Notes under the pieces: model-generated
The model's input: only the letters and a program-made list of their open reading frames with translations
Databases searched by the model: none
Told to the model about the DNA's origin: nothing
Part shown: positions 1 through 64,000 of the stretch, piece after piece
Numbering within the stretch: position 1 is the first letter of the stretch
How the letters are laid out: the number at the start of each line of letters is the position of its first letter
Program-made: the position numbers and the translations under genes
Assembly: GCA_026387435.1 (NCBI GenBank)
Contig: JAPLLS010000093.1
Span: 1,059 to 65,058 of the forward strand
Origin: Candidatus Omnitrophota bacterium
Lineage (GTDB): Bacteria > Omnitrophota > Gorgyraeia > Gygaellales > Profunditerraquicolaceae
Direction of reading: 5' to 3'
DNA length: 64,000 bases

Positions 1-971
1 ATGAGCCGCATGCTGCCGCGGACATTTTTAAAAATAAATACGGCGACTGTAAAGATCAGGCCGTGCTCTTAGTAGCCATGTTAAACAGCGCCGGATTCCA
101 GGCCCGGCCCGTTCTTATCGGAACCAGAGATGCCTATAATCTTGACGAGAATTTTCCCAACATGCTTTTTAATCACGCCATCGCCGCGGTGATCTTCGAA
201 GGCAGGACGATTTTTCTCGATGCCACCGCCGAAACCTGCTCCTTCGGCGATTTACCTGCGGGAGATCAGGAAAGAAAAGTCCTGATGTGTTCGCAGGAAG
301 GCTACAAGATCGAAACTACGCCGCTTTATCCGGCCGGGCATAATCTTGTCCGTCAGGTAGCCGATATAAATATCAATGATGACGAAAGCATTATTGCCGA
401 TAAATCAGTTTATAGCTTCGGCGTGTATGATCAATCGCAAAGATACTGGTTGCTTTACACCATGCCCGAAGTAGTCAGGGACCAGATCGCGGAAAAAGCC
501 CAGGATGTTTCCATCGGCGCCAAGCTGGAAAGTTACAAGGTGAAAAATCTTAATGACTTGAATAAACCGGTAGAGTTGAATTATAAATTCCGCGGTCCGG
601 AATATCTGGTTCCGGGTGGCAACCTTCGGATCTTGCCGCAGGTTGGCAACTTAGACACGGGCCTTGTGGCCAAAGACAGCCGCAAATACCCCATAGATTT
701 CAATTTTTTGGACATCAAAGAGCTGGAGTTAAATTTACTTTTGCCGGCCAATTTTATGATAAAATATATTCCGGAAAAGATTTCTAAAGACAGCCCCTGG
801 ATGAAGTTTGAAGCCTCTTACAGTTCCGAGGGGAGGAAACTTGTTTTTAAGCAAAAGCTTGAAGTAAAAAAGAATAAAGTTCTCGAGAGCGAGTATCCTG
901 CTTTTAAGGCTTTTTTTGAGGGACTGGCTAAGTCACTCAAGCAGCGTGCGGTACTAGAAAGAAGAAAATGA
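1..971 (+). CDS. Transglutaminase-like domain protein (DUF3858-type C-terminus). The 5' end is cut by the window start.
   Basis: The reading frame is open from nt 3. Its translation begins ...KNKYGDCKDQAVLLVAMLNSAGF, which is the transglutaminase-like catalytic Cys motif (GDCxD). It continues into the 63..971 ORF. Confidence 0.6.
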   Translation, partial: EPHAAADIFKNKYGDCKDQAVLLVAMLNSAGFQARPVLIGTRDAYNLDENFPNMLFNHAIAAVIFEGRTIFLDATAETCSFGDLPAGDQERKVLMCSQEGYKIETTPLYPAGHNLVRQVADININDDESIIADKSVYSFGVYDQSQRYWLLYTMPEVVRDQIAEKAQDVSIGAKLESYKVKNLNDLNKPVELNYKFRGPEYLVPGGNLRILPQVGNLDTGLVAKDSRKYPIDFNFLDIKELELNLLLPANFMIKYIPEKISKDSPWMKFEASYSSEGRKLVFKQKLEVKKNKVLESEYPAFKAFFEGLAKSLKQRAVLERRK

Positions 972-2626
972 TCGAGAAGAGTTTTATCGACGAGCGCAGG
1001 CAATACAAAAGGCTGGATTCGGTTTTTCCCGTTCAGTTCAAGATTGTCAGCCCCGAAGGTAAGACTTTCTTAACGGACTGGATGCAGGGTTTTACCAGTA
1101 ATATCGGTAAGGGCGGCATAGTGAACGGCTACCTGAACATCAAGCTTGTCCAGGGCAACCGGGTGCTCGTGGAGCAGCTGATCAAGATTTTGCAGGACTC
1201 CAGCGTGGCCAAACAAAAGATAAAAGAAATAAACCGGAGTAAAGAAGAATTGCAGCTGAAAATCGACGCGCTGCAATCGCGCATCAAGACCGTAGAGGAG
1301 GAAAAGGTGAGTTGGGCGGCAAAAGCTAAGGCCGAAGAAGATAAATCTATCCTGAGCGCAAAGGAGCTCAGCGTTATCAGCGAGAAGCTGGGCCGGGAAA
1401 AAACAGCCTTGCAGGAACAGCTGATCGGCCTGCAGCGCAAAGAAAGCGTAGTAACCGGGCAGTTGCTGGATCTGGGCCAGAAGAAGTCGGCGTTGGAGAA
1501 AGCCAATTTCGATAAGATGTACCGCTGGCTGGTCGTTCATCAAAATCACCATACCGGGCTTCTAATGAGCTTTGAGGGGGACAGCGAGGTGGCTGACTGG
1601 GCTTTTATTTACGACCAGTCGCTGGCCTTGCAGGCTTATGTTAATTCCCTGGATTTTGAGCGCGCCAAACTGATGCTGGAATTCTTTAGCCGCAAAGCTA
1701 AAAAAGTCGACGGGCTTTTTGTCAACGCTTATTACGCGGATGACGGTAATCCCGCTGAATACATTGTGCATAGCGGACCGAATATCTGGCTGGGCTTAGC
1801 TATTTGCCAGTATACCAAAAAGACCGGCGATAATAAATATTTGCGCCTGGCGGAAGAGATAGCCCAGAATATAATCGGCCTACAGGCGCAGGATAAGGAA
1901 GGGGGATTGCGCGGCGGGCCCAGAGTGGAGTGGTATTCCACCGAGCATAACCTTGACGATTACGCTTTTTTCAATATGCTTTATAAAATCACCGCCAAAA
2001 ATGTTTATCAGCAAGCCCGGGATAATATCCTCAACTGGCTGGTCAGCCATACCTACGATAAAACAAATACTTCCATCAAACGCGGCAAGGGAGATTCGAC
2101 GATCGCCACGGATACCTATGCCTGGTCGATCGCGGCCATCGGCCCCAAGAAATTAAGTGAACTGGGAATGAACCCCGACAAGATCCTTGAGTTCGCCGAA
2201 GAGAATTGCGCGGTGGAAGTTGCTTTTGTCAGGCCCGAAGGGAAAAGTGTCAATGTCCGGGGTTTTGACTTCGCGGCCAAGAACCATATAGCCCGCGGCG
2301 GAGTGGTTTCTTCGGAATGGACCGCTCAAATGATCATGGCTTTCAAGATCATGGCCAGATATTACCATGAAAAAGGCCTGGACAATAAAGCCGTAAGCTA
2401 TGAAGAGAAAGCCGACGACTATATGTCGCAGCTTTGCAATATGATCATTTCCAGCCCTTCGCCTTCGGGCCAGGGCGCGGGCTGCTTGCCTTACGCCAGC
2501 ATTGATTTTGTAGATACCGGGCATGGTTGGATGACCCCTAAAGGACAAGCTACGGGTTCGGTTTCCGGGACTGCGTATGCTTTATTCGCGTATTATAATT
2601 ATAACCCTTTAGAGCTCAAAGAATAA
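968..2626 (+). CDS. PilZ domain protein with a coiled-coil segment and a C-terminal (alpha/alpha)6-barrel glycoside-hydrolase-like domain.
   Basis: The N-terminus RRQYKRLDSVFPVQFKI...TSNIGKGGI matches the PilZ RxxxR/DxSxGG pattern. The middle is a heptad-rich EELQLKIDALQ... segment. The C-terminal half resembles a six-hairpin glycosidase-like fold; this is a weak call. Confidence 0.55.
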   Translation: MIEKSFIDERRQYKRLDSVFPVQFKIVSPEGKTFLTDWMQGFTSNIGKGGIVNGYLNIKLVQGNRVLVEQLIKILQDSSVAKQKIKEINRSKEELQLKIDALQSRIKTVEEEKVSWAAKAKAEEDKSILSAKELSVISEKLGREKTALQEQLIGLQRKESVVTGQLLDLGQKKSALEKANFDKMYRWLVVHQNHHTGLLMSFEGDSEVADWAFIYDQSLALQAYVNSLDFERAKLMLEFFSRKAKKVDGLFVNAYYADDGNPAEYIVHSGPNIWLGLAICQYTKKTGDNKYLRLAEEIAQNIIGLQAQDKEGGLRGGPRVEWYSTEHNLDDYAFFNMLYKITAKNVYQQARDNILNWLVSHTYDKTNTSIKRGKGDSTIATDTYAWSIAAIGPKKLSELGMNPDKILEFAEENCAVEVAFVRPEGKSVNVRGFDFAAKNHIARGGVVSSEWTAQMIMAFKIMARYYHEKGLDNKAVSYEEKADDYMSQLCNMIISSPSPSGQGAGCLPYASIDFVDTGHGWMTPKGQATGSVSGTAYALFAYYNYNPLELKE

Positions 2627-2633
2627 ACAAAGA

Positions 2634-5477
2634 ATGAAAACCACCTGTTTTAGATCCTCATGGCCTGGATTCTGGGCGGGGATATTATTTTCACTATCAA
2701 TTGTTTTTTTTACTAAATGCTCGTTTGCTTCTGAATTGCCCCGCTACGATATCGCGGCATCCCTGGATGCTCAAAATCACAGCCTAAAAGCCAAAGAGAA
2801 GGTAGTTTTTACCAACAACTCCGATGTTCCGGTCAACGAAATATTTTTCCATATTTATCCCCACCGCCAATATACCAAAAAAGAGATAAAATTCATGTAT
2901 CAATATTCCGGGTATATTAAGGTTAATCTTTTTCCGGAAGGATTCCAAAGCGGCGATTTGAAGATCAATTCCGCTCAAAGCGCCGGCAAGCCCCTTACCT
3001 ATATAATAGAGGGCGATGATCAAACGATTTTGAAGGTTAAGCTGGATTCCGGATTGAACCCCGGGGAGTCCCGGGAGATCGAGATCGATTTTAGCCTGGA
3101 TATTCCCCATTGCTGGAACAGATTGGGATACCATCGGGATATTATTACCTTGACCCGCTGGTATCCTATTTTAAGCGTTCTGGATAAATCCGGGTGGCAT
3201 AATTATCCGTTTTACATCTATCATCAGCCGTTCTTTAGCGATGCCGCATACTATAAGCTGGAACTGACTTTACCCAAGGAGCAAAAATTAGCCTGCGGGG
3301 CTTATTTAAAAACCGAAACTTTAAATCCCGACAACACCAAAACTTTAGTTTTGGAAAATGAAGCGCCGATGCGCGATCTGGGTTTGGCTATTTCTGCGAA
3401 CTTCCAGGTTTTTTCTTTAAACCAGGACAATTTCCGGATCAATGTTTTTTATCCCCAAGGCGAGCTTAAATTTGCCCGGGAAGCTGCCAATAACGCTGCC
3501 GCGGCGATGAAATTTTACGGCCAGCGTTTTGGAGCCTATCCTTATAAAGAATTCACTATAGCCCCCAGCTACCTGGGGTTCGGCGGAGATCAGTCTTCCG
3601 GGATGATCTTTATCGATGTCCGGATGTTCCGGCTGCCAAGGTTTCTTTGCCGCTATTCTGATTTCATGATCGCCCATGAAACCGGACATCAATGGTTCTA
3701 TAACATCGTCGGCTCGGACGAATACAAAGAGATGTTTCTTGACGAAGGAGTGAATTCGTATTGGCTCCTGCGCCACCTGGAGGATAAGTACGGTTATAAC
3801 GCTCAGGTGATGGGCTTACCTAAAAGCTTGGTCTGGCTGGTTCCGAACTTTTCTTTCCGGGATTCCACCGCCAGCCGTTACATCTACCTGGCCAAGAACG
3901 GCTACGACCGGCCGGTGATCGGCGAGCTTTCCAGTTTCAAAGAACCTTCTTCGATCTTTGCCCTGGCTTATGGAAAAGGTTCTGCGTTCTTAAGCATGTT
4001 GGAAGCCCAGGTCGGCAAAGATGTCTTTGATCGGATCATGATCCATTACGCCCGGGAGTTTCGTTTCAAAAACGCCAGCCTTGACGATTTTATCCGGATT
4101 TGCCGGGAAGAATCCCGGCAAAAGCTGGATGAGTTCTTCCGCCAGTGGCTTAAGACCTCCCGGAGCTGCGATTTCGCGGTTAAATCCGTGCAGCCGGGCA
4201 AAGTTATCCTTGAAAACCGGGGCGACCTTCAAATGCCGGTAAAGACCCAAGTGGTCTTGAATGACGGGACCGAAGTCATCGATCAGTGGACGGGAGAAGA
4301 TAAATTCCGCGAGATAGCTATTCCTAAAGATAAAACAACAAAAGAAGTAAATATTGATCCGGATAAAATCATTGATTTGGACCTTGACCGCACCAATAAC
4401 CATTGGCCCAAAAAATTCAGGTTTAAACCGGTGTCGATATATTTTTTCCCCTGGGAGCTTTCAATTTTTCAAGATAGGGACGCTTACAATGCAGCGGCCG
4501 GGCCTTCTTTAGGCGGCTCTTCAATAGGCGCGGCCGCTTCAGCTCAAAAACCGTACGACCAGGTTATCCGGGCAAGTTCGGCCTATGATTTTAGCGGCAA
4601 GGCAGTGGACTCTAAACTGGGATATGAACTCGACCATATTTTGGGCCGGCATAACAGCCTGGGTTTTGAGATTTTTGATTACGATTCCAGCAAAGATGGT
4701 TTTGACGTTGCCGGAGGTAAGCTTTACTGGCGCAAGGAGCTTTGGCCGGCAGCTTACGGTATTTTCGATGTCAATGACCATGTAACTTTTTATCTAGTTA
4801 AAGACCGTAAATTAGACTCGACTGCGACTTTAAACGGCCAGGAATCCATAACCAACCTTAAGTACGCCAAAAAAGACGAGTCTATATTGGGGATAACCGG
4901 CTCGATGAACAGGTGCGGTCCTTCTTTTGACCCGGATTACGGCTGGAAATTCCTGCCTACGCAGGAATTTTCAGGACATTTTTTAGGCGGCAATCAGTCT
5001 TTTTGGCGGTCAAGCGCCGAGTTGGAAAATTATTATTTGGCCCTTCCCCGTTACCAGCAGAAGCTGGCCAGCCGGATCAAGGTTGGCCTGGGCGGACAAT
5101 TCGACAAGAATCTTTTCCAAATAGGCGGATGGGAAGGTTTGCGCGGCTACGATTTTAAGAGTATCGACGGATCGCGGATGATCCTGGGGAGCCTGGAATA
5201 CCGTTTTCCGGTCCTCGGTGACCTTAAATTTTATTTCCTGGATAATATTTTTTGTTTGAACAAGATCCAGGGCGTGGTTTTTTTTGACGCTGGCAAAGCC
5301 TGGTATTCTGATTTCTCGGCCAGGAATTTCAAGAAAGACGTCGGGTTGGGGCTGAGGATACATCTGGGCGCAGTAGGAATTCTGGAAAAAGCGGTTTTAC
5401 GCCTGGATGTTGCCCGGGCCATCAACGAGCCCAAAGAGGATCCGCATATCTGGGCGGGGATAAACCAGTCTTTTTAA
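2634..5477 (+). CDS. M1-family zinc metallopeptidase domain fused to a C-terminal Omp85/BamA-type (bacterial surface antigen) beta-barrel.
   Basis: An N-terminal signal peptide is present. The motif HETGHQWFYNIVGSDEYKEMFLDEG is HExxH-x18-E. The C-terminus GLRGYDFKS...LGSLEYRFPV...GLGLRIHLG...AGINQSF ends in an aromatic residue, as Omp85 barrels do. Confidence 0.65.
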   Translation: MKTTCFRSSWPGFWAGILFSLSIVFFTKCSFASELPRYDIAASLDAQNHSLKAKEKVVFTNNSDVPVNEIFFHIYPHRQYTKKEIKFMYQYSGYIKVNLFPEGFQSGDLKINSAQSAGKPLTYIIEGDDQTILKVKLDSGLNPGESREIEIDFSLDIPHCWNRLGYHRDIITLTRWYPILSVLDKSGWHNYPFYIYHQPFFSDAAYYKLELTLPKEQKLACGAYLKTETLNPDNTKTLVLENEAPMRDLGLAISANFQVFSLNQDNFRINVFYPQGELKFAREAANNAAAAMKFYGQRFGAYPYKEFTIAPSYLGFGGDQSSGMIFIDVRMFRLPRFLCRYSDFMIAHETGHQWFYNIVGSDEYKEMFLDEGVNSYWLLRHLEDKYGYNAQVMGLPKSLVWLVPNFSFRDSTASRYIYLAKNGYDRPVIGELSSFKEPSSIFALAYGKGSAFLSMLEAQVGKDVFDRIMIHYAREFRFKNASLDDFIRICREESRQKLDEFFRQWLKTSRSCDFAVKSVQPGKVILENRGDLQMPVKTQVVLNDGTEVIDQWTGEDKFREIAIPKDKTTKEVNIDPDKIIDLDLDRTNNHWPKKFRFKPVSIYFFPWELSIFQDRDAYNAAAGPSLGGSSIGAAASAQKPYDQVIRASSAYDFSGKAVDSKLGYELDHILGRHNSLGFEIFDYDSSKDGFDVAGGKLYWRKELWPAAYGIFDVNDHVTFYLVKDRKLDSTATLNGQESITNLKYAKKDESILGITGSMNRCGPSFDPDYGWKFLPTQEFSGHFLGGNQSFWRSSAELENYYLALPRYQQKLASRIKVGLGGQFDKNLFQIGGWEGLRGYDFKSIDGSRMILGSLEYRFPVLGDLKFYFLDNIFCLNKIQGVVFFDAGKAWYSDFSARNFKKDVGLGLRIHLGAVGILEKAVLRLDVARAINEPKEDPHIWAGINQSF

Positions 5478-5568
5478 CAAGACCTCACAGGGATTTGTGA
5501 TTGCCGGAGATTAAAAGCCGGGTATTGTGTTGACAGGGAAAGTGTTTTGTGCCAGAATAATTCCCGCG

Positions 5569-6696
5569 ATGATAAACAAAAGACGTTTAATAAAATTAAC
5601 TCAAGACCTGATCCGGATCGATTCCCAGAATCCGAATGGTAATGAGTATGAGATCGCTCGTTGGGTTAAAACCTACTTGGGTAGAATCGGAATTCCGGCC
5701 CGGTTATATGAGTTCAGGCCGAAACGGACCAATGTTGTGGCCACAATGGCCGGACAAGACAAAACTAAATCCTTGTTGATTACCCCTCATTTGGATACTG
5801 TGCCGGCCGGATCGGCCTGGAAATTCGATCCTTTTGCGGGGAAGATCAAAGGCGCAAAAATGTACGGGCTGGGCGCCACTGATTGTAAGGGTAATCTTGC
5901 TTGTGCCCTGGAAGTCATCAACAGTTTGGTCGAAGAAAAAATAAAACTGGGGTATGATCTGGTTTTCGCAGCTACTGCCAATGAGGAATCCGGCTCGGAA
6001 TTCGGGCTGATCGCTCTTCTGGATAAAGGGATACTCAAGCCCACGGCGGCAATGGTCCTGGACGCGGACGATTTCGAGGTTGTGGTCACTCAAAAGGGCT
6101 TGATCCATCTTAAAATAATAATCAGGGGGATCAAGGCTCACGGAGCCTATCCCTGGCTGGGGGTAAATGCTATCGACATCGCTCTGAAGGTCCTGGCCGA
6201 GTTAAAGTGCATGAAATCACGCTTTAGTCCAAATAAGTTCCTTAAGCCGCCGACCATGAACATCGGCACTATTAGGGGAGGGGACAAAGTCAACGTCGTT
6301 GCGGATCGCTGCGAGTTTGAACTGGATTTCCGCTACCTGCCCGGCATGTCCGCCGATACTTTATTGAAAGCTATCAGAAAGATCACGGCCAAGCACGCGA
6401 AAAAATTTGCGATAGAAATTGACGGGGTCCAGAAACCTTATGATATTTGCCCGGACCATCCGATGGTTCTTGGTTTACAGAACGCCGGGAAAAAATTCAA
6501 AGTAACTTGCCCGGTTCGGGGTTCTGAGGGGGCAACGGTTATTACTTTCTTCCAGGATAAATCAATTCCGGCGATCGCCACCGGTTTCGGCTCCGAAGGA
6601 ATGGCGCACATGGCCGATGAATACGTATTGGTCGACAACCTTTATAAAGGCAGCCTTGTTCTGGAAGAGTTTCTGAAAAATTACAAATTTTCTTAG
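5569..6696 (+). CDS. M20-family peptidase (ArgE/DapE-like deacylase).
   Basis: HLDTVPAG...WKFDPF, GLGATDCKGNLA and the EESGSEFG metal-binding motifs. The start is chosen at MINKRRL. The ORF track begins earlier at GTG 5527, inside a TTGACA-containing promoter-like sequence. Confidence 0.7.
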   Translation: MINKRRLIKLTQDLIRIDSQNPNGNEYEIARWVKTYLGRIGIPARLYEFRPKRTNVVATMAGQDKTKSLLITPHLDTVPAGSAWKFDPFAGKIKGAKMYGLGATDCKGNLACALEVINSLVEEKIKLGYDLVFAATANEESGSEFGLIALLDKGILKPTAAMVLDADDFEVVVTQKGLIHLKIIIRGIKAHGAYPWLGVNAIDIALKVLAELKCMKSRFSPNKFLKPPTMNIGTIRGGDKVNVVADRCEFELDFRYLPGMSADTLLKAIRKITAKHAKKFAIEIDGVQKPYDICPDHPMVLGLQNAGKKFKVTCPVRGSEGATVITFFQDKSIPAIATGFGSEGMAHMADEYVLVDNLYKGSLVLEEFLKNYKFS

Positions 6697-6755
6697 ATAT
6701 AAAAGTAATTTGTGTTAAAATTTATCTGGAAACCCAAGTTAAAAAGAGGAATAAA

Positions 6756-7721
6756 ATGGAACGCATAAAATTTTCCCGCAAACCCAGATTGAAAAACCCC
6801 TATTTGATCGTCGCCTGGCCCGGCATGGGCGAAGTGGCTTTTAAGGCTGCGAGTTTCCTGTTGGATAAACTTAAGGCCGAGGAATTCGCTGAGATCCTTG
6901 CCAACGAGTTCTTTTACTTGTCCGAAAGCGTGGTTCAAGACGGGATACTCAGCCTTCCTGAAATGCCTTTTAACAAGTTTTATTTCGCTAAATTGAAAAA
7001 CGCGAAAAATGACCTAATCATATTTTTAAGCGACGCCCAGCCTGACCTGACCAAAGCCGAGGAGTATTGTAACAGCATTATTGCCTTGGCCAAAAAGTAT
7101 AAGGTTAAAGAAGTGATCAGCTTTGCGGCCATGCCTCAGCCCGTAGACCACAGCCAGCAGCCCGGCGTCTGGTTTACTTCTACATCCATTCCTATCAACG
7201 AGCGATTGAAAAGTCTGGATCTCCGGCCTCTGACCGATGGCCAGATCAGCGGCCTTAACGGACTGTTCCTGGGTTTGGCTAAGAAAGCGGGTTTTGGCGG
7301 ATTTTGCCTTTTGGGGGAGATACCGCTTTATACCATACAGATCGAGAATCCTAAAGCTTCTTTTGCCGTGCTGGAGAGCCTCAAGAAGGTCATCGCCTTT
7401 GAGGTTGATTTATCCGAATTGCTCGATCAGGCCCATGTTATGGAAGAGCAAATCAACAGCCTTCTGGATCACCTGAAATCCGGTCCGACCCCCGGCCCTA
7501 TCGGCGAAGAAGAGATCGAAAAGATAAAGAAGACCCTCAGCCAGCTTACCAAGCTTCCTTTGTCGGTCAAGGAGAAGATCGAGAAGATGTTTATTCAGGC
7601 CAATAGCGATATCGCTAAGGCCCATGAATTAAAATCCGAGCTTGATAAATGGAGCGTTTATAAGGAGTACGAAGACAGGTTCCTCGATCTTTTTAAAAAA
7701 GCCAAAAACCAGAACAATTAG
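6756..7721 (+). CDS. PAC2-family (proteasome assembly chaperone-like) protein.
   Basis: The N-terminal NPYLIVAWPGMGEVAFKAASFLLDKL matches the PAC2 GxPGxGxVG signature. Confidence 0.5.
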   Translation: MERIKFSRKPRLKNPYLIVAWPGMGEVAFKAASFLLDKLKAEEFAEILANEFFYLSESVVQDGILSLPEMPFNKFYFAKLKNAKNDLIIFLSDAQPDLTKAEEYCNSIIALAKKYKVKEVISFAAMPQPVDHSQQPGVWFTSTSIPINERLKSLDLRPLTDGQISGLNGLFLGLAKKAGFGGFCLLGEIPLYTIQIENPKASFAVLESLKKVIAFEVDLSELLDQAHVMEEQINSLLDHLKSGPTPGPIGEEEIEKIKKTLSQLTKLPLSVKEKIEKMFIQANSDIAKAHELKSELDKWSVYKEYEDRFLDLFKKAKNQNN

Positions 7722-8344
7722 TGAATAACCAAATTAAAGTGATCGTTTTCGATCTGGGAAGGGTTTTGATCGATTTCGACCATCAGATCGCCGCGAAAAA
7801 GATCGCCGAGCTTACCCGAAAAGATCCCCAGCAAATCTTTGATCTTTTTTTCGATTCCCAGCTTATCCAGTCTTTTGAAAGAGGCAAGATCTCCGCCGAG
7901 GATTTTTTCGCAAGCGTATGCCGGCTGCTCGGCCTGCAGTTGAGTTTTGAGCAGTTCCTTTCGATCTGGAACCAGATTTTTTTCCTTTCCGAGGAGAACA
8001 AATCGGTCTACGCCCTGGGGAAAAGTCTTAAGAAAAACCTTCGCCTGGCTTTACTTTCCAATATCAACGCCCTGCATTTCGCTTATCTTAAGCTGAATTT
8101 TCCCGTCTTCGACATATTTAACGATATTTTCGCCTCCTGCGAGATGGGTTTTATCAAGCCCGAACCTGAGATTTATCGCCGGGTTATTTCTTCTTTAGGA
8201 GTCCTGCCTGAGGAGATTTTCTATGTAGACGACCGGCCGGAGTTGATCGAAGCGGCTTTAAAACTCGGCATCCGCGGTTTTGTTTTTAAAGGGGCCAACC
8301 AGCTTAAAATCGACCTGGTTTCTTGCGGCATTAACTTCCGATGA
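7721..8344 (+). CDS. HAD-family hydrolase.
   Basis: Motif I IKVIVFDLGRVLIDFD at the N-terminus and a C-terminal DDRPE motif. Confidence 0.65.
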   Translation: MNNQIKVIVFDLGRVLIDFDHQIAAKKIAELTRKDPQQIFDLFFDSQLIQSFERGKISAEDFFASVCRLLGLQLSFEQFLSIWNQIFFLSEENKSVYALGKSLKKNLRLALLSNINALHFAYLKLNFPVFDIFNDIFASCEMGFIKPEPEIYRRVISSLGVLPEEIFYVDDRPELIEAALKLGIRGFVFKGANQLKIDLVSCGINFR

Positions 8345-9075
8345 AAAGTCTCAAATATCAAAAAAGATTTTACCGAAAGTGGTACTATCCCCGGGATCTG
8401 TTTTCTAAGATTGTCGTTTTCCGGGAAACCGATCTGCAGATCCTCTGCGATAAGCTGATCGAAGCGGATTATGTTCTTGCCCGGGTCGAGAAATACCGCC
8501 GGCAGATCGAGCTGTATATTTGCAGAGACGAAAAGTTCCTGAGTTCTTTGAAACCCCTAACAGTAGAATTAACCGCGCCGATGATCGTTCGGGAAATGGC
8601 TGCAAGTTCCCGGAAAGCCAATGTCGGCCCCATGGCCGCGGTTGCCGGAGCTATTGCGGAGTATATCGGAAAGGATCTTTTGCGCAAAGGGGCAAAAACA
8701 GTGATTATTGAAAACGGGGGGGATATTTTCTTGAAAACCGAGCGTCCGGTCAAAGTTGGCTTATTCGCCGGCAAGACAAAGTTGTTAAGCCGATTGAAGT
8801 TAAAAATAAAGCCTCAGGATACCCCTTTAGGGATTTGCGCTTCTTCCGGGACGATCGGACATTCTTTGAGTTTCGGCTACGCCGACTGTGTGGTGATCAT
8901 AGCCCAAAATGCGCTTCTTGCCGACGCCACAGCTACCGCAACCGCCAACCGGGTCCGGGATAAAAAAGATCTGGAATCCGCCGTTAAATTCGCCCGCTCA
9001 ATAAAAGGTATAAGGGGTGTAGCGATTATTTTAAAAAATAATCTTGCCAGCTGGGGGGAAATCGAATTTGTTTAA
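8341..9075 (+). CDS. UPF0280/ApbE-related family protein.
   Basis: GPMAAVAGAIAEYIG...IENGGDIFL and ICASSGTIGHSLSFGYADCVVI resemble the UPF0280 family. This is recalled from memory, not searched. Confidence 0.35.
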   Translation: MKSLKYQKRFYRKWYYPRDLFSKIVVFRETDLQILCDKLIEADYVLARVEKYRRQIELYICRDEKFLSSLKPLTVELTAPMIVREMAASSRKANVGPMAAVAGAIAEYIGKDLLRKGAKTVIIENGGDIFLKTERPVKVGLFAGKTKLLSRLKLKIKPQDTPLGICASSGTIGHSLSFGYADCVVIIAQNALLADATATATANRVRDKKDLESAVKFARSIKGIRGVAIILKNNLASWGEIEFV

Positions 9076-9231
9076 AATTTTTAAAAAAATTATTTTAAAA
9101 AACCATTTTTCCGACGAGAGAAAACTCTTGACAAAAAGCGCAGTTATGGCAAAATTTACATTGTAATCAAGGTAACTTTAAGTAATTTTATGGAGGTTAG
9201 AGTACAAAATTGAAAAACTAAGGAAGTTTTT

Positions 9232-9264
9232 AAAGGCTCTGGTAATTCAAAGGAGCCTTTTTTT
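9232..9264 (+). promoter_or_regulatory. Leader hairpin that sequesters the Shine-Dalgarno sequence, followed by a U-run, immediately upstream of the ATP-grasp/kamA operon.
   Basis: The 5' arm aaaggctc (9232-9239) pairs with gagccttt (9253-9260) over 8 bp, with a 13-nt loop. The 3' arm contains the aaggag Shine-Dalgarno sequence, 11 nt before GTG 9267. A 7-T run follows at 9258-9264. Confidence 0.4.
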
Positions 9265-9266
9265 GT

Positions 9267-10268
9267 GTGAAAAAAATGATGAAAATCGGACTGACTTACG
9301 ATTTAAAAACTGATTACTCGCCTAAAAAAGACGATCCGCCGGATGCTAACGCCGAATTCGACCATCCGGACACGATCAAGTACATTGCCGATGCTTTTGA
9401 GTCCCAGGGTTTTTCGGTGAAAAAAATCGGCAATGTGTCCAGCCTTTTGGAAAACCTCGACAAATTAAACGTAGATATAGTTTTTAATATATCTGAAGGG
9501 CTTATCGGCAGAAACCGGGAATCCCAGGTGCCCATACTTCTGGAGATGGCCGGTGTGCCTTTTGTGGGCGCTGACGCTTTAAGCCTGGGGATATCGTTGG
9601 ACAAGATCATGGCCAAGAAGATCTTTATGGCCGAAGGGATACCTACTCCAAGGTTCGTGGAGGTTAAGTCTGTCGACGGCCTGGATCATCTCGATCATCT
9701 GAAATTCCCTCTTTTTGTCAAGCCTCGCTTTGAAGGATCTTCCAAGGGGTTGACCGAGACTTCCCGGGTAGAGAACAAAGCTGAGCTTAAGACCCAGGTC
9801 GAGCATATACTTTCTGTTTACAAGCAGCCGGCATTGATCGAGGAGTTTATCCGCGGCGAAGAGTTCACTGTAGCTGTCATCGGAAATGACCCGCCGGAAG
9901 CTTTGCCGATCGTACAGATAAAGATAGACGGAGAGCTTAACCTTAAAGACAAGTTTTATACATTCGGCCATATCAAGGACGACAAACTGGAATACGTTTG
10001 TCCGGCACCGATAAGCGAAAGCCTCAGGAAAAAACTTATTGACTTGGCTCTGAAGACTTTTAAAGCCATCGAATGCCAGGATTTCGGCAGGGTGGATTTC
10101 CGGGTCGATGAAAAAGGCAGCCCCTATGTTTTGGAGATTAATCCTCTGCCGTCTTTGTCAACGGAAGACGTCTACAGCGTGATCTCTAAGGTGCTGGGGA
10201 TTACTTACGAGAAGATGCTCGGCAAGATCCTTAACGCCGCGCTCAAGAGGAACAATTTAATAAAATGA
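9267..10268 (+). CDS. D-alanine--D-alanine ligase-family ATP-grasp enzyme (paralog 1).
   Basis: MKIGLTYDLK...DTIKYIADAFESQGF, a central ATP-grasp region and C-terminal LEINPLPSL. The size is typical of Ddl at 333 aa. Confidence 0.7.
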   Translation: MKKMMKIGLTYDLKTDYSPKKDDPPDANAEFDHPDTIKYIADAFESQGFSVKKIGNVSSLLENLDKLNVDIVFNISEGLIGRNRESQVPILLEMAGVPFVGADALSLGISLDKIMAKKIFMAEGIPTPRFVEVKSVDGLDHLDHLKFPLFVKPRFEGSSKGLTETSRVENKAELKTQVEHILSVYKQPALIEEFIRGEEFTVAVIGNDPPEALPIVQIKIDGELNLKDKFYTFGHIKDDKLEYVCPAPISESLRKKLIDLALKTFKAIECQDFGRVDFRVDEKGSPYVLEINPLPSLSTEDVYSVISKVLGITYEKMLGKILNAALKRNNLIK

Positions 10269-11272
10269 AAGTAGCCCTGGCGTACAATTTAAAGAAAGAA
10301 GATAATACTAAGCCCGAGGATTATGCTTCGGAATTCGACTCGGAAGAAACCATCGGTGCTATAGCCGGCGCTTTGCGTTCCCGCGGCCATAATGTCGAGT
10401 ATGTAGAGGCCAGCCAGCCGAATCTTTTGGAAGCTTTTAAGAAAAGCCGCGCGGATATGGTTTTTAATATCGCCGAAGGCGAAAAGGGAAAGTACCGCGA
10501 ATCGGAAATCCCGGCGATCCTTGATTTCCTGGGCATTCCTTATACCGGCTCGGGGACGTTATCGCTGGCGGTAGCTTTGAACAAGGCCTTGACCAAGAAG
10601 ATTTTGAAAGCCGATAACATTCCCACCCCGGCTTTTCAGCTTTTTACGACCGGAAAAGAAGTATTGGATCCCCAATTAAAATTTCCTCTGATCATTAAAC
10701 CGAATTTTGAAGGCTCGGCCAAGGGGATCAACCGTTCCAATGTAGTGGAAAACCAGAAAGATCTTTACCTTAAGGCCAGGGAGCTTATTGATGTATATCA
10801 GCAGGAGGCTCTAGTTGAGGAGTTTATCGAAGGCAAAGAGCTTACCGTCGGGATCTTGGAAAACGGGACTTGCAACGTACTGCCGATTTTAGAGATTGAT
10901 TTTGAATCTGCCAAGAAGTCCGGGGAATTTTTCTATTCCTGGAGGATGAAAGAGTTCCAGGGGGACGATGTGCAGGGGCTGACTCCGACATTTCATTGTC
11001 CGGCCCGCCTGGATAGCCAGACGGAGAAGCTGGTCAAGGATACCGCCGTAAAAACTCACCGGGCGGTCGGCTGTTACGGTATTTCGCGCACCGACATCCG
11101 GTTAAGTAAAAACAATATCCCTTATGTTCTGGAGATCAATCCTTTGCCCGGGCTTAATCCCAAGGAATCTAATTTCCCGATCATGGCTTATGCTGCGGGG
11201 ATGAAATATGATGATATAATCGAGGCGATCCTTACCAGCGCCTATCAAAAAAGAAAGGCGGAAAATGGCTAA
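10265..11272 (+). CDS. D-alanine--D-alanine ligase-family ATP-grasp enzyme (paralog 2).
   Basis: It has the same architecture as the upstream gene, with MKVALAYNLKKED... and C-terminal LEINPLPGL. Its start overlaps the preceding stop by 4 nt. Confidence 0.7.
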   Translation: MKVALAYNLKKEDNTKPEDYASEFDSEETIGAIAGALRSRGHNVEYVEASQPNLLEAFKKSRADMVFNIAEGEKGKYRESEIPAILDFLGIPYTGSGTLSLAVALNKALTKKILKADNIPTPAFQLFTTGKEVLDPQLKFPLIIKPNFEGSAKGINRSNVVENQKDLYLKARELIDVYQQEALVEEFIEGKELTVGILENGTCNVLPILEIDFESAKKSGEFFYSWRMKEFQGDDVQGLTPTFHCPARLDSQTEKLVKDTAVKTHRAVGCYGISRTDIRLSKNNIPYVLEINPLPGLNPKESNFPIMAYAAGMKYDDIIEAILTSAYQKRKAENG

Positions 11273-12449
11273 TACGGCGGTAACCGAAAATCAAAAGTTA
11301 CTCTCCGAAGCTGTTATTGCGCCGCGGCCGGCTAGAAAGTCCCGCGATTACCAGCAGATCAGTCTTTATAAAGAAGTTAACCCGCTGGACTGGGAAGACT
11401 GGCGCTGGCAGATGAGAAATCGGATCACTAAGCTCGATCAGATATCTCAAGTTGTTAATTTGACCAAGGAAGAAGAAGAGGGTATTAAAAACGCCAAGGG
11501 GCATATGGCCATGGCCGTCACCCCTTACTGGGCGACTTTACTGGATCCGGAAGACCCCGCCTGTCCGATCCGGCGGCAATGTATTCCTACGCAAAACGAA
11601 TCCAATATCAGCCCCTATGAGATGGCTGACCCTTGCGGGGAGGACAGCGATTCTCCGGCGCCGCATTTGGTGCACAGGTATCCCGACCGGGTTTTGCTTT
11701 TGGCTACCGAGTCCTGCGCTATGTATTGCCGCCATTGCACCAGAAGGCGGCTGGTCGGCCACGCGGAAAAAGTGGATAATTCCCCGGACCGCTGTGATGC
11801 GGCCATTGATTACATCCGCTCTAACAAAAAGATCCGTGATGTTCTTATTTCCGGCGGTGACCCGCTTACGCTGGAAGACGAAGTGCTGGAAGATCTGTTG
11901 AAGAAATTACGCACTATCCCTCATTTGGAATTCCTGCGTTTAGGCACCAGGGTGCCGGTGACCCTTCCTCAGCGGATCACCGAAAGCCTGGTTTCCATGC
12001 TTAAAAAATACTCCCCGCTTTGGATGAGCATCCATTTCAACCATCCCAAGGAGATAACCCGGCGCACCAAGATTGCCTGCGAAATGCTCGCCGACTCCGG
12101 GATTCCGCTGGGCAGCCAGACCGTACTCTTGAAAGGCATTAATGACCGGCCCAGCACCATGCGCAGGCTCATGCATGACCTTTTGAAGATCAGGGTCAGG
12201 CCTTATTACATTTACCAATGCGACTTAGTCCGGGGAACGCAGCATTTCCGCACTCCGGTCGAAGCCGGAATAAATATAATCGAAAAATTGCGCGGCCATA
12301 CCACCGGCTACGGGGTGCCGACCTATGTCATTGACGCTCCCGGCGGAGGCGGCAAGATCCCGATTAATCCTAATTACGTAGTTTCCCAGGGCAAAGGCAA
12401 ATACGTTTTGCGCAACTACGAAGGAAAGGTTTACACTTACCTGGAGTAA
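11265..12449 (+). CDS. kamA: KamA-family radical SAM enzyme (lysine 2,3-aminomutase type).
   Basis: CAMYCRHCTRR is the CxxxCxxC radical SAM cluster motif. LISGGDPL and a C-terminal Cys-rich tail are typical of KamA/EpmB. Confidence 0.75.
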   Translation: MANTAVTENQKLLSEAVIAPRPARKSRDYQQISLYKEVNPLDWEDWRWQMRNRITKLDQISQVVNLTKEEEEGIKNAKGHMAMAVTPYWATLLDPEDPACPIRRQCIPTQNESNISPYEMADPCGEDSDSPAPHLVHRYPDRVLLLATESCAMYCRHCTRRRLVGHAEKVDNSPDRCDAAIDYIRSNKKIRDVLISGGDPLTLEDEVLEDLLKKLRTIPHLEFLRLGTRVPVTLPQRITESLVSMLKKYSPLWMSIHFNHPKEITRRTKIACEMLADSGIPLGSQTVLLKGINDRPSTMRRLMHDLLKIRVRPYYIYQCDLVRGTQHFRTPVEAGINIIEKLRGHTTGYGVPTYVIDAPGGGGKIPINPNYVVSQGKGKYVLRNYEGKVYTYLE

Positions 12450-12459
12450 GGATTTTCCC

Positions 12460-12488
12460 TTGACCGTCCTAAAATTTCCCCCTATAAT
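12460..12488 (+). promoter_or_regulatory. Sigma70-like promoter upstream of the EF-G paralog.
   Basis: TTGACC (12460-12465), a 17-nt spacer, then TATAAT (12483-12488). An AAAGGAG Shine-Dalgarno sequence lies just before ATG 12641. Confidence 0.5.
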
Positions 12489-12640
12489 AACTTTATCGGC
12501 TTTCCCAATCCCTTTTAATCCGGATTGAGTTTAGTTCCGAGCTTAAAACACCTCTAAAATCTATTGTTAGGATATTTGGCTTAATTCCTTAACCCGCCTT
12601 TGGGTTTTTAATACTTTCTTAAAGATAAAGGAGTATAAAA

Positions 12641-14575
12641 ATGGATGCCAAAAACAAAAGAAGTGTTATTTTATTAGGCCATGCTCAATCGGGAAAAACC
12701 ACTCTTGCGGAAAGTATCCTCTTTCGCTGCAAAGCTATTTCGCGCAAAGGCTCGACAGCCGAAGGCAACACCACCAGCGACTACAACTGGGACGAAATAG
12801 AGCGAAAATCTTCTATTAACGCCGGGTTTATGTTTTGCGATTATCAGGATATCCGTATCCAGCTGGTGGATACCCCGGGTTTCGCTGATTTTTACGCGGA
12901 GGTTCTTTCCGGGGTGCGTGCGGTGGATAACGCGATCGTGGTTATCGACGGATCAAGCGGAGTGGAAGTGGGGACGGAGAAAGTCTGGGAGCTGTTGGAG
13001 GAAGCCGGGATCCCCAGGATAGTTTTTGTCAATAAAATAGATAAAGAAGGCGTAGACAAAGATAAGATAGTCGAGGACATCCGGAAATCGCTTTCTCCTC
13101 ACGCGGTAGTTTTGAATTCCAGCGCCCTGGAAGAATTGATGGAGCCTGTCGCTGAAAGCGACGACATGCTTCTGGAAAAATATCTAGCCGCGGGCAAGCT
13201 TACTTTGGAAGAAATCAACAGCGGCCTGCATAAAGCGGTTGCCAGCGCCAAGGTATTCCCCGTTCTTTTCGGCTCGGCGCTTACGGACAGCGGTCTTGAT
13301 GAGTTCTTGAAGGCGATCAAGGACGATCTGGTTTCTCCGGATGAACGGCCGAACATGCAGGTTAAAGACGGCGAAGTAAAATCTCAGGAAGCGGCGCCTT
13401 TTTCGGGGTTTGTATTTAAAAGTATATTTGACCCTTATGTCGGGCAGTTGAGTTTGGTGCGGGTATTTTCCGGCAAGCTTGCCGGCAATACGACTTTTTA
13501 CAACGTTAATCAGAAGAACGTGGAGCGTTTCGGCCAGCTGTATTTTCTCCAGGGAAAAGAACAGCGATTGGTGGAAGCGGCTACTTGCGGGGATATCGTA
13601 GCTATTCCTAAATTAAAATTTACTCATACCTCGGATACTTTGGCGGAGGCGGCTCACCCGGTGGTTTTTAATCCCATAGAATTCCCCGAGGGGATGATGT
13701 CGGCTTCGGTAAAACCCCGCACCCGTCAGGACGAAGAAAAAATTTCCCAGGCTTTGGCTAAATTGGTAGCCGAGGATCCTACGTTCAGGGAGAAAGTCGA
13801 CCCGCAGACCAAAGAAATGATCGTTTCCGGGCTGGGGGATCTGCATTTGCACGTGATGATCAACCGGCTCAAGAAACGTTTTAATGTGGAAGTTGAACTC
13901 GGCAAGCCCAAAGTACCTTACAAAGAAACTATTACCCGCTCAACTAAGATCCAGGGTAAATTCAAGCGCCAGTCGGGAGGCAGGGGCCAGTACGGTGACG
14001 TCTGGATTGAGGTGCACCCTCTGGAGCACGGGAAAGGTTTTGATTTCGTGGATAAGGTCGTCGGAGGAGCGATCCCGCGTAACTTCATTCCTTCGGCGGA
14101 AAAAGGCATAGTCAAAGCTATGTCGGAAGGGGTAATTGCCGGCTATCCTGTCGTAGATATGCAGGTAATCCTTTTTGACGGCTCTTACCACGATGTTGAT
14201 TCTTCGGATATGGCTTTTCAGATCGCCGGGTCCATGGCTTTGAAAAAAGCGGTTTCTGCCGCCGGCCCGGTATTGTTGGAACCGGTCATGGAAATAGAAG
14301 TTTTCATTCCCGAAGAGTACCTGGGGGCGGTTTCCGGAGATTTGAATTCCCGCAGGGGGCGCACTCTGGGAATGGAAGCAAAAGGAAGAACGCAGGCTTT
14401 AAGGGCCAGCGTTCCTTTATCGGAAATGTTTACCTACGCCAGCGACTTGCGCTCGTTGACGCAGGGAAAAGGAAGCTTCACCATGAAATTTTCCCATTAT
14501 GAGCAAGTTCCGGGTAAGATGGCGCAACCGGTTATAGCGCATTATCAGGAGCATCATAAAGCGGAAGAAGAGTAA
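12641..14575 (+). CDS. Elongation factor G-family GTPase paralog with a degenerate catalytic motif.
   Basis: G1 is GHAQSGKT and G4 is NKID, both intact. G3 reads DTPGF instead of the canonical DxPGH. EF-G domains III-V are recognisable (RGQYGDVWIEV...). At 644 aa it is shorter than canonical EF-G. Confidence 0.7.
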   Translation: MDAKNKRSVILLGHAQSGKTTLAESILFRCKAISRKGSTAEGNTTSDYNWDEIERKSSINAGFMFCDYQDIRIQLVDTPGFADFYAEVLSGVRAVDNAIVVIDGSSGVEVGTEKVWELLEEAGIPRIVFVNKIDKEGVDKDKIVEDIRKSLSPHAVVLNSSALEELMEPVAESDDMLLEKYLAAGKLTLEEINSGLHKAVASAKVFPVLFGSALTDSGLDEFLKAIKDDLVSPDERPNMQVKDGEVKSQEAAPFSGFVFKSIFDPYVGQLSLVRVFSGKLAGNTTFYNVNQKNVERFGQLYFLQGKEQRLVEAATCGDIVAIPKLKFTHTSDTLAEAAHPVVFNPIEFPEGMMSASVKPRTRQDEEKISQALAKLVAEDPTFREKVDPQTKEMIVSGLGDLHLHVMINRLKKRFNVEVELGKPKVPYKETITRSTKIQGKFKRQSGGRGQYGDVWIEVHPLEHGKGFDFVDKVVGGAIPRNFIPSAEKGIVKAMSEGVIAGYPVVDMQVILFDGSYHDVDSSDMAFQIAGSMALKKAVSAAGPVLLEPVMEIEVFIPEEYLGAVSGDLNSRRGRTLGMEAKGRTQALRASVPLSEMFTYASDLRSLTQGKGSFTMKFSHYEQVPGKMAQPVIAHYQEHHKAEEE

Positions 14576-14714
14576 AAAGTCACAAGTGCTCCCTCGGCAA
14601 GCTTTCGCGGATTTTGTTAAAATCCGCTCAGCCTCGGGATAAATTCGGCCCAATAACTTATGTCGCACTTCGTGCTCCATAAGTTATGGCCTCATTTAAA
14701 GGAGATGTGGATAA

Positions 14715-15419
14715 ATGAAAATAGGAATTTTAGGGACAGATATTTTTACTCCGGGTAAGGCTAATCTGGTAGATGAGCGAGTCAAGACTCTCAAGGCCAT
14801 GTTTAATTCCGCTAAAGAGGTTTATATCCAGGCGGATATAATCACTGACCAGGAAAAACTGGTCGAAGCCGACGGGATAATCGCCCCGGAAAACGCGAAG
14901 CTGGATTTGATCGTCCACGACATGGAGTTTGTGGAAACCAGGCTTAGCCGTGTCGAAGATCCTGCCGAGAAAACGCTTTTGACTAAATTCAAGGACCAGC
15001 TGGATAAAGAAAAGCTGCTTTGCGAACAGGTAATAAGCGAAACGGAAAAAGGCCTTATTTCCGGATATTCGCTCTGGAGCATACGGCCGGTTTATCTGAC
15101 CAAGCCCGGGGAATTGGAAGACAAGAATAAACTGCTTCTTAATGGCTATGCCCATTTCGGCTACATCAGCTTTTTCACCGCCGGGGATAAAGATTCCCAC
15201 GCTTGGAGCATAAAAAAAGGAGTTAGCGCCTGGGAAGCTGCCGGGGCGATCCACTCGGATATCCAAAATGGTTTTATCCGGGCAGAGGTGACCAGCTTTC
15301 AGGATTTGATCGCCGACGGAAGTTTGTCCAAGGCCCGGGCTAACAACCATATCCGCCTGGAGATGAAAGAGTATGTGGTCCAGGATGGGGATTATATGGT
15401 TATCCGCACCAATAAATAA
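14715..15419 (+). CDS. YchF/Ola1-like protein lacking a functional P-loop (DUF933/TGS-containing remnant).
   Basis: The C-terminus GFIRAEVTSFQDLIADGS...MKEYVVQDGDYMVIRTNK aligns with the YchF TGS domain. The N-terminus GILGTDIFTPGKA is a degenerate Walker A. The protein is about 130 aa shorter than YchF. Confidence 0.55.
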   Translation: MKIGILGTDIFTPGKANLVDERVKTLKAMFNSAKEVYIQADIITDQEKLVEADGIIAPENAKLDLIVHDMEFVETRLSRVEDPAEKTLLTKFKDQLDKEKLLCEQVISETEKGLISGYSLWSIRPVYLTKPGELEDKNKLLLNGYAHFGYISFFTAGDKDSHAWSIKKGVSAWEAAGAIHSDIQNGFIRAEVTSFQDLIADGSLSKARANNHIRLEMKEYVVQDGDYMVIRTNK

Positions 15420-15481
15420 GTCACAAGGTTACAAAGTCACACGTCACAAGTAAAAACAAACAAAAATCCTAGGAGACAGCG

Positions 15482-17029
15482 ATGATAAAGATCAAAAGGG
15501 CTTTAGTGAGTGTTTCCGACAAAACCGGTATCGTTGAATTTTGCGCGGCTTTAAGAAAATTCGGCGTGGAGATTCTTTCCACCGGAGGGACGGCCAGGGT
15601 GCTTTCGGAAAACAATATCCCGGTAATTGAGGTTTCCGATTACACCGGTTTCCCGGAGATGCTCGACGGACGGGTAAAGACATTGCATCCTAAGATTCAC
15701 GGTGGGCTTTTGGCTTTACGCGAGAACCCGTCGCATATGAAGACCCTTAAGGAGCACAACATCGGACTTATAGACATGGTGGTGGTCAATCTCTATCCGT
15801 TCGAAAAAACTGTGGCCAAGCCTGATGTCACCCGGGAGCAGGCCATCGAGAACATCGATATCGGCGGCCCGTCAATGCTGCGCTCCGCGGCCAAAAATCA
15901 TCAGTCGGTGGCGGTAGTTTCGAACGCGGGCCAGTATCAGTCGATAATCAAAGAGCTGGAGATCAATAAGGGCTCGATCAGCGAAGAAACCTGCCGGGAA
16001 TTAGCCTGTGCGGTATTTAAAACCACCTCGGCTTACGATGGAGCAATCTTTAATTATTTAAGCAAAAATCAGTCTTCGGGAAAATTCCCGCAGTCGTTGA
16101 ACCTGCAATTCTCCAAGGTCCAGGAATTGCGTTACGGCGAGAATCCTCACCAGAAAGCCGCTTTTTATTCCGAAGGCCAAGAGCTTAAGGGATTGAGCGC
16201 GCTGAAGCAATTATGGGGCAAAGAGCTTTCTTTCAACAATATCCTGGATTTGAATGCCGCAGTTAATTTGATCAGGGAATTCGAGGATCCGGCGGCGGTT
16301 TTCCTTAAACACAATAATCCCTGCGGAGCGGCCGAGAATAAGGATTTGCTTAAAGCTTATAAACAAGCCTGGGATTGCGACAAGCTTTCGGCTTTCGGCG
16401 GGATCATCGCCGTAAACAGGCCGATCGAACTGGCTTTGGCCAAATTGATCGCCAAAAGCGGGTTTCTGGAGTGCATCATCTGCCCGAAGTTTGCTCAGCC
16501 GGCCCTTGAACTGTTAAAAGCCAAGAAGAACCTGCGGCTTCTGGAATTACCGGGCCTCTCTAGTAAAACCGAGGCTTGGGATTTTAAACGGGTAAACGGC
16601 GGGCTTCTGGTCCAGGACGAGGATGTCCTTACTCTTGACCAGAAAACTTTAAAAGTAGTAACCAAAAAAAAGCCGGCCAAGGCGGATATGGAATCTTTGA
16701 TCTTTGCCTGGAAAGTATCCAAGCACGTAAAATCCAATGCCATAATCCTGGCCAAGGGAACTAAGACCGTTGGGATCGGCGCCGGCCAAATGTCGAGGGT
16801 CGACTCGGTGTTCATCACTAAAAGAAAAGCCGGTAAACTTACGAAAAATTCCTGCTTGGCTTCGGACGCGTTCTTCCCTAAAGATGATGCTGTCCTGGAA
16901 GCGGCCAAGATGGGGGTCAAAGCTATAATTCAACCGGGCGGCTCAATTGCCGACGAAGAAATCATCAAGACCTGCGATAAGCATTCAATCTCCATGGTCT
17001 TCACCGGCATTAGGCATTTCCGCCATTGA
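15482..17029 (+). CDS. purH: Bifunctional AICAR transformylase / IMP cyclohydrolase.
   Basis: ALVSVSDKTGIVEFCAALRKFGVEILSTGGTA is the MGS-like domain. The AICARFT core follows and the length is right for PurH at 515 aa. Confidence 0.9.
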   Translation: MIKIKRALVSVSDKTGIVEFCAALRKFGVEILSTGGTARVLSENNIPVIEVSDYTGFPEMLDGRVKTLHPKIHGGLLALRENPSHMKTLKEHNIGLIDMVVVNLYPFEKTVAKPDVTREQAIENIDIGGPSMLRSAAKNHQSVAVVSNAGQYQSIIKELEINKGSISEETCRELACAVFKTTSAYDGAIFNYLSKNQSSGKFPQSLNLQFSKVQELRYGENPHQKAAFYSEGQELKGLSALKQLWGKELSFNNILDLNAAVNLIREFEDPAAVFLKHNNPCGAAENKDLLKAYKQAWDCDKLSAFGGIIAVNRPIELALAKLIAKSGFLECIICPKFAQPALELLKAKKNLRLLELPGLSSKTEAWDFKRVNGGLLVQDEDVLTLDQKTLKVVTKKKPAKADMESLIFAWKVSKHVKSNAIILAKGTKTVGIGAGQMSRVDSVFITKRKAGKLTKNSCLASDAFFPKDDAVLEAAKMGVKAIIQPGGSIADEEIIKTCDKHSISMVFTGIRHFRH

Positions 17030-17047
17030 AATAGGAAATAACTGACC

Positions 17048-18433
17048 ATGTCCTACCTGGAAGTTATAAAATATCTGGACTCTTTCGTTAATTACGAGAA
17101 AAAACCGGACGAGCTTTATCTTGAATCGCTTAAACTTGAGCGGGTGGAAGGTTTCTTAAGGGTTATCGGCCATCCTCAGCAAAGTTTTAAAAGCGTGCAC
17201 GTTGCCGGAACCAAGGGCAAGGGCTCGGTATGCGCTTTTACCGCCTATATCCTGCGCGAGGCCGGATATAAAGTCGGGTTGTTTACTTCTCCGCACCTGA
17301 CTGATGTCAGAGAGAGGATCAGGGTCTTGCGGCCGCAAGATCCCAACAGCAAGCCTGTTGTCGAGGATTTTGAAGGCATGATCCCCAAAAAAGATTTTAC
17401 GGACCTGGTTACCCGGCTCAGGCCCAGGATCGATAAGTACTGCGAAATTTCCCAGTATGGTCCGCTGACGTTTTTTGAGATCTACACTATCCTGGCTTTC
17501 GAGTATTTTAAGGAGCAGAAAGTTGATTTCGCGGTGTTGGAAACCGGTATGGGCGGAAGATTGGACGCTACCAATGTAGTTAAGCCGGTCATTTGCGGGA
17601 TCACTTCGATCAGCTATGACCATACCAATAAATTAGGCAATACCCTCGCGGAGATCGCAACCGAGAAAGCCGGGATCATTAAAGGCGAGGCTGTGACGGT
17701 GATCAGCGCTCCGCAGGAAGAAGAGGTGATCAAGGTTTTAAGGAAGAAATGCGAGGAGTCTGGAGCTGTTCTTTATGAGATAAATAAGGATATAAAATTC
17801 GAACTGATAAGTTTAAACATAGACCATCAAGAATTCAATATCCGAGGCAGCCTGGGCAGGTTTAATAACCTCAAGATTAAATTGCTCGGCTCGCATCAGC
17901 TGTTTAATGCTACCCTGGCCGTAAGCCTGGTTGCGGGTATTTTTATGAACAGCCGCGAGCATTTTAAAGGCGGCGTTTTTAAAAAAGGGCTGCAGAATAC
18001 CTGCTGGCCGGCCAGATTTGAGATAGTCAGCCACGACCCATTGATAATACTCGACGGAGCGCATAATGTCGCCTCGGCCAGGGTATTAAAGGAAACGCTA
18101 AAGCGTACTTTCCCGGATAAGAAAGTGACCCTGGTCCTGGGTATTAGCCGGGACAAAGATGTTTTGGGGATCACCCGGGAGCTTTTTCCGCTGGCCCAAA
18201 GACTGATCTTGACTTGTGCCGATAATTCCCGTGCGGCCAGGCCTGCGGATATCCTTTCAACGGGAAAAGAGTTTTTAACGGACCAGAAAGCTGAAATCAC
18301 TAGGAGTGTCTTGGAAGCTTTAAAAATCGTGCGCAGCAACCCCGGCCGGGATATCCTTGTTCTGGTCGCCGGGTCTTTATTTGTCGTCGGCGAGGCCAGG
18401 GGGATCGTTAAGAACCTGCCTGCTGCCGGTTAG
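17048..18433 (+). CDS. folC: Folylpolyglutamate synthase / dihydrofolate synthase.
   Basis: HVAGTKGKGSV P-loop, a Mur-ligase-like fold and a size of 461 aa. Confidence 0.85.
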   Translation: MSYLEVIKYLDSFVNYEKKPDELYLESLKLERVEGFLRVIGHPQQSFKSVHVAGTKGKGSVCAFTAYILREAGYKVGLFTSPHLTDVRERIRVLRPQDPNSKPVVEDFEGMIPKKDFTDLVTRLRPRIDKYCEISQYGPLTFFEIYTILAFEYFKEQKVDFAVLETGMGGRLDATNVVKPVICGITSISYDHTNKLGNTLAEIATEKAGIIKGEAVTVISAPQEEEVIKVLRKKCEESGAVLYEINKDIKFELISLNIDHQEFNIRGSLGRFNNLKIKLLGSHQLFNATLAVSLVAGIFMNSREHFKGGVFKKGLQNTCWPARFEIVSHDPLIILDGAHNVASARVLKETLKRTFPDKKVTLVLGISRDKDVLGITRELFPLAQRLILTCADNSRAARPADILSTGKEFLTDQKAEITRSVLEALKIVRSNPGRDILVLVAGSLFVVGEARGIVKNLPAAG

Positions 18434-18443
18434 AGGCTCGATT

Positions 18444-19832
18444 ATGACCAAAGACGGTTTGCTGGATACAATTGCGGCTGTTGCTACATCTGTCGGAGTT
18501 GCCGGCATAGGAATCGTGCGCATCAGCGGAAAAGATGCCCTGGTTATCGCGGACAAGATCTTTGTGCCCCGGGACAAAACCAGGGTTTTTGATTTTAAGG
18601 CCTATACTTTGCATTACGGCTGGATTGTTCATCCCTCCGAAAAAACGATTGTGGACGAGGTTCTTCTTGGGGTTATGAGGGCTCCCCGAAGCTATACTCG
18701 CGAGGATGTAGTGGAGATCAATTGTCACGGTGGAATTGTCGCGGTCCGGGCGGTGCTGGAACTGGCCCTGGAAAACGGCTGCCGGCTGGCTAACCCTGGA
18801 GAGTTTACTAAAAGGGCTTTTTTAAACGGCAGGATCGATCTCTCTCAGGCGGAAGCGGTGTTGGATATTATTCAAGCCAAGACCGACGCGGCGCTAAAAC
18901 TGGGCTCAGAACAACTAAGGGGAACTTTATCCGCCGGGTTAAAAAAAATCCGCAAAATTATCCTGGACCAGCTGGTTGTCTTGGAGGCGAACATCGATTT
19001 TCCGGAAGAAGAAATTGGCTCTGCGGATTTAAGGATTATCCGCAAGAGATTGGGAGAGGCGAATTCCCTGCTCAAGGATCTATTGTATAGTTCCGGCCAG
19101 GGAAGAATAATGCGTGAGGGTATCAGTGTGGTTATTTGCGGAAAACCTAATGCCGGCAAATCCTCGCTTCTAAACGCCCTGCTTAAGCAGGAGCGCTCGA
19201 TCGTGACCGCCGTAGCCGGGACCACCCGGGATACTATCGAAGAAATAATCGATATCCAAGGAATTCCGGTGAGGATCGTTGATACCGCAGGCATCCTCGA
19301 ACCCCGCGATCTGGTGGAAAAAAAAGCGATCCAGAGGACCAAAAGATATATTGACCTGGCCGATCTGGTGATCGTCATTTTTGACGGCTCCCGGTCTCTT
19401 TCGGCCGATGACCGGTTGTTGATTAAAAGAGTGAAGAACAAATTGGCCTTGGCGGTGATCAATAAAATAGATCTTTTGCCCAAGATCAATGAGAAGGCGG
19501 TACAAGTTAATTTTAAACAGACGATCAGGATCTCGGCCAAGAAAATGCGCAATATCGGGCTCCTGGAAGAAGCGATTGCCGAGTTGGTCTATAAAGGCCG
19601 CTTGAGATCGACCGAATCAATACTGGTCAGCAATATCCGGCACATCGAGAAAATCAAAAAAGCGCAAAAATTAATTGCCGAATCGCTCTCTTCGCTGGAT
19701 AATAAGATATCTATTGAATTTGTCTCCCAGAATATAAAAGATGCCATCGGTTACCTGGATGATATTCTGGGAAAGAAGTTTTCCGAGGATCTGCTGGACA
19801 GGATTTTCAGCAGGTTTTGTATCGGCAAGTAA
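18444..19832 (+). CDS. mnmE: tRNA modification GTPase MnmE.
   Basis: GIVRISG..., VICGKPNAGKSSLLNAL and the C-terminal CIGK motif. The start is chosen at MTKDG (ATG 18444, with GAGG upstream), not the track's 18357, which overlaps folC. Confidence 0.85.
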   Translation: MTKDGLLDTIAAVATSVGVAGIGIVRISGKDALVIADKIFVPRDKTRVFDFKAYTLHYGWIVHPSEKTIVDEVLLGVMRAPRSYTREDVVEINCHGGIVAVRAVLELALENGCRLANPGEFTKRAFLNGRIDLSQAEAVLDIIQAKTDAALKLGSEQLRGTLSAGLKKIRKIILDQLVVLEANIDFPEEEIGSADLRIIRKRLGEANSLLKDLLYSSGQGRIMREGISVVICGKPNAGKSSLLNALLKQERSIVTAVAGTTRDTIEEIIDIQGIPVRIVDTAGILEPRDLVEKKAIQRTKRYIDLADLVIVIFDGSRSLSADDRLLIKRVKNKLALAVINKIDLLPKINEKAVQVNFKQTIRISAKKMRNIGLLEEAIAELVYKGRLRSTESILVSNIRHIEKIKKAQKLIAESLSSLDNKISIEFVSQNIKDAIGYLDDILGKKFSEDLLDRIFSRFCIGK

Positions 19833-19854
19833 GTTATTATAAATAGGAGAATAA

Positions 19855-20409
19855 ATGGATAAAAAGAAAATAGAAAAATCGGTCAAACTCTTGCTGGAAG
19901 CGATAGGCGAAGACCTTAATCGCCGGGATATTGCCGCTACTCCTAGAAGGGTTGCAGAGATGTACGAAGAAATCTTTTGGGGGTTGACTAAGGATCCGGC
20001 CAAGGAGCTGGAAGTTGTCCTCGATCAGAAACACAATGAGATTGTTCTCTTAAAGGATATCCCGCTCTACAGCATGTGCGAGCATCACCTGCTCCCTTTT
20101 ATAGGTAAAGCCCACGTTGCCTATATTCCCAAGAAAGGAAGGGTCACCGGCTTAAGCAAGCTCGCGCGCGTGGTGGAGATCCTTTCGCGCCGGCCGCAGG
20201 TCCAGGAACGCTTGACCACCCAGATCGCGGATATAATAATGTCAAAACTCAAGCCCCAGGGCTGCATGGTGGTTATAGAGGCGGAGCATTTGTGTATGTC
20301 GATGCGGGGGATCAAGAAACCCGGAATTCTGACCGTGACATCGGCGGTAAGAGGGATATTCCAGGAGAATGAGAAGACCCGTTCGGAAACCCTGTCTTTA
20401 ATGAAATAG
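19855..20409 (+). CDS. folE: GTP cyclohydrolase I.
   Basis: [21 protein letters not shown] is the active-site motif. The size is 184 aa. Confidence 0.9.
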
Positions 20410-20455
20410 GATAAAAAATGTTAATTTTATTTTAAATAATAGTATAATATAAATA

Positions 20456-20869
20456 ATGAAAGACAAGCATAGTTCAGAAGTGATTTATGCCCTGGCGGAC
20501 TACAAACAGCTGGTTCTGGCTTACCGGACCAAGCATTCGGAATTGATTAAATCTCTGACTTTCTGGAAAACCTCCGTTGTCTGGCTTTCGGTTTTTACGG
20601 GCTTGTTCGTTTTGGTGATGATCTCCTGGATGCTGGAAAACGGCAAAGAGTCAGAGAGCAGCAGAAAGAACATGGAAATCATTAATGCCCGGGCCAACGC
20701 CGTTTCCGAGAAACTGACCAGGATCGAAGATGAGTTTTCCCGGACCAAGGAGGAACTGAAGAAAAAAGAGGAACTGATCAGAAGTTTAGAGAAGAACATT
20801 TCGACGGCATCCAAGAAATTACTGGAAAAATTACTGGATGAACAGGAAGAAGCAGCAGCAACCAAGTAA
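20456..20869 (+). CDS. Hypothetical membrane-anchored coiled-coil protein.
   Basis: One transmembrane segment (VVWLSVFTGLFVLVMISWML) followed by a charged heptad-rich tail. No family was recognised. Confidence 0.4.
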   Translation: MKDKHSSEVIYALADYKQLVLAYRTKHSELIKSLTFWKTSVVWLSVFTGLFVLVMISWMLENGKESESSRKNMEIINARANAVSEKLTRIEDEFSRTKEELKKKEELIRSLEKNISTASKKLLEKLLDEQEEAAATK

Positions 20870-20886
20870 TATACCCGGAGGATATT

Positions 20887-21294
20887 GTGGCGGACAAGAT
20901 TTATAGCAGTGAGCAGCGCAGATTTAAACGGATAAAGATCAACCTTTCGGTTGTTTTTCGCCTGGCCCGGCCTGCGGCTATTCGCTTGTTGGTCGGCAAT
21001 AAGGAGGTCAGGGCCACGATGCTGGATTTAAGCGAGGGGGGGCTATCGGTATTGACCAATTATGATATCCCGAAATCCACGGCCCTGCTTATAAAATTCA
21101 CTTTATTTAAAGTTGAGAATGACGACGTGAGTTTCTACGGCCCCATGGAGATAATCGGAGAAGTCCGCTACAACATGCCGCTGGGCGGAAACGAATACCG
21201 CCTGGGGATTTACTATAAAAAGATAAAAAACCAGGATAAGATCGAAATCGCCAATTTTCTCAAGTTAAAAGCCGCGATGCACTTAACCCCGTAA
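20887..21294 (+). CDS. PilZ domain protein.
   Basis: QRRFKRIKINLSVVF...DLSEGGLSV follows the RxxxR...DxSxGG pattern of PilZ. It starts at a GTG. Confidence 0.6.
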   Translation: MADKIYSSEQRRFKRIKINLSVVFRLARPAAIRLLVGNKEVRATMLDLSEGGLSVLTNYDIPKSTALLIKFTLFKVENDDVSFYGPMEIIGEVRYNMPLGGNEYRLGIYYKKIKNQDKIEIANFLKLKAAMHLTP

Positions 21295-21410
21295 CCCTTC
21301 CCCCTCTGAAAACGCTTTCAAAAAAAACTGTTTTTGGTATTGTAATTACCCTTTTCATAAGGCATAATTATCTCAACGAACTCTTTAGCGCAAGCTTAAA
21401 TGTCCAATGT

Positions 21411-21755
21411 GTGAAAGGGGATATGTCATACGAGGATCGGCGCACTTATGAACGATTTCAGGTAGAAGTTCCCTTGGACTGCTCTGAAGAAAACTGCAAA
21501 GAAGAGCACAATCTCTGCGCTCACGATATAAGCGCGGAAGGTATGGGCGTTATTTCTGATAAGAAATTTCGTCCCGGAGCTGAAGTTAATATGTCGCTTC
21601 ATCTGCCAGGCTTCAACAAAGAATTAACCGCCCAGGGCAAAGTGATCTGGTCCGAAAAATCGGGAGACGGTTTCAGAGTAGGAATAAGTCTGGAGCAGAC
21701 CGGATTAATGGAAGTTTCGACCATCTTGCGCTTCCTGCGCACAAAGCCTTCCTAA
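21411..21755 (+). CDS. PilZ domain protein.
   Basis: DRRTYERFQVEVPLDC...DISAEGMGV matches the PilZ pattern. Confidence 0.6.
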   Translation: MKGDMSYEDRRTYERFQVEVPLDCSEENCKEEHNLCAHDISAEGMGVISDKKFRPGAEVNMSLHLPGFNKELTAQGKVIWSEKSGDGFRVGISLEQTGLMEVSTILRFLRTKPS

Positions 21756-21854
21756 AAAATCATTCCCAACTATATTTTAAAACGGTTCAATCTTTGCTCT
21801 TTAAGTATCTTTAATTTTCTGCTATAATTAATATCATTATCAAGGAGGCAGAGG

Positions 21855-22241
21855 ATGCTTAGAAAAGCGAGGATTTTGGTTATTGACGACGAAGAGGACA
21901 TCTGTCATTTCACCAAAAGTGTTTTAGAGCGGACAGGTAAATTTGAGGTGGCAGTTTCGACTGATTCCGCCAAGGGTATCGCCCTGGCTAAAACCAACCA
22001 ACCGGACCTGGTCATCCTGGATATCAATATGCCTGATATCGACGGGGGAGAGGTTGCCCAGACCCTTCACGAATTTAAATCAACCAGCGATATCCCGATA
22101 ATATTTCTTACCGGACTTCTGAAGAAAGAAGAGATAGAAAATAATTCCGGAAAAATCGGCGCGCATACTTATATCGCTAAACCCGCCAGCCCCCAGGAAC
22201 TTATCGAGAAGATCGAATCCGCACTAAAAATCAGGGATTAA
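21855..22241 (+). CDS. Single-domain response regulator (CheY-like receiver).
   Basis: ILVIDDEEDI...DLVILDINMPDIDG...IIFLTG...K is the receiver-domain pattern. Confidence 0.8.
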   Translation: MLRKARILVIDDEEDICHFTKSVLERTGKFEVAVSTDSAKGIALAKTNQPDLVILDINMPDIDGGEVAQTLHEFKSTSDIPIIFLTGLLKKEEIENNSGKIGAHTYIAKPASPQELIEKIESALKIRD

Positions 22242-23760
22242 CCCGGTCTAAACTCCGGTATTGTATCGCCTCGGAGATGTGCTCTGCTTGTATAATCTGC
22301 TTCCCGTCAAGATCAGTAATGGTCCTGCTTACTTTCAATATTTTGTTATAGGCCCGGGCAGACAGCCCTAATTCCGTCATTGCCGTTTTTAATAGTTCTT
22401 TAGCCGCTACTTCCAAAACACAGTATTTTTTAATTAACCGGTTGTGCATCTGGGCATTAGAGAATATTCCTTCGTTTTTGAACCGGGATCTTTGAATTTT
22501 CCGGGCAATTTCCACCCGGTTCTTGATCGCTGCCGAAGTTTCGGCGTCTTGAGTATCCGTGAGCTCTTTGTATTTAATCGAAGGCAATTCCACGTGAATG
22601 TCGATCCGGTCCAACAGCGGTCCGGAAATTTTAGCCATGTAATTCTGGATCTTAGTGGAGTTGCACCGGCAGGTTTTTTGAGTATCGGTGAAATATCCGC
22701 ACGGGCAGGGGTTCATGGCGCAGACCAGCATGAAATCAGACGGGAAAGTAAAAGATTTGTTTATTCTGGCTATCCGGATCTCGCCGTCTTCCATGGGCTG
22801 CCTTAGTGCTTCCAGGCAGTCACGTCTGAATTCCGGAAGCTCATCGAGGAATAATACTCCTTGGTGGGCCAGGCTTATTTCTCCGGGCTGTGGCATTGAT
22901 CCTCCTCCCACAAGCGCGGCACAAGAAATGGAGTGATGGGGCCACCTGAAAGGATGAACTGTCATTAATCCGTGTTCGGGCTGGATTTTGCCGCTGGCAG
23001 AATGGATTTTAGTTACTTCCAGAGCTTCTTCCAAGGATAAATCCGGCATGATCGTAGGGATCCTTTGGGCCAGCATAGTTTTCCCGCTTCCCGGAGGACC
23101 GATCATCAGCAGGTTGTGGCCACCGGCAACCGCCACTTCCAAGGCTCTTTTAGCGGCATATTGGCCTTTGATCTCCGAAAAATCTTCAACATAGAAGCGC
23201 TTGTCCTGCAATAATTCTTCCAGGTTGCTTTTAAAAGGAGCCAATCCTTCGTGGTTATTCAGAAATTCTACGGTTTGTTTTAAATTCTTCTGCGGCCAGA
23301 TTCGCAATCCGGAGATTATGGCGGCTTCTCTGGCGTTATCTAGCGGCAAGATAAGGTCTTTGGTTTGAGATTTAACCAGGGCCAGGCCTGTAGGAAGGAT
23401 CCCTTTGACCGGCCGTAACGATCCATCTAAGGATAATTCCCCCAGTATGCAAAAATCCCGCAGCCATTGCGGGTTAATCTGTTCCGAGGCAGCCAGGATT
23501 CCCAGGGCAATGGCCAGATCGATCCCGGTACCGTCCTTTTTGATATCTGAAGGAGCCAGGCTAATAGTGATTCTTTCTCCCGGCCATTTGAACCCGGAGT
23601 TTTTGATGGCGGGCTTAACCCGGACCTTGCTTTCTTTTACGGCGGGAGTGGCTAGCCCGACCAGGTTTACAACCGGCAGTCCCCAGGACACATCTACTTC
23701 AGCTTCAATAGGATATGCGTCTATTCCCATCAACCCGTAACTTAAAACCTTGGCTAACAT
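22231..23760 (-). CDS. comM: YifB/ComM-family Mg-chelatase-like AAA+ ATPase.
   Basis: N-terminal MLAKVLSYGLMGIDAYPIEAEVD, Walker A GPPGSGKT, a Cys-rich zinc motif and 509 aa. Confidence 0.85.
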   Translation of the reverse strand: MLAKVLSYGLMGIDAYPIEAEVDVSWGLPVVNLVGLATPAVKESKVRVKPAIKNSGFKWPGERITISLAPSDIKKDGTGIDLAIALGILAASEQINPQWLRDFCILGELSLDGSLRPVKGILPTGLALVKSQTKDLILPLDNAREAAIISGLRIWPQKNLKQTVEFLNNHEGLAPFKSNLEELLQDKRFYVEDFSEIKGQYAAKRALEVAVAGGHNLLMIGPPGSGKTMLAQRIPTIMPDLSLEEALEVTKIHSASGKIQPEHGLMTVHPFRWPHHSISCAALVGGGSMPQPGEISLAHQGVLFLDELPEFRRDCLEALRQPMEDGEIRIARINKSFTFPSDFMLVCAMNPCPCGYFTDTQKTCRCNSTKIQNYMAKISGPLLDRIDIHVELPSIKYKELTDTQDAETSAAIKNRVEIARKIQRSRFKNEGIFSNAQMHNRLIKKYCVLEVAAKELLKTAMTELGLSARAYNKILKVSRTITDLDGKQIIQAEHISEAIQYRSLDRVNP

Positions 23761-23913
23761 ATTTTCTCCTTATGTTTTATTTAGCTTCTACCTATAATAG
23801 ACGGCTAAATTCCAAAAATCTAACATAAATTTTAAAAATTTACCTTAAGTTTAAACTTAAAACTTGCTTTTTGGGTTTACTATTATATAATGATAAGATT
23901 AAGAGAGGGCGCT

Positions 23914-24534
23914 ATGAAGAATATCAAAGTTATTATAATCGCGGTCCTGGCGGGAATAACGTTTTTCTGCGTATATAAATATATCGCTTCGGTTCACGAA
24001 AACAATTCTTTGTCCGCCAACATTCGTCAGCTGAATATAGATGTTCAGGCTCTTGAAGGCGAAAAGAACGGGTTAGTCCAGGATTTCGGCCGGGAAAAAG
24101 AAATAAACAGCGCGCTTAACCAGGATATAACTGGTTTAAAAGATAGCTTAGATCAGAGCAAAGAAAGAATGGCGAAGCTTGAAACTGATTTTCAGGCTTC
24201 CCGGAAGACTATTGAGGATTTGAACTCGGAATTCTCCCTGGTGAAGGCGGAAAATACGGCTTTGCGGGATCAGGTTCAGGGGCTGCAGCTGGATATCAGC
24301 CAGGCTAAAGCGGAAAAAGAACAAATGCAGGTGCGGTTAAGTTCTGTAGCCGAGCTTAAGAAAGCTATTAGAGAACTTCGCCAGAAGGCTCGATTGGCTA
24401 AGAAACAAGTTCAGAATCGGATTAAGGCAATAGAGAAAATAATCTTGGGCAATAGCGGATTCTTAGTTAAAAACGGGAAGTCTACGCTTTCTGGAACAAT
24501 CAAAATTAAGGTAGAACCTTTACCGGGCAGTTGA
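23914..24534 (+). CDS. Hypothetical membrane-anchored coiled-coil protein.
   Basis: N-terminal transmembrane segment (IKVIIIAVLAGITFFCV) and a long heptad-rich region. The start may instead be at 23890. Confidence 0.4.
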   Translation: MKNIKVIIIAVLAGITFFCVYKYIASVHENNSLSANIRQLNIDVQALEGEKNGLVQDFGREKEINSALNQDITGLKDSLDQSKERMAKLETDFQASRKTIEDLNSEFSLVKAENTALRDQVQGLQLDISQAKAEKEQMQVRLSSVAELKKAIRELRQKARLAKKQVQNRIKAIEKIILGNSGFLVKNGKSTLSGTIKIKVEPLPGS

Positions 24535-24983
24535 TAATGCAAGAAATTTTTTCGCAGATGTACCGTAATAAGATTTTCATGGTTACCCTGTCCAGCTGGG
24601 TGATCGCTCAGTCCGTTAAGGTGGTGATCGGTGTTATTCAGGAGCGCAGATTTGATTTCCGCTGGTTTGTGGGGACCGGGGGAATGCCCTCCAGCCATTC
24701 TGCCGGCGCTTCCTGCCTGGCCACGGTCGTAGGCATTAACTATGGATTTGACAGCGTTTATTTCGCCCTGGCCGCAGCGTTTTCTATAGTAGTCATGTTC
24801 GATGCCCAAGGTGTGCGCCGGGCAACCGGAAGACAGGCCCGCATCCTCAACCGGATCATGGAAGACATTTATTGGAAAGGTAAGATCCAGGAAGGAAGGC
24901 TGCGTGAGCTTGTCGGTCATACCCCCCTGGAAGTGATCATGGGTTTTCTTTTAGGCATACTTATCGCGGTAATCGCTTATTAA
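24531..24983 (+). CDS. Divergent PAP2-family (DUF212) membrane protein.
   Basis: GGMPSSHSA...FDAQGVRR is the divergent PAP2 signature. Confidence 0.7.
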   Translation: MIMQEIFSQMYRNKIFMVTLSSWVIAQSVKVVIGVIQERRFDFRWFVGTGGMPSSHSAGASCLATVVGINYGFDSVYFALAAAFSIVVMFDAQGVRRATGRQARILNRIMEDIYWKGKIQEGRLRELVGHTPLEVIMGFLLGILIAVIAY

Positions 24984-25004
24984 TTCGGTAAAGGAGGATT
25001 TCCG

Positions 25005-25811
25005 GTGAATAAGAAACTGATTTTGATCATTGTCCCGGCAGCCGTTATCATTGCTGTTGCCGTTGTTTTTTATATGAACAGGGGCGGTTCGGTAGTGATC
25101 CAGCAGCCCCAGGTTTCCGCGCTTTCCGCTGACGCCAAGAAAATGGAGGAAGGCGGCGACCTGGTTTCCGCCAGGGCCGCTTATCAGAAACTGATCAATG
25201 ATTATTCCAACTCCCGGGAAGTTATGGACTGGCAGAAGAGGTTCGAGGATTTGAATATCAGGCTGTTGTTCTCCCCGGTCATCACTTCGAAGTCGATAGA
25301 ATACGAGATCAAACCCGGGGATTCCCTGGATAAGATCGCCAGAGAGTACAAGACTACAGTTGAATTAATAATGAAGAGCAACAATCTTTCCAGTGAGAAT
25401 ATCTTCCCGGGGAAAAAGATCAAGGTCTGGACCGCGCCTTTTAGCATCGTAGTGGACAAATCTCAGAATACCCTGATCTTAAAAAGCAATGAAGAAGTAA
25501 TCAAAACCTACATCGTGGCCACCGGGCTGAACAATTCTACGCCCGTGGGGACTTTTAAAATTATCGAAAAAATCGTTAATCCGCCCTGGTACAAGCCGGG
25601 GGGAGGGATGATTCCCGCCGGGAACCCCCAGAATATCCTGGGCGCCCGCTGGCTGGGCCTGGATAAAGAAGGTTATGGTATCCACGGCACAACCGACCCG
25701 CAGAGTCTCGGTAAACAGGCTACTGCCGGATGCGTTCGTATGCTCAATGCCGAAGTGGAACAGCTATACAGTATCGTCCCCAAAGGCACGGAAGTGACGA
25801 TTGTAGATTAA
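25005..25811 (+). CDS. LysM domain-containing L,D-transpeptidase (YkuD family).
   Basis: The LysM domain is YEIKPGDSLDKIAREYKTTVELIMKSNNL. The catalytic region is HGT...GCVRM. There is an N-terminal transmembrane segment, a GTG start and an AAAGGAGGA Shine-Dalgarno sequence. Confidence 0.75.
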   Translation: MNKKLILIIVPAAVIIAVAVVFYMNRGGSVVIQQPQVSALSADAKKMEEGGDLVSARAAYQKLINDYSNSREVMDWQKRFEDLNIRLLFSPVITSKSIEYEIKPGDSLDKIAREYKTTVELIMKSNNLSSENIFPGKKIKVWTAPFSIVVDKSQNTLILKSNEEVIKTYIVATGLNNSTPVGTFKIIEKIVNPPWYKPGGGMIPAGNPQNILGARWLGLDKEGYGIHGTTDPQSLGKQATAGCVRMLNAEVEQLYSIVPKGTEVTIVD

Positions 25812-25833
25812 CCCTAACAATTAAAATAGACAT

Positions 25834-26799
25834 ATGGCCGGACTTGATTTCGAAAAACCGATTGTTGATCTGGAAAAAAAGATCCAAGAGCTCCAGAATT
25901 TCTCCAAAGAGAAGCACGTTGACCTCTCTTTGGAGGTAAAAAAACTCCAAGGTAAACTGGAGGGGCTCAAAAAAGATATCTATGCTAACCTATCTCCCTG
26001 GCAGAAAGTTCAGATCGCCCGCCATCCGCAGCGCCCGTATACCATGGATTATATTTCTTTGATCATGACCGATTTTATCGAATTGCACGGGGACCGGTTG
26101 TTTGCCGACGATAAGGCTCTGGTGGGAGGATTAGCTAAGATCGGGGATATTAAAGTGCTGGTTATGGGTCACCAGAAAGGCCGCGATATCAAAGAGAATC
26201 TTAAGCGGAACTTCGGTTGCGCTCATCCCGAAGGGTACCGTAAAGCTCTTCGCCTTATGCAAATGGCTCAGGATTTTAGCTTGCCGATAGTGGTTTTCAT
26301 CGATACTCCCGGCGCATACCCGGGAATAGGCGCGGAAGAGCGCGGCCAGGCTCAGGCGATCGCCACCAATTTAAGAGAAATGATCTCTATTTCAACGCCC
26401 ATTATTTCCATAATAATCGGCGAGGGGGGCTCAGGCGGAGCTTTGGGTGTCGCTATTGCCGACAAGGTCTGCGTTTTGGAAAACGCTTATTATTCTGTTA
26501 TCTCTCCTGAGGGCTGCGCGGCTATCCTTTGGAAAGACAGCTCTAAGGCTCCGGAAGCCGCGGAGGCGCTGAAATTAACCGCCCAGGACCTGCTGAAAAT
26601 GGGACTGATCGACGAGATCGCTCCCGAGCCTCAGGGCGGAGCCCACCGTGACCCTCAGAAAATGGCCCAAACGCTCAAAGAGGTAATCCTGGAAAACCTC
26701 AAAGAGTTATCTAAAGAAAAAAAAGAAGAGCTTCTCAAGTCCCGGTACAATAAATTCCGGGCCATGGGGCAAATCGGCCCGGCTTCTCCCGCCCAATAA
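25834..26799 (+). CDS. accA: Acetyl-CoA carboxylase carboxyltransferase alpha subunit.
   Basis: PQRPYTMDYI, IDTPGAYPGIGAEERGQ and 321 aa. Confidence 0.9.
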   Translation: MAGLDFEKPIVDLEKKIQELQNFSKEKHVDLSLEVKKLQGKLEGLKKDIYANLSPWQKVQIARHPQRPYTMDYISLIMTDFIELHGDRLFADDKALVGGLAKIGDIKVLVMGHQKGRDIKENLKRNFGCAHPEGYRKALRLMQMAQDFSLPIVVFIDTPGAYPGIGAEERGQAQAIATNLREMISISTPIISIIIGEGGSGGALGVAIADKVCVLENAYYSVISPEGCAAILWKDSSKAPEAAEALKLTAQDLLKMGLIDEIAPEPQGGAHRDPQKMAQTLKEVILENLKELSKEKKEELLKSRYNKFRAMGQIGPASPAQ

Positions 26800-26846
26800 C
26801 CATCTCCGTAATTCCTATTTATTAAATCCCGATAACCTAAAAAAAC

Positions 26847-26875
26847 TTGACAAAAGTAATTAATGTGGTATATTT
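26847..26875 (+). promoter_or_regulatory. Sigma70-like promoter for the marR-efflux operon. An AT-rich palindrome, possibly an operator, lies downstream.
   Basis: TTGACA (26847-26852), a 16-17-nt spacer, then an extended -10 tgGTATATT. The palindrome TTAAT-A-ATTAA sits near 26900, just before the Shine-Dalgarno sequence. Confidence 0.45.
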
Positions 26876-26922
26876 TTAATAGAATTGATAGTTAAGTATA
26901 TTAATAATTAAGGAGGTTTAAG

Positions 26923-27381
26923 ATGACTCCTATACCTATAACCGAATTCGCCGATAAGCTTAGTAAGTTGATGCCGGAGATCGCCAGGGGCACTCTCCGG
27001 CGCGAGGCGTTTGAATTGTCCAGCGGGCACATAACTTTGCCGCAATTCGTTATCTTAAATATGCTGGATAGAGAAGAGGAGCTTCGGATGACGGATATTG
27101 CCCGCGCTCTGGGAGTGACTACCGCGGCGGCCACGGGCATTGTCGACAGGCTGGTGAAATCTTCCTACGCGCAACGCGTTTATGACGCCAATGACAGAAG
27201 GATAATCAAGATCCGGCTCAGCCTTAAAGGCCGGGATCTGGTTCAGAGGGTCAATAAACATAAAAAGCAGAATATAATCGAGATATTCGGCAAGATCCCT
27301 TCCGAAGACCGTGACAGTTTTCTTAAAATACTGATGAAGGTTCACGAGATCGTGACCCAGGACAAGGAACCAGCTAAATAA
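26923..27381 (+). CDS. MarR-family transcriptional regulator.
   Basis: A winged-helix region (ITLPQFVILNML...LTDIARALGVTTAAATGIVDRLV) and 152 aa. Confidence 0.8.
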   Translation: MTPIPITEFADKLSKLMPEIARGTLRREAFELSSGHITLPQFVILNMLDREEELRMTDIARALGVTTAAATGIVDRLVKSSYAQRVYDANDRRIIKIRLSLKGRDLVQRVNKHKKQNIIEIFGKIPSEDRDSFLKILMKVHEIVTQDKEPAK

Positions 27382-28649
27382 TGAAGAAAATCATTATTTT
27401 TTCAATCGCGGTTTTTTTTATTCTATTTTCTGTTCTCGCTTTAAGGGCGGAAGAGATCTCTTTGTCTTTAGATGAGGTGGTGAGTATCGCTCTTCGGGAT
27501 AATCCGGATGTCCGGCTCAAGGTTGAAGATGTTAAGAAGGCCAAGGCTAAGATCAACGAGGCCAGGTCAGCGCTGTTTCCTTCTTTAAACCTCGGCGCAG
27601 GATGGAGTGATACTCGGGGATTATATTCCAAAGACGTGAGCGGATTTTCCGGCCAGGCCGGAGTAAGCCAGGTTATTTATGCGGGCGGTCGAGTGATTAA
27701 CACCATCAAAGCCGGAGAGGATAATTATCTGGCAACCCAAGCGGTGCTGGATAAAGCCAAACTCGATACGGTGGCTAGCGTCAAACAAGCCTATTATACC
27801 ATTTTACTGGCGGAGAAACTGGCAGGAATCAATAAGGCGATAGTCGAGAATACCAGGGAGCACCAGGAATTTATCCAGGCGCGCTATTTGGCGGGCCAGG
27901 TTTCCGAATCTGAATCGATCAAGATGCGTTCGGCTCTGGCCGGTGTAGTCCAGGCGTATGAAGCGGCATTGAACCAACTTGAATCATCCCGGGCGTTACT
28001 GAATAATCTGCTCTTCTTGGATAACCAGATACAGATCGATCTATCGGGCGATTTTAGTTACTCGCCTTTAGAGGTTGTTTACGATGAGGCTTTTTTGAAA
28101 GCTTTACGATCTCGTCCGGAGATCCGCCAATTGGAAGCCCAGAAAAATGCCGCGGGAAAGAATGTCGAGATCGCCAAGTCCGGGAACCGGCCGCAGGTGG
28201 CCGCTGCCTGGGATTATTACAGCAATTCTCGCCAGCCCAGTACCGCCGCCCGCAATCAGAATGATTACAATGTCCTGGGGGTCAGCGTCAGCTGGCCGGT
28301 CTTCGACGGAAGATTGACCCGTTCCAAGGTGGAGCAGGCGATCATTGATCTAAAAGAAATGCAGTTATTGAAAGAAAAGGCGGTCAGGGACATCGTCCTG
28401 GAATTAAAGACCGCTTACCTGGCGCTTAAAGACGCCATCGAGAAAACCAGATCTGTTGCCGAGGAAGTCGCGGTTTACAAAGATAACCTTTCGGTCATCG
28501 AAGAAAAACATAAATCAGGAATAGTTAGCGGCCTTGACCTGCACGACGCCCAATTAAGCTGCAGCGTGGCTTTATTCGGCCAGGCTCAGGCGGATTACGA
28601 CTATCTCATAGCTAAAGCGCGGTTCGAAAGGGCCGTAGGAGGAAAATAA
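27381..28649 (+). CDS. TolC-family outer membrane efflux protein.
   Basis: A signal peptide and two repeated OEP domains (e.g. ...LPSLNLGAGWS...), 422 aa. It is immediately followed by the adaptor and the RND pump. Confidence 0.8.
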   Translation: MKKIIIFSIAVFFILFSVLALRAEEISLSLDEVVSIALRDNPDVRLKVEDVKKAKAKINEARSALFPSLNLGAGWSDTRGLYSKDVSGFSGQAGVSQVIYAGGRVINTIKAGEDNYLATQAVLDKAKLDTVASVKQAYYTILLAEKLAGINKAIVENTREHQEFIQARYLAGQVSESESIKMRSALAGVVQAYEAALNQLESSRALLNNLLFLDNQIQIDLSGDFSYSPLEVVYDEAFLKALRSRPEIRQLEAQKNAAGKNVEIAKSGNRPQVAAAWDYYSNSRQPSTAARNQNDYNVLGVSVSWPVFDGRLTRSKVEQAIIDLKEMQLLKEKAVRDIVLELKTAYLALKDAIEKTRSVAEEVAVYKDNLSVIEEKHKSGIVSGLDLHDAQLSCSVALFGQAQADYDYLIAKARFERAVGGK

Positions 28650-29548
28650 TGAATGATCTTAAAGGGTTTCTGCGCATAATCACGGCACTTGTGTTTCTTC
28701 TGGCAGCCTTTGGCTGCCAGAAAAAAGAGATCATTGCCATCAAGGATTCTGCCAGCGAAGCGATCCCGGTCAAGGTAGTCACGGTTAAATCCGGGACTAT
28801 GCAGGAATTCATCGATTATGTGGCTAATGTCAAGGCCCAGGAAGAGACCCAGGTTTTTCCCAAGGTAACCGGAAAGATCGTTGAAAAAGTTAAACAGGAA
28901 GGTGACCCGGTGGTCAAAGGGGAAACTATCGCTTTGGTCGACCGCGACGAAACCGGCTTGAAATTCGCACAAGCCGCGGTGGAGAGCCCGCTCTCCGGAG
29001 TGGTGGCTAGGGTGCTGGTGGATATCGGAGCCAACGTTTCGCCGCAGACCCCGGTGGCCCTGGTCGTGGACATGGAAAAAGTAAAAGTCTTTCTGGATGT
29101 TCCGGAGAAATACCTGCCGAGCATATCCGTAGGGATGAGCGCCACCGTCGGTGTTGAGGCTTACCCGGATGAGACATTTACCGGGACTATCGTACGTATC
29201 AGTCCGATCGTGGACATCGCGACCCGCACCTGCCCGGTGGAGATCGCTATAGATAATAAAGAACATAAATTGCGTTCCGGGATGTACGCCAAGGTTAAGG
29301 TGGTTACCAGGGAATATAAAGACGCTATAGTATTGCTCAAAGAAGCGGTATTGGGCCGGGAACCGCAGCAATATGTTTACGTGATCAAGGATCAGAAGGC
29401 CAAATTGCGCGAGGTCAAGACCGGGGTGCGCCAGGGGCCATATCTGCAGATTGTTGAAGGCCTGACGTTGGGGGATAAAGTGGTGGTCATGGGCCAGCAG
29501 CGCCTGCGTGAAGGCGCCGCGGTATTAGTCGAGGAGAACGGCGAATAG
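28649..29548 (+). CDS. RND efflux periplasmic adaptor subunit (membrane fusion protein).
   Basis: A lipobox-like N-terminus (LAAFGC), a biotinyl/lipoyl-like hairpin and a beta-barrel region. It sits between tolC and the RND permease. Confidence 0.8.
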   Translation: MNDLKGFLRIITALVFLLAAFGCQKKEIIAIKDSASEAIPVKVVTVKSGTMQEFIDYVANVKAQEETQVFPKVTGKIVEKVKQEGDPVVKGETIALVDRDETGLKFAQAAVESPLSGVVARVLVDIGANVSPQTPVALVVDMEKVKVFLDVPEKYLPSISVGMSATVGVEAYPDETFTGTIVRISPIVDIATRTCPVEIAIDNKEHKLRSGMYAKVKVVTREYKDAIVLLKEAVLGREPQQYVYVIKDQKAKLREVKTGVRQGPYLQIVEGLTLGDKVVVMGQQRLREGAAVLVEENGE

Positions 29549-29566
29549 CCGGGGAGGAATCATAAA

Positions 29567-32500
29567 ATGAGTCTTGCGGAATTCGGCGTTAGGAAGCCGG
29601 TAACTAACCTGATGATATTTTTAGCGCTGATCATTGTGTCTCTTTACGCTATGACCCGGCTCGGTGTGGATATGATGCCTACGATCGAGTCCCCGGCCAT
29701 ATCGGTGATCACTTCTTATCCCGGCGCCAGCCCCGAGGATGTGGAGATCAAGGTTACCGAGCCGCTGGAGAACCAATTGGCGATCACTCCGGGTTTAGAT
29801 AAGATCACTTCCACTTCATCGGAGGGGATGTCCGCGGTCACCCTGCTTTTTAAGTGGGGGATTAATGTGGACGCGGCCTCTAATGACGTCCGTGACCGGA
29901 TCGACCAGGCTAAACCATCCCTTCCGGATATTCCCGATGAGATTTCTACTCCTTTCTTATGGAAATTCAATACCGCGAACATGCCGATCTTAGTTTATGG
30001 ATTTAAGGCCGGACGCAGCTATCCTGAGCTCTATGATCTTATCGACCGGCGTATTTGTGATCCTTTAAAGCAGCTTGCCGGAGTTGGCACCGTGCAGTTA
30101 AACGGCGGGTTGGAACGCCAGATCAATGTCTGGCTGGACCGCCAGAAGCTGGAAGGTTATGGTTTTGCCACCTCAGATATACTGCTTGCTTTAGAGAGAG
30201 AGAACGTTACCCTGCCCGTAGGTAACCTTAAAACCGGCTTAACCGATTATCTACTGCGTTTGCCCGGAGAATTCGCCACTCCCGAAGAGATTAACTCGGT
30301 GATCCTGGGTACCCGCAGCGGAAAAGTGGTATATTTGCGCGACGTGGCCCGGATCGAGGACGCTTTCAAAGAGATCTCTACGCTCGTGCGCATTGACCGT
30401 AAACGCGGCTTGACTATGATGGTCCAGAAACAGACCGGTACCAATACTGTTGAAGTAGCCGCCAGGGTGCAAAAGAGATTTCAGGAATTGATGAAGACTT
30501 TACCGTCCGATATTCAGGCGGAAATAGTTTTTGATACCTCCGAAGACATTATTTTAGCTTTAAAATCGCTGAGTAATTCCCTGTGGCTGGCGATCTTACT
30601 GGTAATTTTGGTGGTCTGGTTCTTCCTGCGGCAATTCCTGCCGAGCTTAGTCATCGCTCTGACAATTCCGTTCTCTTTATTGATCACGTTTTTGTATCTT
30701 TTCTTAAGCGGTAGGACCATTAATGTCGTCAGTCTTTCTTCCATCGCCATTGCTTCCGGGATGGTGGTGGACAACGCCATAGTTGTCGTGGATAATATCT
30801 TCCGTTATCTTTCCCGCGGCCAGCGCGCGACCGAAGCTTCTATATTTGGCACCTCAGAAATGTTCTTATCCATCGCCGCGTCTACGCTTACCACTATCGT
30901 AGTATTTCTTCCGATGTTTTTTATTACCGGCGTGGTGGGGGTGATGTTCTCGGAATTAGCGGCGATCATTAGCGCGACCCTCTTGGCGTCGTTGTTTACC
31001 GCCGCGACTTTCAGCCCCATGCTTTGTTCGAAATGGCTTAAGCCGGTAACGGCTTCTTCCACCGACAAGAAAAAGGGGATATTTAGCGGGATTTATAACG
31101 CTATCGAGAAGATCATCGTCGGCTGGGAAAGTATTTATGAAAAGTCTCTGGGTTGGTGCTTAGGCCATAAAAAGCTGGTGCTAATTGCTTTTACCGGAGT
31201 TTTCTTTTTCACTCTGATGCTTACCAGGTTCGTTGGAAATGAATTCATCCCCCAGGAAGATACCGGTGACCTGCAGGTTTCGATCAGGCTTCCGGTAGGG
31301 ACCCGGATGGAAGAATCGGATAAGGTGGCCAAGAAGATCGAGGACATTTTTGACTCGGTAAAAGAAAAGAAATTCAGCTACGTGCGCAGCGGCCAGGTCC
31401 AGGGTATCGGCCGGGTGACCGGCCAGGCCTCGGGATCGCATGTGATTTATTCCGGGCTAAGGTTGGTGCCTAAGACCGAGCGTAAAAGATCGGATAAGGC
31501 AGTTGGTCAGAATATCCGTGAACAGGTGCGTAAAATTCCTGGCGTCGAAAAAGTTGATGTTTCCACCGGAAGTATGGTTAACCGTTTGATACTCGGAGGT
31601 AGCGGAAAGTCTATTCAAATTGAGATTATCGGAAATTCTTTTGAGGATACGAATATGCTCGCGGAAAAGATCAAGAAGATAGTCGAGTCGGTTCCCGGAG
31701 CGGTGGACGCGGCGATCTCCCGCGACGCCAGCCGTCCGGAGATCCGTATTGCGGTGGATCGGGAGCGCGCGGCCAGCCTCGGTTTGAACATGGAGGCGGT
31801 AGCCAGGAGCATCAAGACTTTCATTGAAGGAAGCAGCGCCTCCAAGTACCGGGAAAAAGGCCGGACCTATGATATTTACGTGCGGCTGCAAGAATCTTCC
31901 CGGACCCGGCTGGAAGATGTGGAGAACCTGACCCTGGTTTCTCCGCTGACCGGCAAACAAATCAAGCTCTCCAGTTTTGCCAAGATCTACGAGACCACCG
32001 GACCGCTTTCGATCGAGCGCAAGAATCGCGAGAGGGTGGTTAAGGTGGAAGCCAATACTCTTAACCGCTCCAGCGGTAAGATCGTCGAGGATATCAAAAA
32101 GGAAATGGCCAAGCTGGCCATTCCTTCGGATATGATCATCAATTTCGGCGGAGAAGCGGAAGAACAGGGGAAGGCTTTTGCTGACATGGCTATGTTGTTG
32201 TCTTTAGGCGTAGTCCTGGTGTATATGGTTATCGCCGCGCAGTTCGAGTCGCTCCTGGATCCTTTTATCATCATGTTTTCCATTCCTTTCACTTTTACCG
32301 GAGTGATCTGGGCATTAGCTGCGACCGGGATGACCCTCAACGTTATGTCGTTCTTAGGCACGGTCATGCTCATGGGGATCGTGGTGAACAACGCTATCGT
32401 GCTGATAAGCTATATCAATATCCTGCGGGCTAGGGGAAATTCGCTCTATGACGCGGTAACTAAAGGCGGAAAAGACCGCTTGCGCCCGGTACTCATGACT

Positions 32501-32716
32501 ACGATCACCACCCTAGTCGGCTTGTTGCCGCTGGCCATTTCCCGGGGCGAAGGTTCGGAACAATGGCAGCCGATCGGCATCTGTATGGTGGGAGGACTTA
32601 CCGTATCCACTTTTATTACTATGCTTTTTGTGCCGACATTATACTCGGTATTTCACCGTAAATCAGCCGGTCAGGTAAAAGTGAGGAAATGCGATATTCC
32701 CGCGGAGGTTAAATAA
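29567..32716 (+). CDS. RND efflux transporter permease (AcrB/CzcA family).
   Basis: 1049 aa with 12 predicted transmembrane segments, two large periplasmic loops and the conserved GMVVDNAIVVVDN motif. Confidence 0.9.
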   Translation: MSLAEFGVRKPVTNLMIFLALIIVSLYAMTRLGVDMMPTIESPAISVITSYPGASPEDVEIKVTEPLENQLAITPGLDKITSTSSEGMSAVTLLFKWGINVDAASNDVRDRIDQAKPSLPDIPDEISTPFLWKFNTANMPILVYGFKAGRSYPELYDLIDRRICDPLKQLAGVGTVQLNGGLERQINVWLDRQKLEGYGFATSDILLALERENVTLPVGNLKTGLTDYLLRLPGEFATPEEINSVILGTRSGKVVYLRDVARIEDAFKEISTLVRIDRKRGLTMMVQKQTGTNTVEVAARVQKRFQELMKTLPSDIQAEIVFDTSEDIILALKSLSNSLWLAILLVILVVWFFLRQFLPSLVIALTIPFSLLITFLYLFLSGRTINVVSLSSIAIASGMVVDNAIVVVDNIFRYLSRGQRATEASIFGTSEMFLSIAASTLTTIVVFLPMFFITGVVGVMFSELAAIISATLLASLFTAATFSPMLCSKWLKPVTASSTDKKKGIFSGIYNAIEKIIVGWESIYEKSLGWCLGHKKLVLIAFTGVFFFTLMLTRFVGNEFIPQEDTGDLQVSIRLPVGTRMEESDKVAKKIEDIFDSVKEKKFSYVRSGQVQGIGRVTGQASGSHVIYSGLRLVPKTERKRSDKAVGQNIREQVRKIPGVEKVDVSTGSMVNRLILGGSGKSIQIEIIGNSFEDTNMLAEKIKKIVESVPGAVDAAISRDASRPEIRIAVDRERAASLGLNMEAVARSIKTFIEGSSASKYREKGRTYDIYVRLQESSRTRLEDVENLTLVSPLTGKQIKLSSFAKIYETTGPLSIERKNRERVVKVEANTLNRSSGKIVEDIKKEMAKLAIPSDMIINFGGEAEEQGKAFADMAMLLSLGVVLVYMVIAAQFESLLDPFIIMFSIPFTFTGVIWALAATGMTLNVMSFLGTVMLMGIVVNNAIVLISYINILRARGNSLYDAVTKGGKDRLRPVLMTTITTLVGLLPLAISRGEGSEQWQPIGICMVGGLTVSTFITMLFVPTLYSVFHRKSAGQVKVRKCDIPAEVK

Positions 32717-33015
32717 TGACCAATAAAATGGTGATGATTTCTTTTAATGAAGCGATTGACTTCGAAGTAATGGAAGTCCTGGAGCAATCCTGCGCCTTGA
32801 ATAATTATACAAAGATCCCGGGAGTGTTTGGCAAAGGCAGTTCTTCGGGCACCCATATGGGAGACGACATCTGGCCTGGACGGAATAATCTTCTTTTTAT
32901 CTGCTGTTCTGAAAAAGAAGCCCAGGCCTTGATGTCCAGCGTTAAACAACTGCGGACGAAACTCGGTAAAGAAGGTGTCAAGGCATTTGTCCTTCCAGTA
33001 GAAGCGATCACCTGA
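32716..33015 (+). CDS. PII-like small protein associated with the RND pump (DUF3240-like).
   Basis: YTKIPGVFGKGSSSG and VKAFVLPVEAI mirror the PII GFGRQKG and GKIFV motifs. It is 99 aa and its start overlaps the RND gene stop. Confidence 0.45.
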   Translation: MTNKMVMISFNEAIDFEVMEVLEQSCALNNYTKIPGVFGKGSSSGTHMGDDIWPGRNNLLFICCSEKEAQALMSSVKQLRTKLGKEGVKAFVLPVEAIT

Positions 33016-34010
33016 TGCTTAAGATCGGCAGCCTCAAGCTTCAATCCAACCTGATCCTTGCTCCGATGGCCGGAGTAAGTGACCTGCCTTTTCGAAAGCT
33101 CAATCATAAATTCGGCTGTGAGCTGGCTTTTGTGGAGATGATCAATGCCCGCTGTCTTGGTCATAAGAGCAAGAAGACTGCGGAGATCCTTCGCACGGAT
33201 AAGATCGACAAGCCCCTTGGTATGCAGCTTCTGGGCTGCGAGCCGGCGTATATTGAGCGGGCCATGGATGTCTTAGTTAAATATAACTTCGATCTTTTGG
33301 ATTTCAACGCGGCCTGCCCGGAAAGAAAAGTGACCCGCAGGGGAGAAGGAGCTAGTTTATTGCAGGAGCCGGGAAAACTGGCTAAACTTTTAAAGATCGT
33401 GGTAAAAAGATCTTCGGTTCCGGTGACAGTTAAGATCCGTACCGGCTATGATAAGGACTGCATTAATGCTCCGGAAGTCGCCCAATATGCCCAGGATGCC
33501 GGGGTAAAAGCGATATTCATTCACGGCCGGACCAAGCAGCAGTTATATTCCGGAGCCGTGGATTATGAAACGATCCGCAAAGTTAAGAAAGCGGTAAACG
33601 TGCCGGTCATCGGCTCCGGTGATGTTTTTTCCGGGGAACTGGCCAAGAAGCTGTTCGATGGTACCGGTTGCGATGGGATCACGGTGGCCCGTGGAGCTTT
33701 AGGTAATCCCTGGATCTTCGAAGAAATCCGGCATTATCTGAAAACCGGCCAGGAGCTCCCTAAGCCGGGGATGGAAGAAATAATCCGGACCATGCTTGAA
33801 CACCTGGATTTTTCGGTTGATTTTTTCGGGCCTAAATACGGTGTAGTGATTTTTCGTAAATTCTTCGGATGGTATACCAAGGGTTTCCGCAAGATCCGGC
33901 CGCTGCGCGAAACCATCAGCCGCCTGAAAACCCGCAAAGACGTTGAAGAAGTAATAAACCAGATCTGCCTTATCCGTTATCCCCGACAACCCGGCACATC
34001 AGTTAAATAA
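33015..34010 (+). CDS. dusB: tRNA-dihydrouridine synthase.
   Basis: LAPMAGVSDLPFR, FDLLDFNAACP and a TIM-barrel. It is 331 aa. Confidence 0.8.
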   Translation: MLKIGSLKLQSNLILAPMAGVSDLPFRKLNHKFGCELAFVEMINARCLGHKSKKTAEILRTDKIDKPLGMQLLGCEPAYIERAMDVLVKYNFDLLDFNAACPERKVTRRGEGASLLQEPGKLAKLLKIVVKRSSVPVTVKIRTGYDKDCINAPEVAQYAQDAGVKAIFIHGRTKQQLYSGAVDYETIRKVKKAVNVPVIGSGDVFSGELAKKLFDGTGCDGITVARGALGNPWIFEEIRHYLKTGQELPKPGMEEIIRTMLEHLDFSVDFFGPKYGVVIFRKFFGWYTKGFRKIRPLRETISRLKTRKDVEEVINQICLIRYPRQPGTSVK

Positions 34011-34019
34011 AACTAAAGG

Positions 34020-34544
34020 CTATTGAGGCTGTTTCGAGTAGAGCCCGATTAATTCCGCACTGGCCAAAATATGCCCATGCATGGCCTTTTCCAATTCTTC
34101 TTTTGTCGGCGGGCTTTTAAATTCCAGTTGGCTGTTTAAAGCATAGATTTTAAAATAATACCGGTGAACGCCTGAACGGGGGCAGGGTCCGACGTATAAG
34201 CCTTTTTCACTGGCGTCGGTTTTTCCGGGTTTGCCCGGAAGGCTGTCTGGCGCGATGGTTCTTTTCGGGGGTATATTGTAACGTACCCAGTGCACATAGA
34301 TTCCTTGAGGAACGTCGGGGTCTTCCATGATCAGAGCCATGCTTTTTGTTTTTTCCGGAATACAGGCAAATTTTAAGGGTGGATTTATATTGCGGCCTTC
34401 ACATGTATATTCCGGGGGGATCAACTCGCCCGATCTAAACACTATGGAAGTAATTGTGAACTTTCTGGTCCGGTATTGGGCCGAACTTAAAGCCGGAAAC
34501 AAAGACAGTAACAATGCAGCGATTATCAGCGATCGCTTGGCCAT
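34020..34544 (-). CDS. YbhB/YbcL-family PEBP (Raf-kinase-inhibitor-like) secreted protein.
   Basis: A signal peptide (MAKRSLIIAALLLSLFPALSSAQ) and the PEBP core DPDVPQGIYVHWVRYNIPP...GP..RSGVHRYYFKIYAL. Confidence 0.75.
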   Translation of the reverse strand: MAKRSLIIAALLLSLFPALSSAQYRTRKFTITSIVFRSGELIPPEYTCEGRNINPPLKFACIPEKTKSMALIMEDPDVPQGIYVHWVRYNIPPKRTIAPDSLPGKPGKTDASEKGLYVGPCPRSGVHRYYFKIYALNSQLEFKSPPTKEELEKAMHGHILASAELIGLYSKQPQ

Positions 34545-34552
34545 AAAACCTC

Positions 34553-34732
34553 CTATTTGATCATGTAAATTATGAAGCTGAACAATGCTATTAATATGAT
34601 GATCAGGAAAATTATTCTTGATTTAGGGAAATGCTTGCCTGGACGGTTAAGGCTTTCCCCGCAGAAAAGGCACAAGATGGCTTCGTCGTCATAGATCGGG
34701 TTCTTGCAATGCGGGCAGAGATATTCACTCAT
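34553..34732 (-). CDS. Small zinc-ribbon membrane protein (59 aa), absent from the ORF track.
   Basis: Reading the minus strand gives MSEYLCPHCKNPIYDDEAILCLFCGESLNRPGKHFPKSRIIFLIIILIALFSFIIYMIK*. It has two CxxC pairs and a C-terminal transmembrane helix. The Shine-Dalgarno sequence is weak. It lies directly upstream of the PEBP gene on the same strand. Confidence 0.45.
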   Translation of the reverse strand: MSEYLCPHCKNPIYDDEAILCLFCGESLNRPGKHFPKSRIIFLIIILIALFSFIIYMIK

Positions 34733-34824
34733 GGCGTTATTCTACCGCGTTTAGGAGGAAGCTGTCAAGAGTCCAGATTTTGCGGTCCCTGTCGCGGGCC
34801 TCAAGAAATTTTGCCAGGAGCCGG

Positions 34825-34917
34825 GATTATTTGGTATAATAATGTTTGGAAAAAATCTTTCCCCCTCGCGCTATCCGCGCTCGGGGTCAATTTTTTCTTC
34901 TATAATAATGTTTGGAA
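34825..34917 (+). repeat. Copy A of a ~70-bp intergenic repeat family (plus a 22-bp partial unit), immediately upstream of the ACT-like gene.
   Basis: ctttccccctcgcgctatccgcgctcggggtcaattttttcttctataataatgtttggaaaaaattgagg at 34847-34917, preceded by tataataatgtttggaaaaaat at 34825-34846. It is about 90% identical to the copies at 39430-39570. Confidence 0.8.
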
Positions 34918-34935
34918 AAAATTGAGGAGGTGGTT

Positions 34936-35190
34936 ATGAGCAAAACTTTGTTGGTGATTCTTATGCGGACGAGGCGTTCATCGGCAGTAAAGGTCCAGAA
35001 AGTGCTTACGGATTTCGGCTGCATGATCAAGACCCGGCTGGGAATTCATGACGGAGTGCTGGATAAATGTTCGGACACGGGATTGGTCATCCTCGAGCTG
35101 GTGGGTTCTAAAGCCGATAGATCAAGCTTGAATAAGAAGCTAAAAGCGATTTCCGGAGTAAAAACCAAATTGGTCGGGATTTCACTGTGA
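34936..35190 (+). CDS. ACT-like small regulatory protein (NikR C-terminal-like / TM1266-type family).
   Basis: The 84-aa sequence MSKTLLVILMRTRRSSAVKVQKVL...GIHDG...GLVILELVG...ISGVKTKLV has a beta-alpha-beta-beta-alpha-beta ACT-like pattern. It begins at ATG 34936, which has a GAGGAGG Shine-Dalgarno sequence. The family assignment is from memory. Confidence 0.4.
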   Translation: MSKTLLVILMRTRRSSAVKVQKVLTDFGCMIKTRLGIHDGVLDKCSDTGLVILELVGSKADRSSLNKKLKAISGVKTKLVGISL

Positions 35191-35825
35191 AACCTGCAAA
35201 AGAAAATATAATTAAACGGCGGATAATTGCCATAGGAAAGAAATTAATTGATTGCCGGCTGGTGACGGCCAGGGCTGGGAATTTAAGCGCCCGGCTTGAC
35301 GCCAAAAGCATTCTGATCACTGTTACCGGCAGCGAATTGGGTAACTTAAAATACAGCGACATCGTAAAAGTTTCGCTGGAAAACGGGGTTTTGGCCAAGA
35401 CTAAGAGAAAGCCAAGTTCCGAATTGCCGGCGCACGGCTCGATTTATAAAAATTTCCCCTGCCAGGTGGTTATCCATTGTCATCCTCCTTTGACCAACGC
35501 TTATTTCGCCGTCTTGCCAAGATTAAAGGTGCTGACTTTTGAGACGAGGTTCTATTTGAAAGAAGTCCCGGTGGTCGCACAAAAAAGCCTTAACGTTACC
35601 CGGGTGGATAAGTTGATCGCAGCGCTGCGGAAGAACAAAATCGCCGTTGTCAAGAATCACGGAGTTTTTTCGATAGCCGATACTTTTTCTCAGGCTTTAG
35701 GCCCGATCTTGATCCTTGAGGAAGCGATAAAAGTTGCGGCGATCGCGCGATTGTTCAAGAAGAAGGCTCTCGACAAGATCGACCGGCAAATAAAAAAGTG
35801 CCTTTTAAACCCAAAAGCAGGCTAA
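35187..35825 (+). CDS. Class II aldolase/adducin-family protein.
   Basis: ARAGNLSARLD...ILITVTGSELGNL...VVIHCHPP fits this family. Confidence 0.7.
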   Translation: MKPAKENIIKRRIIAIGKKLIDCRLVTARAGNLSARLDAKSILITVTGSELGNLKYSDIVKVSLENGVLAKTKRKPSSELPAHGSIYKNFPCQVVIHCHPPLTNAYFAVLPRLKVLTFETRFYLKEVPVVAQKSLNVTRVDKLIAALRKNKIAVVKNHGVFSIADTFSQALGPILILEEAIKVAAIARLFKKKALDKIDRQIKKCLLNPKAG

Positions 35826-35831
35826 GAGATC

Positions 35832-37118
35832 ATGCAAAGACACGCGATTAAAAAAAGCCTGAGAGTCTCTTTTTGGGACGGGGTGTTTGCCGCCGCCATG
35901 ACCGGTTTGACCGCGGAATATTTTACCCCATACGCTCTGGCCTTAAAGGCCAGCGTCTCCCAGATCGGGCTCCTGACCGCATTGCCCAGTTTAGCCGGTT
36001 CTTTCTCCCAGCTTAAATCCGCAGATATCACCGAAAGCGTCGGCAGCAGGAGAAAAGTGATTTGTTTTCTTGTTTTCCTGCAGGCCCTGGTGCTTTTACC
36101 TGTAGTTTTTGTCCCCCATCTTTTCAAGAATTGGGCCGTGGGATCTTTGATTGTCCTGGTTTCCCTGTTCAACGTTTTCGGGGCTTTTTCTCTGCCGGTA
36201 TGGCAGAGTTTGATGACCGATTACCTGCCGTATAATAAAAGAGGCAGGTATTTCGGCTGGAGAAACAAGGTCTTGGGCGGGGTTACGATAATCAGCCTTT
36301 TTGGCGCGGGCATGACCTTGAATTTTTTTAAAAGTAATATTCTCCTGGGATTCCTGATAATCTTTAGCCTGGCCTGTTTATGCCGTTTTATCTGCGTGTA
36401 TTTTCTGGCTCAAATGTACGAATCCAGGCAACACCTTAAAAAAGAAGCCTACTTCAGCTTTTGGGATTTCCTTAAACGCGCCCGGGAGTCAAATTTTGCC
36501 AGATTCGTTATTTTTAACTCGGCTTTTATCTTTTGTGTATACCTGGCTTCCCCGTTTTTTTCGGTGCTTATGCTCAAGGACCTCAAGTTTAATTATTTTA
36601 CCTATACGGTTTTGATCTCTACCGTGAGTATCGCCGCCATTTTCACTATCGACCGCTGGGGTAGAAGCGCGGACAGGATCGGAAGCATCAAGGTTTTGAG
36701 GGTGAGCTCTCTTTTGATCGCCAGCCTTCCTTTTTGGTGGATCTTGAACCAGCACCCGGTTTACCTGATTTTTGCCCAGGTGCTTTCGGGAATAGCCTGG
36801 GCGGGTTTTAATCTTTGCAGCGTTAATTTCATTTATGACGCGGTAACCCCGGCCAAAAGGACGCGCTGTATCGCTTATTTCTATTTTTTTAACGGCCTGG
36901 CAATTTGCCTGGGTTCGTTTGTCGGCGGGTTGCTGGCCAATCGCCTGCCGAATGTTTTTGGTTACCGGCTGTTCAGCCTTTTTTTCATTGCCGGAACGTT
37001 AAGGTTTATTGTGGCTCTGACCCTTCCCCGGAGGATCAAAGAGGTAAGGCCGGTGGAAAAGATATCCAGCAAAGATTTGTTTCTGCGCATAGTCGGCCTG
37101 AGGCCGAACCTGGAATAA
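35832..37118 (+). CDS. MFS-family transporter.
   Basis: 428 aa with about 12 hydrophobic segments and a loop motif (DRWGRSADRIG) between transmembrane segments 8 and 9. Confidence 0.6.
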   Translation: MQRHAIKKSLRVSFWDGVFAAAMTGLTAEYFTPYALALKASVSQIGLLTALPSLAGSFSQLKSADITESVGSRRKVICFLVFLQALVLLPVVFVPHLFKNWAVGSLIVLVSLFNVFGAFSLPVWQSLMTDYLPYNKRGRYFGWRNKVLGGVTIISLFGAGMTLNFFKSNILLGFLIIFSLACLCRFICVYFLAQMYESRQHLKKEAYFSFWDFLKRARESNFARFVIFNSAFIFCVYLASPFFSVLMLKDLKFNYFTYTVLISTVSIAAIFTIDRWGRSADRIGSIKVLRVSSLLIASLPFWWILNQHPVYLIFAQVLSGIAWAGFNLCSVNFIYDAVTPAKRTRCIAYFYFFNGLAICLGSFVGGLLANRLPNVFGYRLFSLFFIAGTLRFIVALTLPRRIKEVRPVEKISSKDLFLRIVGLRPNLE

Positions 37119-37119
37119 A

Positions 37120-38148
37120 ATGAAAGAAAATATCAAACAATTATCCCTGGAAGAATTAACTGGTGTTTTGGCTTCCTGGAAAGAGCCGGCTTTTCGGGCC
37201 GGGCAGATTTTTTCCTGGATTTACCAGAAGGGCGCCGATGATTTCGCCGGAATGAGCAATCTTCCCCAGCCGCTGCGTCGGCGGCTTGGGGAGAATTTTT
37301 GTCTTTCCGGCCTGGAACTGGCCAGTTTCAGGGAATCGCTCGATGGCACTAAAAAATTTTTGTTCAAACTTCCTGACGGCAAGTTCATCGAAGCTGTAAA
37401 TATCCCCGCGCAAAATAGAGCGACCGGTTGTATTTCCAGCCAGGCCGGCTGCAAATTCGCCTGCGCTTTCTGCGCCAGCGGAGCGCTGGGGTTTAAGAGA
37501 AATCTTTCCAGCGCCGAGATCCTGGATCAGGTTTTATATTTAAAGAACGATTCTTCCCAGGCTTTGACCCATATAGTTTTCATGGGGACCGGCGAGCCGC
37601 TGGATAACTACGATAATGTCCTGAAAGCCGTGCGGATCATGAACTCGGATTGGGCTTTTAATATCGGAGCCCGCAGGATCACTATTTCCACCTGCGGCCT
37701 GGTCCCGGCCATAGCCAGGCTTGCTGAAGAAGGGCTGCAGATCGAGCTTTCCGTGTCGCTGCACGCCGCCGATGACAAGGTCAGGGATGCTTTGATGCCG
37801 GTAAATAAACGTTATCCGATTAAAGAATTGATCGATAGCTGCCGAAAATATATTAATAGGACAAATCGTCAGGTTACTTTCGAGTATATCCTGGCCAGAG
37901 GGGTCAATTCGGATTTGCCAAACGCCGGAAAATTGAGTAAAATATTAGCAGGGTTGAATTGCAAAGTTAATCTGATACCAATAAATCCTCAAAAAGAAGA
38001 GGGGCTCCAGCCTCCTTCCAAACGGGATATCCTATTTTTCCGGGATGCGCTGGTAAAGTCAGGGGTGGCGGTGACCTTGCGCCGGCCGCGGGGCCAGGAT
38101 ATTGAGGCTGCCTGCGGACAACTAAGGCTTAGATATGAGAAAGATTAA
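37120..38148 (+). CDS. rlmN: 23S rRNA (adenine2503-C2)-methyltransferase, a radical SAM enzyme.
   Basis: CKFACAFCASG, MGTGEPLDNY and 342 aa. Confidence 0.85.
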   Translation: MKENIKQLSLEELTGVLASWKEPAFRAGQIFSWIYQKGADDFAGMSNLPQPLRRRLGENFCLSGLELASFRESLDGTKKFLFKLPDGKFIEAVNIPAQNRATGCISSQAGCKFACAFCASGALGFKRNLSSAEILDQVLYLKNDSSQALTHIVFMGTGEPLDNYDNVLKAVRIMNSDWAFNIGARRITISTCGLVPAIARLAEEGLQIELSVSLHAADDKVRDALMPVNKRYPIKELIDSCRKYINRTNRQVTFEYILARGVNSDLPNAGKLSKILAGLNCKVNLIPINPQKEEGLQPPSKRDILFFRDALVKSGVAVTLRRPRGQDIEAACGQLRLRYEKD

Positions 38149-38818
38149 AATTCCATCTATTGTTCTGGGGGTATCCTTGCTTGGTTTAATGATATTGCAT
38201 GCCGGATGCGTCAGGAGCGATATCGCTAATCTTGAATCCCGGGGTAAGAATATCGTTTGTTTCGGGGACAGTATTACCAGGGGCAAGGGGGTTAATCCTT
38301 CCGAAAGCTACCCAGCGGCGTTAGCTAAAATGACCAGTGTTCCAATAGTCAATGCAGGAATAAACGGCGACATTACTCCCGAAGCTTTGAAAAGGGTAAA
38401 GACCGATGTTCTGGACAACGATCCGTTTTTAGTAGTTATCGAATTTGGCGGCAACGATTATTTAAATAAAGTCCCCTTGGAAGAGACCATCAAAAATATC
38501 GAGGAGATGATCAAAATTATCCAGGCCCAAGGGGTAATGGTAGCAATAGTGGATATCAGCAACATTTTGTTTATGGAAGAATACCGCCAGGAATTCCAGC
38601 GGTTAAGCCATAAATACCGGACAATATTCATTCCCCGGATCCTGGATGACATAGTCTCCGACGAAAGCTTAAAAAGCGACGCTATCCATCCTAATGCCAA
38701 AGGCTACAAAATAATCGCTTACCGGGTTTACCGCGGGATTATCCCTTATATTAACCTTAATACGATCCGCCGTGGACTGCAAAAGAAGATCTTTGATTCT
38801 TCTAAAATTTTTCGGTAA
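38135..38818 (+). CDS. SGNH/GDSL-family hydrolase (arylesterase-like), secreted.
   Basis: A signal peptide, the IVCFGDSIT block I motif and a C-terminal DAIHPN DxxH motif. It overlaps the end of rlmN by 14 nt. Confidence 0.7.
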   Translation: MRKIKIPSIVLGVSLLGLMILHAGCVRSDIANLESRGKNIVCFGDSITRGKGVNPSESYPAALAKMTSVPIVNAGINGDITPEALKRVKTDVLDNDPFLVVIEFGGNDYLNKVPLEETIKNIEEMIKIIQAQGVMVAIVDISNILFMEEYRQEFQRLSHKYRTIFIPRILDDIVSDESLKSDAIHPNAKGYKIIAYRVYRGIIPYINLNTIRRGLQKKIFDSSKIFR

Positions 38819-38975
38819 CAGTTCAAGCGCGGTTTAGCTTTAAAACAGGGGAGTTGTCTGATCGTTTTGGGGGGGTAAAAAAATGCCGGTCGCCCTCAAC
38901 AGCTTTTGAGGCTGCCGCGTATGCCATTTCGCCACCTCGGCAAGAGTAATATAACTATACTATCCAAAATCTTGT

Positions 38976-39004
38976 TTGTCAATTCCGTAAATTTGGGGTA
39001 TAAT
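38976..39004 (+). promoter_or_regulatory. Sigma70-like promoter upstream of the peptidoglycan-binding lipoprotein gene.
   Basis: TTGTCA (38976-38981), a 17-nt spacer, then TATAAT (38999-39004). An AAAGGAGG Shine-Dalgarno sequence lies before ATG 39028. Confidence 0.5.
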
Positions 39005-39027
39005 GTTTTTTCTTAAAGGAGGGGTAT

Positions 39028-39426
39028 ATGTTCAGGATGAATTTATTCGTGATTATTGCAATGCTCGCGTTTGTTTCAGGCTGCGTGACTACGCCTGTCG
39101 TGAATTATTCCGGAGAAAATCAGCAGCTCAAAACGCAGGTTAATTCCCTGGAAACGCAATTGAACCAGTTAAAGCAGGAGAATTTCCAGCTGCGCCAGCA
39201 GTTGCAGCAGCAGGCTGCCGTTAAAAAAGAAGTGCGCATGCCCAATGCCTCCGAGATCCAAGCTGCTCTGAAGAAAGCCGGGTTCTATAAAGGGCCGGTA
39301 GACGGGCAGATCGGCACGCAGACCAAAGAATCGATCAAGAAATTCCAGGAAGCGAATAAGATCAATCCTGACGGGGTAGTGGGAAGCAAGACCTGGCAGT
39401 TGTTGTTGAGATATTTGGAAAAATAG
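39028..39426 (+). CDS. Lipoprotein with a coiled-coil and a C-terminal peptidoglycan-binding (PG_binding_1) domain.
   Basis: Lipobox AFVSGC, a Q-rich coiled coil, and the peptidoglycan-binding motif EIQAALKKAGFYKGPVDGQIGTQTKESIKKFQEANKINPDGVVGSKTW. Confidence 0.7.
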   Translation: MFRMNLFVIIAMLAFVSGCVTTPVVNYSGENQQLKTQVNSLETQLNQLKQENFQLRQQLQQQAAVKKEVRMPNASEIQAALKKAGFYKGPVDGQIGTQTKESIKKFQEANKINPDGVVGSKTWQLLLRYLEK

Positions 39427-39570
39427 AGGAAAATTTTCTCTCCCTCGCTTCTGCGCTCGGGGTCAAAATTTTCTTCTTGAAATATATGTGATGAAAATTT
39501 TTCTCCCCCTCGCGCTATCTGCGCTCGGGGTCAAAATTTTCTTCTATATAAAATGTTGGGAAAATTTTGA
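39411..39570 (+). repeat. Tandem copies B and C (plus a partial) of the ~70-bp intergenic repeat family. They overlap the stop of the lipoprotein gene and abut the tRNA-Ala 5' end.
   Basis: Partial unit 39411-39429, unit B 39430-39497 and unit C 39498-39570. Each carries ccctcgc(g/t)ct(a/t)tc(t/c)gcgctcggggtcaaaattttcttct... The final 'gagg' of unit C overlaps the first two nucleotides of the tRNA. Confidence 0.8.
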
Positions 39571-39646
39571 GGGGCTGTAGCTCAGTTGGGAGAGCACTTG
39601 CATGGCATGCAAGGGGTCGAGGGTTCAACTCCCTCCAGCTCCACCA
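39571..39646 (+). tRNA. tRNA-Ala (anticodon GGC).
   Basis: A 76-nt cloverleaf reads by eye: acceptor ggggctg/cagctcc with the G3:U70 Ala identity pair, D-arm gctc-agttggg-agagc, anticodon stem cttgc/gcaag with loop atGGCat, T-arm gaggg-ttcaact-ccctc, and an encoded CCA. Confidence 0.85.
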
Positions 39647-39652
39647 AAATAA

Positions 39653-39681
39653 AAAGGCGGGTAAATCCCCGCCTTTTTTAT
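39653..39681 (+). terminator. Rho-independent terminator downstream of tRNA-Ala.
   Basis: aaaaaggcggg-taaatc-cccgcctttttt forms a 6-bp GC stem followed by a T-run. Confidence 0.7.
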
Positions 39682-39724
39682 TGTAAATTGACCTTTAAAT
39701 CCGGTTGTGCTACAATTTAACATT

Positions 39725-40570
39725 ATGCTGCTTGGAGTACACGTTTCTATTGCCGGACATATCTGGGAATCGATCGACCGCGCGCAAGCGTTGGGCTGCA
39801 GCGCCATGCAGATATTTTCCCGCGACCCCAGGCAGTGGCGCAGATCCAAACTTAAAACCGAGGATATCCGGGAATTCCGGCTGCGCCGGGAAAAAAGCGG
39901 GATCAAAAAAGTTTTTATCCATATTCCATATCTGATCAACCTGGCTTCTCCGTATAATATTTTATACCAGGGCTCTTTGCGGGCTTATATTCAGGACATG
40001 AAAGAAGCCCAGGCTTTGGGGGCGGATTATATCGTCACCCATATGGGCAGCCATAAGGAATCCGGAGAGAAACAGGGGCTAAAAAGAATTATTGTCGCTT
40101 TGAATCGTATCTTGGACAAGACCAGGGATTCTGCGGTCGGGATACTTCTGGAAAATACTTCCGGTTCAGGCTCCTGGTTGGGGTATAAATTCGAACATCA
40201 GCGCTTGATCATTGATGGACTGGAAAACAAAAAGCGGGTGGGGATTTGTTTTGATACCTGCCACGCTTATACTGCGGGATATGATCTGGCCAGTCCGGAA
40301 GGCTATCTTAAGACTATTGAAAGTCTTGAGCAGACCGTCGGTCTGAAAAGATTGAAATTGGTGCACCTGAATGACAGCCGCGACGAATTAGGTTCCCACG
40401 CTGACCGCCACGAGCATATCGGCAAAGGCAAGCTTGGGCTGGAGGCGTTTCGCAGGATAGTTAATGACCCGCGGCTGGCCGAGGCAGCTTTTGTTCTGGA
40501 AACTCCGAAAGACAGCGATAGTGCCGACAAGCGTAACCTTAAGATCGTAAAAAAACTGATAAAAAAATAA
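39725..40570 (+). CDS. nfo: Endonuclease IV (apurinic/apyrimidinic endonuclease).
   Basis: MLLGVHVSIAG..., the conserved HAYTAGYD...VHLNDS metal-binding motifs and about 281 aa. An extended -10 TGTGCTACAAT lies at 39704-39714. An alternative ATG is at 39707. Confidence 0.85.
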   Translation: MLLGVHVSIAGHIWESIDRAQALGCSAMQIFSRDPRQWRRSKLKTEDIREFRLRREKSGIKKVFIHIPYLINLASPYNILYQGSLRAYIQDMKEAQALGADYIVTHMGSHKESGEKQGLKRIIVALNRILDKTRDSAVGILLENTSGSGSWLGYKFEHQRLIIDGLENKKRVGICFDTCHAYTAGYDLASPEGYLKTIESLEQTVGLKRLKLVHLNDSRDELGSHADRHEHIGKGKLGLEAFRRIVNDPRLAEAAFVLETPKDSDSADKRNLKIVKKLIKK

Positions 40571-40573
40571 ACC

Positions 40574-40966
40574 ATGGCAAATAAAAATTTAAAGATACTG
40601 GTGGTTGACGACGAAAAAGACATCGTGGAGTTCGTGGAAAGAAAGCTCCAGCAGGAGGGGTATGCAACGGTGTGCGCCTATGACGGAGAAGAAGCGCTGC
40701 TTAAGGTTAAAAGCGACAACCCGGATATGGTAATCCTGGATTTAACCATGCCTAAACTTAACGGTTTTGAGGTGTTAAAAGAAATCCGGAATAAACATAA
40801 TGACAAATGGCGTCCGGTGATCATTGTCAGCGGAAACTCGGAAATGGAATCGCTAAAAAAAGGTTATAACATGGAGGCTGACCTTTATTTGAACAAGCCC
40901 TGCGAAATGGAGAATCTGCTGCGCGGGATAAAAACCCTGACGTCATTTATACCCTTAAGGATATAA
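40574..40966 (+). CDS. Single-domain response regulator (receiver).
   Basis: ILVVDDEKDI...DMVILDLTMPKLNG...IIVSG...K is the receiver-domain pattern. Confidence 0.8.
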   Translation: MANKNLKILVVDDEKDIVEFVERKLQQEGYATVCAYDGEEALLKVKSDNPDMVILDLTMPKLNGFEVLKEIRNKHNDKWRPVIIVSGNSEMESLKKGYNMEADLYLNKPCEMENLLRGIKTLTSFIPLRI

Positions 40967-40972
40967 TAGATT

Positions 40973-43375
40973 ATGGCTGAGTATAATTTCAAAGAGATCG
41001 AGGAAAAGTGGCAGAAATACTGGCACAAGAACAAAAGTTTTAAGGCCGAAGTTTCTTCCCGACCAAAATTCTATTGCCTGGAAATGTTCCCTTATCCATC
41101 AGGGAAGATCCATATGGGGCATGTGCGTAATTATTCTATCGGCGACGTTTACAGCCGCTACAAGCTGGCGCAAGGTTTTAATGTCCTGCATCCTATGGGA
41201 TTCGACGCTTTCGGACAACCCGCGGAGAACGCGGCCATCAAGAATAAGACCAAGCCCGGCGCCTGGACCCACAAATGCATCGAGGAGATGGAGACCGAGT
41301 TAAAGAAAATGGGCTTATCTTATGACTGGGATCGGGAGGTTTCCACCTGCGACCCCGATTATTATCGCTGGAACCAGTGGATATTCATCAAGATGTTTGA
41401 AAAAGGGCTGGCCTATAAGAAAGCTTCTGGTGTGAACTGGTGCCCTTCCTGCGCCACAACCTTGGCTAATGAAGAAGTTATCGACGGCGGATGCTGGAGG
41501 TGCCATACTAAAGTTGAGCAGAAGGATCTTGATCAATGGTATTTAAAGATCACCGGGTATAAAGAAAGGCTTTTGGAAGATTTAAATCAGCTTAAGCTTT
41601 GGCCGGAGCGGGTAATTGCCATGCAAACCAACTGGATCGGCAAGAGCTCAGGCTGCGAGATCTATTTCCGGCGCAAGGATAATAACGGGGTGATCCCGGT
41701 ATTTACGACCCGGGCGGATACCATTTTTGGAGCCACCTACATCGTGCTCGCTCCGGAACATCCGACGGTCTTGGAATTGATCAAAGGCCAGCCGCAGGAA
41801 AAAGAAGTTCTTAAATTTATCGATAAAGTCAGCCAGGAAAGCAAGGTGGTCCGATCTTCGAGCGACGTGAAAAAAGAAGGGATATTTACCGGCTCCTACG
41901 CGATCAACCCGGTTAATAATGAAGTTATTCCTATCTGGGTCGCGGATTATGTTTTGATGGAATACGGCACCGGCGTGATCATGGCCGTTCCCACGCATGA
42001 CCAGAGGGATTTTTTGTTCGCCAAAGAACACGGCCTAGCCATGCGGGTAGTCATTCAGCCGTTTACGCAGCAATGCGAGTTGTGCGCCGAAGATTTGAGC
42101 GAGGCTTATGAAGGTGACGGCCGGCAGATCAATTCCGCCCAGTTCAACGGCCTGCCTAATCTGGAAGGCAAAGCGGCGATCGCTGAGTGGATGGAGAAAA
42201 CCAGGATCGGCAAGATCCAGACCCACTGGCGGCTGCGCGATTGGCTGATCTCCCGCCAGCGTTACTGGGGCACACCCATTCCCATGATTTACTGTGATAA
42301 ATGCGGGGTTGTTTCCGTGGCTTATGAGGATCTGCCGGTTGAGCTGCCCAAGGATGCGCCGTTTACCGGTGAAGGCGGCAGCCCTTTAGGTAAAGTTAAA
42401 GAATTTGTAGATTGCTTTTGCCCGAAATGTAAAGCCAAAGCCCGCCGGGAAACCGATACCATGGCTACTTTCTTCGATTCTTCCTGGTATTTTTTAAGAT
42501 ATTGTTCCCCGGAATTCACAAATGGGCCTTTTGAGGTCAAAGACGCTAAATACTGGATGCCTGTCGATCAATATATCGGGGGGATCGAACACGCTATTCT
42601 ACATTTGTTATATTCCCGCTTTTTTACCAAATTTTTCAAAGATCTGGGAATGATCGACTTTGACGAGCCTTTTACTAAACTTCTGACCCAGGGCATGGTT
42701 TTAAAAGACGGCGAAGTGATGTCCAAATCCCGCGGCAATATCGTCGATCCGGATTCTATGATCCAGAGATACGGGGCGGATACTTTGCGGCTGTTCATGC
42801 TTTTTGCCGCCCCGCCGGAGACAGAGCTGGAATGGGATGATCGGGGCATGGATGGCGCGTTTAAGTTCCTTAACCGGGTCTGGAGGATCCAGGATAATCT
42901 TAAAGATAAAGCTGATGAGCCTGTTGTGCGCAGCCTGCACAAGGCCATTAAAAAGATCAGCGAAGACATGGAAGCTTTTAAATTCAACACCGCCATTGCT
43001 TCGATGATGGAACTGGTCAATGCCATCTATCAATCCGGAGCGGATAAAGAGGTCTACTCGAAATTGATCATCATGCTCAGCCCTATCGCTCCTCATTTTT
43101 GCGAAGAGCTCTGGCAGAACCTGGGCAACCAGGGATCGATCATCAAAGCCGGCTGGCCGAAATTTGACCAGAAATTACTAGTTGAAGATACTGTTGAGAT
43201 GCCTGTTCAGATCAATGGAAAGGTCCGCTCAAAAATCTCTTTTCCTACTAACGCTTCAGTTGAAATTATCCAGGCCATTGTGGCTAAAGACGAAAAAGTC
43301 CAACAGTGGATTCAAGCTAAGCCCATCAAGAAATTCATCGTCGTCCCCAATAAAATCGTTACCATCGTAGTTTAA
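40973..43375 (+). CDS. leuS: Leucine--tRNA ligase.
   Basis: The HIGH variant PYPSGKIHMGHVRNY, the KMSKS motif as MSKSRGN, a CP1 editing domain and 800 aa. Confidence 0.95.
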   Translation: MAEYNFKEIEEKWQKYWHKNKSFKAEVSSRPKFYCLEMFPYPSGKIHMGHVRNYSIGDVYSRYKLAQGFNVLHPMGFDAFGQPAENAAIKNKTKPGAWTHKCIEEMETELKKMGLSYDWDREVSTCDPDYYRWNQWIFIKMFEKGLAYKKASGVNWCPSCATTLANEEVIDGGCWRCHTKVEQKDLDQWYLKITGYKERLLEDLNQLKLWPERVIAMQTNWIGKSSGCEIYFRRKDNNGVIPVFTTRADTIFGATYIVLAPEHPTVLELIKGQPQEKEVLKFIDKVSQESKVVRSSSDVKKEGIFTGSYAINPVNNEVIPIWVADYVLMEYGTGVIMAVPTHDQRDFLFAKEHGLAMRVVIQPFTQQCELCAEDLSEAYEGDGRQINSAQFNGLPNLEGKAAIAEWMEKTRIGKIQTHWRLRDWLISRQRYWGTPIPMIYCDKCGVVSVAYEDLPVELPKDAPFTGEGGSPLGKVKEFVDCFCPKCKAKARRETDTMATFFDSSWYFLRYCSPEFTNGPFEVKDAKYWMPVDQYIGGIEHAILHLLYSRFFTKFFKDLGMIDFDEPFTKLLTQGMVLKDGEVMSKSRGNIVDPDSMIQRYGADTLRLFMLFAAPPETELEWDDRGMDGAFKFLNRVWRIQDNLKDKADEPVVRSLHKAIKKISEDMEAFKFNTAIASMMELVNAIYQSGADKEVYSKLIIMLSPIAPHFCEELWQNLGNQGSIIKAGWPKFDQKLLVEDTVEMPVQINGKVRSKISFPTNASVEIIQAIVAKDEKVQQWIQAKPIKKFIVVPNKIVTIVV

Positions 43376-43551
43376 TTGTATCCATCCTTGGGGCGGGTAA
43401 GAAGAAACCGCTTTCAAATTCCGCCCTTGCCCGTCTTGAAAACTACTCTATATATTATATACTTATTATATAAGGTTGAGAGACTCTAGTGCCTTCCAGC
43501 TGGTTACTGGGAGGTCTCTTTTTCTCCACAAAACAAAAAGTTTGTAAAAGT

Positions 43552-44580
43552 ATGATCAATCGGATTTTAGCATTTCTAATTTCGTTTTGTCTTATCTTCG
43601 AGCAGACCGGGTTTGCCCAGCTGGCTATTCCTATAGGCATACCCGGATATTTGAGTTTGCTGGCTCCGGTCGCCGATAAATTCCGGCCGATCCATCTGCG
43701 TTCCATTGATCTTAGCTCCGGTAATGGTAATTTCGAACTCATCCTGGACAAAGGCGACCTCAAGGATATCCAGCCCCGCCAGCTGGAAGAAACGACCAAA
43801 GAACTCTACCGATATTTCCAAATAGGTTTAGCTTTACCGAACAAGTATTTCTGGGTCAACCTCAGGCCGGATTCCCCTGATAGCATGATCGAGCCTTTGC
43901 TGGCCAAGACCGATCTGGGCAAGGTGATGCTAGAAGCCGATCTGCAGCTGAAAAAAGACCTGGCCAATTTTACATCTCTCCAGACTCCGGAAGGCAAACT
44001 TTACTGGGACAAACTTTACTCTAAAGCCAGCGAGCTTTACAACCAGCAGGATATCCAAATTCCCACCTTGACCCGTCCCTGGATCGTTCCCGGAGAAGTG
44101 GTGATTCGCTCTAGCCAAACCGGGGCTTTTGTTTACAAGGCTACGCTTAAGGTAATGCTGGAGCAGGACTATATCAAAGATTCCCCGGCGTATAATTTTA
44201 ACGACCCCCGGCTAAAAGAACTCAATGGTTATTCCTCTCAGCTTATCCGCGAACTGATCATTCCCAAGCTGACCCGGGAAGTCAATTCTTCCCGGCGCTA
44301 CTCGCAATTGCGCCAGGTTTATTATTCGTTGATCCTGGCCCAGTGGTTTAAGTCGAAATCTTTTGGAGTGGCTATGGTCGAAGGTCGGGTGGCGATGGCA
44401 CAAAAGACCGATAGCCAGGACTTGAGCGGGTTGACTTCCAAAACCAGCTGGTCAAAAGACACTTATTTCCAGGCCTACAAGAAGTCGTTCCAGAAAGGCG
44501 AATACAACCAGCAGGAGCAGGTGAATTCGCTCAATGGAATATCGATCCGGCAATACACCAGCGGCGGGATCCAGATAATG
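43552..44580 (+). repeat. About 1.03 kb direct repeat (copy 1): the shared 5' module of the two giant genes.
   Basis: About 88% nucleotide identity to 58476-59504. One example of several long identical runs: cggtcgggtggcgatggcacaaaagaccgatagccaggacttgagcgggttgacttccaaaaccagctggtcaaaagacacttatt occurs in both copies. Confidence 0.85.
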
Positions 44581-47500
44581 GATCAACTGAAGATCCAGGA
44601 GATCCCGGGCAGTGTCGCTGACTTCTTCACGGGTAACCAGGAATACTTTGCCAGGTTGTCGATGAATTCCCTGACCGGTGATGTGAATATCTTACCGGCA
44701 AGTCCTGTTTTAAAATCCGGCGGAGCACAGGAGTTTGACGGCGGGAAAAAGATAAGTCAGGAATCGGAGAAGGCAAAAGACGCAAAGCGAGGTAATGATC
44801 AGGCTTTTTCCTCGGTGCGCGAAAAGTTCATGTTGTTGACCGAGGCCGAAAAGGAGGAGCTTAATCGCAGGCTTAGAGAGCTGCACCAGGATTCACTCAG
44901 TCAGACGAGTCTCAATAAAGAAGAAAGCGATCGGGAATTCTATACCATCACTATCCGCGAGCAAAGGAGATTCATCGCGGTGTTCCTGGATAAATTCTGC
45001 GCGGAGATCGATCTGGAAGTCGCGTTAAGAAAGGAAGAAGCTGCTGTCCGCACTCTCGGTTATTTATTCTCGAAGATCGCGGGGTTGTTCGCCAAATATC
45101 TATCAAAGAAGAAGGAAATAGGAAAGAACAGGCTGGAAGCGGTCAAGCGCCGGGAGATTTTCGACCGGGCCTGGCAGGAAGCAAGCCGGATCTATCTGGA
45201 CATGTTCCCGCAGCCGGAGAAAAGAACTTGGAACGCGCCTGCCAATGTGCCGGCTATCTACGCCGAGGCATACGACAAATTGCAGAGTTGTCTGACAACA
45301 GACATCCCGGCTTTATTCCTTTATTCGCTTGAGTCGCGGGACAGCCTGGACAGGGCGTTTGAGCTTTATCAACGGAATAATCCTCAGGTCATTGTTGAGC
45401 GGGTCATTTGTACGCCGGACAGCGACCGCATGCAGTTGATCGGCGCGGACATGCCGGTTAGCGCGCAGGATCGGGAATTCTCCAAAGAAAAGATACGTTT
45501 CCAGAAAGGCGTATTATACCGGTTGGTAGACCAGGCCAAGGCGGATCCTTCCAAGATTTTCGTGCTTCGATTAGAGCAGGTCGAGGCTTTGTCGGCCAAG
45601 GTCTGGGTGCAGTTGAACCAGTTCTTGCTTACGGGAGAGTTGTGGATACCCGAAACCAACGAAAAACTTATTCTTCCCGACAACCTTAAGATCGTAGCTT
45701 CCCTTTCCAGCGGCCTAAGGGACAGCGCCTTTTACGACCGCTTCCTGCGTAAGCAGTTGAATATCCCGGACAGGAAAAGCCTGGTTGATTACGCTGTGAC
45801 CAGGTTCGGACTGCCTCAGGTGTTGATAGAGGAATATTGTAATCTGCAGGCGGATAACAGCGACAAGATCACCATGGGGCAGCTTTTAGTGCTGTTTTCA
45901 TATATGAAGGGGCGGCTGGCTGATGAAAATATCAGCGCGAATTCCCAACGCGGCAGGGCGATCATCACTGAAGAACGGGATCTGTTTTTCAGATCGATGG
46001 CCAGGGGCAAGGAGAATATTTTGCTGGCAATGGGCAAAAAAGAGGAAGAACCCGGCGGAGGAAACGATCCGGATACGGAAATGCTTAATGAAGTATTGGA
46101 ATTCTCGACGGAGAACCGATTGCAAATTACAGCTGATTTCACTCCTGAAGAGATAGGGGAGATTGTACTCAAATATCCCGCTGACTGGAAGAATAAACTG
46201 AAAGAGTTGAAGCTTATAAAAGAAGAAGAACGGGATCTGTTTTTCCTGGCCCGTCGGAGCAATGAGGGTCCTCTAAAAGGAATTAATCCGGACGACGAAA
46301 CAGCAATGATGGTCCTGGAGTACGGCGGCAAGATTGGCGAAGTTTATTCCCGGATGGGAGAACTTCGCACTTATGCTGGTCTGCACAAGATAGACCTTTC
46401 ACTTGAAGAAGCCCGTGTGATCGCGATATTAGCTCCTGACCAGATAGAGGGGATTCTGAAAGGCCGGGAGGATGTTAGTGAGGTTTTGATGCTGGTTGAG
46501 ATGCGTATGGCGTTCCAGTCCGTAATAACCATTGTCCCGGGAGTAAAGAACGTTTTGGTGTTCGAGCCCAAAACCGGCCGGTTCATGGCGGATGGAGTGG
46601 AATTGCCTATTCGCTCTGAACTCAAGGACAAGATCGCCGAGGCGATGAAAACACGGGATATGGAGCAGGCGATCAGGGAAGTGTTCAAGGCTGAGCTGGG
46701 TTTGACTTTGACCCAGGACGTAGCGCGCACGCTGAGCGCTATTTCCCGTAATTACCGCTACGGCACCCGGGTCCTGCGGCTGGAAGGCCCGACCGGGACC
46801 GGCAAGACGTTCATGGCCCAGGCTTTGGCCAAGATGCTGGACATTCCTTTTTACGGAGAGCCGTTCCACGCCGCCAGCAAACAGTCGAAACTTCTGGGAG
46901 CGCTCAAGCCCGATGAGAAAGCGGATTATTACATGGATTCGGACACGCCGTTTCTGCAAATACTGGAAAAGGGCGGGGTTGTCGCGCTTTCCGAGCTTAA
47001 TGCGGCGGTAAAAGATGATAAAGCCCGCTTCGGCTGGCTGATGGTGCCTTTGGCTCGGGGTGACGAAAAGTTCATCCTTAACCAGTATCCTGACGGTAAA
47101 GAAACGACGCGGGAACTGACCCGCCATCCGGATTCAATGGTGATCATCGATATCAACCCCACGGAATCATACGAGGCCCGCGGCCAACTTCCGGGTCCGC
47201 TTAATGAAGTTACTCCCGCGGTCTGGGTGGAAGGCAGGTTCGAGTCTCAAGAACTCGAGGATATTTCCGGCGATTATCTCGCCGGCCTCGCGCAGGAAGA
47301 TCTTGACTATTACCGCGGAAAGATCGCCGGCCTGCATTTCGCGATACAACAGGAGCTGGCGGATGAGGATGGCCCGTGGCGGCAGGAGGAAAAAGAGAAG
47401 CGCGAGAAATTCGGAGGCGTAGATATTACCCAGATGCTTAAGGCAGGGCGTATGTCGCCGATGAAGGCAATGAAGGTCTTCGGTCCAATGTTCGGGGTTA

Positions 47501-50500
47501 AGATGGAAGGGCATGATGAGGAAATGGCGATACAAAAGACGCTGGCAATAGACGCGCCGCATATCATCAGCCTGCGCGAGCTCAAGCGCGCCTGCCGGAT
47601 GATCGCGGAGAATAACGGGAAGCTCAGCCGGGAGCAGAACCTGATCGAAGCGGTGATGTTTTATTACGGTTTCGCTTTCAAGGAGATCGGCGATCAAGAG
47701 CGGGTTGAGCGGTTTATCCGCAGGATCCTCGCCCCTTCGGCTCCGAAGTGGGAACCGCCGATCGCCATCGAGAAATTCGTCGCGTCAGGACACAGGGTGA
47801 TATGTCTGGTGCTGGATCCCGAAGGCGCAGACATGCAGGAATTGCGGAAGGCAATGAAGAATAACGAGATCGACAAGCTAAATATTGAACGGATAAATGG
47901 CTGGGTGCCCCTTGAAGTAGCCAAACAGGGTAAAATTGTCAACGCTGAAAAGGAATATCCGCGGCTTAGAGCCACTATTGAACAATTATTCGAGAATGAT
48001 TCTGAGTCTTTCGAGAAATCGATAGGATTTTTGATCACCTTAAAGAAGCAGAATAAACCTGATCAGGGAGTTGTTGTTAGCAATGAACTCGATCAGAAGC
48101 TCCAGGAGCTAAAATCGGCAGCGGAACAATGGGCCGGTTCAGGAAACAAGTTAGTTAAGCCCTGGGAGATGTTAGATATGATCGAAAAGGAGCAGCAGCG
48201 CAAGTCCGGAACAACGGTTGAAGTAATGGCGAAAGTCCTGGCAGGTAAGCCGCCGAGCATTTCGAAAGAATTTGCAAAAAAACTGCTGGAATTGCGGTCA
48301 AGGCCAGCGCGCACATCCGGAGTGGCTGAAGAAATCGAGAAAGAACTGAAGGAAACGCCGCCGCCGTTTGTTAGTTCGGGAACCAATGATATCCCGCTGC
48401 GTACAAGGTCCGTGAGAGAAGATATCAGGGATTGGGGGACCAATCCTGACCGGCCGATTGTTGCAAGGCCAGACATGAAATCAGATGAGTACGGGGTAAT
48501 GGTAATGGATGTTGATGGTACTTTAATCGGGTCGCGCTTATCGGGCGTGGCAGAAGATATTGAAAAAGAGTTAATTAAACTGATGCGTTCAGCTGTTGAA
48601 CCTGCTACCGGTGTTCCAGTGGATTGGAATCAAATAATGCTGAAATATTTGAAGGAGCCGGAGCCTCCGCTGGCGGAGTTCCAGGATAAGGGGTTGCAGT
48701 ATTATCTCGACTATTCGCTATTCAGGACGAAGGAGCCGACCCTGTTATCCATGGACGCGGTGAATGATCCTATGGCTCAGTTGCGCTCTGCAGCGGAAAA
48801 ACGCGGCCGGGTGGTTATCGAGAAGCTCAATACCAACCTGTTCACCGACGATTTCACCCTTTTCGGCGGATATATCCCGGACAGCGAGCGGGAAGCAGAA
48901 ACCGGCGAAGCCCAGCTGCGCTTGGCTGACGGAGCGATGTCGCGTTTCATCGCTCAGGCGGCCAAAGCCCGGGAAGAGGATAAAAACCTGCCTGAGGCAG
49001 AACGCCGGATATTCGTCCTGGCTTTCGAGAATTACCATTACCTGCGGCCGCAGATCGCGGTGGCGCTTAACGTGATCCTTCAGGAACGGGTGTATTATCC
49101 TCCGACAAGCACAGACAGGATAGAACTGCCGGATAACCTGCGTTTCTTCGCCACAGCGACCAATGAGGCGGAATTCAACCTGTCGCTGGCCGAGCAGTCA
49201 CGCTGGGCGAGGATATTCTTCCATAAGCCTAACGGGCCTGCTCCGCAGGCAGATAATGATCTGTACAGCTCAGCTGATCCTGGATTGGCGGGTATGCTGC
49301 CGACTGTAGCCGGCGGAGCAATGCCATACGATAACGATTCGATTAGCGCAAAGGATCTGATGAGAATGGCGAGAGTAGATGTAGAAGGTATGTTGGTAAA
49401 CAAGCCCTCACGGCCGCCTTCTGACAGCGGTTCAATGACCACCGCCGGCGGTGCTATGCTGGATATCCTCACCTCAGCGTCTGAGCTGGCTGAAAAGTAT
49501 TTAAAGGATGCAGGTATTAAGATCAAGATCGAGGATAATGGTAAAATTACTTTGCCGGAGTTGAGGGAGATGAAATACAAGAGGCTAGGTTCCCTGGAAG
49601 AAAAACTTAAGGGGGCGGATGATAAGGAAATCTCCAGCTTTGCTCAAGATGACCTTGTGCCGCGTTTCACCGCCGACCCAAAGCTTGAGCAGTTGATCGA
49701 GGACTATTGCCGGGAATTTCCTGCGGTGGACAAGGAGGAGGTCCGGGTCGCGGCAGAAGCAGTTGCCAAAAAGAAGGGCCCGGGTGAGGAGCCGGTTACT
49801 ATAAAAGAAGTACAGTATACCAGCGCGGAAGAATTGCGCAACGCCTACAAGATTGAACCTTTCGAGCGCCAGCACGAGCCATTGGCAGAAGAGGAGTTGA
49901 TGGTCCCCACTAATGAACTTCTGCGCCAGGAAAGCATGATGGTCAACGCCATGAACCGGGGCCAGGTGATCATCTGCGAAGGCGAGCCGGGCGGAGGAAA
50001 AACGGACATGGGCATCGACATCGCCGAACGCCTCGGACTTGATTCCTATATTTATTCCGGCCATGCCGGAGCGCATTTGCGCGATTTTATCGGCGCCTAT
50101 ACCAAAGACGAGAAAGGCAGGTTCGTTCTGACCTGCCTGCCGGATAAGGACGGACATTTCAAGGTGCCGTTCTTGGAATTCTACACTCACGGCGGAGTTT
50201 ATACTTTCGACGAAGGCGCGCTGGGTAAATATCCCCAGGCTTTGATCAGCTGGCTGACCGGGATCGCCCGCGGGGAGCAGGAGTTGGTGATCAATGAGCA
50301 TCCCGGCCAGGAGCCATTGCGGCTCAAGCGGCATAAACATTTCCATATCGTCATTACTACTAACCCTGTTGATGAGACTCCGGGAAGAGAATCGATCTCC
50401 GTTGAAGTCCTCAAAGCGGCGCGCCGGATCTGGGTGGAGAACAAACTTAGCGACGCCTCGTACCAGGCGATCCTGGACCGTTTTTACGATTTTTACTCCC

Positions 50501-53500
50501 GTCAGAGCAAGGTAGAGCTGATTGCTGACCGCGACGGCCTGATCGGACTTAATATCGCTTTGCACAAACTGATGCAGAAGTTCGTGAGCGATGAAGTCAC
50601 CCTCGAGAATCCCGAACGCCACCTGTTGACCATGCGCGACATGCGCGGATGGGTCAAGGCGTTCATGAGCGAGTTGGGCAAAGGCGTTTTGCTTGAGGAA
50701 GCGTTCATGACGCCGTTCGAGCTTTTTTACCTGAAGCAATTCAGCCCTGAGGCATATGCGCTGGCGAGGGAACAGGTTGATAGCCTGCTGCTGAATCAGG
50801 AGATCGCCAAGGTGTTCAACAAAAAAGCATTAAAAGAAAGTAATGGGCGGCCATTGAAATACGCGGCAGCCGAAACGATCAGGACAACCCCCTCAAAGAC
50901 AATCAAGTCGGGGTCGGCCGGAAATGTCAAAGCTCAGGCCAATGAACAAAGCCTTATCGCGCATGAATGGACGGGGGAACTAAAGGTAAGCAAAGAAGAT
51001 GCGGTTATGACTGATGAGCGCCTGAAATCTCTCCAGGAATTAGTGGCTAGTCTGAGTTTTCCCGAGTCTTCTGTGCATTTCCACTACGGGGATATGGCAA
51101 TCCTGAAGGGCGCCTCTGGAGAAGATGTGTTCGTGTACACAGAAGCAGGATCGATCATGATTTTAAGAAAGAATTCCGCGGGCAGATTTGAGCGGACTGA
51201 AATCAAGAATTCGTTGCAAGGATCCGGTCGCTCTTTTAACGCGTTTCTCAATGAAAGAGGTTTGCTTACTGTCGTAACCAAGGAGTTTGATAGTGACAAG
51301 ATCACCCTGACCAGGGAAATGGAGCCGGATGTTTTTAGATCCAAGACTATCCAGGTAAACGGCATCGATCATTTTGGCCTTAGCTTTAAGGCGATTCAGG
51401 ATCTTCAGGGCAAGTTGGTTTTTGCCGACACCAACGAGCAAAAGAGCGTGATTACTCTATGCCGGGAGAGGGACAATTTTATTCCTAAAGACCTGATGTT
51501 CTCAGGGCATGATCTTTGCCGCAGGATAGATCTCCTGGAAGACGCGCAAGGAAAGTTGACAATAGCCGTTTCCGGCGAAGATACGCTGGCGATCATGCAG
51601 GAGAAGAACCCGGATGAGTTTGAGGTCAGGGAGCTCCGGAAGTCAACCCTTTCCAACGGCCAAGTCCAGCTGATGCGAGATAAAGAAAGCAAACTGATCA
51701 TTGCTGCCGTCGGAATGTTAAGCGGTACAGGCCCCAAGGATCCCCTTCCGGAGAAGAAAGACGGGCTCACTATCTTGCGGGAAGAGGATGATCAGACTTT
51801 CTCGGAAAGCCGGTTGGAAGGGAAAATTTACGGCAGTTTTGACGCGATGACGGACGAAGAAGGGTTTTTGTCGATAGTTTCATATAATCCGGAAAGACAT
51901 AGCCAAGCGGGGAAGGAAGAGTTGTATAATTCTCCTGAGATTGCTCTCTTGAAAGAGGTCTCGCTTGATGAATTTACCCGGAAGATTATGAAAAGGCCGG
52001 AAGAAAAAACGGTGACCAATAAAGTCAATATATTCAGGGATCAAGATGGCAGCGTGTCATTTGTTTCCGGGCACGTTGGCTATATCAACATCTGGAAAGA
52101 CGATGAGGCGCAGTTTACGGCATTTGGCGCGGCCGACCCGGCCCGGGCTAAGCCGAAGAAGTTCGCCAGCTCCGAAGTAGTTAAGCATACAAGTGGCCCC
52201 ATTGCGACGAAGAACATCGGCGCCTTAGAGGTGAGCGATGTTAAAGATTATTCCGCCGGGGAGCTGAAAACAAAGACAGTCGAAGCGGTCAGCGCGGTCG
52301 GTAAAGTTGAAAATATGAGCTCGAGCGTCTTGCGAGAACTGAAGTTTGAGTTAAGGATCGAGGAGTATCCGAATTTTTCCGGAGATAAGATCAGGGTGGT
52401 CCGGGATGAACAAGGGCTTTTGACCATTGTCACCATTTCTTCCGCGGATATCGCGATCTGGCGGCAGAACGCCGAAGGCGGCTTCGAGGTCTCGATGGTA
52501 AAAGGCGCGCAGGACAATTGGGGCACGCAGATGAGAGTTGTTCCGGGCAGCGACGGGTTGCTTTACATTGTTACCGAAGCTGAAAAAGACGATGGGTTGA
52601 AAGTGTGGCAGGAGATCGAAAAAAATAAGTTCCGGATCACGATCTTGCCGCGCCCCGCTTCAGGCAGAGGATTCGACGCATTTTCTGACGACAAGGGAGG
52701 GCTGACTATTGTCAACAGCCATTCCAGGGCCCAAGATGAAGATTCGATCAAGAACGGGGATTCTACCTTTGATATCTGGGAAATCCATAAAGACGGCTCG
52801 TGTGCCCTGCGCCAGGGGGTGTTGCCTGCAGTTCCAACTCGAAAGAAGGTGTTTTTGCTGTGGGCGGGCAGGGATCCTTCAGGCCGCTTGCAGTTCATGT
52901 GTGACGATCCGGCAAACTCGAATGATATTCTTATTTGCACCGAGGTTCAGAAAGATCGTTTTAGTATCGAGTTATTGAGGGCGGGGAATGAGGATATTCT
53001 GCTTGCTAAGGGAGCGTTCCGGGATGGAGCGGGAAAACTAAATATTTTTGGCCGTATGTCAAAGCAGGGGCCGGTGTTATTCGACCAGACCGAGCAGGGG
53101 AAATTCGTCCAGACAGTATTAGATATGCCTCTGTTTGGGGCGAGTGTCGCGGTGACTAAAAACAGCTGGGGTTTGTATTCGCTGGGGGTGAATAGTAAGG
53201 AGTACGAATCCAGCATAGGTATCGAGTCCAAGGTGAGCCTGATTGCCCAGGGGCAAGACAAAGAATTCCGGGTCAAAAAATTCAGGTTAAGGGAAAATTT
53301 CGACGAAATTATTGCTTTCGTCGATGAAGAAGGATACAGCACGTTCGTGTCAAGCCATGAGGGAGTGATCAGGATCTGGAAAGACGATGAGGAACGGTTC
53401 AAGAAAGCGCCTGAGCCATTGCCGGATGAGCAGGAAGAATTCGTCGATAAGGGGTTGACCATCGGATCTGAGGAACAGGTTAAGGCTGATCTGTCCAGGG

Positions 53501-56500
53501 TCTTCGAATACGGAGCGCACGGTTTGCTGCTTTTGGAACCGGGTGCGCGGGAACATCAGATTATCAGGGAATTCGGAAAAGAAAACGGCTACCAGTTGCT
53601 TCATCTTGAAAGCGTTCCGGAAATGACCGATATGGAGATCATCGGAGGGCTCTTCCCGATACTGGAGGATGAGCCGCGGGATAACGGCAGGGAATTCCGC
53701 GTCAAGCCGGGATTCCTCAGCCGCCACCTGGTGCCCGAGGAACAGCGCAACGAGCCGGGCAAAAAGAAGCTGCTGATTTTGCATAATATCGACGCTCTTC
53801 CGGAGCGGGTCCGCGCGGCGCTGAATAATTTCCTGATCAAGGGTTACTTGGAGATCAAGGATGATTCGGGCAGGAGCAAAAGGTATTATCTGCCTTCCGG
53901 CACGGACATCGTCGCGACGATATCCTCAAAAAGCCAGCGGGAATTTTCATCCGCGTTCTTCAACAGGTTCGTCAAAATTTATGTGCCATCGATAAAAGTA
54001 TTCCACCGGGGTTTTTCCGAACTGCTCCAGTTATTGATGTTCCAGTGCGGTCTTTCGGAATACGAAGCGCGCCAGCTGCAGAAGATCTATATCATGGTCA
54101 AGGCTCTGGAAGAAGGCGGCCAGTTCTGGCCTTCGGGGACCGATTATAATTTCACGGCCAAGGACGCGCTGCTCTTAGGAGAATTCGTCAGGCTGGCCAG
54201 GCAGGAAGCAGGCGGACAACTGGGCCGGAAAGACATGGAACGGTTGATCGTTCAGGAAGCGCTGCGCGCCTACGGTGGCCGGCTCTGCGAGCATGAAGAG
54301 GATTATACTAATTTTGTCGATTTGATCCTTAAGAATATTTTCGATCACGAAGTGGTAGAGGAGCTTTCCGGTGAGGTTTTGATGGAAGAAGGCCGACTGC
54401 TCGCTCTTTCGGGAGTGAATCTTCCCGCGGGAAGCCGCGGCTTGGCCTGGGATAAGACCGATCCGCGCTACCGCTTGACCCTGGTGCCGACGATCACCCG
54501 GACGATGTCCGGGATCCTGCGCGGATGGCAGGCGGGCAGGATGGTCAGCATTGTCGGCGAGACCGGGGTGGCCAAGACCACGATGGGTGTTTTTCTTTCC
54601 CAATTGCTGTTCGGAGCGTCAAACGGCATGGAGCATTATTACATCTACTCGACCCACGGCGAATCCAAGGCCAGGGACATGACCGTTCAGCTGCGCATGA
54701 ACCGCGAAGGGGCATTCCGCTTGGAGATGCAGGAATTCCTCAAGCGGGTCAAAGCCGGCAACCAGGTGATAATAGTCGACGAAGCGAACATGCGCCCGGA
54801 AATGCTCTGGGTGCTCAACGGCATTGCCCGCGGTGAGAAAGAGGTAAGCGTGGAGATCCCCGGTGAAGAGCCGTTTACCGTCGAGATTGGCGACAATGTC
54901 TATATCCTTCTGACTATGAACCCGGAGAGTTACACTGACCGCGGAGAGGTCCCGGGAGTGCTTCTGGAGAATGTTTTCCGGCTCTGGGCACCGGCACGTT
55001 ACGCTCAAGATGAGGTCATCCGGATCCTGAATGATCTTATCGACGCCTCCCAGCAGGCGGCGGTTTCCAAACGGTTATCGTTAATACAGGCGCGGTCAAC
55101 GCTTTCCGGAGCGGCGGCGCTGGTGACCCTTGAGGATTTTATCAAGCGCGTCGATGAGATAGGCTTCGATAATGCGCTGGAAGAACGCACGATCAAAGAA
55201 TTGCGCAAGCTGGAGAGGGATATCCTGGCCATGGAAAGCGTGCGAAAGAAGATGAACAAGGTGCGCTCCGGTGTGGCGGTCGCCGTTCCTAAAACCCGGA
55301 TCATCTTCTCGATCCTGACCTGGTGGGGTTCGACCGACGACCGCACGACCATCATCGTTCCGCTGCACGAGCTGGCCAATTCCAAGCGCACTCCCGAGAC
55401 GATCATCGGGATCGTCCTGCATGAGGCGCGCCATCAGCTTTATTCGCTTTCTCACCCGGAAATGGAAAAAGTCGCGGAGCCCGAACATTTGCAGATCGTA
55501 AAAAAAGAAGAATTCCACAATTTCTGGAACGGCTTGGAGGATGTGCGCATAAATTATATCAACGATCCGGTAATGGCCGGGGAACGCGCTTATATCAAGG
55601 CCTCGCTTGATGAGATGTGTAAGGATCTGACCCAGGAGCAGATCTCCGAGATGGTAAAGAACTATGAGTTCGAGATGGACAATATCTTCTTATTTGAGCT
55701 GGTTTTTTACGGAAGGACAGGCCGCTACCGGAATTCATTCGCCTCCCTTCCTGAGCCGATGCAGCAGGCGCTTAGATCGGTCATCGAGAAAAACGGCGCG
55801 GAACAATCATTGCTTGATCAGGTTACGAACAACGAGCAGGTCCTGCCGGATATGGCCGGGATACAGCAGGGGAAAAAGGATTTTGCCCAGGAGCGTTTGC
55901 GCTCGGGAAAGGTTTCGCTGGGCGCGATGTGCGCGAAGATCTGGCCAATATACGAGAAACTATTGAAGCAGGCCGATGAAAACCGCGAGAAAGCCGGCAA
56001 GAAAAAAGAGGGCAAAGGCGGGCGCGGCAAGGGAGGGGGTAAAGGTAGTGGCGGGCAAAGAGACGGAATGCCGTCATTCGGAAGGATTAGTCGGGAAGAA
56101 TTGGAGGATCTGATCGAAAATACTCCTCTTGGCGCGCTGCCTGAATCGCTGAGGGGCGGCCGGTCCGGCGGCAGACCCGGGAGAGGTAATCCAGCCGGCC
56201 AGGATGATGCCGGGGGTGGCGAGGGATCGGAAGGGGACGGATCCGAGGGAGATAATAACGACGATAACCAGTCAGGGCGGCCGAATTTCATGAATGACGA
56301 AGACCGCGACAAGGACGCGGATAATGATCTGGATAGAAAGATCAATGAGGCCAAGAATAAGCGTACGGAAGAGATGAAGAAAAATGAACCGTTAAATTAC
56401 GCTTTAAGCAATATTCCGGCGGCCAGTAAGCGGCTTGCCGACGGACTGGTGCAGCTGTTCCGCGTCCCGGACGAGCCGGATATAGAGGAGTCTCCTTCAG

Positions 56501-58470
56501 GATGGAAGATAAATCCGGTGCGCTATCTTTTGCGCAACATGAATCCCTTCGACGAAGAAGAAGACCGGCCGGGTAAGCCTGATCTGGCGTTCGGGGTGAC
56601 CATAGATCTGAGCGGCAGCATGCAGGGGTATTTTAAAGCGATCAAGGACATGAACGCGCTGTTCATGGCTACGTTCCAGAAGATCGGCAGGAAAAAGATA
56701 GATTACAGCATGGGTTACGAGAACAGGGCTTTCGGGGTGGTCAAGGCATTCGACGAGAAGCTGGGGCAGTCAGAATTGAACCGCAAATACGGGGAGTTCG
56801 GCGCCATCATCGATGCCCGCGGAAGGCCGGAAGATATAGGGGGAGAGGGGATCCATCTCTATGTCGCGGTGTGCGGAGTGATCGATAAATACAAGGCCAC
56901 TAAAAAGAAGAATAAGATCGAGATTATCATTACCGATGGGCAGGATATGGGAGGAGACTTGAGTTACGACATGTCCGGTCGTCCGATACCTTCTTTCAGG
57001 CTGAAACGCAAGCTGGATGAAGCCCGGCACCTGGGGATCGAGATCGTGGGGGTTGGTTTTAATACCCGCGATACCGAGGTCTTCGGAAAGTGGGTGCAGC
57101 TGGACGCGAACCAGGCGGACGCGGTGGTGGAGGCGCTTCTAAAGATCGCGCGCAGAAAGGCGCTCAGCGGCAAGCTGCCTGACGGGAACCTGGTTTCGGC
57201 GCTGAATATCAACCTCAACAGGTCCTGGGATAAAAGTCGAGCCGACGGCGGCAGCGAAGAGGCGGGATTCCGGTACGGCCAGAACGATAATGTTCAAACG
57301 GAAGATTTCGGTATTTCCCGCACAGCGCTTTCAACCCAGCAGCTTGGGCAGATGGAGCGGGGGGACGCGGTCATTACCATCGGCAGCTCCAAAGAATGGC
57401 GGGAAGCGAATGAGTCATACGCAGGATTCGTATTCAAGAATGGGACATTAATGCGATCCTGGGCGGCCGGAAAACCGCCGGCGATAAGCGGTGTTGTGCT
57501 GGCGAAATCCCTTGTCCGTGCCCAATCAAGACAGGAAGACAAGTCAGGGGGGGCGGTCAGCAAATATAGTGATTTTCGTACCGATTTAGAATCGTACAAT
57601 CGGCGTTTTTCTCCTCTTCTGGGAACAAAGATAGAGGAATATGTGATCGCGCAGGTGCGAAAAACAAAACAGATAATGCGGATCCTTGATTGGGGCTGCG
57701 GCGAAGGAGTCGCTTTAGTTGAACTGCTCAAGCGCCTGCCTGAAGATGTGCGTCCTATGGTCAAACTGTACGGCTTTAGCAATATGTATTTCGACGACTG
57801 GAAATTCCCCGAAGCAGCTGGTATCGATTTTATCCTCGATGACGGCCAGAACATCGGCTCTTATTTCGGAGGGGAACTCCCGATCGACATGGTCATCAGC
57901 AATCTCGGCTTGTGCCATGTCGAAGATATCGCTTATCTGGAAAAGATCGGCGCGATCATGAAGGACGAGGGGATACTGTTGACCGATGCTGTTTATGATG
58001 AACAGACCTGGGAAGACTGGCAAAAGTCGGCAAGGCAATTGTTCGAAATCAACTTTGATAAAAGAGCGACAAGATTAATGGCAAAGAAGAAGTCAACTTC
58101 CCGACCAGTCGGTCAGGACGGTGGAACGGCGCAAACAGATGATTTGGGCGGTATCGATTTTCGCCAGATCCCAGTAGCTGGTGAATCAGCGGTGACTACA
58201 GCGCTTACTCCGCAGCTGCAGCAGCTGGCGCAGAATTCCAAGATGGCAGATTTGGACCAGGAATGGAGCTGCATCCGTGGAGAAATGCTCGCTCCCCAGA
58301 TGCCGTACGGGAAGATCAGGGAATACATCGCGGTCTGCCTGAGCAGGCCGGGCTGCCGGAAGAAACTGGACCAGGCAGTAACCTGCATCATCGATATTCT
58401 CAGGATGGAAGAAGATCAGGCTCTGGCTACTAACCAGGAGCTCAAAGATATATTGATGTATTTAAGCTAA
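43552..58470 (+). CDS. Giant (about 4,973 aa) secreted or anchored midasin-like protein. It has an N-terminal conserved module, five or more AAA+ (AAA_5/MoxR-dynein class) modules, a repeat-rich linker, an acidic low-complexity tract, a VWA/MIDAS domain and a C-terminal class I SAM methyltransferase-like domain.
   Basis: One uninterrupted ORF. The start is chosen at MINRILAFLISFCLIFEQTGFA (signal-like), in line with the downstream paralog. Walker A motifs: GPTGTGKT (~46785), GEPGGGKT (~49981) and GETGVAKT (~54557). Degenerate AAA_5 modules at ~45556-45710 and ~53521-54000 carry the family's ...HP.F.hhhT.NP-like signatures. MIDAS motif DLSGS at 56604-56618, with ITDGQD at ~56925. MTase motif I ILDWGCGEG at 57681-57707. 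Confidence 0.85.
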   Translation: MINRILAFLISFCLIFEQTGFAQLAIPIGIPGYLSLLAPVADKFRPIHLRSIDLSSGNGNFELILDKGDLKDIQPRQLEETTKELYRYFQIGLALPNKYFWVNLRPDSPDSMIEPLLAKTDLGKVMLEADLQLKKDLANFTSLQTPEGKLYWDKLYSKASELYNQQDIQIPTLTRPWIVPGEVVIRSSQTGAFVYKATLKVMLEQDYIKDSPAYNFNDPRLKELNGYSSQLIRELIIPKLTREVNSSRRYSQLRQVYYSLILAQWFKSKSFGVAMVEGRVAMAQKTDSQDLSGLTSKTSWSKDTYFQAYKKSFQKGEYNQQEQVNSLNGISIRQYTSGGIQIMDQLKIQEIPGSVADFFTGNQEYFARLSMNSLTGDVNILPASPVLKSGGAQEFDGGKKISQESEKAKDAKRGNDQAFSSVREKFMLLTEAEKEELNRRLRELHQDSLSQTSLNKEESDREFYTITIREQRRFIAVFLDKFCAEIDLEVALRKEEAAVRTLGYLFSKIAGLFAKYLSKKKEIGKNRLEAVKRREIFDRAWQEASRIYLDMFPQPEKRTWNAPANVPAIYAEAYDKLQSCLTTDIPALFLYSLESRDSLDRAFELYQRNNPQVIVERVICTPDSDRMQLIGADMPVSAQDREFSKEKIRFQKGVLYRLVDQAKADPSKIFVLRLEQVEALSAKVWVQLNQFLLTGELWIPETNEKLILPDNLKIVASLSSGLRDSAFYDRFLRKQLNIPDRKSLVDYAVTRFGLPQVLIEEYCNLQADNSDKITMGQLLVLFSYMKGRLADENISANSQRGRAIITEERDLFFRSMARGKENILLAMGKKEEEPGGGNDPDTEMLNEVLEFSTENRLQITADFTPEEIGEIVLKYPADWKNKLKELKLIKEEERDLFFLARRSNEGPLKGINPDDETAMMVLEYGGKIGEVYSRMGELRTYAGLHKIDLSLEEARVIAILAPDQIEGILKGREDVSEVLMLVEMRMAFQSVITIVPGVKNVLVFEPKTGRFMADGVELPIRSELKDKIAEAMKTRDMEQAIREVFKAELGLTLTQDVARTLSAISRNYRYGTRVLRLEGPTGTGKTFMAQALAKMLDIPFYGEPFHAASKQSKLLGALKPDEKADYYMDSDTPFLQILEKGGVVALSELNAAVKDDKARFGWLMVPLARGDEKFILNQYPDGKETTRELTRHPDSMVIIDINPTESYEARGQLPGPLNEVTPAVWVEGRFESQELEDISGDYLAGLAQEDLDYYRGKIAGLHFAIQQELADEDGPWRQEEKEKREKFGGVDITQMLKAGRMSPMKAMKVFGPMFGVKMEGHDEEMAIQKTLAIDAPHIISLRELKRACRMIAENNGKLSREQNLIEAVMFYYGFAFKEIGDQERVERFIRRILAPSAPKWEPPIAIEKFVASGHRVICLVLDPEGADMQELRKAMKNNEIDKLNIERINGWVPLEVAKQGKIVNAEKEYPRLRATIEQLFENDSESFEKSIGFLITLKKQNKPDQGVVVSNELDQKLQELKSAAEQWAGSGNKLVKPWEMLDMIEKEQQRKSGTTVEVMAKVLAGKPPSISKEFAKKLLELRSRPARTSGVAEEIEKELKETPPPFVSSGTNDIPLRTRSVREDIRDWGTNPDRPIVARPDMKSDEYGVMVMDVDGTLIGSRLSGVAEDIEKELIKLMRSAVEPATGVPVDWNQIMLKYLKEPEPPLAEFQDKGLQYYLDYSLFRTKEPTLLSMDAVNDPMAQLRSAAEKRGRVVIEKLNTNLFTDDFTLFGGYIPDSEREAETGEAQLRLADGAMSRFIAQAAKAREEDKNLPEAERRIFVLAFENYHYLRPQIAVALNVILQERVYYPPTSTDRIELPDNLRFFATATNEAEFNLSLAEQSRWARIFFHKPNGPAPQADNDLYSSADPGLAGMLPTVAGGAMPYDNDSISAKDLMRMARVDVEGMLVNKPSRPPSDSGSMTTAGGAMLDILTSASELAEKYLKDAGIKIKIEDNGKITLPELREMKYKRLGSLEEKLKGADDKEISSFAQDDLVPRFTADPKLEQLIEDYCREFPAVDKEEVRVAAEAVAKKKGPGEEPVTIKEVQYTSAEELRNAYKIEPFERQHEPLAEEELMVPTNELLRQESMMVNAMNRGQVIICEGEPGGGKTDMGIDIAERLGLDSYIYSGHAGAHLRDFIGAYTKDEKGRFVLTCLPDKDGHFKVPFLEFYTHGGVYTFDEGALGKYPQALISWLTGIARGEQELVINEHPGQEPLRLKRHKHFHIVITTNPVDETPGRESISVEVLKAARRIWVENKLSDASYQAILDRFYDFYSRQSKVELIADRDGLIGLNIALHKLMQKFVSDEVTLENPERHLLTMRDMRGWVKAFMSELGKGVLLEEAFMTPFELFYLKQFSPEAYALAREQVDSLLLNQEIAKVFNKKALKESNGRPLKYAAAETIRTTPSKTIKSGSAGNVKAQANEQSLIAHEWTGELKVSKEDAVMTDERLKSLQELVASLSFPESSVHFHYGDMAILKGASGEDVFVYTEAGSIMILRKNSAGRFERTEIKNSLQGSGRSFNAFLNERGLLTVVTKEFDSDKITLTREMEPDVFRSKTIQVNGIDHFGLSFKAIQDLQGKLVFADTNEQKSVITLCRERDNFIPKDLMFSGHDLCRRIDLLEDAQGKLTIAVSGEDTLAIMQEKNPDEFEVRELRKSTLSNGQVQLMRDKESKLIIAAVGMLSGTGPKDPLPEKKDGLTILREEDDQTFSESRLEGKIYGSFDAMTDEEGFLSIVSYNPERHSQAGKEELYNSPEIALLKEVSLDEFTRKIMKRPEEKTVTNKVNIFRDQDGSVSFVSGHVGYINIWKDDEAQFTAFGAADPARAKPKKFASSEVVKHTSGPIATKNIGALEVSDVKDYSAGELKTKTVEAVSAVGKVENMSSSVLRELKFELRIEEYPNFSGDKIRVVRDEQGLLTIVTISSADIAIWRQNAEGGFEVSMVKGAQDNWGTQMRVVPGSDGLLYIVTEAEKDDGLKVWQEIEKNKFRITILPRPASGRGFDAFSDDKGGLTIVNSHSRAQDEDSIKNGDSTFDIWEIHKDGSCALRQGVLPAVPTRKKVFLLWAGRDPSGRLQFMCDDPANSNDILICTEVQKDRFSIELLRAGNEDILLAKGAFRDGAGKLNIFGRMSKQGPVLFDQTEQGKFVQTVLDMPLFGASVAVTKNSWGLYSLGVNSKEYESSIGIESKVSLIAQGQDKEFRVKKFRLRENFDEIIAFVDEEGYSTFVSSHEGVIRIWKDDEERFKKAPEPLPDEQEEFVDKGLTIGSEEQVKADLSRVFEYGAHGLLLLEPGAREHQIIREFGKENGYQLLHLESVPEMTDMEIIGGLFPILEDEPRDNGREFRVKPGFLSRHLVPEEQRNEPGKKKLLILHNIDALPERVRAALNNFLIKGYLEIKDDSGRSKRYYLPSGTDIVATISSKSQREFSSAFFNRFVKIYVPSIKVFHRGFSELLQLLMFQCGLSEYEARQLQKIYIMVKALEEGGQFWPSGTDYNFTAKDALLLGEFVRLARQEAGGQLGRKDMERLIVQEALRAYGGRLCEHEEDYTNFVDLILKNIFDHEVVEELSGEVLMEEGRLLALSGVNLPAGSRGLAWDKTDPRYRLTLVPTITRTMSGILRGWQAGRMVSIVGETGVAKTTMGVFLSQLLFGASNGMEHYYIYSTHGESKARDMTVQLRMNREGAFRLEMQEFLKRVKAGNQVIIVDEANMRPEMLWVLNGIARGEKEVSVEIPGEEPFTVEIGDNVYILLTMNPESYTDRGEVPGVLLENVFRLWAPARYAQDEVIRILNDLIDASQQAAVSKRLSLIQARSTLSGAAALVTLEDFIKRVDEIGFDNALEERTIKELRKLERDILAMESVRKKMNKVRSGVAVAVPKTRIIFSILTWWGSTDDRTTIIVPLHELANSKRTPETIIGIVLHEARHQLYSLSHPEMEKVAEPEHLQIVKKEEFHNFWNGLEDVRINYINDPVMAGERAYIKASLDEMCKDLTQEQISEMVKNYEFEMDNIFLFELVFYGRTGRYRNSFASLPEPMQQALRSVIEKNGAEQSLLDQVTNNEQVLPDMAGIQQGKKDFAQERLRSGKVSLGAMCAKIWPIYEKLLKQADENREKAGKKKEGKGGRGKGGGKGSGGQRDGMPSFGRISREELEDLIENTPLGALPESLRGGRSGGRPGRGNPAGQDDAGGGEGSEGDGSEGDNNDDNQSGRPNFMNDEDRDKDADNDLDRKINEAKNKRTEEMKKNEPLNYALSNIPAASKRLADGLVQLFRVPDEPDIEESPSGWKINPVRYLLRNMNPFDEEEDRPGKPDLAFGVTIDLSGSMQGYFKAIKDMNALFMATFQKIGRKKIDYSMGYENRAFGVVKAFDEKLGQSELNRKYGEFGAIIDARGRPEDIGGEGIHLYVAVCGVIDKYKATKKKNKIEIIITDGQDMGGDLSYDMSGRPIPSFRLKRKLDEARHLGIEIVGVGFNTRDTEVFGKWVQLDANQADAVVEALLKIARRKALSGKLPDGNLVSALNINLNRSWDKSRADGGSEEAGFRYGQNDNVQTEDFGISRTALSTQQLGQMERGDAVITIGSSKEWREANESYAGFVFKNGTLMRSWAAGKPPAISGVVLAKSLVRAQSRQEDKSGGAVSKYSDFRTDLESYNRRFSPLLGTKIEEYVIAQVRKTKQIMRILDWGCGEGVALVELLKRLPEDVRPMVKLYGFSNMYFDDWKFPEAAGIDFILDDGQNIGSYFGGELPIDMVISNLGLCHVEDIAYLEKIGAIMKDEGILLTDAVYDEQTWEDWQKSARQLFEINFDKRATRLMAKKKSTSRPVGQDGGTAQTDDLGGIDFRQIPVAGESAVTTALTPQLQQLAQNSKMADLDQEWSCIRGEMLAPQMPYGKIREYIAVCLSRPGCRKKLDQAVTCIIDILRMEEDQALATNQELKDILMYLS

Positions 58471-58475
58471 AACTA

Positions 58476-59504
58476 TGATCAAACAGATAGTAGCATTCCT
58501 AATCTCATTTTGCTTAATTTTCGAACAGACCGGGTTTGCCAAGCTGGCTATTCCTATGGGCATACCTGGTTATTTAAGTTCGCTCGCTCCGGTTGCCGAT
58601 AAATTCCGGCCAATCCATCTGCGTTCCATTGATCTCAATCCCGGTAATGGTAATTTTGAACTTATCCTGGATAAAGGCGACCTGAATGATATCCAGCCCC
58701 GTCAGTTGGAAGAAACCACCCAACAGCTTTACCGGTATTTCCAGGTAGGATTAGTTTTGCCGAACAAGTATTTCTGGGTCAACCTCAGGCCGGATTCCCC
58801 GGATGAAGTTATCGAGCCTTTACTGGAAAAGACCGATGTCGGCCGGATCATGTTAGCTAGCGATCTGCAATTAAAGAAAGACCTGGCCAATTTCACTTCT
58901 CCCCAGACTCCGGAAGGCAAACTTTACTGGGACAGGCTTTACGCCAAAGCAGGTGAGCTTTACAACCAGCAAGATATTCAAATCCCCACCTTGACCAGGC
59001 CGTGGATAGTTCCCGGGGAAATCGTGATCCGTTCCAGCCCAACCGGGGCTTTTGTTTACAAGGCTACTTTAAAAGTAATGCTGGAGCAGGACTATATCAA
59101 AGATTCCCCGGCTTATAATTTCAGCGACCCAAGGCTAAAAGAGTTGAACAGTTATTCCTCCAAGCTTATCCGCGAACTGATCATTCCCAAGCTGACCCGG
59201 GAAGTCAACTCATCCAAAAGATACGCTCAGTTGCGCCAGGTGTATTATTCGTTGATCCTGGCCCAGTGGTTTAAGTCGAAATCTTTTGGAATGGCTATGA
59301 TCGAAGGTCGGGTGGCGATGGCACAAAAGACCGATAGCCAGGACTTGAGCGGGTTGACTTCCAAAACCAGCTGGTCAAAAGACACTTATTATCGGGATTA
59401 CCGTAAATCATTCCAGAAGGGGGAATACAATCGCCAGGAGCAGGTCAGTTCCGTCTCAGGCCTTTCCATCCGCCAGTATTTCAGCGGCGGGATCATGATG
59501 ATGG
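58476..59504 (+). repeat. About 1.03 kb direct repeat (copy 2): the shared 5' module of the two giant genes.
   Basis: See copy 1. Identity falls off after ...SGGI(Q/M)IMD. Confidence 0.85.
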
Positions 59505-62500
59505 ATAAGCCGGTTGGAGAGTGGACCGTGATCAGTAAAGACGGCGGATTTGCGGCTAACCAGCCATTTTTCGAGCGGTTGGCCATAGATTCCCGCGGGG
59601 ATGTTGCTAATTTACCGGCCAGCTCTACTTTAGCCGACGGCGGACAGAAAACCAATGTGCCCAGTGTAGAAACGGTTAAGGCCGCTTCCGGTTCCAACCC
59701 AAAAAAGGCTGTGCGTTTACGCGATATCCCTCAGAAAATCATAGATTACGAAGCTTATTTAGCTCCGCCGTTGGGCGTAGGGGCTGCGGTATTCGTGTAT
59801 TCTATCAGTCCGGTTTTACTGTTGTGGCTGATCCCCGTCGGAATTGCCGCCGTAGCTATAATCGGAGCGGAGCTTGCGTCATTAGAGTATCGTAATATAA
59901 AGAAAACCGATCCGGATCTGCTTTTGATCGTCCGGGGAAATCCGCTTAGCCTGATCAATGCCGTAGAATCGTTGGCATTGGGATTAGACGGGATCTTTGA
60001 TATGGGGGAAGTCTGGCGTTCCCCGAGTAAAGTTTTTGTCAACCTTACCCGGATTATGTACTCTTTGCCGACAGGGCTTATTTGGACCGCCATGGAATTG
60101 GCCATTGATTACTTTAATGGTTCGCGCACGGGTGAAAATATTCTTAAATCCAAGCTGGATATGATGCGCTTTGCGATCCGCCACTCAAGCGGGATCAATC
60201 CGCTAAAAGTCATGTACAAGTTATTTCCTAGGTGGTGTTTTGCCAAAGGCGATGTCGAACGCAGGTTCATGCTTTATGAGACAACGCTGTTGCATGTACG
60301 AAGCAGCGGCGACCTTGAGGCCGCCAAGGAAGACACTTTCCGAAACAATACTTTCTTTGCTTCTGAAGCGGCTTTTTACCACCTGCTCAAACAGTTAAAG
60401 TTGGAAGAGTTCGATGAGACCCTGGAGAAAATTAAACAAGGCGACAACATCCTTTATCGGGGGTCGCAGATCAAGAAAAAGAACATAAGTTCCGATGACC
60501 TGATCAATCTCTATCTGGCAGAGCGCAACAGTATCTGGCAAGTACGTCAGGATAGAGGTTTGACTGAACAGGACCAGGCGCTTATTGATTTTTTCGCCAA
60601 ACGCGGCTTATCCGCCACACCCGATTACCGGAATATGCCGTATTATGCGTTCGTTGTTTTAAAATTGCTTGACCGGCATTTCAAGGATTACTTCAGCGCA
60701 AATGAACTCCTGGGAACACCCAAGTGTAACGAGCTTCTGGAAATGGACCACTTGACGAATGAGGAAGTCATCAAGGATTTGATAGAAGCAAGGATCGTCA
60801 TCGAAAACGGCGATGAATATTTCCTCTCTGAAAACTTCAAACAAATCTTCCTGCGATTCCTCGATAAAAACTACAGCGAAATAACCGAAGCCGAGCTTTC
60901 CGGAGTGCCCGAACACGAAGGAGCGCTCCATGTCGACGGTAAATTATATCGCTGGGCTCAAAACGCGGCATCATCGCAGCGGGGCAAAGAGGCGTTAGAC
61001 GGCGGCACGAAATCAATAATGCAAGCGCAGGGGCAAAATAAAATAAAGGTGATTAACTATCCCCGCAGCGGAGTAATAGCGGAACCGAATGTTATCGGTT
61101 TGAAGAATATCGTTACCGGCAAAGATTTTGAACTCCGCAGGATCAGCTCGAAGAAGAACAGTTTTTCGGTATGGATGGATAATGTCAAACTAAAAAGCCT
61201 TTTCGAGTTTGATGAGGATGAAAAGGAGGTCGCCGTACATAATATGGCCGTTCCGAGCGAGTATACTTCGCAGGGAATAGGGCTTACCGTCCTGCGATAT
61301 TTGGCCCAGCGCGCCAGGACAGGAGGCAAGGATCTGGTTTTACATACCGTATTCAGTTATGCCGTGGCCCGGATGTGCTACGAACATATCAGTAAGAATG
61401 CGCGATACCGGGAAAAGGTGCGTCATATTGAAGATGAGTTCGCCAAAATGATCTCAGTGCGGTTATTGGATGACGGCAGGGTTTTGGCGGACTGGAAGTC
61501 GGCTGCGGGAAAATCACCTCTTACCTACCAGGTTTTTTTATCAAAAGGCGTTTTGGATATTTCTATCAGGAACGAAGATATTATGACGACAGGGGAGGAA
61601 TCCGATGGCGGAAAGGAGTTAGAGGTCGCAGAGGCAGGGTTGAACCGGGATGATATGGAGAAATGGGTTTCTGATGCTTTGGAGAGGCCTGAACTCGCAG
61701 CGGGCATAAAGTCGGATGTCGGCGATGTGCTGGAGATGTCCGAGCAAGAGCTGGGGGGATGGTACGATTATTTCAGGGCGCGCGCGCTCAAGCAGTTGCG
61801 CGAATCGAAATCAGTCAGGATGCTGGAGAACAAAAAAGGTTTCAAGCTCTGGTTCCGGCTGAATGACTTTGACTTGGGTGGGTTGTTGTATCTTCTGGAT
61901 GAATTTAAAGATCATTCTTTGTCGCCGGAAGTTTCTTCGGCGCGAACAAAGCCCGGGATCTTAGAATCGCGCTGGCTGCGGTATACGATGCTGTTTTTGT
62001 TTGGGGCAACGCTATTTTCGAGTTTAGTCCCTCTTGTTTCCGGCTTAGACGCGCAGCTACTTGAAAATCACAGCGGTACAAACAACACCTTTGACCAGCC
62101 GGTTACCGTTTCTACTGAGGTTTTGTTCGACGAAATCCTCTCCCAGGATCGATCCCAGCTTGTGGTCGTGAACCCCTACCTGGAACAATATGTCAATAAG
62201 CTGCTGGACTGGGATAGTAAGGATTTAAAGAACAAAGCTTCTAAACTCACTGTTATCAGCACCCGCGACTTAAGAACTTCCGGGGAATTTAATAATCTTT
62301 TACAAAGCGAAAAGAAGCAAGGCAACGCGGACAGGGTAATTTTTGTCGGGAAATACGATAAATATCAGATAACACAATATCTTTCGCAGGATCAAAAGCT
62401 GGCGGTTGGCGATAGCGGGCGCATAAATAAACTAATCTCATTGCGCGACCAGCTTAATAATCTGACCGCCGGTATGGACCCGAACGCTTTCTATGAATAC

Positions 62501-64000
62501 GTCAGTTATCGAAATAAACTCAATAGATGGCCTACCGAGAAAGCGATCAGCATCCAAGGCGGGACTCCCCAGGAGCAGATCGATCGGACAGAGCGAGATT
62601 TGGCGCAAACCCAGGCGTGGGTTGATCAAAACAAGGAGCAATTCCAGGAAACCTACGATCGGTTTTTAGAGTATGATAATTTGCTGTACGATGAGACATC
62701 CGAAGGCAACGTCCCGGCTTACCTGGAAGAAAATAATCTGACGGTCCAATCGCTGTTCCCGGATATTTTTAATCAAGCCCAACGGGGCAAGCACGCCTCT
62801 CATGTCGAGAAATTCATTTTAGACCATCAAATCAACGGCCAGATACCCGGCAATATGGTCTCTGAGATAGTGGAGCCATTACCGGACTTATTTCTGTCCG
62901 GACACAACAAAACTTACGGCCAGGATCAGAACCGGCCGTTATTGCTTGTGGTCGAAGGCGACGCGATACAATCTTTGAGTCAATACCTGAGTGATTACCA
63001 ATTTTACGGCGCAAGAGAAGGCCGCGTTATCGAAGTGTTTAATCCCACCGGACGGGATCTGGGAGAAAGCGTTTCTTACGTCGAATATAAAGGTGAGTTA
63101 GGTTATCAGATAGGGTTTTTAGGGAATAATTCCGGGATGGCTAAAAATAATTACCGGCCTGATGACCTGAAAACGCTGGAGGAGCTGGAAAAACTAAAGG
63201 AAAAAGTGAACGGGCTCGCGCAAAATTATGATGGCGATCCCGCCGCTGATTACGACAAGTATAGGCGCCTCTCGGATGAAAGTTACGAAATCAGCCTTCA
63301 TATGCTGGCTATTGAGACTTCGGAGGACGCTTATGAAAGACGCCAGGAATGGGAGGATTACAACAGGCAGCATGATGAACTTCAGCCTGAGCTGGATAAG
63401 ATAAGCGGAAAACTGGGCCAACCGCTTCTCTGGGCAACGTACAAATTCAAAGAGAAGCTCTACGAGGAAGAGCGAACAGGAGCAATCTACAGGCTTATTC
63501 AGGCGGGGAACGATCCTCAAAGCTGGTTCCCTGTGACTTTTAGCAAGGATTCATCCTTCCAGTATGGCAGTTCTCTCTTTCCGGACGCGATATACTCATT
63601 GAAAACCTACGAAAAGGTGGGTGGGGCTTATCATGAGCATGATGCGGATAAGATAAAGGATATTGAGAAAGCCAAAGCCCTAAAGATACTGCTGGAAGCA
63701 TCGCTAAGCGACTACAAGAAAAACCACCCCAACTCAACTTTCGAGAAAGATTGTGAAGAACTTAAGTCGAGGATAACCAAATCTGATACTGACGTTTACA
63801 TGGAAATATTATTCAGCGGAGACCCCCGGGCTAAAGATATCTGCAGGATCCTGGACATTGAGGGCGCCCTCGGGCAAAGCGGATTTTACGGTGTCTATCA
63901 GGGGGAAGACGGCAAGATTTACTCGAGCGAAGAATCTTATCATGCCTACAGGGATTACACTGCTTTCAGGGATTATGTCGAGGCGAAATGGGGATCCGAA
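58476..64000 (+). CDS. Second giant gene, open at the 3' end of the window with at least 1,841 codons. It shares the N-terminal ~343-aa module with the upstream giant protein and then diverges into a transmembrane-containing region and further uncharacterised domains.
   Basis: ATG 58476 lies 5 nt after the upstream stop. The translation MIKQIVAFLISFCLIFEQTGFAKLAIPMGIPGYLSSLAPVADKFRPIHLRSIDL... parallels the upstream N-terminus. The frame was checked by eye and no stop was seen through 64000. The ORF track omitted it because no stop falls in the window. Confidence 0.7.

Follow-up and report, generated by a model that had tools for sequence, protein, structure and literature searches.

The gene at 2634..5477 on the + strand of the window, by which we mean the whole 64,000-nt stretch of Omnitrophota DNA analyzed, encodes a real and well-conserved outer-membrane protein that combines a zinc peptidase with a barrel of the BamA/TamA type, the two being directly joined. 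The ORF listing gives exactly these boundaries, with the stop codon included and the gene complete, and a product of 947 aa. Pfam profiles for both halves exceeded their gathering scores, namely Peptidase_M1 on aa 285-505 (E 8.9e-23, 81.5 bits vs 27.7) and Omp85 (PF01103) on aa 710-936 (E 9.2e-18, 65.3 bits vs 24). A sequence-only reading of this DNA had described such a fusion and named these two profiles as the check on it; both matched, the C-terminus falls under PF01103, and a signal peptide is present according to heuristic analysis. The predicted product, hereafter M1-Omp85, is most likely an outer-membrane-anchored zinc metallopeptidase.

Export is suggested by a Sec-type signal peptide at aa 1-32 (2634..2729, +), predicted from heuristic leader analysis and the structural model, with cleavage between CSFA and SELPRY. 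This leader has K2 and R7, a hydrophobic core, and small residues at -3 and -1 (S-F-A before the mature SELPRY), and in the AF2 model it has low pLDDT with a helix at 12-25. The pattern is conserved in 86-88 of the 91 scorable homologues, as judged by the same kind of heuristic and not by SignalP. Lipoprotein anchoring was considered and rejected, as a lipobox occurs in only 3 of the 91 leaders. At the other end, the protein finishes in ...NQSF, and the terminal Phe947, which is at least 90% conserved among 101 sequences, provides the C-terminal aromatic beta-signal that, together with the Sec leader (heuristic), marks an outer-membrane protein.

Both domains were found in all 120 of the homologues listed (899-1003 aa), which come from independent JGI, ENA, NCBI, and Logan assemblies. 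An assembly or frameshift artefact was rejected, since hundreds of independent assemblies show the full-length architecture. In GTDB, 268 species genomes, almost all from Omnitrophota, encode a relative; the architecture spans at least 55 distinct 50%-identity clusters, and a distant clade missed by Pfam shows the same plan of M1 module plus barrel. M1-Omp85 belongs to the core of Omnitrophota and is inherited vertically in this candidate phylum, which lacks a cultured model and has a poorly understood envelope. The fusion had at first been called uncommon, and this is correct with regard to the ten subfamilies of the 2014 Omp85 survey by Heinz and Lithgow (PMC4104836), which do not include an M1 fusion, but not with regard to Omnitrophota, where it is standard. 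We found no description of the fusion in the literature, nor anything on an Omnitrophota BamA, and our verdict is that M1-Omp85 represents an undescribed Omp85 subfamily. The “Metallo” subfamily of the same survey is similar in being uncharacterized and in carrying an N-terminal metal-dependent hydrolase domain, for which the two hypotheses of periplasmic quality control and of a translocated effector were raised (PMC4104836), but its domain is PF00149, not PF01433, and has an unrelated fold and chemistry.

The N-terminal module has the features of the M1 family: a profile score above threshold, a thermolysin-like fold following an N-terminal beta domain, HExxH-x18-E, and the catalytic Tyr. 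Domain I, the N-terminal beta domain, covers aa 37-273 (2742..3452, +), and the catalytic domain II covers aa 278-506 (3465..4151, +). The M1 zincin site first noticed in the sequence is confirmed as HETGH-x18-E at aa 348-371 (3675..3746, +). The segment YGKG (aa 446-449; 3969..3980, +) aligns with SYSKG of aminopeptidase A and includes Tyr446, the transition-state-stabilizing residue of M1 enzymes; Lys448 is invariant across 101 sequences diverged to 46% identity, as are H348, E349, H352, E371, and Y446. Judging from these residues, the M1 zinc and catalytic site is intact and predicted to be active.

The substrate-binding side of the site is less typical. M1 aminopeptidases bind the free N-terminus of the substrate through the Glu of the exopeptidase motif GXMEN, and the corresponding segment here reads GGDQS (aa 317-321; 3582..3596, +), with Gln320 in place of Glu. 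GGDQS fell on GAMEN in a HMMER alignment to aminopeptidase A (4kx7) and on GAMEY of P0163 with hhalign. Among the 120 close homologues listed, position 320 is Gln in 109 and Glu in 8. The equivalent residue of LTA4 hydrolase, Glu271, is the N-terminal recognition site, and its replacement abolished activity (PMC3405069). As the Glu of GXMEN is Gln in this clade, the enzyme is probably not a classical aminopeptidase; such activity appears doubtful wherever the clade carries GGDQS, and an enzyme with Gln320 may take substrates that lack a free, charged N-terminus. Sister barrel-bearing clades retain Glu at this position (GGNE[ST] or NGNEC), and Gln320 may for that reason be a lineage-specific quirk rather than a defining property.

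Domain III, a six-stranded beta sandwich, follows at aa 514-574 (4173..4355, +); it is all beta in the AF2 model, and Foldseek alignments to four-domain M1 enzymes extend through it (~580 columns). Beyond this point, the protein departs from enzymes such as ERAP1, IRAP, APN, PepN, and tricorn factor F3, in which a helical domain IV caps the active site. M1-Omp85 instead runs from domain III through a short junction into a beta barrel that stands where the cap would be, and, besides having GGDQS for GXMEN, it is embedded in the membrane through this barrel, whereas the four-domain aminopeptidases are soluble or anchored by a single-pass helix.

The junction (aa 575-617; 4356..4484, +) carries the motif DPDxxIxLDxDRTNNxWP, with D575, P576, D583, D585, R586, N588, N589, and W591 invariant in a 21-sequence alignment. 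Its core, D-x-[DNE]-R-x-[ND]-N, is found in 107 of the 120 family members and, among distant long relatives, in 47 of 147, as against only 1 of 45 barrel-less relatives of 560-680 aa. The AF2 model shows just two 4-residue helices and one short strand in the junction (pLDDT ~89-95). Neither the junction nor domain III is a POTRA domain: aa 514-617 form a six-stranded sandwich plus the short junction in the model and not a beta-alpha-alpha-beta-beta unit, and no Pfam POTRA match was obtained anywhere in the 947-aa protein at E <= 0.1. On the absence of a POTRA, the sequence-only reading was correct.

The modelled barrel has 16 strands, occupies aa 618-947 (4485..5474, +), and ends in Phe947, which agrees with the C-terminal ~330 aa originally assigned to it. 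Loop L6 (aa 821-847; 5094..5174, +) lies between strands 11 and 12 of the AF2 model and holds GLRGY (aa 835-839; 5136-5150, +), the Omp85 (V/I)RG(F/Y) motif, within which G838 never varies and conservation is at least 90% at L836 and R837 (101 sequences). Its partner, the (F/G)xDxG motif, is FFDAG in strand 13 (aa 883-887; 5280..5294, +), where F883 shows no variation and D885 and G887 each reach at least 90% conservation in the same set. The Omp85 hallmarks claimed from the sequence, GLRGY and the terminal aromatic residue, are thus borne out together with the PF01103 score, and the 16-stranded C-terminal barrel with both motifs in the expected register places the protein in the Omp85 superfamily.

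Within the superfamily, the barrel is nearer to BamA, TamA, and Sam50 than to porins. In sequence searches of the barrel against the PDB, a single sequence returned chance matches only and a 35-sequence profile was needed. The protein is not an orthologue by the NCBIfam models, as scores were far under the cut-offs for BamA (TIGR03303; 37.2 vs 297.15), TamA (NF047950; 18 vs 625), Deinococcus-type BamA (25.2 vs 1050), and the Omp85_fam subfamily (42.7 vs 200). Nor does it have the TpsB-type barrel, two POTRA domains, and N-terminal plug helix of FhaC/CdiB proteins. The extracellular loops are much shorter than those of BamA, TamA, and Sam50, L4 and L6 being the only long ones. Among the inter-strand connections, conservation peaks at the periplasmic turn T3 (ELWPAxYG, 0.80), in keeping with a periplasmic peptidase, and periplasmic turns tend to be more conserved than extracellular loops (0.64 vs 0.56), which at p = 0.066 is a trend only. 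BamA, TamA, and Sam50 differ from the fusion in having POTRA domains. POTRA-less “noNterm” Omp85 barrels such as the Leptospira paralogues resemble it in this respect and are of unknown function (PMC11358297), but they have essentially no N-terminal extension where the fusion has a 580-aa enzyme. Outer membranes are everywhere built and crossed with the help of Omp85 proteins, almost all knowledge of which comes from POTRA-bearing members. With the POTRA wholly replaced by a peptidase and the peptidase cap by a barrel, M1-Omp85 is a natural experiment on a lone Omp85 barrel.

The peptidase module most likely lies in the periplasm beneath the barrel and not on the cell surface, to judge from the model and from related fusions. 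L6 is located between strands 11 and 12 and FFDAG in strand 13, as in BamA, and therefore strand 1, which the peptidase precedes in the chain, starts on the periplasmic side. Full-length TamA could be aligned over 346 residues, as compared with 256 for barrel-only TamA, an indirect sign that some of the chain outside the barrel overlies the POTRA side. The whole-chain pTM of 0.88 together with the junction pLDDT values indicates, at the level of the model, one fixed arrangement rather than a flexibly tethered passenger. N-terminal domains of Omp85 proteins are described as periplasmic as a rule (PMC11358297). The one comparable enzyme-Omp85 fusion whose location has been tested experimentally is PlpD, once thought to be secreted, with an enzyme domain found “exclusively in the periplasm” (PMC11116518). 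PlpD and its patatin-like (“type Vd”) relatives share with M1-Omp85 Sec export and an N-terminal hydrolase linked covalently to a C-terminal 16-stranded barrel of the Omp85-proper type, and in both cases the enzyme most likely resides in the periplasm, with the barrel probably acting as a scaffold (PMC11116518). They differ in that PlpD consists of a patatin lipase, one POTRA, and the barrel, whereas in M1-Omp85 an M1 zinc peptidase is joined without a POTRA, via domain III of the M1 module and a junction motif peculiar to the family, which sets it outside type Vd. M1-Omp85 extends the PlpD result that the Omp85 scaffold has been put to new use for enzymes on the inner side of the outer membrane.

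On a slight balance of probability, the whole is best explained as a Sec-exported, periplasmic zinc peptidase anchored to the outer membrane, probably not a classical aminopeptidase, and core to Omnitrophota. The protein would be exported by Sec and its leader cleaved, after which the barrel would insert into the outer membrane while the ~580-aa peptidase module would remain in the periplasm, rigidly docked beneath it. There, along the inner side of the outer membrane, it may act on peptides or on unfolded polypeptides and cleave them. Its candidate functions are the turnover of envelope proteins, quality control, and the trimming of peptides once these have reached the periplasm; any choice between quality control and nutrition is a guess.

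A minority possibility is that translocation and proteolysis are coupled, with the barrel keeping an Omp85-type channel or lateral-gate activity and feeding polypeptides to the zinc site. The barrel would then replace M1 domain IV, its periplasmic mouth closing the catalytic chamber, and the substrates could be imported peptides, or proteins under export or assembly that require a cut, such as the giant proteins that these genomes typically encode. Attachment of the barrel exactly at the start of domain IV of four-domain M1 enzymes is consistent with this, as are the fixed peptidase-barrel geometry implied by the high pTM and the specificity of the junction motif DxDRxNN to barrel-bearing relatives across deeply diverged clades. 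The L6 lock and a conserved Gly942 near the C-terminus also resemble functional Omp85 proteins, to which the barrel is closer than to porins. Against it, the two-domain M1 enzyme 6a8z has no cap at all, which means that domain IV need not be replaced; a conserved neighbouring substrate gene is lacking; and PlpD shows that Omp85 barrels can be scaffolds that translocate nothing. The most specific form, in which the barrel functionally replaces domain IV, its mouth and the DxDRxNN junction close the chamber, and a single-chain “translocase-peptidase” cleaves passing polypeptides, is improbable. Such a protein, if this is true, may take the place of substrate handling that depends on POTRA domains, or may process the giant proteins that Omnitrophota export.

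Surface display, as proposed in the sequence-only reading, is unlikely and finds no support in the strand register, which puts the N-terminus of the barrel in the periplasm, or in the periplasmic enzyme of PlpD. It would require the barrel to act as a type Vd-like autotransporter that carries the M1 module through the outer membrane, the exposed peptidase then digesting outside proteins for nutrition or acting on cells of a host or prey. Omnitrophota are thought to include host-dependent nanobacteria, to which hydrolases at the surface could be of use. Among known proteins, the nearest to a surface-displayed peptidase of this sort is AaaA of P. aeruginosa, an autotransporter of type Va whose barrel has 12 strands and whose M28-type passenger is tethered at the surface. 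AaaA demonstrates that fusions displaying an aminopeptidase exist and resembles M1-Omp85 in having a peptidase covalently on an outer-membrane barrel (PMC3426542), but neither its barrel family nor the logic of its topology is related to that of M1-Omp85. Heinz and Lithgow thought translocation possible for enzyme-Omp85 fusions (PMC4104836), and with such short extracellular loops the mouth of the modelled barrel may be less domed than that of BamA. However, strand 1 enters from the periplasm, L6 has its lock motifs intact like closed Omp85 barrels, neither a POTRA nor a long linker or helix able to span the lumen is present, and the three-domain module of ~580 aa would have to pass unfolded.

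Gene context was rejected as a basis for function, as no conserved operon partner was found and the neighbours are variable and mostly housekeeping genes. Very unlikely in our estimate is a c-di-GMP-controlled envelope module formed with an upstream PilZ-TM-coiled-coil-GH76-like protein and a TPR-DUF3857-transglutaminase-like lipoprotein, an arrangement loosely analogous to TamA/TamB or LapD/LapG. In the window, where the gap measures 7 nt, and in close relatives, of which L005 has an overlap of 4 nt, the three genes adjoin or overlap, and the PilZ gene is found in 31 of 64 loci with sufficient upstream sequence, including upstream of a fusion of only 46% identity. Yet that gene is missing from about half of the loci, the gene directly before the fusion differs between loci (HhH-GPD in 21, a TPR-like family of ~130 aa in 16, PilZ in 10, and M48 in 9), and tight, co-directional gene packing is general in these genomes. 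Moreover, the C-terminal domain of the PilZ partner looks carbohydrate-related (PF03663 in some members), and the copy in the window has no transmembrane segment. No second Omp85 gene was seen in the window or in the 84 loci examined, which are loci and not whole genomes, and a promoter and terminator scan gave uninformative counts near the shuffle expectation.

Finally, a catalytically dead M1 fold that only binds peptides or proteins at the outer membrane is exceedingly improbable, as 101 diverged sequences show no substitution at any zinc ligand, at the general base Glu349, or at Tyr446, a pattern unexpected for a pseudoenzyme. The database name “M1 family aminopeptidase” probably misstates the location of these proteins and, in the clade with GGDQS, their activity. 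In other candidate phyla, relatives carry no barrel annotation at all, which means that outer-membrane proteomes are under-called there.

The 947-aa protein encoded by window ORF 2634..5477 (+ strand, from the six-frame ORF list) is, on balance, probably a zinc peptidase that is anchored in the outer membrane, faces the periplasm and has an atypical N-terminal recognition site. Pfam assigns residues 285-505 to Peptidase_M1 (E 8.9e-23, 81.5 bits against a gathering score of 27.7) and residues 710-936 to Omp85 (PF01103; E 9.2e-18, 65.3 bits against 24). Both matches exceed their gathering scores and bear out the domain identities proposed in the sequence-only reading, whose motifs were also located: the HExxH-x18-E zinc site as HETGH-x18-E (aa 348-371), GLRGY (835-839) and a terminal aromatic residue (...NQSF). 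The N-terminus contains K/R residues, a hydrophobic core and S-F-A ahead of the mature SELPRY; by simple scoring, these three features recur in 86-88 of 91 homologues and a lipobox in only 3/91 leaders. Thus, neither a C-terminus without a PF01103 match nor an absent signal peptide counts against that reading. NCBIfam matches (PepN, LTA4 hydrolase, an Omp85 subfamily, BamA and TamA) were all sub-threshold, so the protein is not an orthologue of any of these.

A homologue search of 5.8 billion proteins gave 270 matches, of which 120 were listed. All 120 have both Pfam domains, a length of 899-1003 aa, at least 95% query coverage and identities from 89% down to 46%, and they stem from independent JGI, ENA, NCBI and Logan assemblies. 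Entries with an organism name among those listed belong to Candidatus Omnitrophota (Omnitrophica) and are annotated as either “M1 family aminopeptidase” or “BamA/TamA family outer membrane protein”. With each GTDB species represented by a single genome, 268 genomes were found to encode a relative, the best 80 of which are nearly all labelled Omnitrophota or “uncultured Planctomycetales” MAGs. Length is near-constant in the family, as each barrel strand, turn and loop differs by a few residues at most over 101 aligned sequences. An assembly or frameshift artefact is excluded by the presence of both domains in every listed homologue, the independent assemblies and the near-constant lengths.

AlphaFold2, run on the 101-sequence alignment, gave a confident model (mean pLDDT 90.9, pTM 0.88). 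It consists of a leader (residues 1-32), an all-beta domain (M1 domain I, 37-273), a helical catalytic domain (M1 domain II, 278-506), a six-stranded beta sandwich (M1 domain III, 514-574), a junction (575-617) and a barrel of sixteen beta strands (618-943). In a Foldseek search against PDB, about 580 columns, which correspond to M1 domains I-III, align with ERAP1, IRAP, ERAP2 and APN (E about 1e-25). Four-domain M1 enzymes continue into a helical domain IV; here it is missing, and the barrel starts in its place. A junction-plus-barrel profile of 35 sequences matched Fusobacterium BamA (7.6e-10) and TamA (8e-6) in PDB, with no match to TpsB.

In the model, LRGY, the Omp85 L6 motif, sits in the 27-residue loop joining strands 11 and 12, and FFDAG, the FxDxG motif, lies in strand 13, the same register as in BamA. 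Both motifs are conserved over the 101 sequences. Coupled translocation and proteolysis by barrel and peptidase together is a conceivable but rather unlikely alternative. Neither Pfam nor the modelled secondary structure revealed a POTRA domain in the protein.

The BamA-like register implies that strand 1 enters from the periplasm. Since the peptidase module precedes strand 1, it would be periplasmic too, barring a junction that passes back through the lumen; the junction, modelled with high confidence, contains no more than one short strand and a pair of 4-residue helices. Of the extracellular loops, only L4 (26 residues) and L6 (27) are long, the rest being short (L1 2, L2 4, L3 6, L5 9, L7 9 and L8 8). 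The most conserved connection is the periplasmic turn T3 (ELWPAxYG...ND; 0.80), and overall conservation is only slightly higher in turns than in loops (0.64 vs 0.56, p = 0.066). Omp85 N-terminal domains are described as periplasmic (PMC11358297), and in PlpD, a patatin-like enzyme-Omp85 fusion (“type Vd”) long cited as self-secreting, the enzyme domain was shown to be “exclusively in the periplasm” (PMC11116518). The peptidase module quite probably lies in the periplasm. The sequence-only reading is upheld as to the domains, but its surface-displayed enzyme is unlikely given the strand register and the periplasmic location of both PlpD's enzyme and Omp85 N-terminal domains.

In its working, the protein most resembles PlpD, in that an Omp85 barrel would keep the enzyme on the periplasmic side of the outer membrane, although it lies outside the PlpD family. 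The protein has the M1 fold, a zinc site and an Omp85 barrel; it has neither an aminopeptidase-type GXMEN nor POTRA, and is not a BamA, TamA, TpsB or type Vd protein. A 2014 survey of the Omp85/TpsB superfamily distinguished ten subfamilies, including a “Metallo” class that is a PF00149 fusion, and has no M1 fusion (PMC4104836). According to the 2024 PlpD paper, the N-terminal metalloprotease, WD40-like and patatin-like subfamilies had yet to be characterised (PMC11116518). In the literature searched, no description of an M1-Omp85 protein was found.

A PilZ-domain gene (968-2626, +) ends 7 nt upstream of the fusion gene and an M20 peptidase gene (5527-6696) starts 49 nt downstream, followed by a PAC2-family gene, a HAD hydrolase and an AbpE-like gene. 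Within 7 kb of the fusion gene in 82 loci, the commonest neighbours were an HhH-GPD glycosylase (50), a 388-aa family of probable aminotransferases (42), PilZ (37), a TPR-DUF3857-transglutaminase-like protein (28) and M20 (23). Where at least 4 kb lay upstream (64 loci), the genes directly upstream included HhH-GPD (21), members of a small TPR-like family (16), PilZ (10) and M48 (9). The pattern is one of drifting synteny, mostly among housekeeping genes, rather than a fixed-partner operon, and a c-di-GMP-linked envelope module, for all the closeness of the PilZ gene here, is improbable. No second Omp85 gene was found in the window or the related loci examined, and a promoter/terminator scan was uninformative. 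A terminator-like hairpin (14-bp stem, T-rich tail) at 4943-4974 (+), inside the barrel-coding ORF (WKFLPTQEF region), is probably due to chance, as such sites occur at shuffle expectation in the region.

The PilZ-gene product combines PilZ, a coiled coil and a ~370-aa C-terminal GH76-like domain (PF03663 in some homologues). It has 552 aa against 634-671 in every orthologue: ~96 aa, which comprise the PilZ domain's second half and a single hydrophobic transmembrane-like segment, are missing in frame (...NIGKGGI to VNGYLNIKL), through either a real deletion or an assembly artefact. Upstream, at 63-971 (+), the window start cuts a ~797-aa TPR-DUF3857-transglutaminase-core-DUF3858 protein, leaving its C-terminal part. 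Its gene co-occurs with the M1-Omp85 gene in 27/64 loci; in one related locus (L005), the leader of the orthologue is lipobox-like (LFSGC) and there is a 4-nt overlap with the PilZ gene.

H348, E349, H352, E371 and Y446 (within YGKG) are invariant across the 101 sequences, which indicates that the enzyme is under selection to be active and makes a pseudoenzyme M1 module scarcely credible. GGDQS (aa 317-321) aligns on GAMEN of aminopeptidase A (HMMER) and on GAMEY of a distant relative, P0163 (hhalign), so that Gln320 takes the place of the glutamate of the exopeptidase motif GXMEN. Among the 120 close homologues, 109 have Gln here, against 8 with Glu and 3 with Asn; Glu is kept in the more distant clades that bear a barrel (GGNE[ST], LGNEF or NGNEC). 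In LTA4 hydrolase, replacement of the equivalent Glu271, seen as the N-terminal recognition site, abolished both activities (PMC3405069). By this analogy, it appears doubtful that proteins of the window's clade act as classical aminopeptidases.

When 1.84 billion cluster representatives were searched exhaustively with phmmer, 1217 matched at E <= 1e-30, and the top 150 include full-length matches down to 26-30% identity. Pfam confirmed M1 plus Omp85 in several distant matches (P0135, P0141, P0155, P0182), and many ~900-aa relatives show PF01433 only. P0163 and its relatives are ~880-920-aa M1 proteins with a 16-stranded Omp85-like barrel missed by PF01103, and are annotated merely as M1 metallopeptidases in Acetothermia/Bipolaricaulota and other candidate phyla; named members also include Zixibacteria, KSB1 and WOR-3. 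The AF2 model of this clade (pLDDT 89.4, pTM 0.87) likewise comprises a leader followed by M1 domains I-III and, at the C-terminus, 16 strands, and its barrel profile aligned with that of Omnitrophota (97% probability, E 5e-11). With two barrel HMMs, 55/72 representatives of at least 850 aa matched. The core junction motif D-x-[DNE]-R-x-[ND]-N occurs in 107/120 Omnitrophota proteins, 47/147 distant long relatives and 1/45 barrel-less relatives of 560-680 aa, that one apparently truncated. Together, the barrel matches and the motif in distant relatives show that the Omnitrophota family is one well-conserved branch of a broad, under-annotated M1-barrel group. The longer form DPDxxIxLDxDRTNNxWP (window 4356-4409, aa 575-592) is shared, across deeply diverged clades, by M1 proteins that bear a barrel and is near-absent in barrel-less relatives; it could be a docking element, plug or metal-binding site.

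In a distant Omnitrophota relative (L003 and L004), the stretch 16419-20927 (-), which lies a few kb downstream of the fusion gene and runs opposite to it, encodes two neighbouring proteins with Hint/intein-like domains as well as a 796-aa protein without a Pfam match. Elsewhere in the window, at 9267-12449 (+), two tandem D-Ala-D-Ala-ligase-like ATP-grasp genes and, after them, a lysine-2,3-aminomutase-like radical SAM gene, whose orthologue carries LAM_C, may form a beta-lysine-related pathway; the trio is kept downstream in related loci such as L001. A giant ORF (43489-58470, +; 4993 aa) has a dynein-related AAA_5 match (72.9 bits) near residue 1100, weaker AAA matches near 2135 and 3684, and a sub-threshold Methyltransf_23-like match near its C-terminus (23.8 bits vs a gathering score of 27). 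At 27381-32716 (+), two ORFs (422 and 299 aa) precede an AcrB-type RND pump (861 bits), which fits a diderm envelope. Nearly every long gene-like ORF in 1-64000 lies on the + strand and cumulative GC skew climbs monotonically over all 64 kb, consistent with one replichore and strong gene co-orientation.

Follow-up and report, generated by a model that had tools for sequence, protein, structure and literature searches.

Beta-lysine has few known fates, which are an acetylated osmolyte, the modification of EF-P, lysine fermentation and a few antibiotics. In the EpmB/EpmA system, a KamA-family aminomutase supplies beta-lysine and an ATP-dependent enzyme uses it to form a beta-lysyl-epsilon-lysine isopeptide. 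The preliminary description of the locus analysed here gave acetyltransferases or EpmA as the known partners of KamA, which agrees with the searchable literature and with general knowledge. A related logic is found in PylB/PylC, where a radical-SAM enzyme rearranges L-lysine and an ATP-grasp ligase joins the carboxylate of the product to N-epsilon of a second lysine (PMC8225853). Moreover, in the pboF/pboG pair of the Pseudomonas syringae Pbo cluster, a radical-SAM gene resembling lysine 2,3-aminomutase adjoins an ATP-grasp gene resembling L-amino-acid ligases (PMC8473136). This is the sole literature case of such an adjacency that we found, and it is likened to our locus by its description; it differs in being part of a 16-gene secondary-metabolite island with NRPS/PKS-type genes (PMC8473136). 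No paper on a module of KamA and a Ddl-like ligase was found in the searchable literature.

We analysed a 64,000-nt stretch of DNA from a Candidatus Omnitrophota bacterium (GCA_026387435.1 JAPLLS010000093.1:1059-65058), hereafter the window, in which ORF calls place three co-directional, overlapping genes, G1, G2 and KamA, on the plus strand in the region 9267-12449. The features of this region are as follows.

9128..9155, plus strand: promoter-like site (TTGACA, then CAAAAT after 16 nt, with TG upstream of the latter), some 110 nt ahead of G1; a consensus match only
9192..9264, plus strand: conserved leader element, with GGAGG at 9192-9196, AAATTGAAAAA at 9207-9217, and a hairpin plus T-run at 9232-9264
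9279..10268, plus strand: G1, Ddl-like ATP-grasp ligase, 329 aa from the ATG at 9279; the ORF is open from the GTG at 9267
10265..11272, plus strand: G2, Ddl-like ATP-grasp ligase, 335 aa, paralog of G1
11265..12449, plus strand: KamA, lysine 2,3-aminomutase (radical SAM/PLP), short form
12460..12488, plus strand: promoter-like site (TTGACC, then TATAAT after 17 nt), within a gap of 191 nt ahead of an EF-G-like gene

The coordinates and strand previously assigned to the three ORFs match ours exactly, and for G1 the ATG at 9279 is favoured over the GTG at 9267 by homologs of 329 aa. Overlaps of 4 nt had been proposed for both junctions, which is correct for G1/G2, where the shared sequence is ATGA, but not for G2/KamA, where the overlap is 8 nt (ATGGCTAA).

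By its sequence, KamA is a clostridial-type lysine 2,3-aminomutase and not an EpmB. It matches the Clostridium subterminale enzyme (2A5H) with E = 3e-149; in an ungapped alignment its C-A-M-Y-C-R-H-C segment corresponds to C125/C129/C132 and contains the radical-SAM CxxxCxxC motif, and R134, D293 and D330 as well as the PLP-lysine K337 are all retained. In glutamate 2,3-aminomutase, R134, D293 and D330 are replaced. The domain calls of the preliminary description were reproduced by Pfam, which finds Radical_SAM (1e-11) and LAM_C, the latter over positions 1-56 of 127, in KamA and Dala_Dala_lig_C in both ligases (G1, 1e-37; G2, 4e-34). KamA passes the KamA-family model TIGR00238 (363 bits, cut-off 199) and reaches 525.2 bits on the AblA model TIGR03820, which has a cut-off of 525.4. 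This shortfall fits the absence of about 50 C-terminal residues, for nothing in KamA aligns with model positions 361-417. Against 2A5H, KamA stops level with residue 367 and lacks the clostridial C-terminal domain (about 368-416). The models for glutamate 2,3-aminomutase (475, cut-off 650) and for the arginine enzyme (425, cut-off 600) were not passed, and neither was TIGR03821 for EpmB (248 bits, cut-off 369). Thus, the first enzyme is the same as in AblA/AblB, and some archaeal modules discussed below also carry a GNAT, but the partners are ATP-grasp ligases and not an AblB acetyltransferase, and neither the window operon nor the Omnitrophota loci have a GNAT. Similarly, the locus resembles EpmB/EpmA in that a KamA-family aminomutase feeds an ATP-dependent enzyme, but the ligase here is of the ATP-grasp type whereas EpmA is a class II tRNA-synthetase paralog.

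G1 and G2 are paralogs, as had been stated, with 37% identity, and both display the three-domain ATP-grasp fold of the Ddl type. Ddl and VanA are their nearest relatives in sequence and fold, and the catalytic machinery is kept: in an alignment of G1, G2 and ten relatives with DdlB (sequence identical to 1IOV), DdlB residues K97, K144, E180, E187, R255, D257, E270 and N272 are invariant or nearly so. However, both proteins fall below the family cut-offs, with scores of 188.2 (G1) and 197.2 (G2) against 243 on the best NCBIfam Ddl model, PRK01372, and still further below on the remaining Ddl and Van models, and the substrate-site residues are altered. Among the positions E15, H63, Y216 and S281/L282, which form the D-Ala subsite of DdlB, E15 is replaced by Asp and H63 by Glu; E68/D69 becomes R-x-R-E, and the K215/Y216 loop is unconserved. 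S281, which in Ddl holds the carboxylate of the second D-Ala, is replaced by Asp in G1 only, and the Ser is retained in G2. In addition, the N-terminal motif reads D-x-x-A-E-F-D in G1 and G2 but G-G-x-S-x-E in Ddl, and, unlike Ddl or VanA, this type of ligase occurs in an operon or a fusion with KamA and is present in archaea. A weak sequence relationship (3VOT, E = 2e-8) links G1 and G2 to BacD/YwfE, BL00235, carnosine synthase and the Ngg enzyme of NAGGN, none of which is coupled to an aminomutase, unlike G1 and G2.

The stop and start codons overlap at both junctions, and the linkage of these genes is beyond chance, as their order is identical in each of the 73 Omnitrophota species loci long enough to be informative. 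The preliminary description had called for a comparison of the neighbourhood in relatives, and in all of these loci G1-(G2)-KamA are adjacent although the flanking genes vary. G1 is the ligase that is always paired with KamA in this phylum, whereas G2 is absent from 13 of the 73 loci and is therefore dispensable in part of the Omnitrophota, where the core consists of G1 and KamA. The two-ligase trio that had been described is therefore correct for the window but does not hold as the general core. The scan of genome contigs returned Omnitrophota only, and the wider distribution is drawn from a representative search, fusion homologs and a metagenome scan. Fusions of KamA to an ATP-grasp domain (KamA-G) make up about 108 of the best 120 database matches and are labelled as coming from Thermoplasmatota, Methanocellales, Woesearchaeota, Nanoarchaeota, Spirochaetales and Deltaproteobacteria; the reverse order, G-KamA, is found in one protein (P0185). 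Downstream of KamA-G fusions there is usually a further ATP-grasp gene and sometimes a GNAT, and in a rough neighbour-joining tree, together with a motif table, G2 clusters with the ATP-grasp domain of the archaeal KamA fusions. KamA also adjoins one or more ligases in 15 of 21 diverse metagenome loci with at least 4.5 kb on both sides. Many relatives are fused double ATP-grasp proteins, and in other lineages the module also includes an ATP-grasp ligase of a third type and, in some cases, an acetyltransferase. Since related ATP-grasp proteins also occur without KamA (P0283, P0183, L130, L132), the family is not limited to beta-lysine.

Taken together, adjacency, fusions in both orders and recurrence lend strong support, at the level of linkage, to the earlier proposal that KamA and the ATP-grasp ligases act in one pathway leading to a beta-lysine amide or peptide. 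We believe it reasonably probable that the three genes belong to one operon whose product, made independently of ribosomes, is an amide or (iso)peptide derived from beta-lysine, and by analogy G1, G2 and KamA are best read as following the logic of PylB and PylC (with PylD), the nearest match, in which adjacent genes likewise encode a radical-SAM and an ATP-grasp enzyme; G1 and G2 themselves do not qualify as PylC-type ATP-grasp enzymes. KamA would convert L-lysine into beta-lysine (3,6-diaminohexanoate) by radical-SAM/PLP chemistry, a step that is well supported. G1 would then consume ATP to activate a carboxylate, most likely that of beta-lysine, as the acyl phosphate and would join it to an amine. 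Because G1 has Asp in place of the Ddl Ser at S281, the acceptor amine probably has no carboxylate next to it. It could belong to a polyamine or be the epsilon-amine of either lysine or beta-lysine, and the product could be an isopeptide such as N-epsilon-(beta-lysyl)-lysine, comparable to what PylC makes with methylornithine. G2, in which the Ser is kept, may append a further residue or may partner G1 as a heterodimer; fused double ATP-grasp proteins are common among relatives. Which carboxylate is activated and which amine attacks cannot be read from gene context alone. The end product would be a small cationic or zwitterionic compound, and our leading guesses for its role are a compatible solute or a polyamine-like polycation.

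The promoter-like site at 9128..9155 matches 10 of 12 consensus positions in a consensus scan, and the site at 12460..12488, which matches 11 of 12, probably marks the 3' boundary of the operon. The GGAGG...AAATTGRAAAA leader motif is a genuine conserved motif: its composite form occurs once in the window, where none is expected by chance. Among 175 loci it is found in 17, with a single copy in each that lies directly ahead of G1, and at no other place. The hairpin arms are AAAGGCTC and GAGCCTTT, the T-run ends 2-14 nt before the G1 start, and 75 of 81 loci carry a terminator-like hairpin in the 260 nt upstream of G1. The 3' arm contains AGGAG, which could serve the GTG start of G1. A riboswitch upstream of G1 was considered and rejected, as Rfam gave no match to the leader at the gathering threshold, nor up to E = 5, and RNAalifold supported the terminator stem alone. 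A conserved leader peptide is unlikely because the mini-ORF that starts at the TTG of the motif varies from 3 to about 21 codons across loci. A small ORF (77-83 aa) upstream of G1 in one related locus (L001), considered as a carrier or precursor peptide, lacks an equivalent both in the window and elsewhere among the loci and was dismissed as spurious.

In Omnitrophota the neighbours of the operon are housekeeping genes, encoding an EF-G-like protein, PurH, FolC, MnmE and FolE, and neither an acetyltransferase, an exporter nor an osmotic-stress gene was found as an operon neighbour, so that a solute role is unsupported by these surroundings there. Other lineages differ. A GNAT partner is present in one module (L095) and a GNAT is fused to an ATP-grasp domain in another (L092); these partner GNATs resemble SpeG, RimI and PseH and do not match the AblB model. 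Na+/H+ exchangers flank two modules (L092 and L093), with MscL and CorA also beside the latter, and a PAS kinase and a sigma54 NtrC-type regulator lie inside a further module (L135). Together with the S58 peptidase beside the double-ligase fusions of L086 and L159, described below, we take these associations as pointing to a small molecule. We also examined two other roles. A part in lysine fermentation was rejected, as neither beta-lysine 5,6-aminomutase nor another lysine-fermentation enzyme was found among the annotated neighbouring genes, and so was an anti-phage defence system, as no PADLOC model matched G1, G2 or KamA.

Several other explanations have to be weighed against ribosome-independent synthesis of a small beta-lysine compound. 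In the first, G1 and/or G2 would be true D-Ala-D-Ala ligases for peptidoglycan, with kamA merely in the same operon. We regard this as very improbable; ddl was absent from the loci of about 20 kb, an observation that covers those loci and not the rest of the genome, and the preliminary description had itself named genuine Ddl identity as a point against its proposal. Both proteins score under every NCBIfam Ddl cut-off (188 and 197 against 243 on the best model), the D-Ala site is changed (E15 to Asp, H63 to Glu, Y216 unconserved and, in G1, S281 to Asp), and roughly 108 of the best 120 matches carry this kind of ligase as a fusion with KamA, among them MAGs labelled Thermoplasmatota, Woesearchaeota and Nanoarchaeota, archaea that are not known to make murein. 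On the proteins and loci covered here, canonical Ddl identity was therefore rejected as improbable. Scores, altered sites and the wide linkage to KamA together make both a cell-wall Ddl role and an EF-P role unlikely. The latter belongs to the quite improbable explanation that the ligases replace EpmA and attach beta-lysine to a protein, be it EF-P, another translation factor or a target of RimK/LysX-like tagging. The EF-G-like neighbour is lost or displaced in many related loci where G1-(G2)-KamA is intact, and no LysW-like carrier ORF is present. KamA being an EpmB with epmA nearby had been named as a further point against the proposal, but KamA is of the lysine-aminomutase type (248 against 369 on TIGR03821) and neither epmA nor efp is nearby: no EpmA-like (tRNA-synt_2) ORF was found among the annotated window genes, and phmmer, with an approximate E. 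coli EF-P sequence as query, returned nothing from the window or from 1.43 Mb of related loci. Archaea, which are not known to have EF-P, carry the module, and GNATs as partners and ion transporters as neighbours are more in keeping with a small molecule than with a protein target. An EF-P/EpmAB role was thus rejected.

A polymeric product deserves more weight, although we still consider it unlikely. The ligases would build an oligo- or poly-(beta-lysine) polycation that serves as a nitrogen store or polyamine substitute, with a logic like that of cyanophycin and with dedicated peptidases elsewhere. This would agree with the two or three paralogous ligases per module and the many fused double ligases, with the NtrC-type sigma54 regulator within L135-type modules, and with the Asp of G1 at the S281 position, which suits an acceptor amine far from a carboxylate. 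Moreover, a peptidase of family S58 (DmpA/BapA), a family that includes beta-aminopeptidases, adjoins double-ligase fusions in two independent loci (L086 and L159), resembling a synthetase/hydrolase pair, but these S58-linked loci lack KamA. In addition, Ddl-type enzymes normally catalyse one ligation, the archaeal GNAT partner suggests a capped small molecule and not a polymer, and a polymer would be a special case of the synthesis that we favour. Finally, ATP-grasp ligases modify other cofactor tails, and the operon could add beta-lysine to the tail of a folate or pterin cofactor. In almost every Omnitrophota locus it is located directly upstream of PurH-FolC, after which, as in the window, MnmE and FolE follow where the locus reaches that far, and one clade has a PabB-like gene, in some loci with a PabC-like gene, between KamA and PurH. 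However, this synteny is found in a single phylum, where the order of the genes may have been inherited, a separate promoter-like site and variable genes stand between the operon and PurH, and the modules outside the Omnitrophota (L083, L092-L095, L135) are not near folate genes. Because the synteny is absent outside the phylum, we keep this link at a very low probability, as the most remote of these explanations.

Ddl-like ATP-grasp ligases emerge here as a fourth, widespread partner of the aminomutase, and the recurrence of the pairing across bacteria and archaea points to an undescribed beta-lysine-containing compound. We suggest, tentatively, that the module could make a metabolite class undescribed so far, a beta-lysyl isopeptide or short oligo-beta-lysine that is made without ribosomes, may resemble N-epsilon-(beta-lysyl)-lysine and is acetylated where a GNAT is present, which would be a standard constituent of Omnitrophota, many uncultivated archaea and Deltaproteobacteria-like bacteria and would act as a polyamine-like polycation or compatible solute. 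If this were true, the G1-type, G2-type and clade-C ligases would add three new classes, defined by substrate, to the Ddl branch of the ATP-grasp superfamily. In databases these proteins are labelled either "D-alanine-D-alanine ligase", which is probably wrong since it implies cell-wall chemistry where a wall may be absent, or "KamA family radical SAM protein", which is uninformative. A functional result for this three-gene system would provide a function for thousands of database entries and might bring to light a new solute or polycation of uncultivated lineages whose cells are reported to be very small.

The preliminary description had proposed that kamA and two Ddl-type ATP-grasp ligase genes form one translationally coupled unit, and the analysis bears out this three-gene arrangement, with co-directional open reading frames at 9267-12449 of the window:

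9267-10268, + strand: G1, Ddl-like ATP-grasp ligase (open from GTG; 329-aa homologs indicate ATG at 9279)
10265-11272, + strand: G2, its paralog
11265-12449, + strand: KamA, lysine 2,3-aminomutase

The 4-nt overlaps also described hold for the G1/G2 junction (ATGA) and fail for G2/KamA, where the overlap is 8 nt (ATGGCTAA). The GC content of the region equals that of its surroundings, and the nearest genomes are Candidatus Omnitrophota MAGs, with protein identity of up to 93%.

KamA aligns nearly gap-free with the Clostridium subterminale lysine 2,3-aminomutase crystal structure (2A5H; E = 3e-149) and retains the three cluster cysteines, R134, the PLP lysine K337, and D293 and D330, the aspartate pair holding lysine's epsilon-ammonium group. 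The protein passes the KamA family model (363 bits, cut-off 199) and falls 0.2 bit short of the AblA equivalog model (525.2, cut-off 525.4); the shortfall is due to its C-terminus, which stops where residue 367 of 2A5H aligns, so that the last ~50 residues are missing. Together, the retained residues and the model scores allow us to infer safely that KamA would convert L-lysine to beta-lysine and, by extrapolation from the clostridial enzyme, the product may be the (3S) isomer. The models for glutamate 2,3-aminomutase (475, cut-off 650) and arginine 2,3-aminomutase (425, cut-off 600) were failed, as was that for EpmB (248, cut-off 369), the identity that, together with a nearby epmA, the preliminary description had seen as fatal to its proposal.

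G1 (188 bits) and G2 (197 bits) lie below the Ddl cut-off of 243 and miss every curated Ddl cut-off. When aligned, with their relatives, to E. coli DdlB (sequence identical to 1IOV), they conserve the ATP-binding and catalytic residues K97, K144, E148-G149, S151, E180, E187, R255, D257, E270 and N272. Among the DdlB positions that presumably line the D-Ala sites (E15, H63, E68/D69, the K215/Y216 loop and S281), E15 is replaced by Asp, H63 by Glu and E68/D69 by R-x-R-E, and the K215/Y216 loop shows no conservation; at S281, every G1-type protein has Asp and a shorter loop, while Ser is kept there in G2 and most relatives. The family carries the N-terminal signature D-x-x-A-E-F-D-x-x-x-T and a second motif, F-N-I-A-E-G-x-x-G-R-x-R-E-S. 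Both appear to be competent amide ligases of the ATP-grasp type that would act on something other than D-Ala plus D-Ala. In a rough NJ tree, the Omnitrophota G1 proteins form their own clade, G2 clusters with archaeal KamA-fused domains, and clade C, a divergent third ligase type found in modules outside Omnitrophota, stands apart.

The linkage of KamA to these ligases is tight, ancient and marked by repeated fusion. With each GTDB species represented by a single genome, a scan yielded 80 Omnitrophota loci (50-93% identity), and KamA lies directly downstream in all 73 that extend past G1/G2; this is the neighbourhood conservation that the preliminary description proposed to look for. G2 is absent from 13 of the 73, where G1 abuts KamA; the core in Omnitrophota is therefore G1 plus KamA. 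The flanking genes vary upstream (M20 peptidase, PAC2, HAD, UPF0280) and downstream (EF-G-like, YchF-like), and G1-(G2)-KamA is unchanged. The start of G1 is preceded by a conserved leader:

9192-9264: GGAGG, about 12 nt, AAATTGRAAAA, about 20-30 nt, then a GGGCTC/GAGCCC hairpin with a T-run (counterparts at L003 9912-9987, L005 430-504, L010 461-545 and others)

This composite motif occurs in 17 loci, a single copy in each, invariably ahead of G1 and not elsewhere. In the window, 2-14 nt separate the end of the hairpin from the G1 start codon; in related loci the spacing is usually 5-70 nt and reaches about 270 nt, and several loci have a TATAAT box 3-7 nt before the ATG. The hairpin may act as a conditional terminator; alternatively, it may close a tiny upstream transcript, with a leaderless mRNA starting after it.

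For linkage outside Omnitrophota, 1.84 billion cluster representatives were searched exhaustively, and 1120 clusters matched at E <= 1e-30; the best 150 include numerous proteins of about 650-720 aa with two fused ATP-grasp units, as well as two KamA fusions, one per domain order. With one KamA-ATP-grasp fusion (P0244) as query, about 108 of the best 120 matches share its Radical_SAM + LAM_C + Dala_Dala_lig_C architecture, with sources that include Thermoplasmatota, Methanocellales, Woesearchaeota, Nanoarchaeota, Spirochaetales and Deltaproteobacteria. Four loci illustrate the context:

L093, Woesearchaeota: fusion and second ATP-grasp gene, beside MscL, Na+/H+ and Na+/Ca2+ exchangers and CorA
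L094, Deltaproteobacteria: fusion and two more ATP-grasp genes
L095, Methanocellales: fusion, ATP-grasp gene and GNAT
L092: fusion and ATP-grasp-GNAT fusion, then FKBP-domain gene, DUF8156 gene and two Na+/H+ exchangers

The GNATs of these modules look like SpeG, RimI and PseH, not like AblB. Divergent G1-like proteins, used as seeds for a metagenome scan, retrieved 80 loci, 21 of them with at least 4.5 kb on both sides; among these, KamA occurs in 15, a clade C ligase (hallmark E-D-A-S-I-G replacing E-G-S-S-K-G) in 14, and both together in 11. In a common layout, the first ligase is separated from KamA by a PAS histidine kinase, a sigma54 NtrC-type regulator and a receiver protein; in one bacterial lineage (L135 7000-10358; also L125, L129, L136 and others) this insert precedes KamA and the clade C ligase, which implies signal-dependent expression there. 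Some relatives occur without KamA. In two independent metagenome loci (L086 8001-11432, L159 1295-4810), KamA is absent and a fused double Ddl-like ATP-grasp gene is directly followed by a Peptidase_S58 gene (DmpA/BapA family), a pair that may act as synthetase and peptidase for an unusual peptide. At L083 (5022-9258), a RaSEA-like radical-SAM protein (173 bits, cut-off 212) and a PLP enzyme resembling GntC/VioD cyclodehydratases are encoded ahead of a G-KamA fusion whose domain order is the reverse of that in the archaeal fusions; the product there may be a different lysine- or arginine-derived compound.

How should the operon be read? Ddl is nearest to G1 and G2 by sequence and fold, but the missed cut-offs, the changed D-Ala-site positions and the archaeal KamA-ligase fusions make true cell-wall Ddl enzymes unlikely. 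Modification of an EF-P-type protein by beta-lysine is likewise unlikely, given that KamA is of the LAM rather than the EpmB type, that no efp was found in 1.43 Mb of related loci, that the module is also present in archaea, and that GNATs accompany it. A link to folate is suggested by synteny only within the phylum: downstream of the operon (window 12641-20409; also L091 9932-15251, L054, L057, L061, L063, L070 and L072), a PurH-FolC order is conserved across Omnitrophota, followed where the locus extends, as in the window, by MnmE and FolE (GTP cyclohydrolase I), and one clade has a PabB-like insert between KamA and PurH, in some loci with a PabC-like gene. A defence-system search with the module proteins gave no matches.

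The wider window also encodes:

63-971, 968-2626, 23890-24534: ORFs of 302, 552 and 214 aa, with no Pfam match at E <= 1e-5
2634-5477: 947-aa protein, its upstream position conserved in many Omnitrophota loci; the L001 ortholog unusually combines Peptidase_M1 (aminopeptidase N-like) and an Omp85 outer-membrane barrel in one chain
12641-14575: EF-G-like protein, 644 aa
14715-15419: YchF C-terminal-like ORF, 234 aa, adjoining the EF-G-like gene in many Omnitrophota loci
25005-25811: L,D-transpeptidase with LysM domain
26923-32716: ordinary tripartite efflux operon (MarR regulator, outer-membrane factor, HlyD-type adaptor, AcrB-type RND pump)
43489-58470: giant ORF, 4993 aa, GTG start, in a region of higher GC (0.50-0.55)

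The EF-G-like protein passes the EF-G subfamily model NF009381 and lies below the EF-G equivalog cut-off (646.8 against 659.4); since its gene is missing from several related lineages, it is probably a second, specialised paralog. The YchF-like ORF matches only positions 272-367 of TIGR00092, and inspection found no obvious P-loop motif in its N-terminal half. The L,D-transpeptidase shows that the source organism has murein.

Among known systems, PylB/PylC is closest in logic: there a radical-SAM lysine mutase is paired with an ATP-dependent ligase, by which two lysine-derived units are condensed (PMC8225853). PylC attaches a lysine-derived amino acid at the N-epsilon of lysine, the chemistry proposed here for G1. 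AblA/AblB and EpmB/EpmA share the first enzyme with the module and differ in the second. In open-access papers and bioRxiv preprints, the only published case found of neighbouring LAM-like and ATP-grasp genes is pboF/pboG, part of a secondary-metabolite cluster of Pseudomonas syringae with no known product (PMC8473136), and searches of the same full texts found no report of the G1-G2-KamA module.

At the sequence level, the module comprises an aminomutase whose active-site residues are intact and two ligases that keep the catalytic core of ATP-grasp enzymes but not the substrate sites of Ddl. Phylum-wide adjacency and fusions support the earlier one-pathway reading of KamA and the two ligases as a pathway linkage. 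We propose that beta-lysine made by KamA would be used directly by one or both ligases to form one or more amide bonds, yielding a free beta-lysine amide or (iso)peptide. For at least one ligase, our preferred acyl-phosphate donor is beta-lysine, because the acidic residue for the donor ammonium is kept in shorter form (Glu to Asp) and further conserved acidic side chains (the E at the position of H63 and the E of R-E-S) could bind the second amine. In G1 an Asp takes the place of the carboxylate-binding Ser, and for this reason we prefer as acceptor an amine that lies far from any carboxylate. As to the role of the product, the archaeal loci, with their GNATs and ion-transport neighbours, suggest a solute; an oligomer or nitrogen-related compound is suggested by the multiple ligases, the S58 peptidases and the NtrC-type regulator; and the housekeeping context and phylum-wide conservation suggest a constitutive cell component in Omnitrophota. 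Small, widespread and mis-annotated, the module would couple an aminomutase to a new kind of ligase partner, and would bring at least three uncharacterised subfamilies into the Ddl branch.

Follow-up and report, generated by a model that had tools for sequence, protein, structure and literature searches.

A histidine-less elongation factor G paralog of the EFG II class in Omnitrophota, encoded upstream of a P-loop-less YchF derivative

What becomes of an elongation factor G whose switch II histidine is missing? The question is raised by an intact open reading frame (ATG start, TAA stop) in the 64-kb window, by which we mean the whole stretch of DNA of a Candidatus Omnitrophota MAG analysed here, whose 644-aa product has the overall plan of EF-G and carries a phenylalanine in place of that residue. 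All five EF-G domains are recognized by Pfam (GTP_EFTU, EF-G_D2, EFG_III, EFG_IV and EFG_C), and an AF2 model (pLDDT 84.9) superposes on ribosome-bound EF-G, 8DMF and 9K0Z with TM scores of 0.85-0.91. The start codon is preceded at 8 nt by a ribosome-binding site (AAGGAG) and at ~150 nt by a candidate sigma-70-like promoter (Table 1); an Rfam search of positions 12350-14800 returned zero matches, even at E <= 1.

Table 1. Features of the EF-G-like gene and its surroundings, in positions of the window
Feature	Position	Strand	Remarks
Sigma-70-like promoter match	12460..12488	+	TTGACC-17-TATAAT, 11/12; consensus match only
EFG II-class (EF-G2-like) elongation factor G paralog	12641..14575	+	644 aa, NCBI MCX5708625.1
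G1 P-loop	12677..12700	+	GHAQSGKT, residues 13-20
G2 / switch I	12800..12817	+	ERKSSI where EF-G has ERGITI
G3 / switch II	12869..12883	+	DTPGF, residues 77-81
G4	13031..13042	+	NKID, guanine-specificity motif, residues 131-134
G' remnant	13115..13255	+	residues 159-205; reduced to three helices, without the beta half
G5	13271..13282	+	GSAL, residues 211-214
Domains II and III	13397..13906	+	
Domain IV	13907..14263	+	
Domain IV tip loop	13958-13996	+	KFKRQSGGRGQYG, canonical
Domain IV tip loop	14180-14206	+	GSYHDVDSS, holds His517, canonical
Domain V	14270..14527	+	
Structured spacer	14576..14714	+	140 nt, two hairpins, without U-tract; specific to the lineage of this gene
Mini-YchF	14715..15419	+	234 aa

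An altered GTPase centre and the class it marks

Alignment of the protein with Thermus thermophilus EF-G by HMMER places Phe81 (codon TTC, 12881-12883) exactly on the histidine of DTPGHVDF, bearing out the original prediction of an EF-G-family paralog with its catalytic histidine replaced. A histidine elsewhere in switch II would have undone that reading; residues 14-154 contain none, so none stands elsewhere in switch I or II. Among the 120 closest homologs (64-100% identity), the last position of G3 is F or Y, never H, in every variant listed, and the two aromatic residues interchange freely across the family. A pseudogene or sequencing error is ruled out, because the gene is conserved across this family and its reading frame is intact.

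Three further changes, absent from the original prediction, were seen alongside the lost histidine: substitution of the P-loop aspartate by Gln16, a switch I reading RKSSI, and the loss of ~48 residues from G'. The aspartate normally binds a monovalent cation, and the literature describes the loss of monovalent-cation ligands in EFG II proteins. Next to Gln16, Ala15 stands for an isoleucine of the hydrophobic gate; in switch I, the change from RGITI to RKSSI replaces Gly by Lys, Ile by Ser and Thr by Ser58, and with Ile to Ala and Ile to Ser both gate isoleucines are gone. Ser58, at the position of the Mg-coordinating threonine, does not vary across the family. Residue 16 is Gln in at least 90% of the core Omnitrophota clade and otherwise His, whereas the same position is variable in other EFG II proteins. 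The protein lacks all elements of the sarcin-ricin-loop-activated GTPase centre: the catalytic histidine, the P-loop aspartate, both gate isoleucines and the switch I glycine. Loss of the G' subdomain, raised as a possibility by the original prediction, is partial. Its beta half is deleted, leaving ~48 residues fewer than in T. thermophilus EF-G by alignment and a span of 70 residues (positions 140-210) against a typical ~110, but three helices remain, and the acidic G' helix ESDDxLLEKYL is still present.

This combination has been described before. Margus et al. (2011) listed as hallmarks of the EFG II class Gly16 and Leu25 (1WDT numbering), a G2 of the form xxxSx, a G3 conserved only as DxPG, G' regions that mostly carry deletions, and a basic domain IV loop I (Lys471/472 in 1WDT). 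In the Omnitrophota protein the P-loop reads GHAQSGKTTL, opening with Gly13 where EFG I has Ala and followed by Leu after GKTT; G2 is RKSSI, with Ser replacing the Mg-binding Thr; G3 is DTPGF, keeping only DxPG; G' is shortened by deletion; the five-domain architecture is present in both Pfam and the AF2 model; and domain IV loop I is KFKRQ, a basic loop that is an EFG II trait, compared with KYKKQ in 1WDT and KF[TAV]RQ in EF-Gs of the str operon.

The wider sampling agrees. Within a set of 151 nearest sequences (the query and 150 representatives at 50% identity), the switch II histidine is missing from 142, the fifth position of G3 being Y in 74, F in 32 and H in 9. A neighbour-joining tree of 175 sequences, built without an outgroup, separates canonical from histidine-less proteins in 30/30 bootstrap replicates, with 1WDT on the histidine-less side, and gathers the Omnitrophota sequences, ours among them, into a single clade (30/30). 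NF009381 is the top NCBIfam model for both our protein and 1WDT, whereas a str-operon EF-G tops on the canonical equivalog TIGR00484 with 1246.6 bits, a model whose cut-off of 659.4 our protein misses with 646.8 bits. It also falls below the cut-offs of NF009377 ('elongation factor G-like protein EF-G2'; 571 bits versus 890) and NF058620 ('EFG2_Bacteroid'; 502 bits versus 1000), as does 1WDT, from a partial sequence, for NF009377 (479 bits); these two models are narrow equivalogs that do not span the whole EFG II class. For the G domain alone the top PDB match is 1WDT, at 140 bits against 136-138 for canonical EF-Gs, a margin small enough that we do not rely on it for the assignment. A recent, independent loss of histidine from an EFG I ancestor is ruled out by the tree and the complete set of EFG II signatures.

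The gene is a conserved, real member in Omnitrophota of the already described EFG II (EF-G2) class; its lost histidine, altered P-loop and switch I, and G' deletion are the signature of that class and are not peculiar to this gene. Because the class as a whole lacks the catalytic histidine, the absence is ordinary for the family and does not mark a new type of factor. The premise from which the original prediction started, that no translational GTPase does without the switch II histidine, fails on a whole subfamily for which the trait was already on record, and a missing histidine in an EFG II protein should therefore not be flagged as exceptional. The main value of the analysis is corrective: EF-G paralogs of this class, which is very large and widespread, normally lack this histidine, a distinction that the public annotation 'elongation factor G' hides.

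Retained features, a conserved partner and what the protein may do

The nucleotide-binding motifs singled out at the start, GHAQSGKT and NKID, are indeed kept, within a fuller set of GTP- and Mg-binding residues (GxxxxGKT, Ser58, DxxG, NKxD and SAL); Lys132 and Asp134 show no variation across the family, and Asn131 is at least 90% conserved. The tip loops of domain IV, SGGRGQYG and GSYHDVDSS, the latter including His517, are likewise invariant in the family and the same as in canonical EF-G, and domains IV and V share 59-60% identity with T. thermophilus EF-G. The G domain is under purifying selection, with a mean pairwise identity of 69% across the family, and the protein is better conserved than is usual for an EFG II member.

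Since neither the GTP-binding residues nor the tip of domain IV varies across the family, we favour a GTP-binding translocase with little or no hydrolysis. We give a probability of about 60% to the reading that the gene encodes an EFG II-class paralog that would translocate slowly, with little or no ribosome-stimulated GTP hydrolysis, in a cell that also has a canonical fusA. Such a protein would bind GTP, dock at the ribosomal A site in the manner of EF-G, and promote slow translocation as Bacteroides EF-G2 does, serving perhaps as an alternative translocase in energy-limited cells. A role 'rather than a translocase', as first suggested, is not favoured, given tip loops that are invariant and match canonical EF-G. 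The accompanying forecast, that ribosome-stimulated hydrolysis would be absent, holds in part: it fits EF-G2 of Bacteroides thetaiotaomicron and of Mycobacterium smegmatis (in mycobacterial EF-G1 the mutation H88Y abolishes GTPase activity, according to the M. smegmatis EF-G2 preprint), but not T. thermophilus EF-G-2, which has Tyr at the histidine position and for which both GTP hydrolysis and support of poly(Phe) synthesis have been reported. For E. coli EF-G H92A, multi-turnover translocation still occurs. The Omnitrophota clade amounts to a clean natural experiment, in which GTP-binding residues and tip are invariant while half of G' and the whole ribosome-activated GTPase centre have been lost, and this combination suits it well to tests of how far translocation needs GTP hydrolysis.

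The main rival reading, possible though on the unlikely side, is a stress-specific factor like mycobacterial EF-G2, which would bind nucleotide and the ribosome, possibly the non-rotated 70S or the 50S subunit, and regulate or protect ribosomes without translocation or recycling. M. smegmatis EF-G2 shares the change from His to an aromatic residue and is described in a preprint as a stress factor with minimal ribosome-dependent GTPase activity that binds non-ratcheted 70S, does not recycle ribosomes and cannot substitute for EF-G1; from its example a non-translocation role is possible for the Omnitrophota protein, whose model fits 9K0Z (TMq 0.87) and whose operon partner derives from a ribosome-binding protein, YchF, for which a 50S-bound structure has been solved (8KIE). 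Against this, domain IV of M. smegmatis EF-G2 is mispositioned (preprint) whereas the tip loops here, His517 included, are canonical, and the identity of domains IV and V to T. thermophilus EF-G fits a retained A-site function.

That partner is the degenerate YchF-like gene that the original prediction had noted immediately downstream, and it is a YchF derivative without a P-loop, made up of a reduced G-core, a coiled coil and a TGS-like C domain. Its downstream position is conserved in 44/52 Omnitrophota loci, co-oriented with the EF-G2-like gene and often only 0-10 nt away, forming an apparent operon from which the two proteins are probably co-expressed. We know of no earlier description of an EF-G2 paired with a YchF that lacks its nucleotide site; what is new here, modestly, is the shortened G' together with the apparent operon with a P-loop-less mini-YchF.

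The pairing could point to a dedicated low-energy mode of translation, the phylum being known for very small cells with high activity per cell. A stronger version, which we regard as doubtful, is that the histidine-less EF-G2 and the P-loop-less mini-YchF form a co-evolving ribosome-binding module that runs or preserves translation without NTP hydrolysis. If so, both partners would have come from NTPases with dismantled catalytic sites, in ultra-small, energy-limited, host-dependent cells.

It is improbable, by our estimate, that the protein instead remains active as both translocase and ribosome-dependent GTPase in the manner of T. thermophilus EF-G-2, which would give the cell a second EF-G with full activity that uses alternative catalysis, for example by residue 16. 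The activity reported for the Thermus protein, despite its DAPGY motif, argues for this, as do the retention of the acidic G' helix and the conservation of Gln16 (else His) in the core clade at a position that varies elsewhere in EFG II. The near-invariant, clade-specific Gln/His16 could be a relocated catalytic residue, in which case hydrolysis would be independent of the sarcin-ricin loop. Yet phenylalanine has no group to position or activate water and interchanges with tyrosine in the family, neither monovalent-cation ligand and neither gate isoleucine is left, G' is without its beta half, and H88Y in EF-G1 abolishes GTPase activity.

Genomic setting and the canonical fusA gene

The gene order at the locus is KamA-like, EF-G-like, mini-YchF, purH, and not rpsL-rpsG-fusA-tuf. 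S12, S7 or EF-Tu was found near a query-type gene in 0 of ~55 Omnitrophota loci, while these probes do recover the str operon at canonical genes of Firmicutes. Complete Omnitrophota chromosomes, according to a 2026 preprint that gives support at phylum level, contain an S12-S7-EF-G-EF-Tu operon. Because genes of the query type never lie in the str operon and such a separate operon is reported in Omnitrophota, the gene is most likely a paralog in a cell that also has a canonical fusA.

The tblastn comparison of the protein with the 64-kb window matched only the gene itself. A scan of contigs gave only histidine-less orthologs and canonical Firmicutes genes, with no canonical Omnitrophota copy because its patterns were specific to the query. 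Probes for S12, S7, EF-Tu, RpoB/C, S10, L2, L11 and NusG (tblastn and motif) found no seed in ~1 Mb of Omnitrophota DNA, and the best canonical representative recovered was Dictyoglomus EF-G. As the homolog searches were not aimed at a canonical copy, finding none does not argue that the genome lacks one. In Seymour et al. 2023, the supplements record only the presence or absence of K02355 and no copy numbers.

It is very unlikely that this is the sole EF-G of the organism, carrying out all translocation and recycling without a catalytic histidine, even though the window holds no second fusA-like gene, no canonical Omnitrophota EF-G was retrieved by searches not designed for one, and conservation is unusually high for an EFG II member. 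In the 2011 survey of Margus, every genome with an EFG II gene had another EF-G as well and any EF-G gene occurring singly was EFG I, and the str-type operon of complete chromosomes, which the query-type gene never adjoins, points the same way. A Tet(M)/Tet(O)-like protection protein, as the original prediction had entertained, or another non-EF-G translational GTPase (BipA, LepA, RF3) is effectively refuted by family scores, for all the shared domain plan and a length close to that of Tet(M): tet_protect (NF012153) gives 334.4 bits against a cut-off of 775, the TypA, LepA and RF3 models lie far below their cut-offs, and PDB scores are 578 bits to EF-G versus ~220 bits to TetM.

Comparison with known systems

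Tet(M) and Tet(O) resemble the Omnitrophota protein in being EF-G-derived, of similar length (Tet(M) has 639 aa) and reduced in G'; they differ in that the latter is far below their family cut-offs and has a domain IV tip of EF-G type. Canonical EF-G (EFG I; T. thermophilus 1EFG/1DAR) is the best overall PDB match, at 578 bits, and shares the tip loops, but reads AHIDAGKT, ERGITI and DTPGHxDF where our protein reads GHAQSGKT, ERKSSI and DTPGFADF, with a shortened G'.

The archetype of the class, T. thermophilus EF-G-2 (1WDT/2DY1; Margus et al. 2011; Connell et al. 2007), has the same five-domain fold, a GHAxSGKTTL P-loop that has lost the aspartate, Y/F for the switch II histidine and a basic K-K/R domain IV loop, and is likewise encoded outside the str operon; its motifs are GHAGSGKTTL and DAPGYGDF. 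Identity is only ~35-39%, its G' is longer by ~49 residues, it has Thr in G2 (HRTTV) and Gly in the P-loop where ours has Ser and Gln16, and its reported GTP hydrolysis and lack of any known pairing with a YchF-like gene set it further apart.

M. smegmatis EF-G2 (9K0Z/9K10), present alongside canonical EF-G1, has similarly lost its histidine to an aromatic residue (His88 to Tyr98) together with the catalytic contacts of switch I and the P-loop. It lacks conservation of G4 and G5, whereas NKxD and GSA are retained here; its domain IV loops, too, are mispositioned (preprint) where our tip is canonical; and the PDB score of our protein is 418 bits to it against 578 to T. thermophilus EF-G.

EF-G2 of B. 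thetaiotaomicron (7UVP/8DMF) is matched by our model at TMq 0.89. It is not an ortholog, as the NF058620 score indicates; it has 718 aa with insertions of its own, and the Bacteroidetes G2 motif is YGYSV (Margus 2011) where ours is RKSSI. According to papers that cite Han et al. (2023), this protein is induced by carbon starvation and translocates without GTP hydrolysis, and it is the functional model that we favour for the Omnitrophota paralog.

The remodelled GTPase centre

The EF-G-family gene that the original prediction described as having lost its catalytic histidine is real: in a HMMER alignment with Thermus thermophilus EF-G, Phe81 occupies the column of the histidine in DTPGHVDF, and relocation of that residue within switch II is excluded, no histidine lying between residues 14 and 154. 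All five EF-G domains are present (Pfam), the nucleotide-binding and Mg-binding residues are kept, and the tip of domain IV is canonical. The same alignment reveals changes in the P-loop, switch I and G′ that were missing from that prediction: the P-loop reads GHAQSGKT rather than AHIDAGKT, with Gln16 in place of Asp and Ala15 in place of the gate Ile; switch I reads RKSSI rather than RGITI; and G′ is ~48 residues shorter. At the level of sequence, all components of the ribosome-activated GTPase centre are replaced, namely the catalytic His, the P-loop Asp, the switch I Gly and two gate isoleucines; the P-loop Asp and switch I Gly are monovalent-cation ligands (Atkinson 2015).

Features of the window discussed in the text
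Feature	Position	Strand	Description
Peptidase_M1/Omp85 protein	2634-5477	+	947 aa; Peptidase_M1 domain, C-terminal Omp85 beta-barrel domain
Ligase and aminomutase genes	9267-12449	+	Two Ddl-like ATP-grasp ligases and a KamA-family aminomutase, directly 5′ of EF-G-like gene
EF-G-like gene	12641-14575	+	644 aa; ATG start, TAA stop; AAGGAG ribosome-binding site 8 nt upstream
Gln16 codon	12686-12688		P-loop
Phe81 codon	12881-12883		TTC
Spacer	14576-14714		~140 nt between EF-G-like gene and mini-YchF; two stable hairpins
mini-YchF	14715-15419	+	234 aa; YchF_C-only; DUF933 annotation
Giant ORF	43489-58470	+	4993 aa; several dynein/MoxR-like AAA matches (AAA_5, AAA_7, AAA_22), C-terminal methyltransferase domain

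An identical protein is on record from a 74,006-bp contig of a Candidatus Omnitrophota MAG (NCBI MCX5708625.1), and the best 120 homologs (64-100% identity, nearly all 641-652 aa) carry GHA[QH]SGKT in G1, ERKSSI in G2 and, in every variant listed, D[TASV]PG[FY] in G3, never His. Judged by its conservation, the G domain is remodelled and maintained rather than decaying, because an alignment of 65 sequences retains invariant residues in the P-loop and switch I (Gly13, Gly18, Lys19, Thr20, Ser58, Ile59) and in G3-G5 (Asp77, Pro79, Gly80, Lys132, Asp134, Gly211, Ser212), and mean pairwise identity across the family is 69% in this domain; domain IV, at 79%, keeps Gly446, Gly447, Gly449 to Gly452, His517 and Val519 to Ser522. 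Gln16 is itself near invariant in the core Omnitrophota clade, with occasional His; other EFG II proteins have a variable Gly, Ser or Asn at this position of the cation-binding Asp.

Class membership and relation to canonical EF-G

EFG II, the paralogous class defined by Margus et al. (2011), is marked by a P-loop with Gly first and Leu following GKTT, relaxation of RGITI in G2 to xxxSx with Ser for Thr, G3 conservation limited to DxPG, deletions within G′ and a domain IV loop with extra positive charge; its genes lie outside the str operon, always with another EF-G present too (Margus et al. 2011). Eight defining features were tested and all eight are found in the EF-G-like protein. The 150 nearest clusters were taken from an exhaustive HMMER search over 1.84 billion representatives; among these and the query (n = 151), position 5 of G3 is Tyr in 74, Phe in 32 and His in 9, the other 36 having a different non-His residue. 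Of the genes at 80 genome loci, all those with S12, S7 and EF-Tu alongside carry AHIDAGKTTTT, ERGITI, DTPGHVDF and KF[TAV]RQ, while those outside the str operon, in Omnitrophota and other phyla, are all His-less, with a Ser-type G2 and K[YF]K[KR]Q. In a neighbour-joining tree of 175 sequences, to which T. thermophilus EF-G and EF-G-2 were added from PDB alignments, canonical and His-less proteins separate in 30/30 bootstraps, with EF-G-2 on the His-less side, and the Omnitrophota genes form a single clade (again 30/30). NF009381 is the best NCBIfam model for the query, T. thermophilus EF-G-2, a Deferribacter paralog and the copy on a complete Omnitrophota chromosome, and TIGR00484 that for the Bacillus str-operon EF-G. 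These scores agree with the tree and the motifs, and the EF-G-like protein belongs to the known EFG II class. Orthology to Bacteroides EF-G2 or to the narrow NCBI EF-G2 equivalog was rejected on NCBIfam scores; identity as a Tet protein was likewise rejected.

No other fusA-like gene is present in the window. Neither S12, S7 nor EF-Tu occurs within 10 kb of the His-less gene at any of ~55 Omnitrophota-type loci, the identical probes detecting the str operon at Firmicutes control genes, and complete Omnitrophota chromosomes are reported to carry S12, S7, EF-G, EF-Tu, S10 and L3 contiguously in that order (2026 preprint, 176 genomes). The His-less gene, never found in that context, should therefore differ from the str-operon EF-G, a conclusion drawn at the level of the phylum and from the literature. 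Two representatives from the homology search, P0235 (1040 aa) and P0266 (1016 aa), are canonical DTPGH EF-Gs with N-terminal extensions of several hundred residues; these could be genuine fusions, or gene calls that have been merged, perhaps S12, S7 and EF-G.

Reduction of G′ and the mini-YchF neighbourhood

In its AF2 model (pLDDT 84.9) the protein has the usual extended shape of EF-G, matching ribosome-bound EF-G, 1WDT, B. theta EF-G2 (8DMF) and M. smegmatis EF-G2 (9K0Z) with TMq 0.85-0.91. The G′ subdomain lacks its beta half and consists of three helices (160-173, 175-184, 189-201). Within the Omnitrophota clade the measured G′ span shrinks from 102 to 85 to 70 residues. Deep-branching subclades with the same His-less protein (loci L042, L044, L045, L048; L047, L049; L055, L056), among them the copy on complete chromosome OY759724.1, have a longer G′ (102 residues, measured span) or no mini-YchF neighbour, which suggests that within the phylum G′ was reduced in steps and the YchF link was gained.

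The same succession of genes recurs across Omnitrophota: two Ddl-like ATP-grasp ligases, a KamA-family radical SAM aminomutase, the EF-G-like gene and mini-YchF, followed by purH, folC, mnmE and folE. mini-YchF lies directly 3′ of the EF-G-like gene in 44/52 loci (median gap ~35 nt, some with zero gap or overlap), the pairing holding to ~50% EF-G identity; the remaining eight loci belong to deep-branching subclades. The two genes form an apparent operon. A sigma-70-like promoter match (11/12, to consensus only) lies ~150 nt 5′ of the EF-G-like start codon. The intergenic spacer folds with an MFE of -47.1 kcal/mol (z = -3.9), contains no U-tract and has no match in an Rfam search; it looks like a lineage-specific insertion, as most related genomes hold just 0-60 nt here.

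mini-YchF proteins make up a well-conserved Omnitrophota family of almost constant length: the 120 matches listed are all 232-235 aa, a single 229-aa protein apart, and show 63-92% identity. Sequence similarity to YchF covers the C-terminal TGS-like domain only, and the AF2 model (pLDDT 88.7) matches full-length YchF/OLA1, including 50S-bound 8KIE, with TMq 0.74-0.83, comprising a reduced G-core, coiled coil and TGS domain without a P-loop: the site reads GILGTDIFTPGKAN, against GIVGLPNVGKST in YchF.

The KamA-family protein, 5′ of the EF-G-like gene in 32/42 loci, scores 525.2 bits with lys_2_3_AblA (cut-off 525.4). Together with the ligases it may serve a beta-amino-acid or peptide pathway; an involvement in translation like that of EpmB or RimK would be speculation. 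Elsewhere in the window, the Peptidase_M1/Omp85 protein is kept at the same position in locus L001, and the giant ORF belongs among the very large proteins that are a known feature of Omnitrophota. The Omnitrophota-type gene and synteny also occur in many public MAG records named 'uncultured Planctomycetales/Planctomycetia', 'Deltaproteobacteria' or 'Margulisiibacteriota' (L007, L010, L011, L015, L016, L020, L021, L030, L032 and others), probably taxonomic mislabels or mis-binned contigs.

Mechanism and known EF-G2 systems

The original interpretation, a GTP-binding protein deprived of ribosome-stimulated hydrolysis and perhaps not a translocase, is supported in part. In the literature, mycobacterial EF-G1 loses its GTPase activity on mutation H88Y, and the ribosome-dependent GTPase of M. 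smegmatis EF-G2 (Tyr98) is minimal; E. coli EF-G H92A keeps multiple-turnover translocation with slow release, and B. theta EF-G2 is starvation-induced and translocates without hydrolysis. We infer, with a probability of about 0.6, that the EF-G-like protein would bind GTP and translocate slowly, hydrolysing little or none of it, beside a canonical EF-G in the cell. The main rival, a translocation-inactive stress factor, seems unlikely. An active GTPase using another catalytic residue is less likely again; GTP hydrolysis and poly(Phe) synthesis are reported for T. thermophilus EF-G-2, and the obvious candidate residue is the clade-specific Gln/His16, which may be a catalytic residue that has moved or one that contacts the gamma-phosphate.

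The top PDB match of the G domain alone is T. thermophilus EF-G-2 (1WDT/2DY1), which bears the same signature as the query (GHAGSGKTTL, DAPGYGDF). Replacement of the catalytic His by Tyr in EF-G2 has already been described explicitly, and the divergent EFGII G domain was recorded in 2011 and 2015; specific to the present clade are the shortened G′, Gln16 in the P-loop and the apparent operon with mini-YchF.

Follow-up and report, generated by a model that had tools for sequence, protein, structure and literature searches.

What is the short repeat that stands directly in front of a TM1266-like gene, and again in front of a tRNA-Ala gene, in the 64,000-nt stretch of Candidatus Omnitrophota DNA analysed here (hereafter, the window), and at what level could it act on its neighbours? 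The initial annotation had taken it for a dispersed and tandem repeat family that behaves as a portable promoter/leader cassette. From our analysis, the repeat is a ∼67-nt two-hairpin cassette of Candidatus Omnitrophota, apparently undescribed so far, which bridges the stop codon of one gene and the ribosome-binding site (RBS) of the next, or base 1 of tRNA-Ala or tmRNA. Omnitrophota are uncultured, small-genome bacteria, and we know of no experimental data on their gene-expression signals; in the literature on Omnitrophota/Omnitrophica repeats or promoters, we found nothing relevant to such an element.

Using pattern scans, a covariance model and a structural descriptor (the last of which gave 2 matches in reversed sequence as a control), we found 23 units at 16 loci, and the 14 loci beyond the window are all in Omnitrophota metagenome contigs; the names of the closest homologues place the window itself in Omnitrophota as well. 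Within the window, the 24-nt core has 2 matches at ≤3 mismatches against 0 in 100 shuffles, the four segments belonging to the A and B units cluster as one repeat family (A1 shares 79% identity with B2 over 82 nt), and neither the covariance model nor the structural descriptor finds a third copy in the 64 kb. When species-representative genomes were scanned with the exact pattern, 27 of the 28 matches were a coding 21-mer in Proteobacteria and others, and the sole genuine locus (L019) came from a Candidatus Omnitrophota MAG, where two tandem units between smpB and tmRNA end with ...AAAAAATTTGA followed by GGGGGUG. The metagenome pattern scan yielded nine genuine loci, and synteny-based retrieval added L041 and two diverged units in L058, which were spotted by eye first and by the structural descriptor afterwards. 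Covariance model R1 found no copy in L044-L046, L051-L057 and L058-L068 (the diverged units of L058 escaped it), and the search of ∼250 kb from other relatives turned up none; pattern scans of a viral sequence collection gave chance matches or nothing. The arrays escape Tandem Repeats Finder, their copies being too divergent and too small in number. Against Rfam, no family other than tRNA passes the gathering score anywhere in the window; with E relaxed to 10, the A units have no overlapping match, and the B units have chance-level matches only, which mostly cover the tRNA and its terminator (e.g., PrrB_RsmZ at 39550-39681, 15 bits, E 3.1). That the two window loci, just two in number, represent a local duplication or a chance similarity without a wider family is therefore an explanation with next to no probability left, as the 14 further loci stand before non-homologous genes and the shuffles gave no chance match. 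The family is dispersed as well as tandem, as had been supposed, and extends over more than 10 contigs or MAGs.

The features of both window loci are collected in Table 1. Locus A spans 34835-34925 and comprises one full unit and a 22-nt duplicate; the 1.3 copies that had been reported at 34825-34917 are thus present, but with a different span, the end having been placed 8 nt short. The locus lies in a divergent intergenic region, in which a 59-aa zinc-ribbon ORF starts at 34732 on the minus strand. The -10 of the resident promoter of the TM1266-like gene is formed by the first 6 nt of the partial unit A0, and this promoter (caagaaatgTTGCyy...TGgTATAAT) is kept in three syntenic relatives (L044, L046 and L041), all of which are without the unit. 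The 22-nt copies flank the core and the T-rich arm, with which the A-run of A0 can pair as helix P1 in the predicted fold. In A1, the second hairpin (P4) is a 12-bp duplex of -10.5 kcal/mol with the box TATAATAATGTTT (34901-34913) as its loop, and the unit closes with TTGA (34922-34925) before GGAGG; the resident -10 predicts a transcription start at the foot of the long hairpin. Locus B consists of two units, 39427-39502 and 39503-39570. The first, B1, is an internal unit without a TATA box, immediately preceded by the TAG at 39424-39426 that stops the upstream PG-binding ORF, while the P4 loop of B2 carries the box TATATAAAATGTT and the unit ends one base before G1 of tRNA-Ala. Of the 2.3 copies earlier placed at 39411-39570, the two units stand, and the 0.3 copy (39411-39426) is ancestral coding sequence which is found in the repeat-less relatives also. 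An A-rich leader followed by a Shine-Dalgarno (SD) sequence was considered as a genome-wide feature and rejected, as GAAAAWWTTGAGG is not above chance outside the two loci.

Table 1. Positions of the cassette features and adjoining elements at loci A and B of the window.
Feature	Position	Strand	Description and basis
Resident sigma-70-type promoter of TM1266-like gene	34811..34840	+	TTGCCA, 18 nt, TGgTATAAT; promoter scan 11/12, extended -10
A0, 22-nt box and A-rich arm TATAATAATGTTTGGAAAAAAT	34835..34856	+	Exact duplicate of 34901-34922, period 66 nt
A1 core hairpin CCCCTCGCGCTATCCGCGCTCGGGG	34862..34886	+	CCCC TC GCGC TATCC GCGC TC GGGG; fold, covariation
A1 T-rich arm TCAATTTTTTCTTC	34887..34900	+	Sequence
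A1 hairpin P4	34887..34925	+	TCAATTTTTTCT (34887-34898) pairs with GGAAAAAATTGA (34914-34925); MFE fold, covariation
SD GGAGG and TM1266-like/ACT-like gene	SD 34926-34930; ATG 34936, stop 35190	+	Adjoin the cassette
B1 left A-rich arm AGGAAAATTTTCTCT	39427..39441	+	Inverted repeat, fold
B1 core hairpin	39442..39462	+	CCC TC GC TTCT GCGC TC GGGG; 3 nt below consensus length
B1 T-rich arm (39463-39476), degenerate box TTGAAATATATGTGAT (39477-39492), A-rich arm (39493-39502)	39463..39502	+	
B2 core hairpin	39506..39530	+	CCCC TC GCGC TATCT GCGC TC GGGG; fold
B2 hairpin P4	39531..39570	+	TCAAAATTTTCT (39531-39542) pairs with GGAAAATTTTGA (39559-39570); fold, covariation
tRNA-Ala(GGC)	39571..39646	+	ARAGORN; Rfam tRNA 66 bits; opens GGGGCUG directly after the cassette

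The core of the window units is built of 4 bp, a T-C/T-C internal loop, a further 4 bp and the loop TATCY. Across 20 units from 12 contigs, 97.5% of the cells are paired and five of the eight pairs have changed on both sides, with 15 such cells at two inner-stem pairs; the covariation score is 0.33 against 0.10 in shuffles, a value that none of 500 shuffles reached, and slid registers give just 29-58% pairing. The inner stem occurs as GCGC/GCGC, GCCG/CGGC, GCAG/CTGC, GCGA/TCGC, GCGG/CCGC, GGCG/CGCC and GTCG/CGGC, and the outer stem, besides CCCC/GGGG, as CGCC/GGCG and CTCT/AGAG. Among the units that are independent of the search pattern, most (B1, L36a, L041, the inverted L036 copy and L058 U2) have kept the TC dinucleotides and the loop YWTCT, and the internal loop of L058 U3 reads TC/CC; O1 keeps the TC pair and the loop too, but it matches the metagenome search pattern. 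The initial annotation had read the core as a mirror repeat and had, for this reason, preferred a protein-binding site over a hairpin. In A1, the arms (CTCGCGC/CGCGCTC) do give a mirror reading, which is due solely to the self-complementarity of GCGC. In GCAG/CTGC, GCCG/CGGC, GCGA/TCGC and others, however, the mirror fails and complementarity holds, which makes the core an imperfect inverted repeat, and both core stems show the compensatory changes that base pairing predicts, unlike a duplex protein site. A site for a regulator of duplex DNA (e.g., a class-II-type activator near -40 of the box) would be in keeping with a core centre ∼40 nt upstream of the predicted start and with the sequence conservation of CCCC/GGGG, both TC dinucleotides and the loop TCT. 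Yet the inner stem varies freely while remaining complementary, as base pairing would predict and half-site recognition would not, and mirror symmetry is lost in most family members, so that such a site is very improbable. The counts of G-U versus A-C do not discriminate the folding strand, and a DNA hairpin hence stays compatible with the data.

The gene-proximal unit forms a second hairpin, P4, in which the T-rich arm TCAAWWTTTTCT is fully complementary to the A-rich arm GGAAAAWWTTGA ending the unit, the loop of 13-17 nt holds the TATAAT-like box, and the 3' arm runs right up to GGAGG or G1 of the RNA gene. In 13 terminal units, P4 pairing amounts to 96.8% of the cells, with changes of both partners in 14 cells (TT/AA, AA/TT, AT/AT, C-G to G-C, A-U and U-A), and the score is matched by 0 of 500 shuffles. 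The terminal units of the main family have a P4 of 9-12 bp and -5.7 to -12.9 kcal/mol (mostly -9 to -13), whereas the same duplex has just -2 to -7 kcal/mol in internal units. The MFE folds of both window loci contain the core and P4 (z-scores between -3.6 and -4.2). The division between terminal and internal units applies to the TATA of the box too, which is kept in 12 of the 13 terminal units versus none of the six internal ones (Fisher exact p ∼3e-4, hand-computed), and one internal box is broken by an unrelated insert. Units U2 and U3 of L058, inside rpmJ-rpsM-rpsK, have both hairpins with entirely different stem sequences and no TATA box; the box is dispensable there.

The genes downstream of the cassettes are tRNA-Ala(GGC) three times (locus B, L037 and L041), tRNA-Ala(CGC) once, tmRNA, rpsK and rpsM twice each, rho, argG, a kdsA-type gene, a NifU-like gene, and genes for a Lys-rich protein, a small membrane protein and the TM1266-like protein. 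In 15 of the 16 loci, the orientation is that of the downstream gene. The right junction of the co-oriented units is TTGA (TTCA in L058 U2) followed by GG(A/G)G, with L033 (GAGAAAA) as the exception, and these junctions bear out the exact end described in the initial annotation, at the SD or the first base of the RNA gene. On the other side, nine of ten loci checked have a long co-directional ORF whose end lies 1-65 nt ahead of the first core (e.g., SmpB, BirA, a radical-SAM protein, HcyBio, S13 and CoaE), and the exception is locus A, which lies directly 3' of a conserved canonical promoter. With either an upstream ORF or a resident promoter, each copy is expected to lie in a transcribed stretch. 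The flanking pairs are mostly functionally unrelated (e.g., BirA/small membrane protein, CoaE/Rho and SmpB/tmRNA). In L046 and L051, tRNA-Ala follows the stop codon by 22-32 nt with no cassette, and its co-transcription with the upstream gene is, judging from sequence, evidently ancestral.

Comparison of close relatives supports the portable, REP/MITE-like behaviour that had been attributed to the repeat. Between L041 and L051, which have an identity of 85-90%, there is a clean indel directly before G1 of tRNA-Ala, with 83 nt (one unit) in L041 in place of 5 nt in L051, and L046 too is without a unit at this place. In L036, two forward units lie between rpsM and rpsK and an inverted one between rpmJ and rpsM, and L060, whose S11 is 92% identical to that of L036, has no unit at either site; the unit of locus A is absent from the three syntenic relatives named above. 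Within all arrays, the units follow each other head-to-tail as direct repeats every 66-68 nt, and the left flank is a direct copy and not an inverted one. In the filled/empty pairs (L041/L051, L036/L060 and window/L044/L046), we found no consistent target-site duplication, with locus A alone having a 22-nt direct repeat. The unit as a whole is a long imperfect palindrome, and L039 has a perfect 16-nt inverted repeat (CCAAACATTTTTATAG/CTATAAAAATGTTTGG). All three units of the L041/L058 genome carry an outer-stem variant (CTCT/AGAG or TCCT/AGGA) that no other unit has. Arms of the form AAAATTTT are common to the tRNA-Ala-linked copies of the window, L032 and L037, and L041 has AAATTTTT; the common arms suggest long retention at that site. 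The 91% identity of B2 and L037 over 146 nt is mostly conserved tRNA-Ala, and the identity of units alone is 89% over 72 nt for A1/L037 and 83% over 71 nt for A1/L032.

The explanation that we rank first, tentatively and with a probability of roughly 0.4, is that these lineage-restricted structured cassettes act mainly in the transcript, as an RNA module at gene boundaries. In the RNA, each unit would have its GC hairpin, with a conserved U-C/U-C internal loop and a YWUCU loop, between an A-rich arm on the left and a U-rich arm on the right, and the gene-adjacent unit would add the 12-bp AU hairpin P4 with the loop UAUAAnAAUGUUU and a 3' arm ending at GGAGG or G1. The cassettes would occupy spacers that are already transcribed, after a co-directional stop codon or a resident promoter. 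We infer several roles for them: the GC hairpin(s) and the U-run may give a protected 3' end to the upstream RNA, perhaps with partial or weak termination; P4 may insulate the downstream RBS; at the tRNA and tmRNA sites, the RNase P cut would leave the upstream mRNA with a flush terminal hairpin; and the AU-rich loop of P4 would be a likely entry for an endonuclease, maybe with a weak -10-like promoter activity. Gain and loss would proceed as in a MITE or REP-type element. We favour this action in the transcript because the spacers are, by their context, expected to be transcribed, a -35 is lacking, and two diverged copies have the hairpins without the TATA; the covariation of both hairpins, and a P4 that is intact in stem and loop solely next to a gene, also support it. 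It has to be set against the distribution of TATA over terminal and internal units, which is the pattern expected of a -10 element, against the A0 box, which is literally the -10 of a canonical promoter, and against the mostly unrelated flanking genes, between which a terminator and a promoter are to be expected. The folding-strand counts leave a DNA hairpin possible, and a hairpin flush with position -1 of the tRNA would be an unusual substrate for RNase P.

The first three of these objections are the strength of the reading that we place second, which sharpens the idea of the initial annotation into a compact terminator-promoter-leader cassette and which we regard as possible but clearly less likely. 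According to this reading, the A-tract, GC hairpin and U-run, in 1-3 tandem copies, would end the upstream gene, the last TATAAT-like box would serve as the -10, and transcripts starting at the G of GGAAAA would have an A-rich leader of 12 nt, up to the SD or the mature 5' end of the tRNA or tmRNA. The position of cassettes upstream of stable-RNA genes is in favour of it, and the order of A-tract, GC stem and T-tract resembles bidirectional terminators. On the promoter claim, the evidence is divided. The retention of TATA in terminal units agrees with it, but, A0 excepted, no -35 is found 16-18 nt upstream of the box and no extended -10 TGn, the GC stem and TCAAWWTTTTCTTC being there instead; at A0, the -35, the spacer and the TG belong to the resident promoter, and the native promoters of the window score 10-11/12 in the promoter scan with good -35 boxes. 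The sixth base of the hexamer is T in just 4 of the 13 terminal units, and the boxes agree better with another register, nAnAAT, whose end lies before the conserved G. In our judgement, a promoter role is secondary. As for termination, the stem has a 2x2 mismatch, UCAA forms a 3-4 nt spacer between the stem and the U4-7 run, where an intrinsic terminator would have 0-2 nt, and the consensus terminator scan calls no unit, whereas it calls the canonical terminator at 39651-39678. A terminator-promoter also leaves unexplained the near-perfect, covarying P4 of the terminal unit alone and the box-less L058 U2 and U3 with both hairpins, and it sits poorly with tRNA-Ala being evidently co-transcribed with the upstream gene in cassette-less relatives. 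Ranked third, and rather improbable, is a non-autonomous mobile element of MITE, REP or PATE-like type, essentially selfish and without a function for the host, whose hairpins would be recognised by a transposase in trans (e.g., of IS200/IS605 type, or of RAYT type, on single-stranded DNA). A G-run target (GGAGG/GGGG; CCYCC on the opposite strand) would account for the orientation and the exact abutment, and the right junctions (TTGA, then GG(A/G)G, with both targeted RNA genes starting with GGGG) are in line with such an element, as are the clean presence and absence among close relatives, the inverted copy, the head-to-tail arrays, the genome-specific outer-stem variant in L041/L058, and the long imperfect palindrome with the inverted repeat of L039. 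However, no target-site duplication is definable, no transposase was found among the genes around the loci, and the density is low (2 loci in 64 kb); the locus-specific arms of the tRNA-Ala-linked copies would point to long vertical retention under selection, and the stems are maintained by compensatory changes even in very diverged copies.

Slightly less probable still, we think, is a new kind of element, orientation-locked and site-specific, which would be either a mobile regulatory one that inserts precisely 5' of a G-run or the cis-element of a phylum-specific RNA-binding factor. In the mobile form, the targets could be the GGAGG of an SD or the GGGG that opens tRNA-Ala and tmRNA; in the other form, the factor could be reading the U-C/U-C hairpin (G-A/G-A on the other strand). 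In either form, a housekeeping set (tRNA-Ala, tmRNA, r-proteins, rho, argG and kdsA) would be wired into one post-transcriptional regulon, and the concerted change of the outer stem in one genome would reflect co-evolution with the factor.

Whichever way it acts, the cassette is a concrete and alignable cis-element with two covariation-backed hairpins that marks gene boundaries, including those of tRNA-Ala and tmRNA. The family can be converted into a covariance model for the annotation of Omnitrophota genomes, and its function is testable through the 5' and 3' ends in metatranscriptomes; it also offers a natural example of a compact genome gaining and losing ready-made intergenic expression modules. 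Among known systems, the cassette is best filed with the small structured dispersed intergenic repeats of regulatory potential, within which the orientation locking, the head-to-tail arrays, the exact abutment to the SD or the RNA 5' end, and the conserved pyrimidine-pyrimidine internal loop are unusual. The Correia elements (CREE/NEMIS) of Neisseria are small, palindromic, non-coding and dispersed, mostly just upstream of genes, have -10-like boxes near their ends, and form long co-transcribed hairpins that are processed by RNase III, with presence or absence varying among strains (PMC10969869). Their terminal inverted repeats measure 26 bp, they duplicate a TA target and contain an IHF site, and both orientations occur. 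The Omnitrophota cassette is likewise small, palindromic, non-coding, placed upstream of genes, equipped with a -10-like box and variable in presence. Unlike Correia elements, to which it has no sequence relation, it is orientation-locked at 15 of the 16 loci, is arranged head-to-tail, has no definable target duplication, carries a GC core with the T-C/T-C loop, and ends exactly at the SD or the tRNA 5' end. Putative mobile promoters are operationally defined as upstream segments of 50-100 nt with at least 80% identity before non-homologous genes, within or between genomes (Matus-Garcia, Nijveen and van Passel, 2012; PMC3488235). By that definition, the cassette is borderline within the genome (the 79% over 82 nt of A1 and B2) and falls within the class between genomes, by the unit comparisons A1/L037 and A1/L032. 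Such promoters are defined by similarity and not by structure, whereas the centre of the cassette is two covarying hairpins and its promoter function is doubtful.

Two further groups of repeats are close in form. The REP/BIME sequences (REPINs) of Proteobacteria are short imperfect GC-rich palindromes, often clustered, in transcribed spacers, where they stabilise the 3' ends of upstream mRNAs and have stems maintained by compensatory change; REPs have a 5' GTAG-type tetranucleotide, occur in inverted pairs mostly 3' of genes, and are associated with a RAYT gene. The cassette is, like them, an imperfect GC palindrome in a transcribed spacer with stems under compensatory change, but it forms direct tandems, is located 5' of a gene from which it keeps a fixed distance, and has a second, AU hairpin. 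The tetranucleotide GTAG is in none of the 20 aligned units, the core being usually preceded by TCTC and sometimes by TTTC, TAGT, GTTC, TAGG or GTTG, and REP-type inverted pairs were not found in the arrays, all of which are direct. The mycobacterial MIRU and the pneumococcal BOX are direct tandem units of 40-100 nt, intercistronic, gene-oriented and of strain-variable copy number; in MIRUs, small ORFs overlap with the stop and start codons on either side, and BOX is modular (boxA, boxB and boxC). The cassette differs from BOX, to which its sequence is unrelated, and from MIRU, as its period is not consistently in frame; with periods of 66, 67 and 68 nt, a MIRU-like coding repeat was rejected, and a 27-aa ORF at 34842-34925 is a by-product of the 66-nt period at locus A.

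In contig L029 (minus strand), the family core is replaced in the first unit of the cassette array by another GC hairpin (GCCGGCAGGCACCTACGGCGG), yet the unit retains the T-rich arm, the box, and the A-rich arm, which suggests that the cassette core was exchanged as a module. The array upstream of argG in contig L034 is interrupted within the box of its first (internal) unit by an unrelated ∼165-nt insert; its ends are inverted (GTGCACTGTGTAAT/ATTACACAGCGCAC), and it looks like a second MITE-like element.

Most terminal units, including those of the window, also carry a 5-codon frame (ATG TTT GGA AAA AAT TGA; would encode MFGKN*), the stop of which adjoins GGAGG and the ATG of which is the best-conserved part of the box, internal units included. 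The 66-nt period incidentally gives rise to the 27-aa ORF in the window.

Coordinates of features within and near the cassette loci
Feature	Contig	Position	Location
MFGKN* frame	window	34909-34925, 39552-39570	terminal units
27-aa ORF	window	34842-34925	
Truncated tRNA-Leu(CAA)	window	38888-38944 (-)	
Promoter-like site (TTGACA, 17 nt, TATAGT)	window	38982-38954	upstream of truncated tRNA-Leu(CAA)
Bidirectional terminator	window	39651-39678	directly 3' of tRNA-Ala
Repeated hairpin set	L041	13560-13760	between tRNA-Ala and CTP-transferase/APS-kinase gene
Repeated hairpin set	L051	13370-13560	between tRNA-Ala and CTP-transferase/APS-kinase gene
11-bp hairpin	L058	9868-9895	between rpsM stop and diverged unit upstream of rpsK
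Insert	L034	about 1600-1765	array upstream of argG

The terminator that follows tRNA-Ala in the window is a canonical intrinsic one (AAAAAGGCGGG-loop-CCCGCCTTTTTT), showing that ordinary terminators, distinct from the repeat core, are present in this genome. A further hairpin set adjoins the gene pair of tRNA-Ala and the CTP-transferase/APS-kinase in contigs L041 and L051, lying between the two genes and comprising two copies of CCAGCGC-taattggaatt-GCGCTGG along with CACCGGTGCA...GCACCGGTG, and the hairpin in contig L058 is perfect (CACTTTTCCGC-aaaa-GCGGAAAAGTG) and followed by a T-run.

The window also holds a truncated tRNA-Leu(CAA), of which the 5' part, through the anticodon into the variable arm, can be aligned to the intact tRNA-Leu(CAA) of L041, L046 (another contig), and L051, while GGCATTTTTTTACCCCCCC occupies the place of the T-arm and the 3' acceptor. 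The truncated copy was not called by ARAGORN and scored only 20 bits with the Rfam tRNA model; a promoter-like site lies upstream of it.
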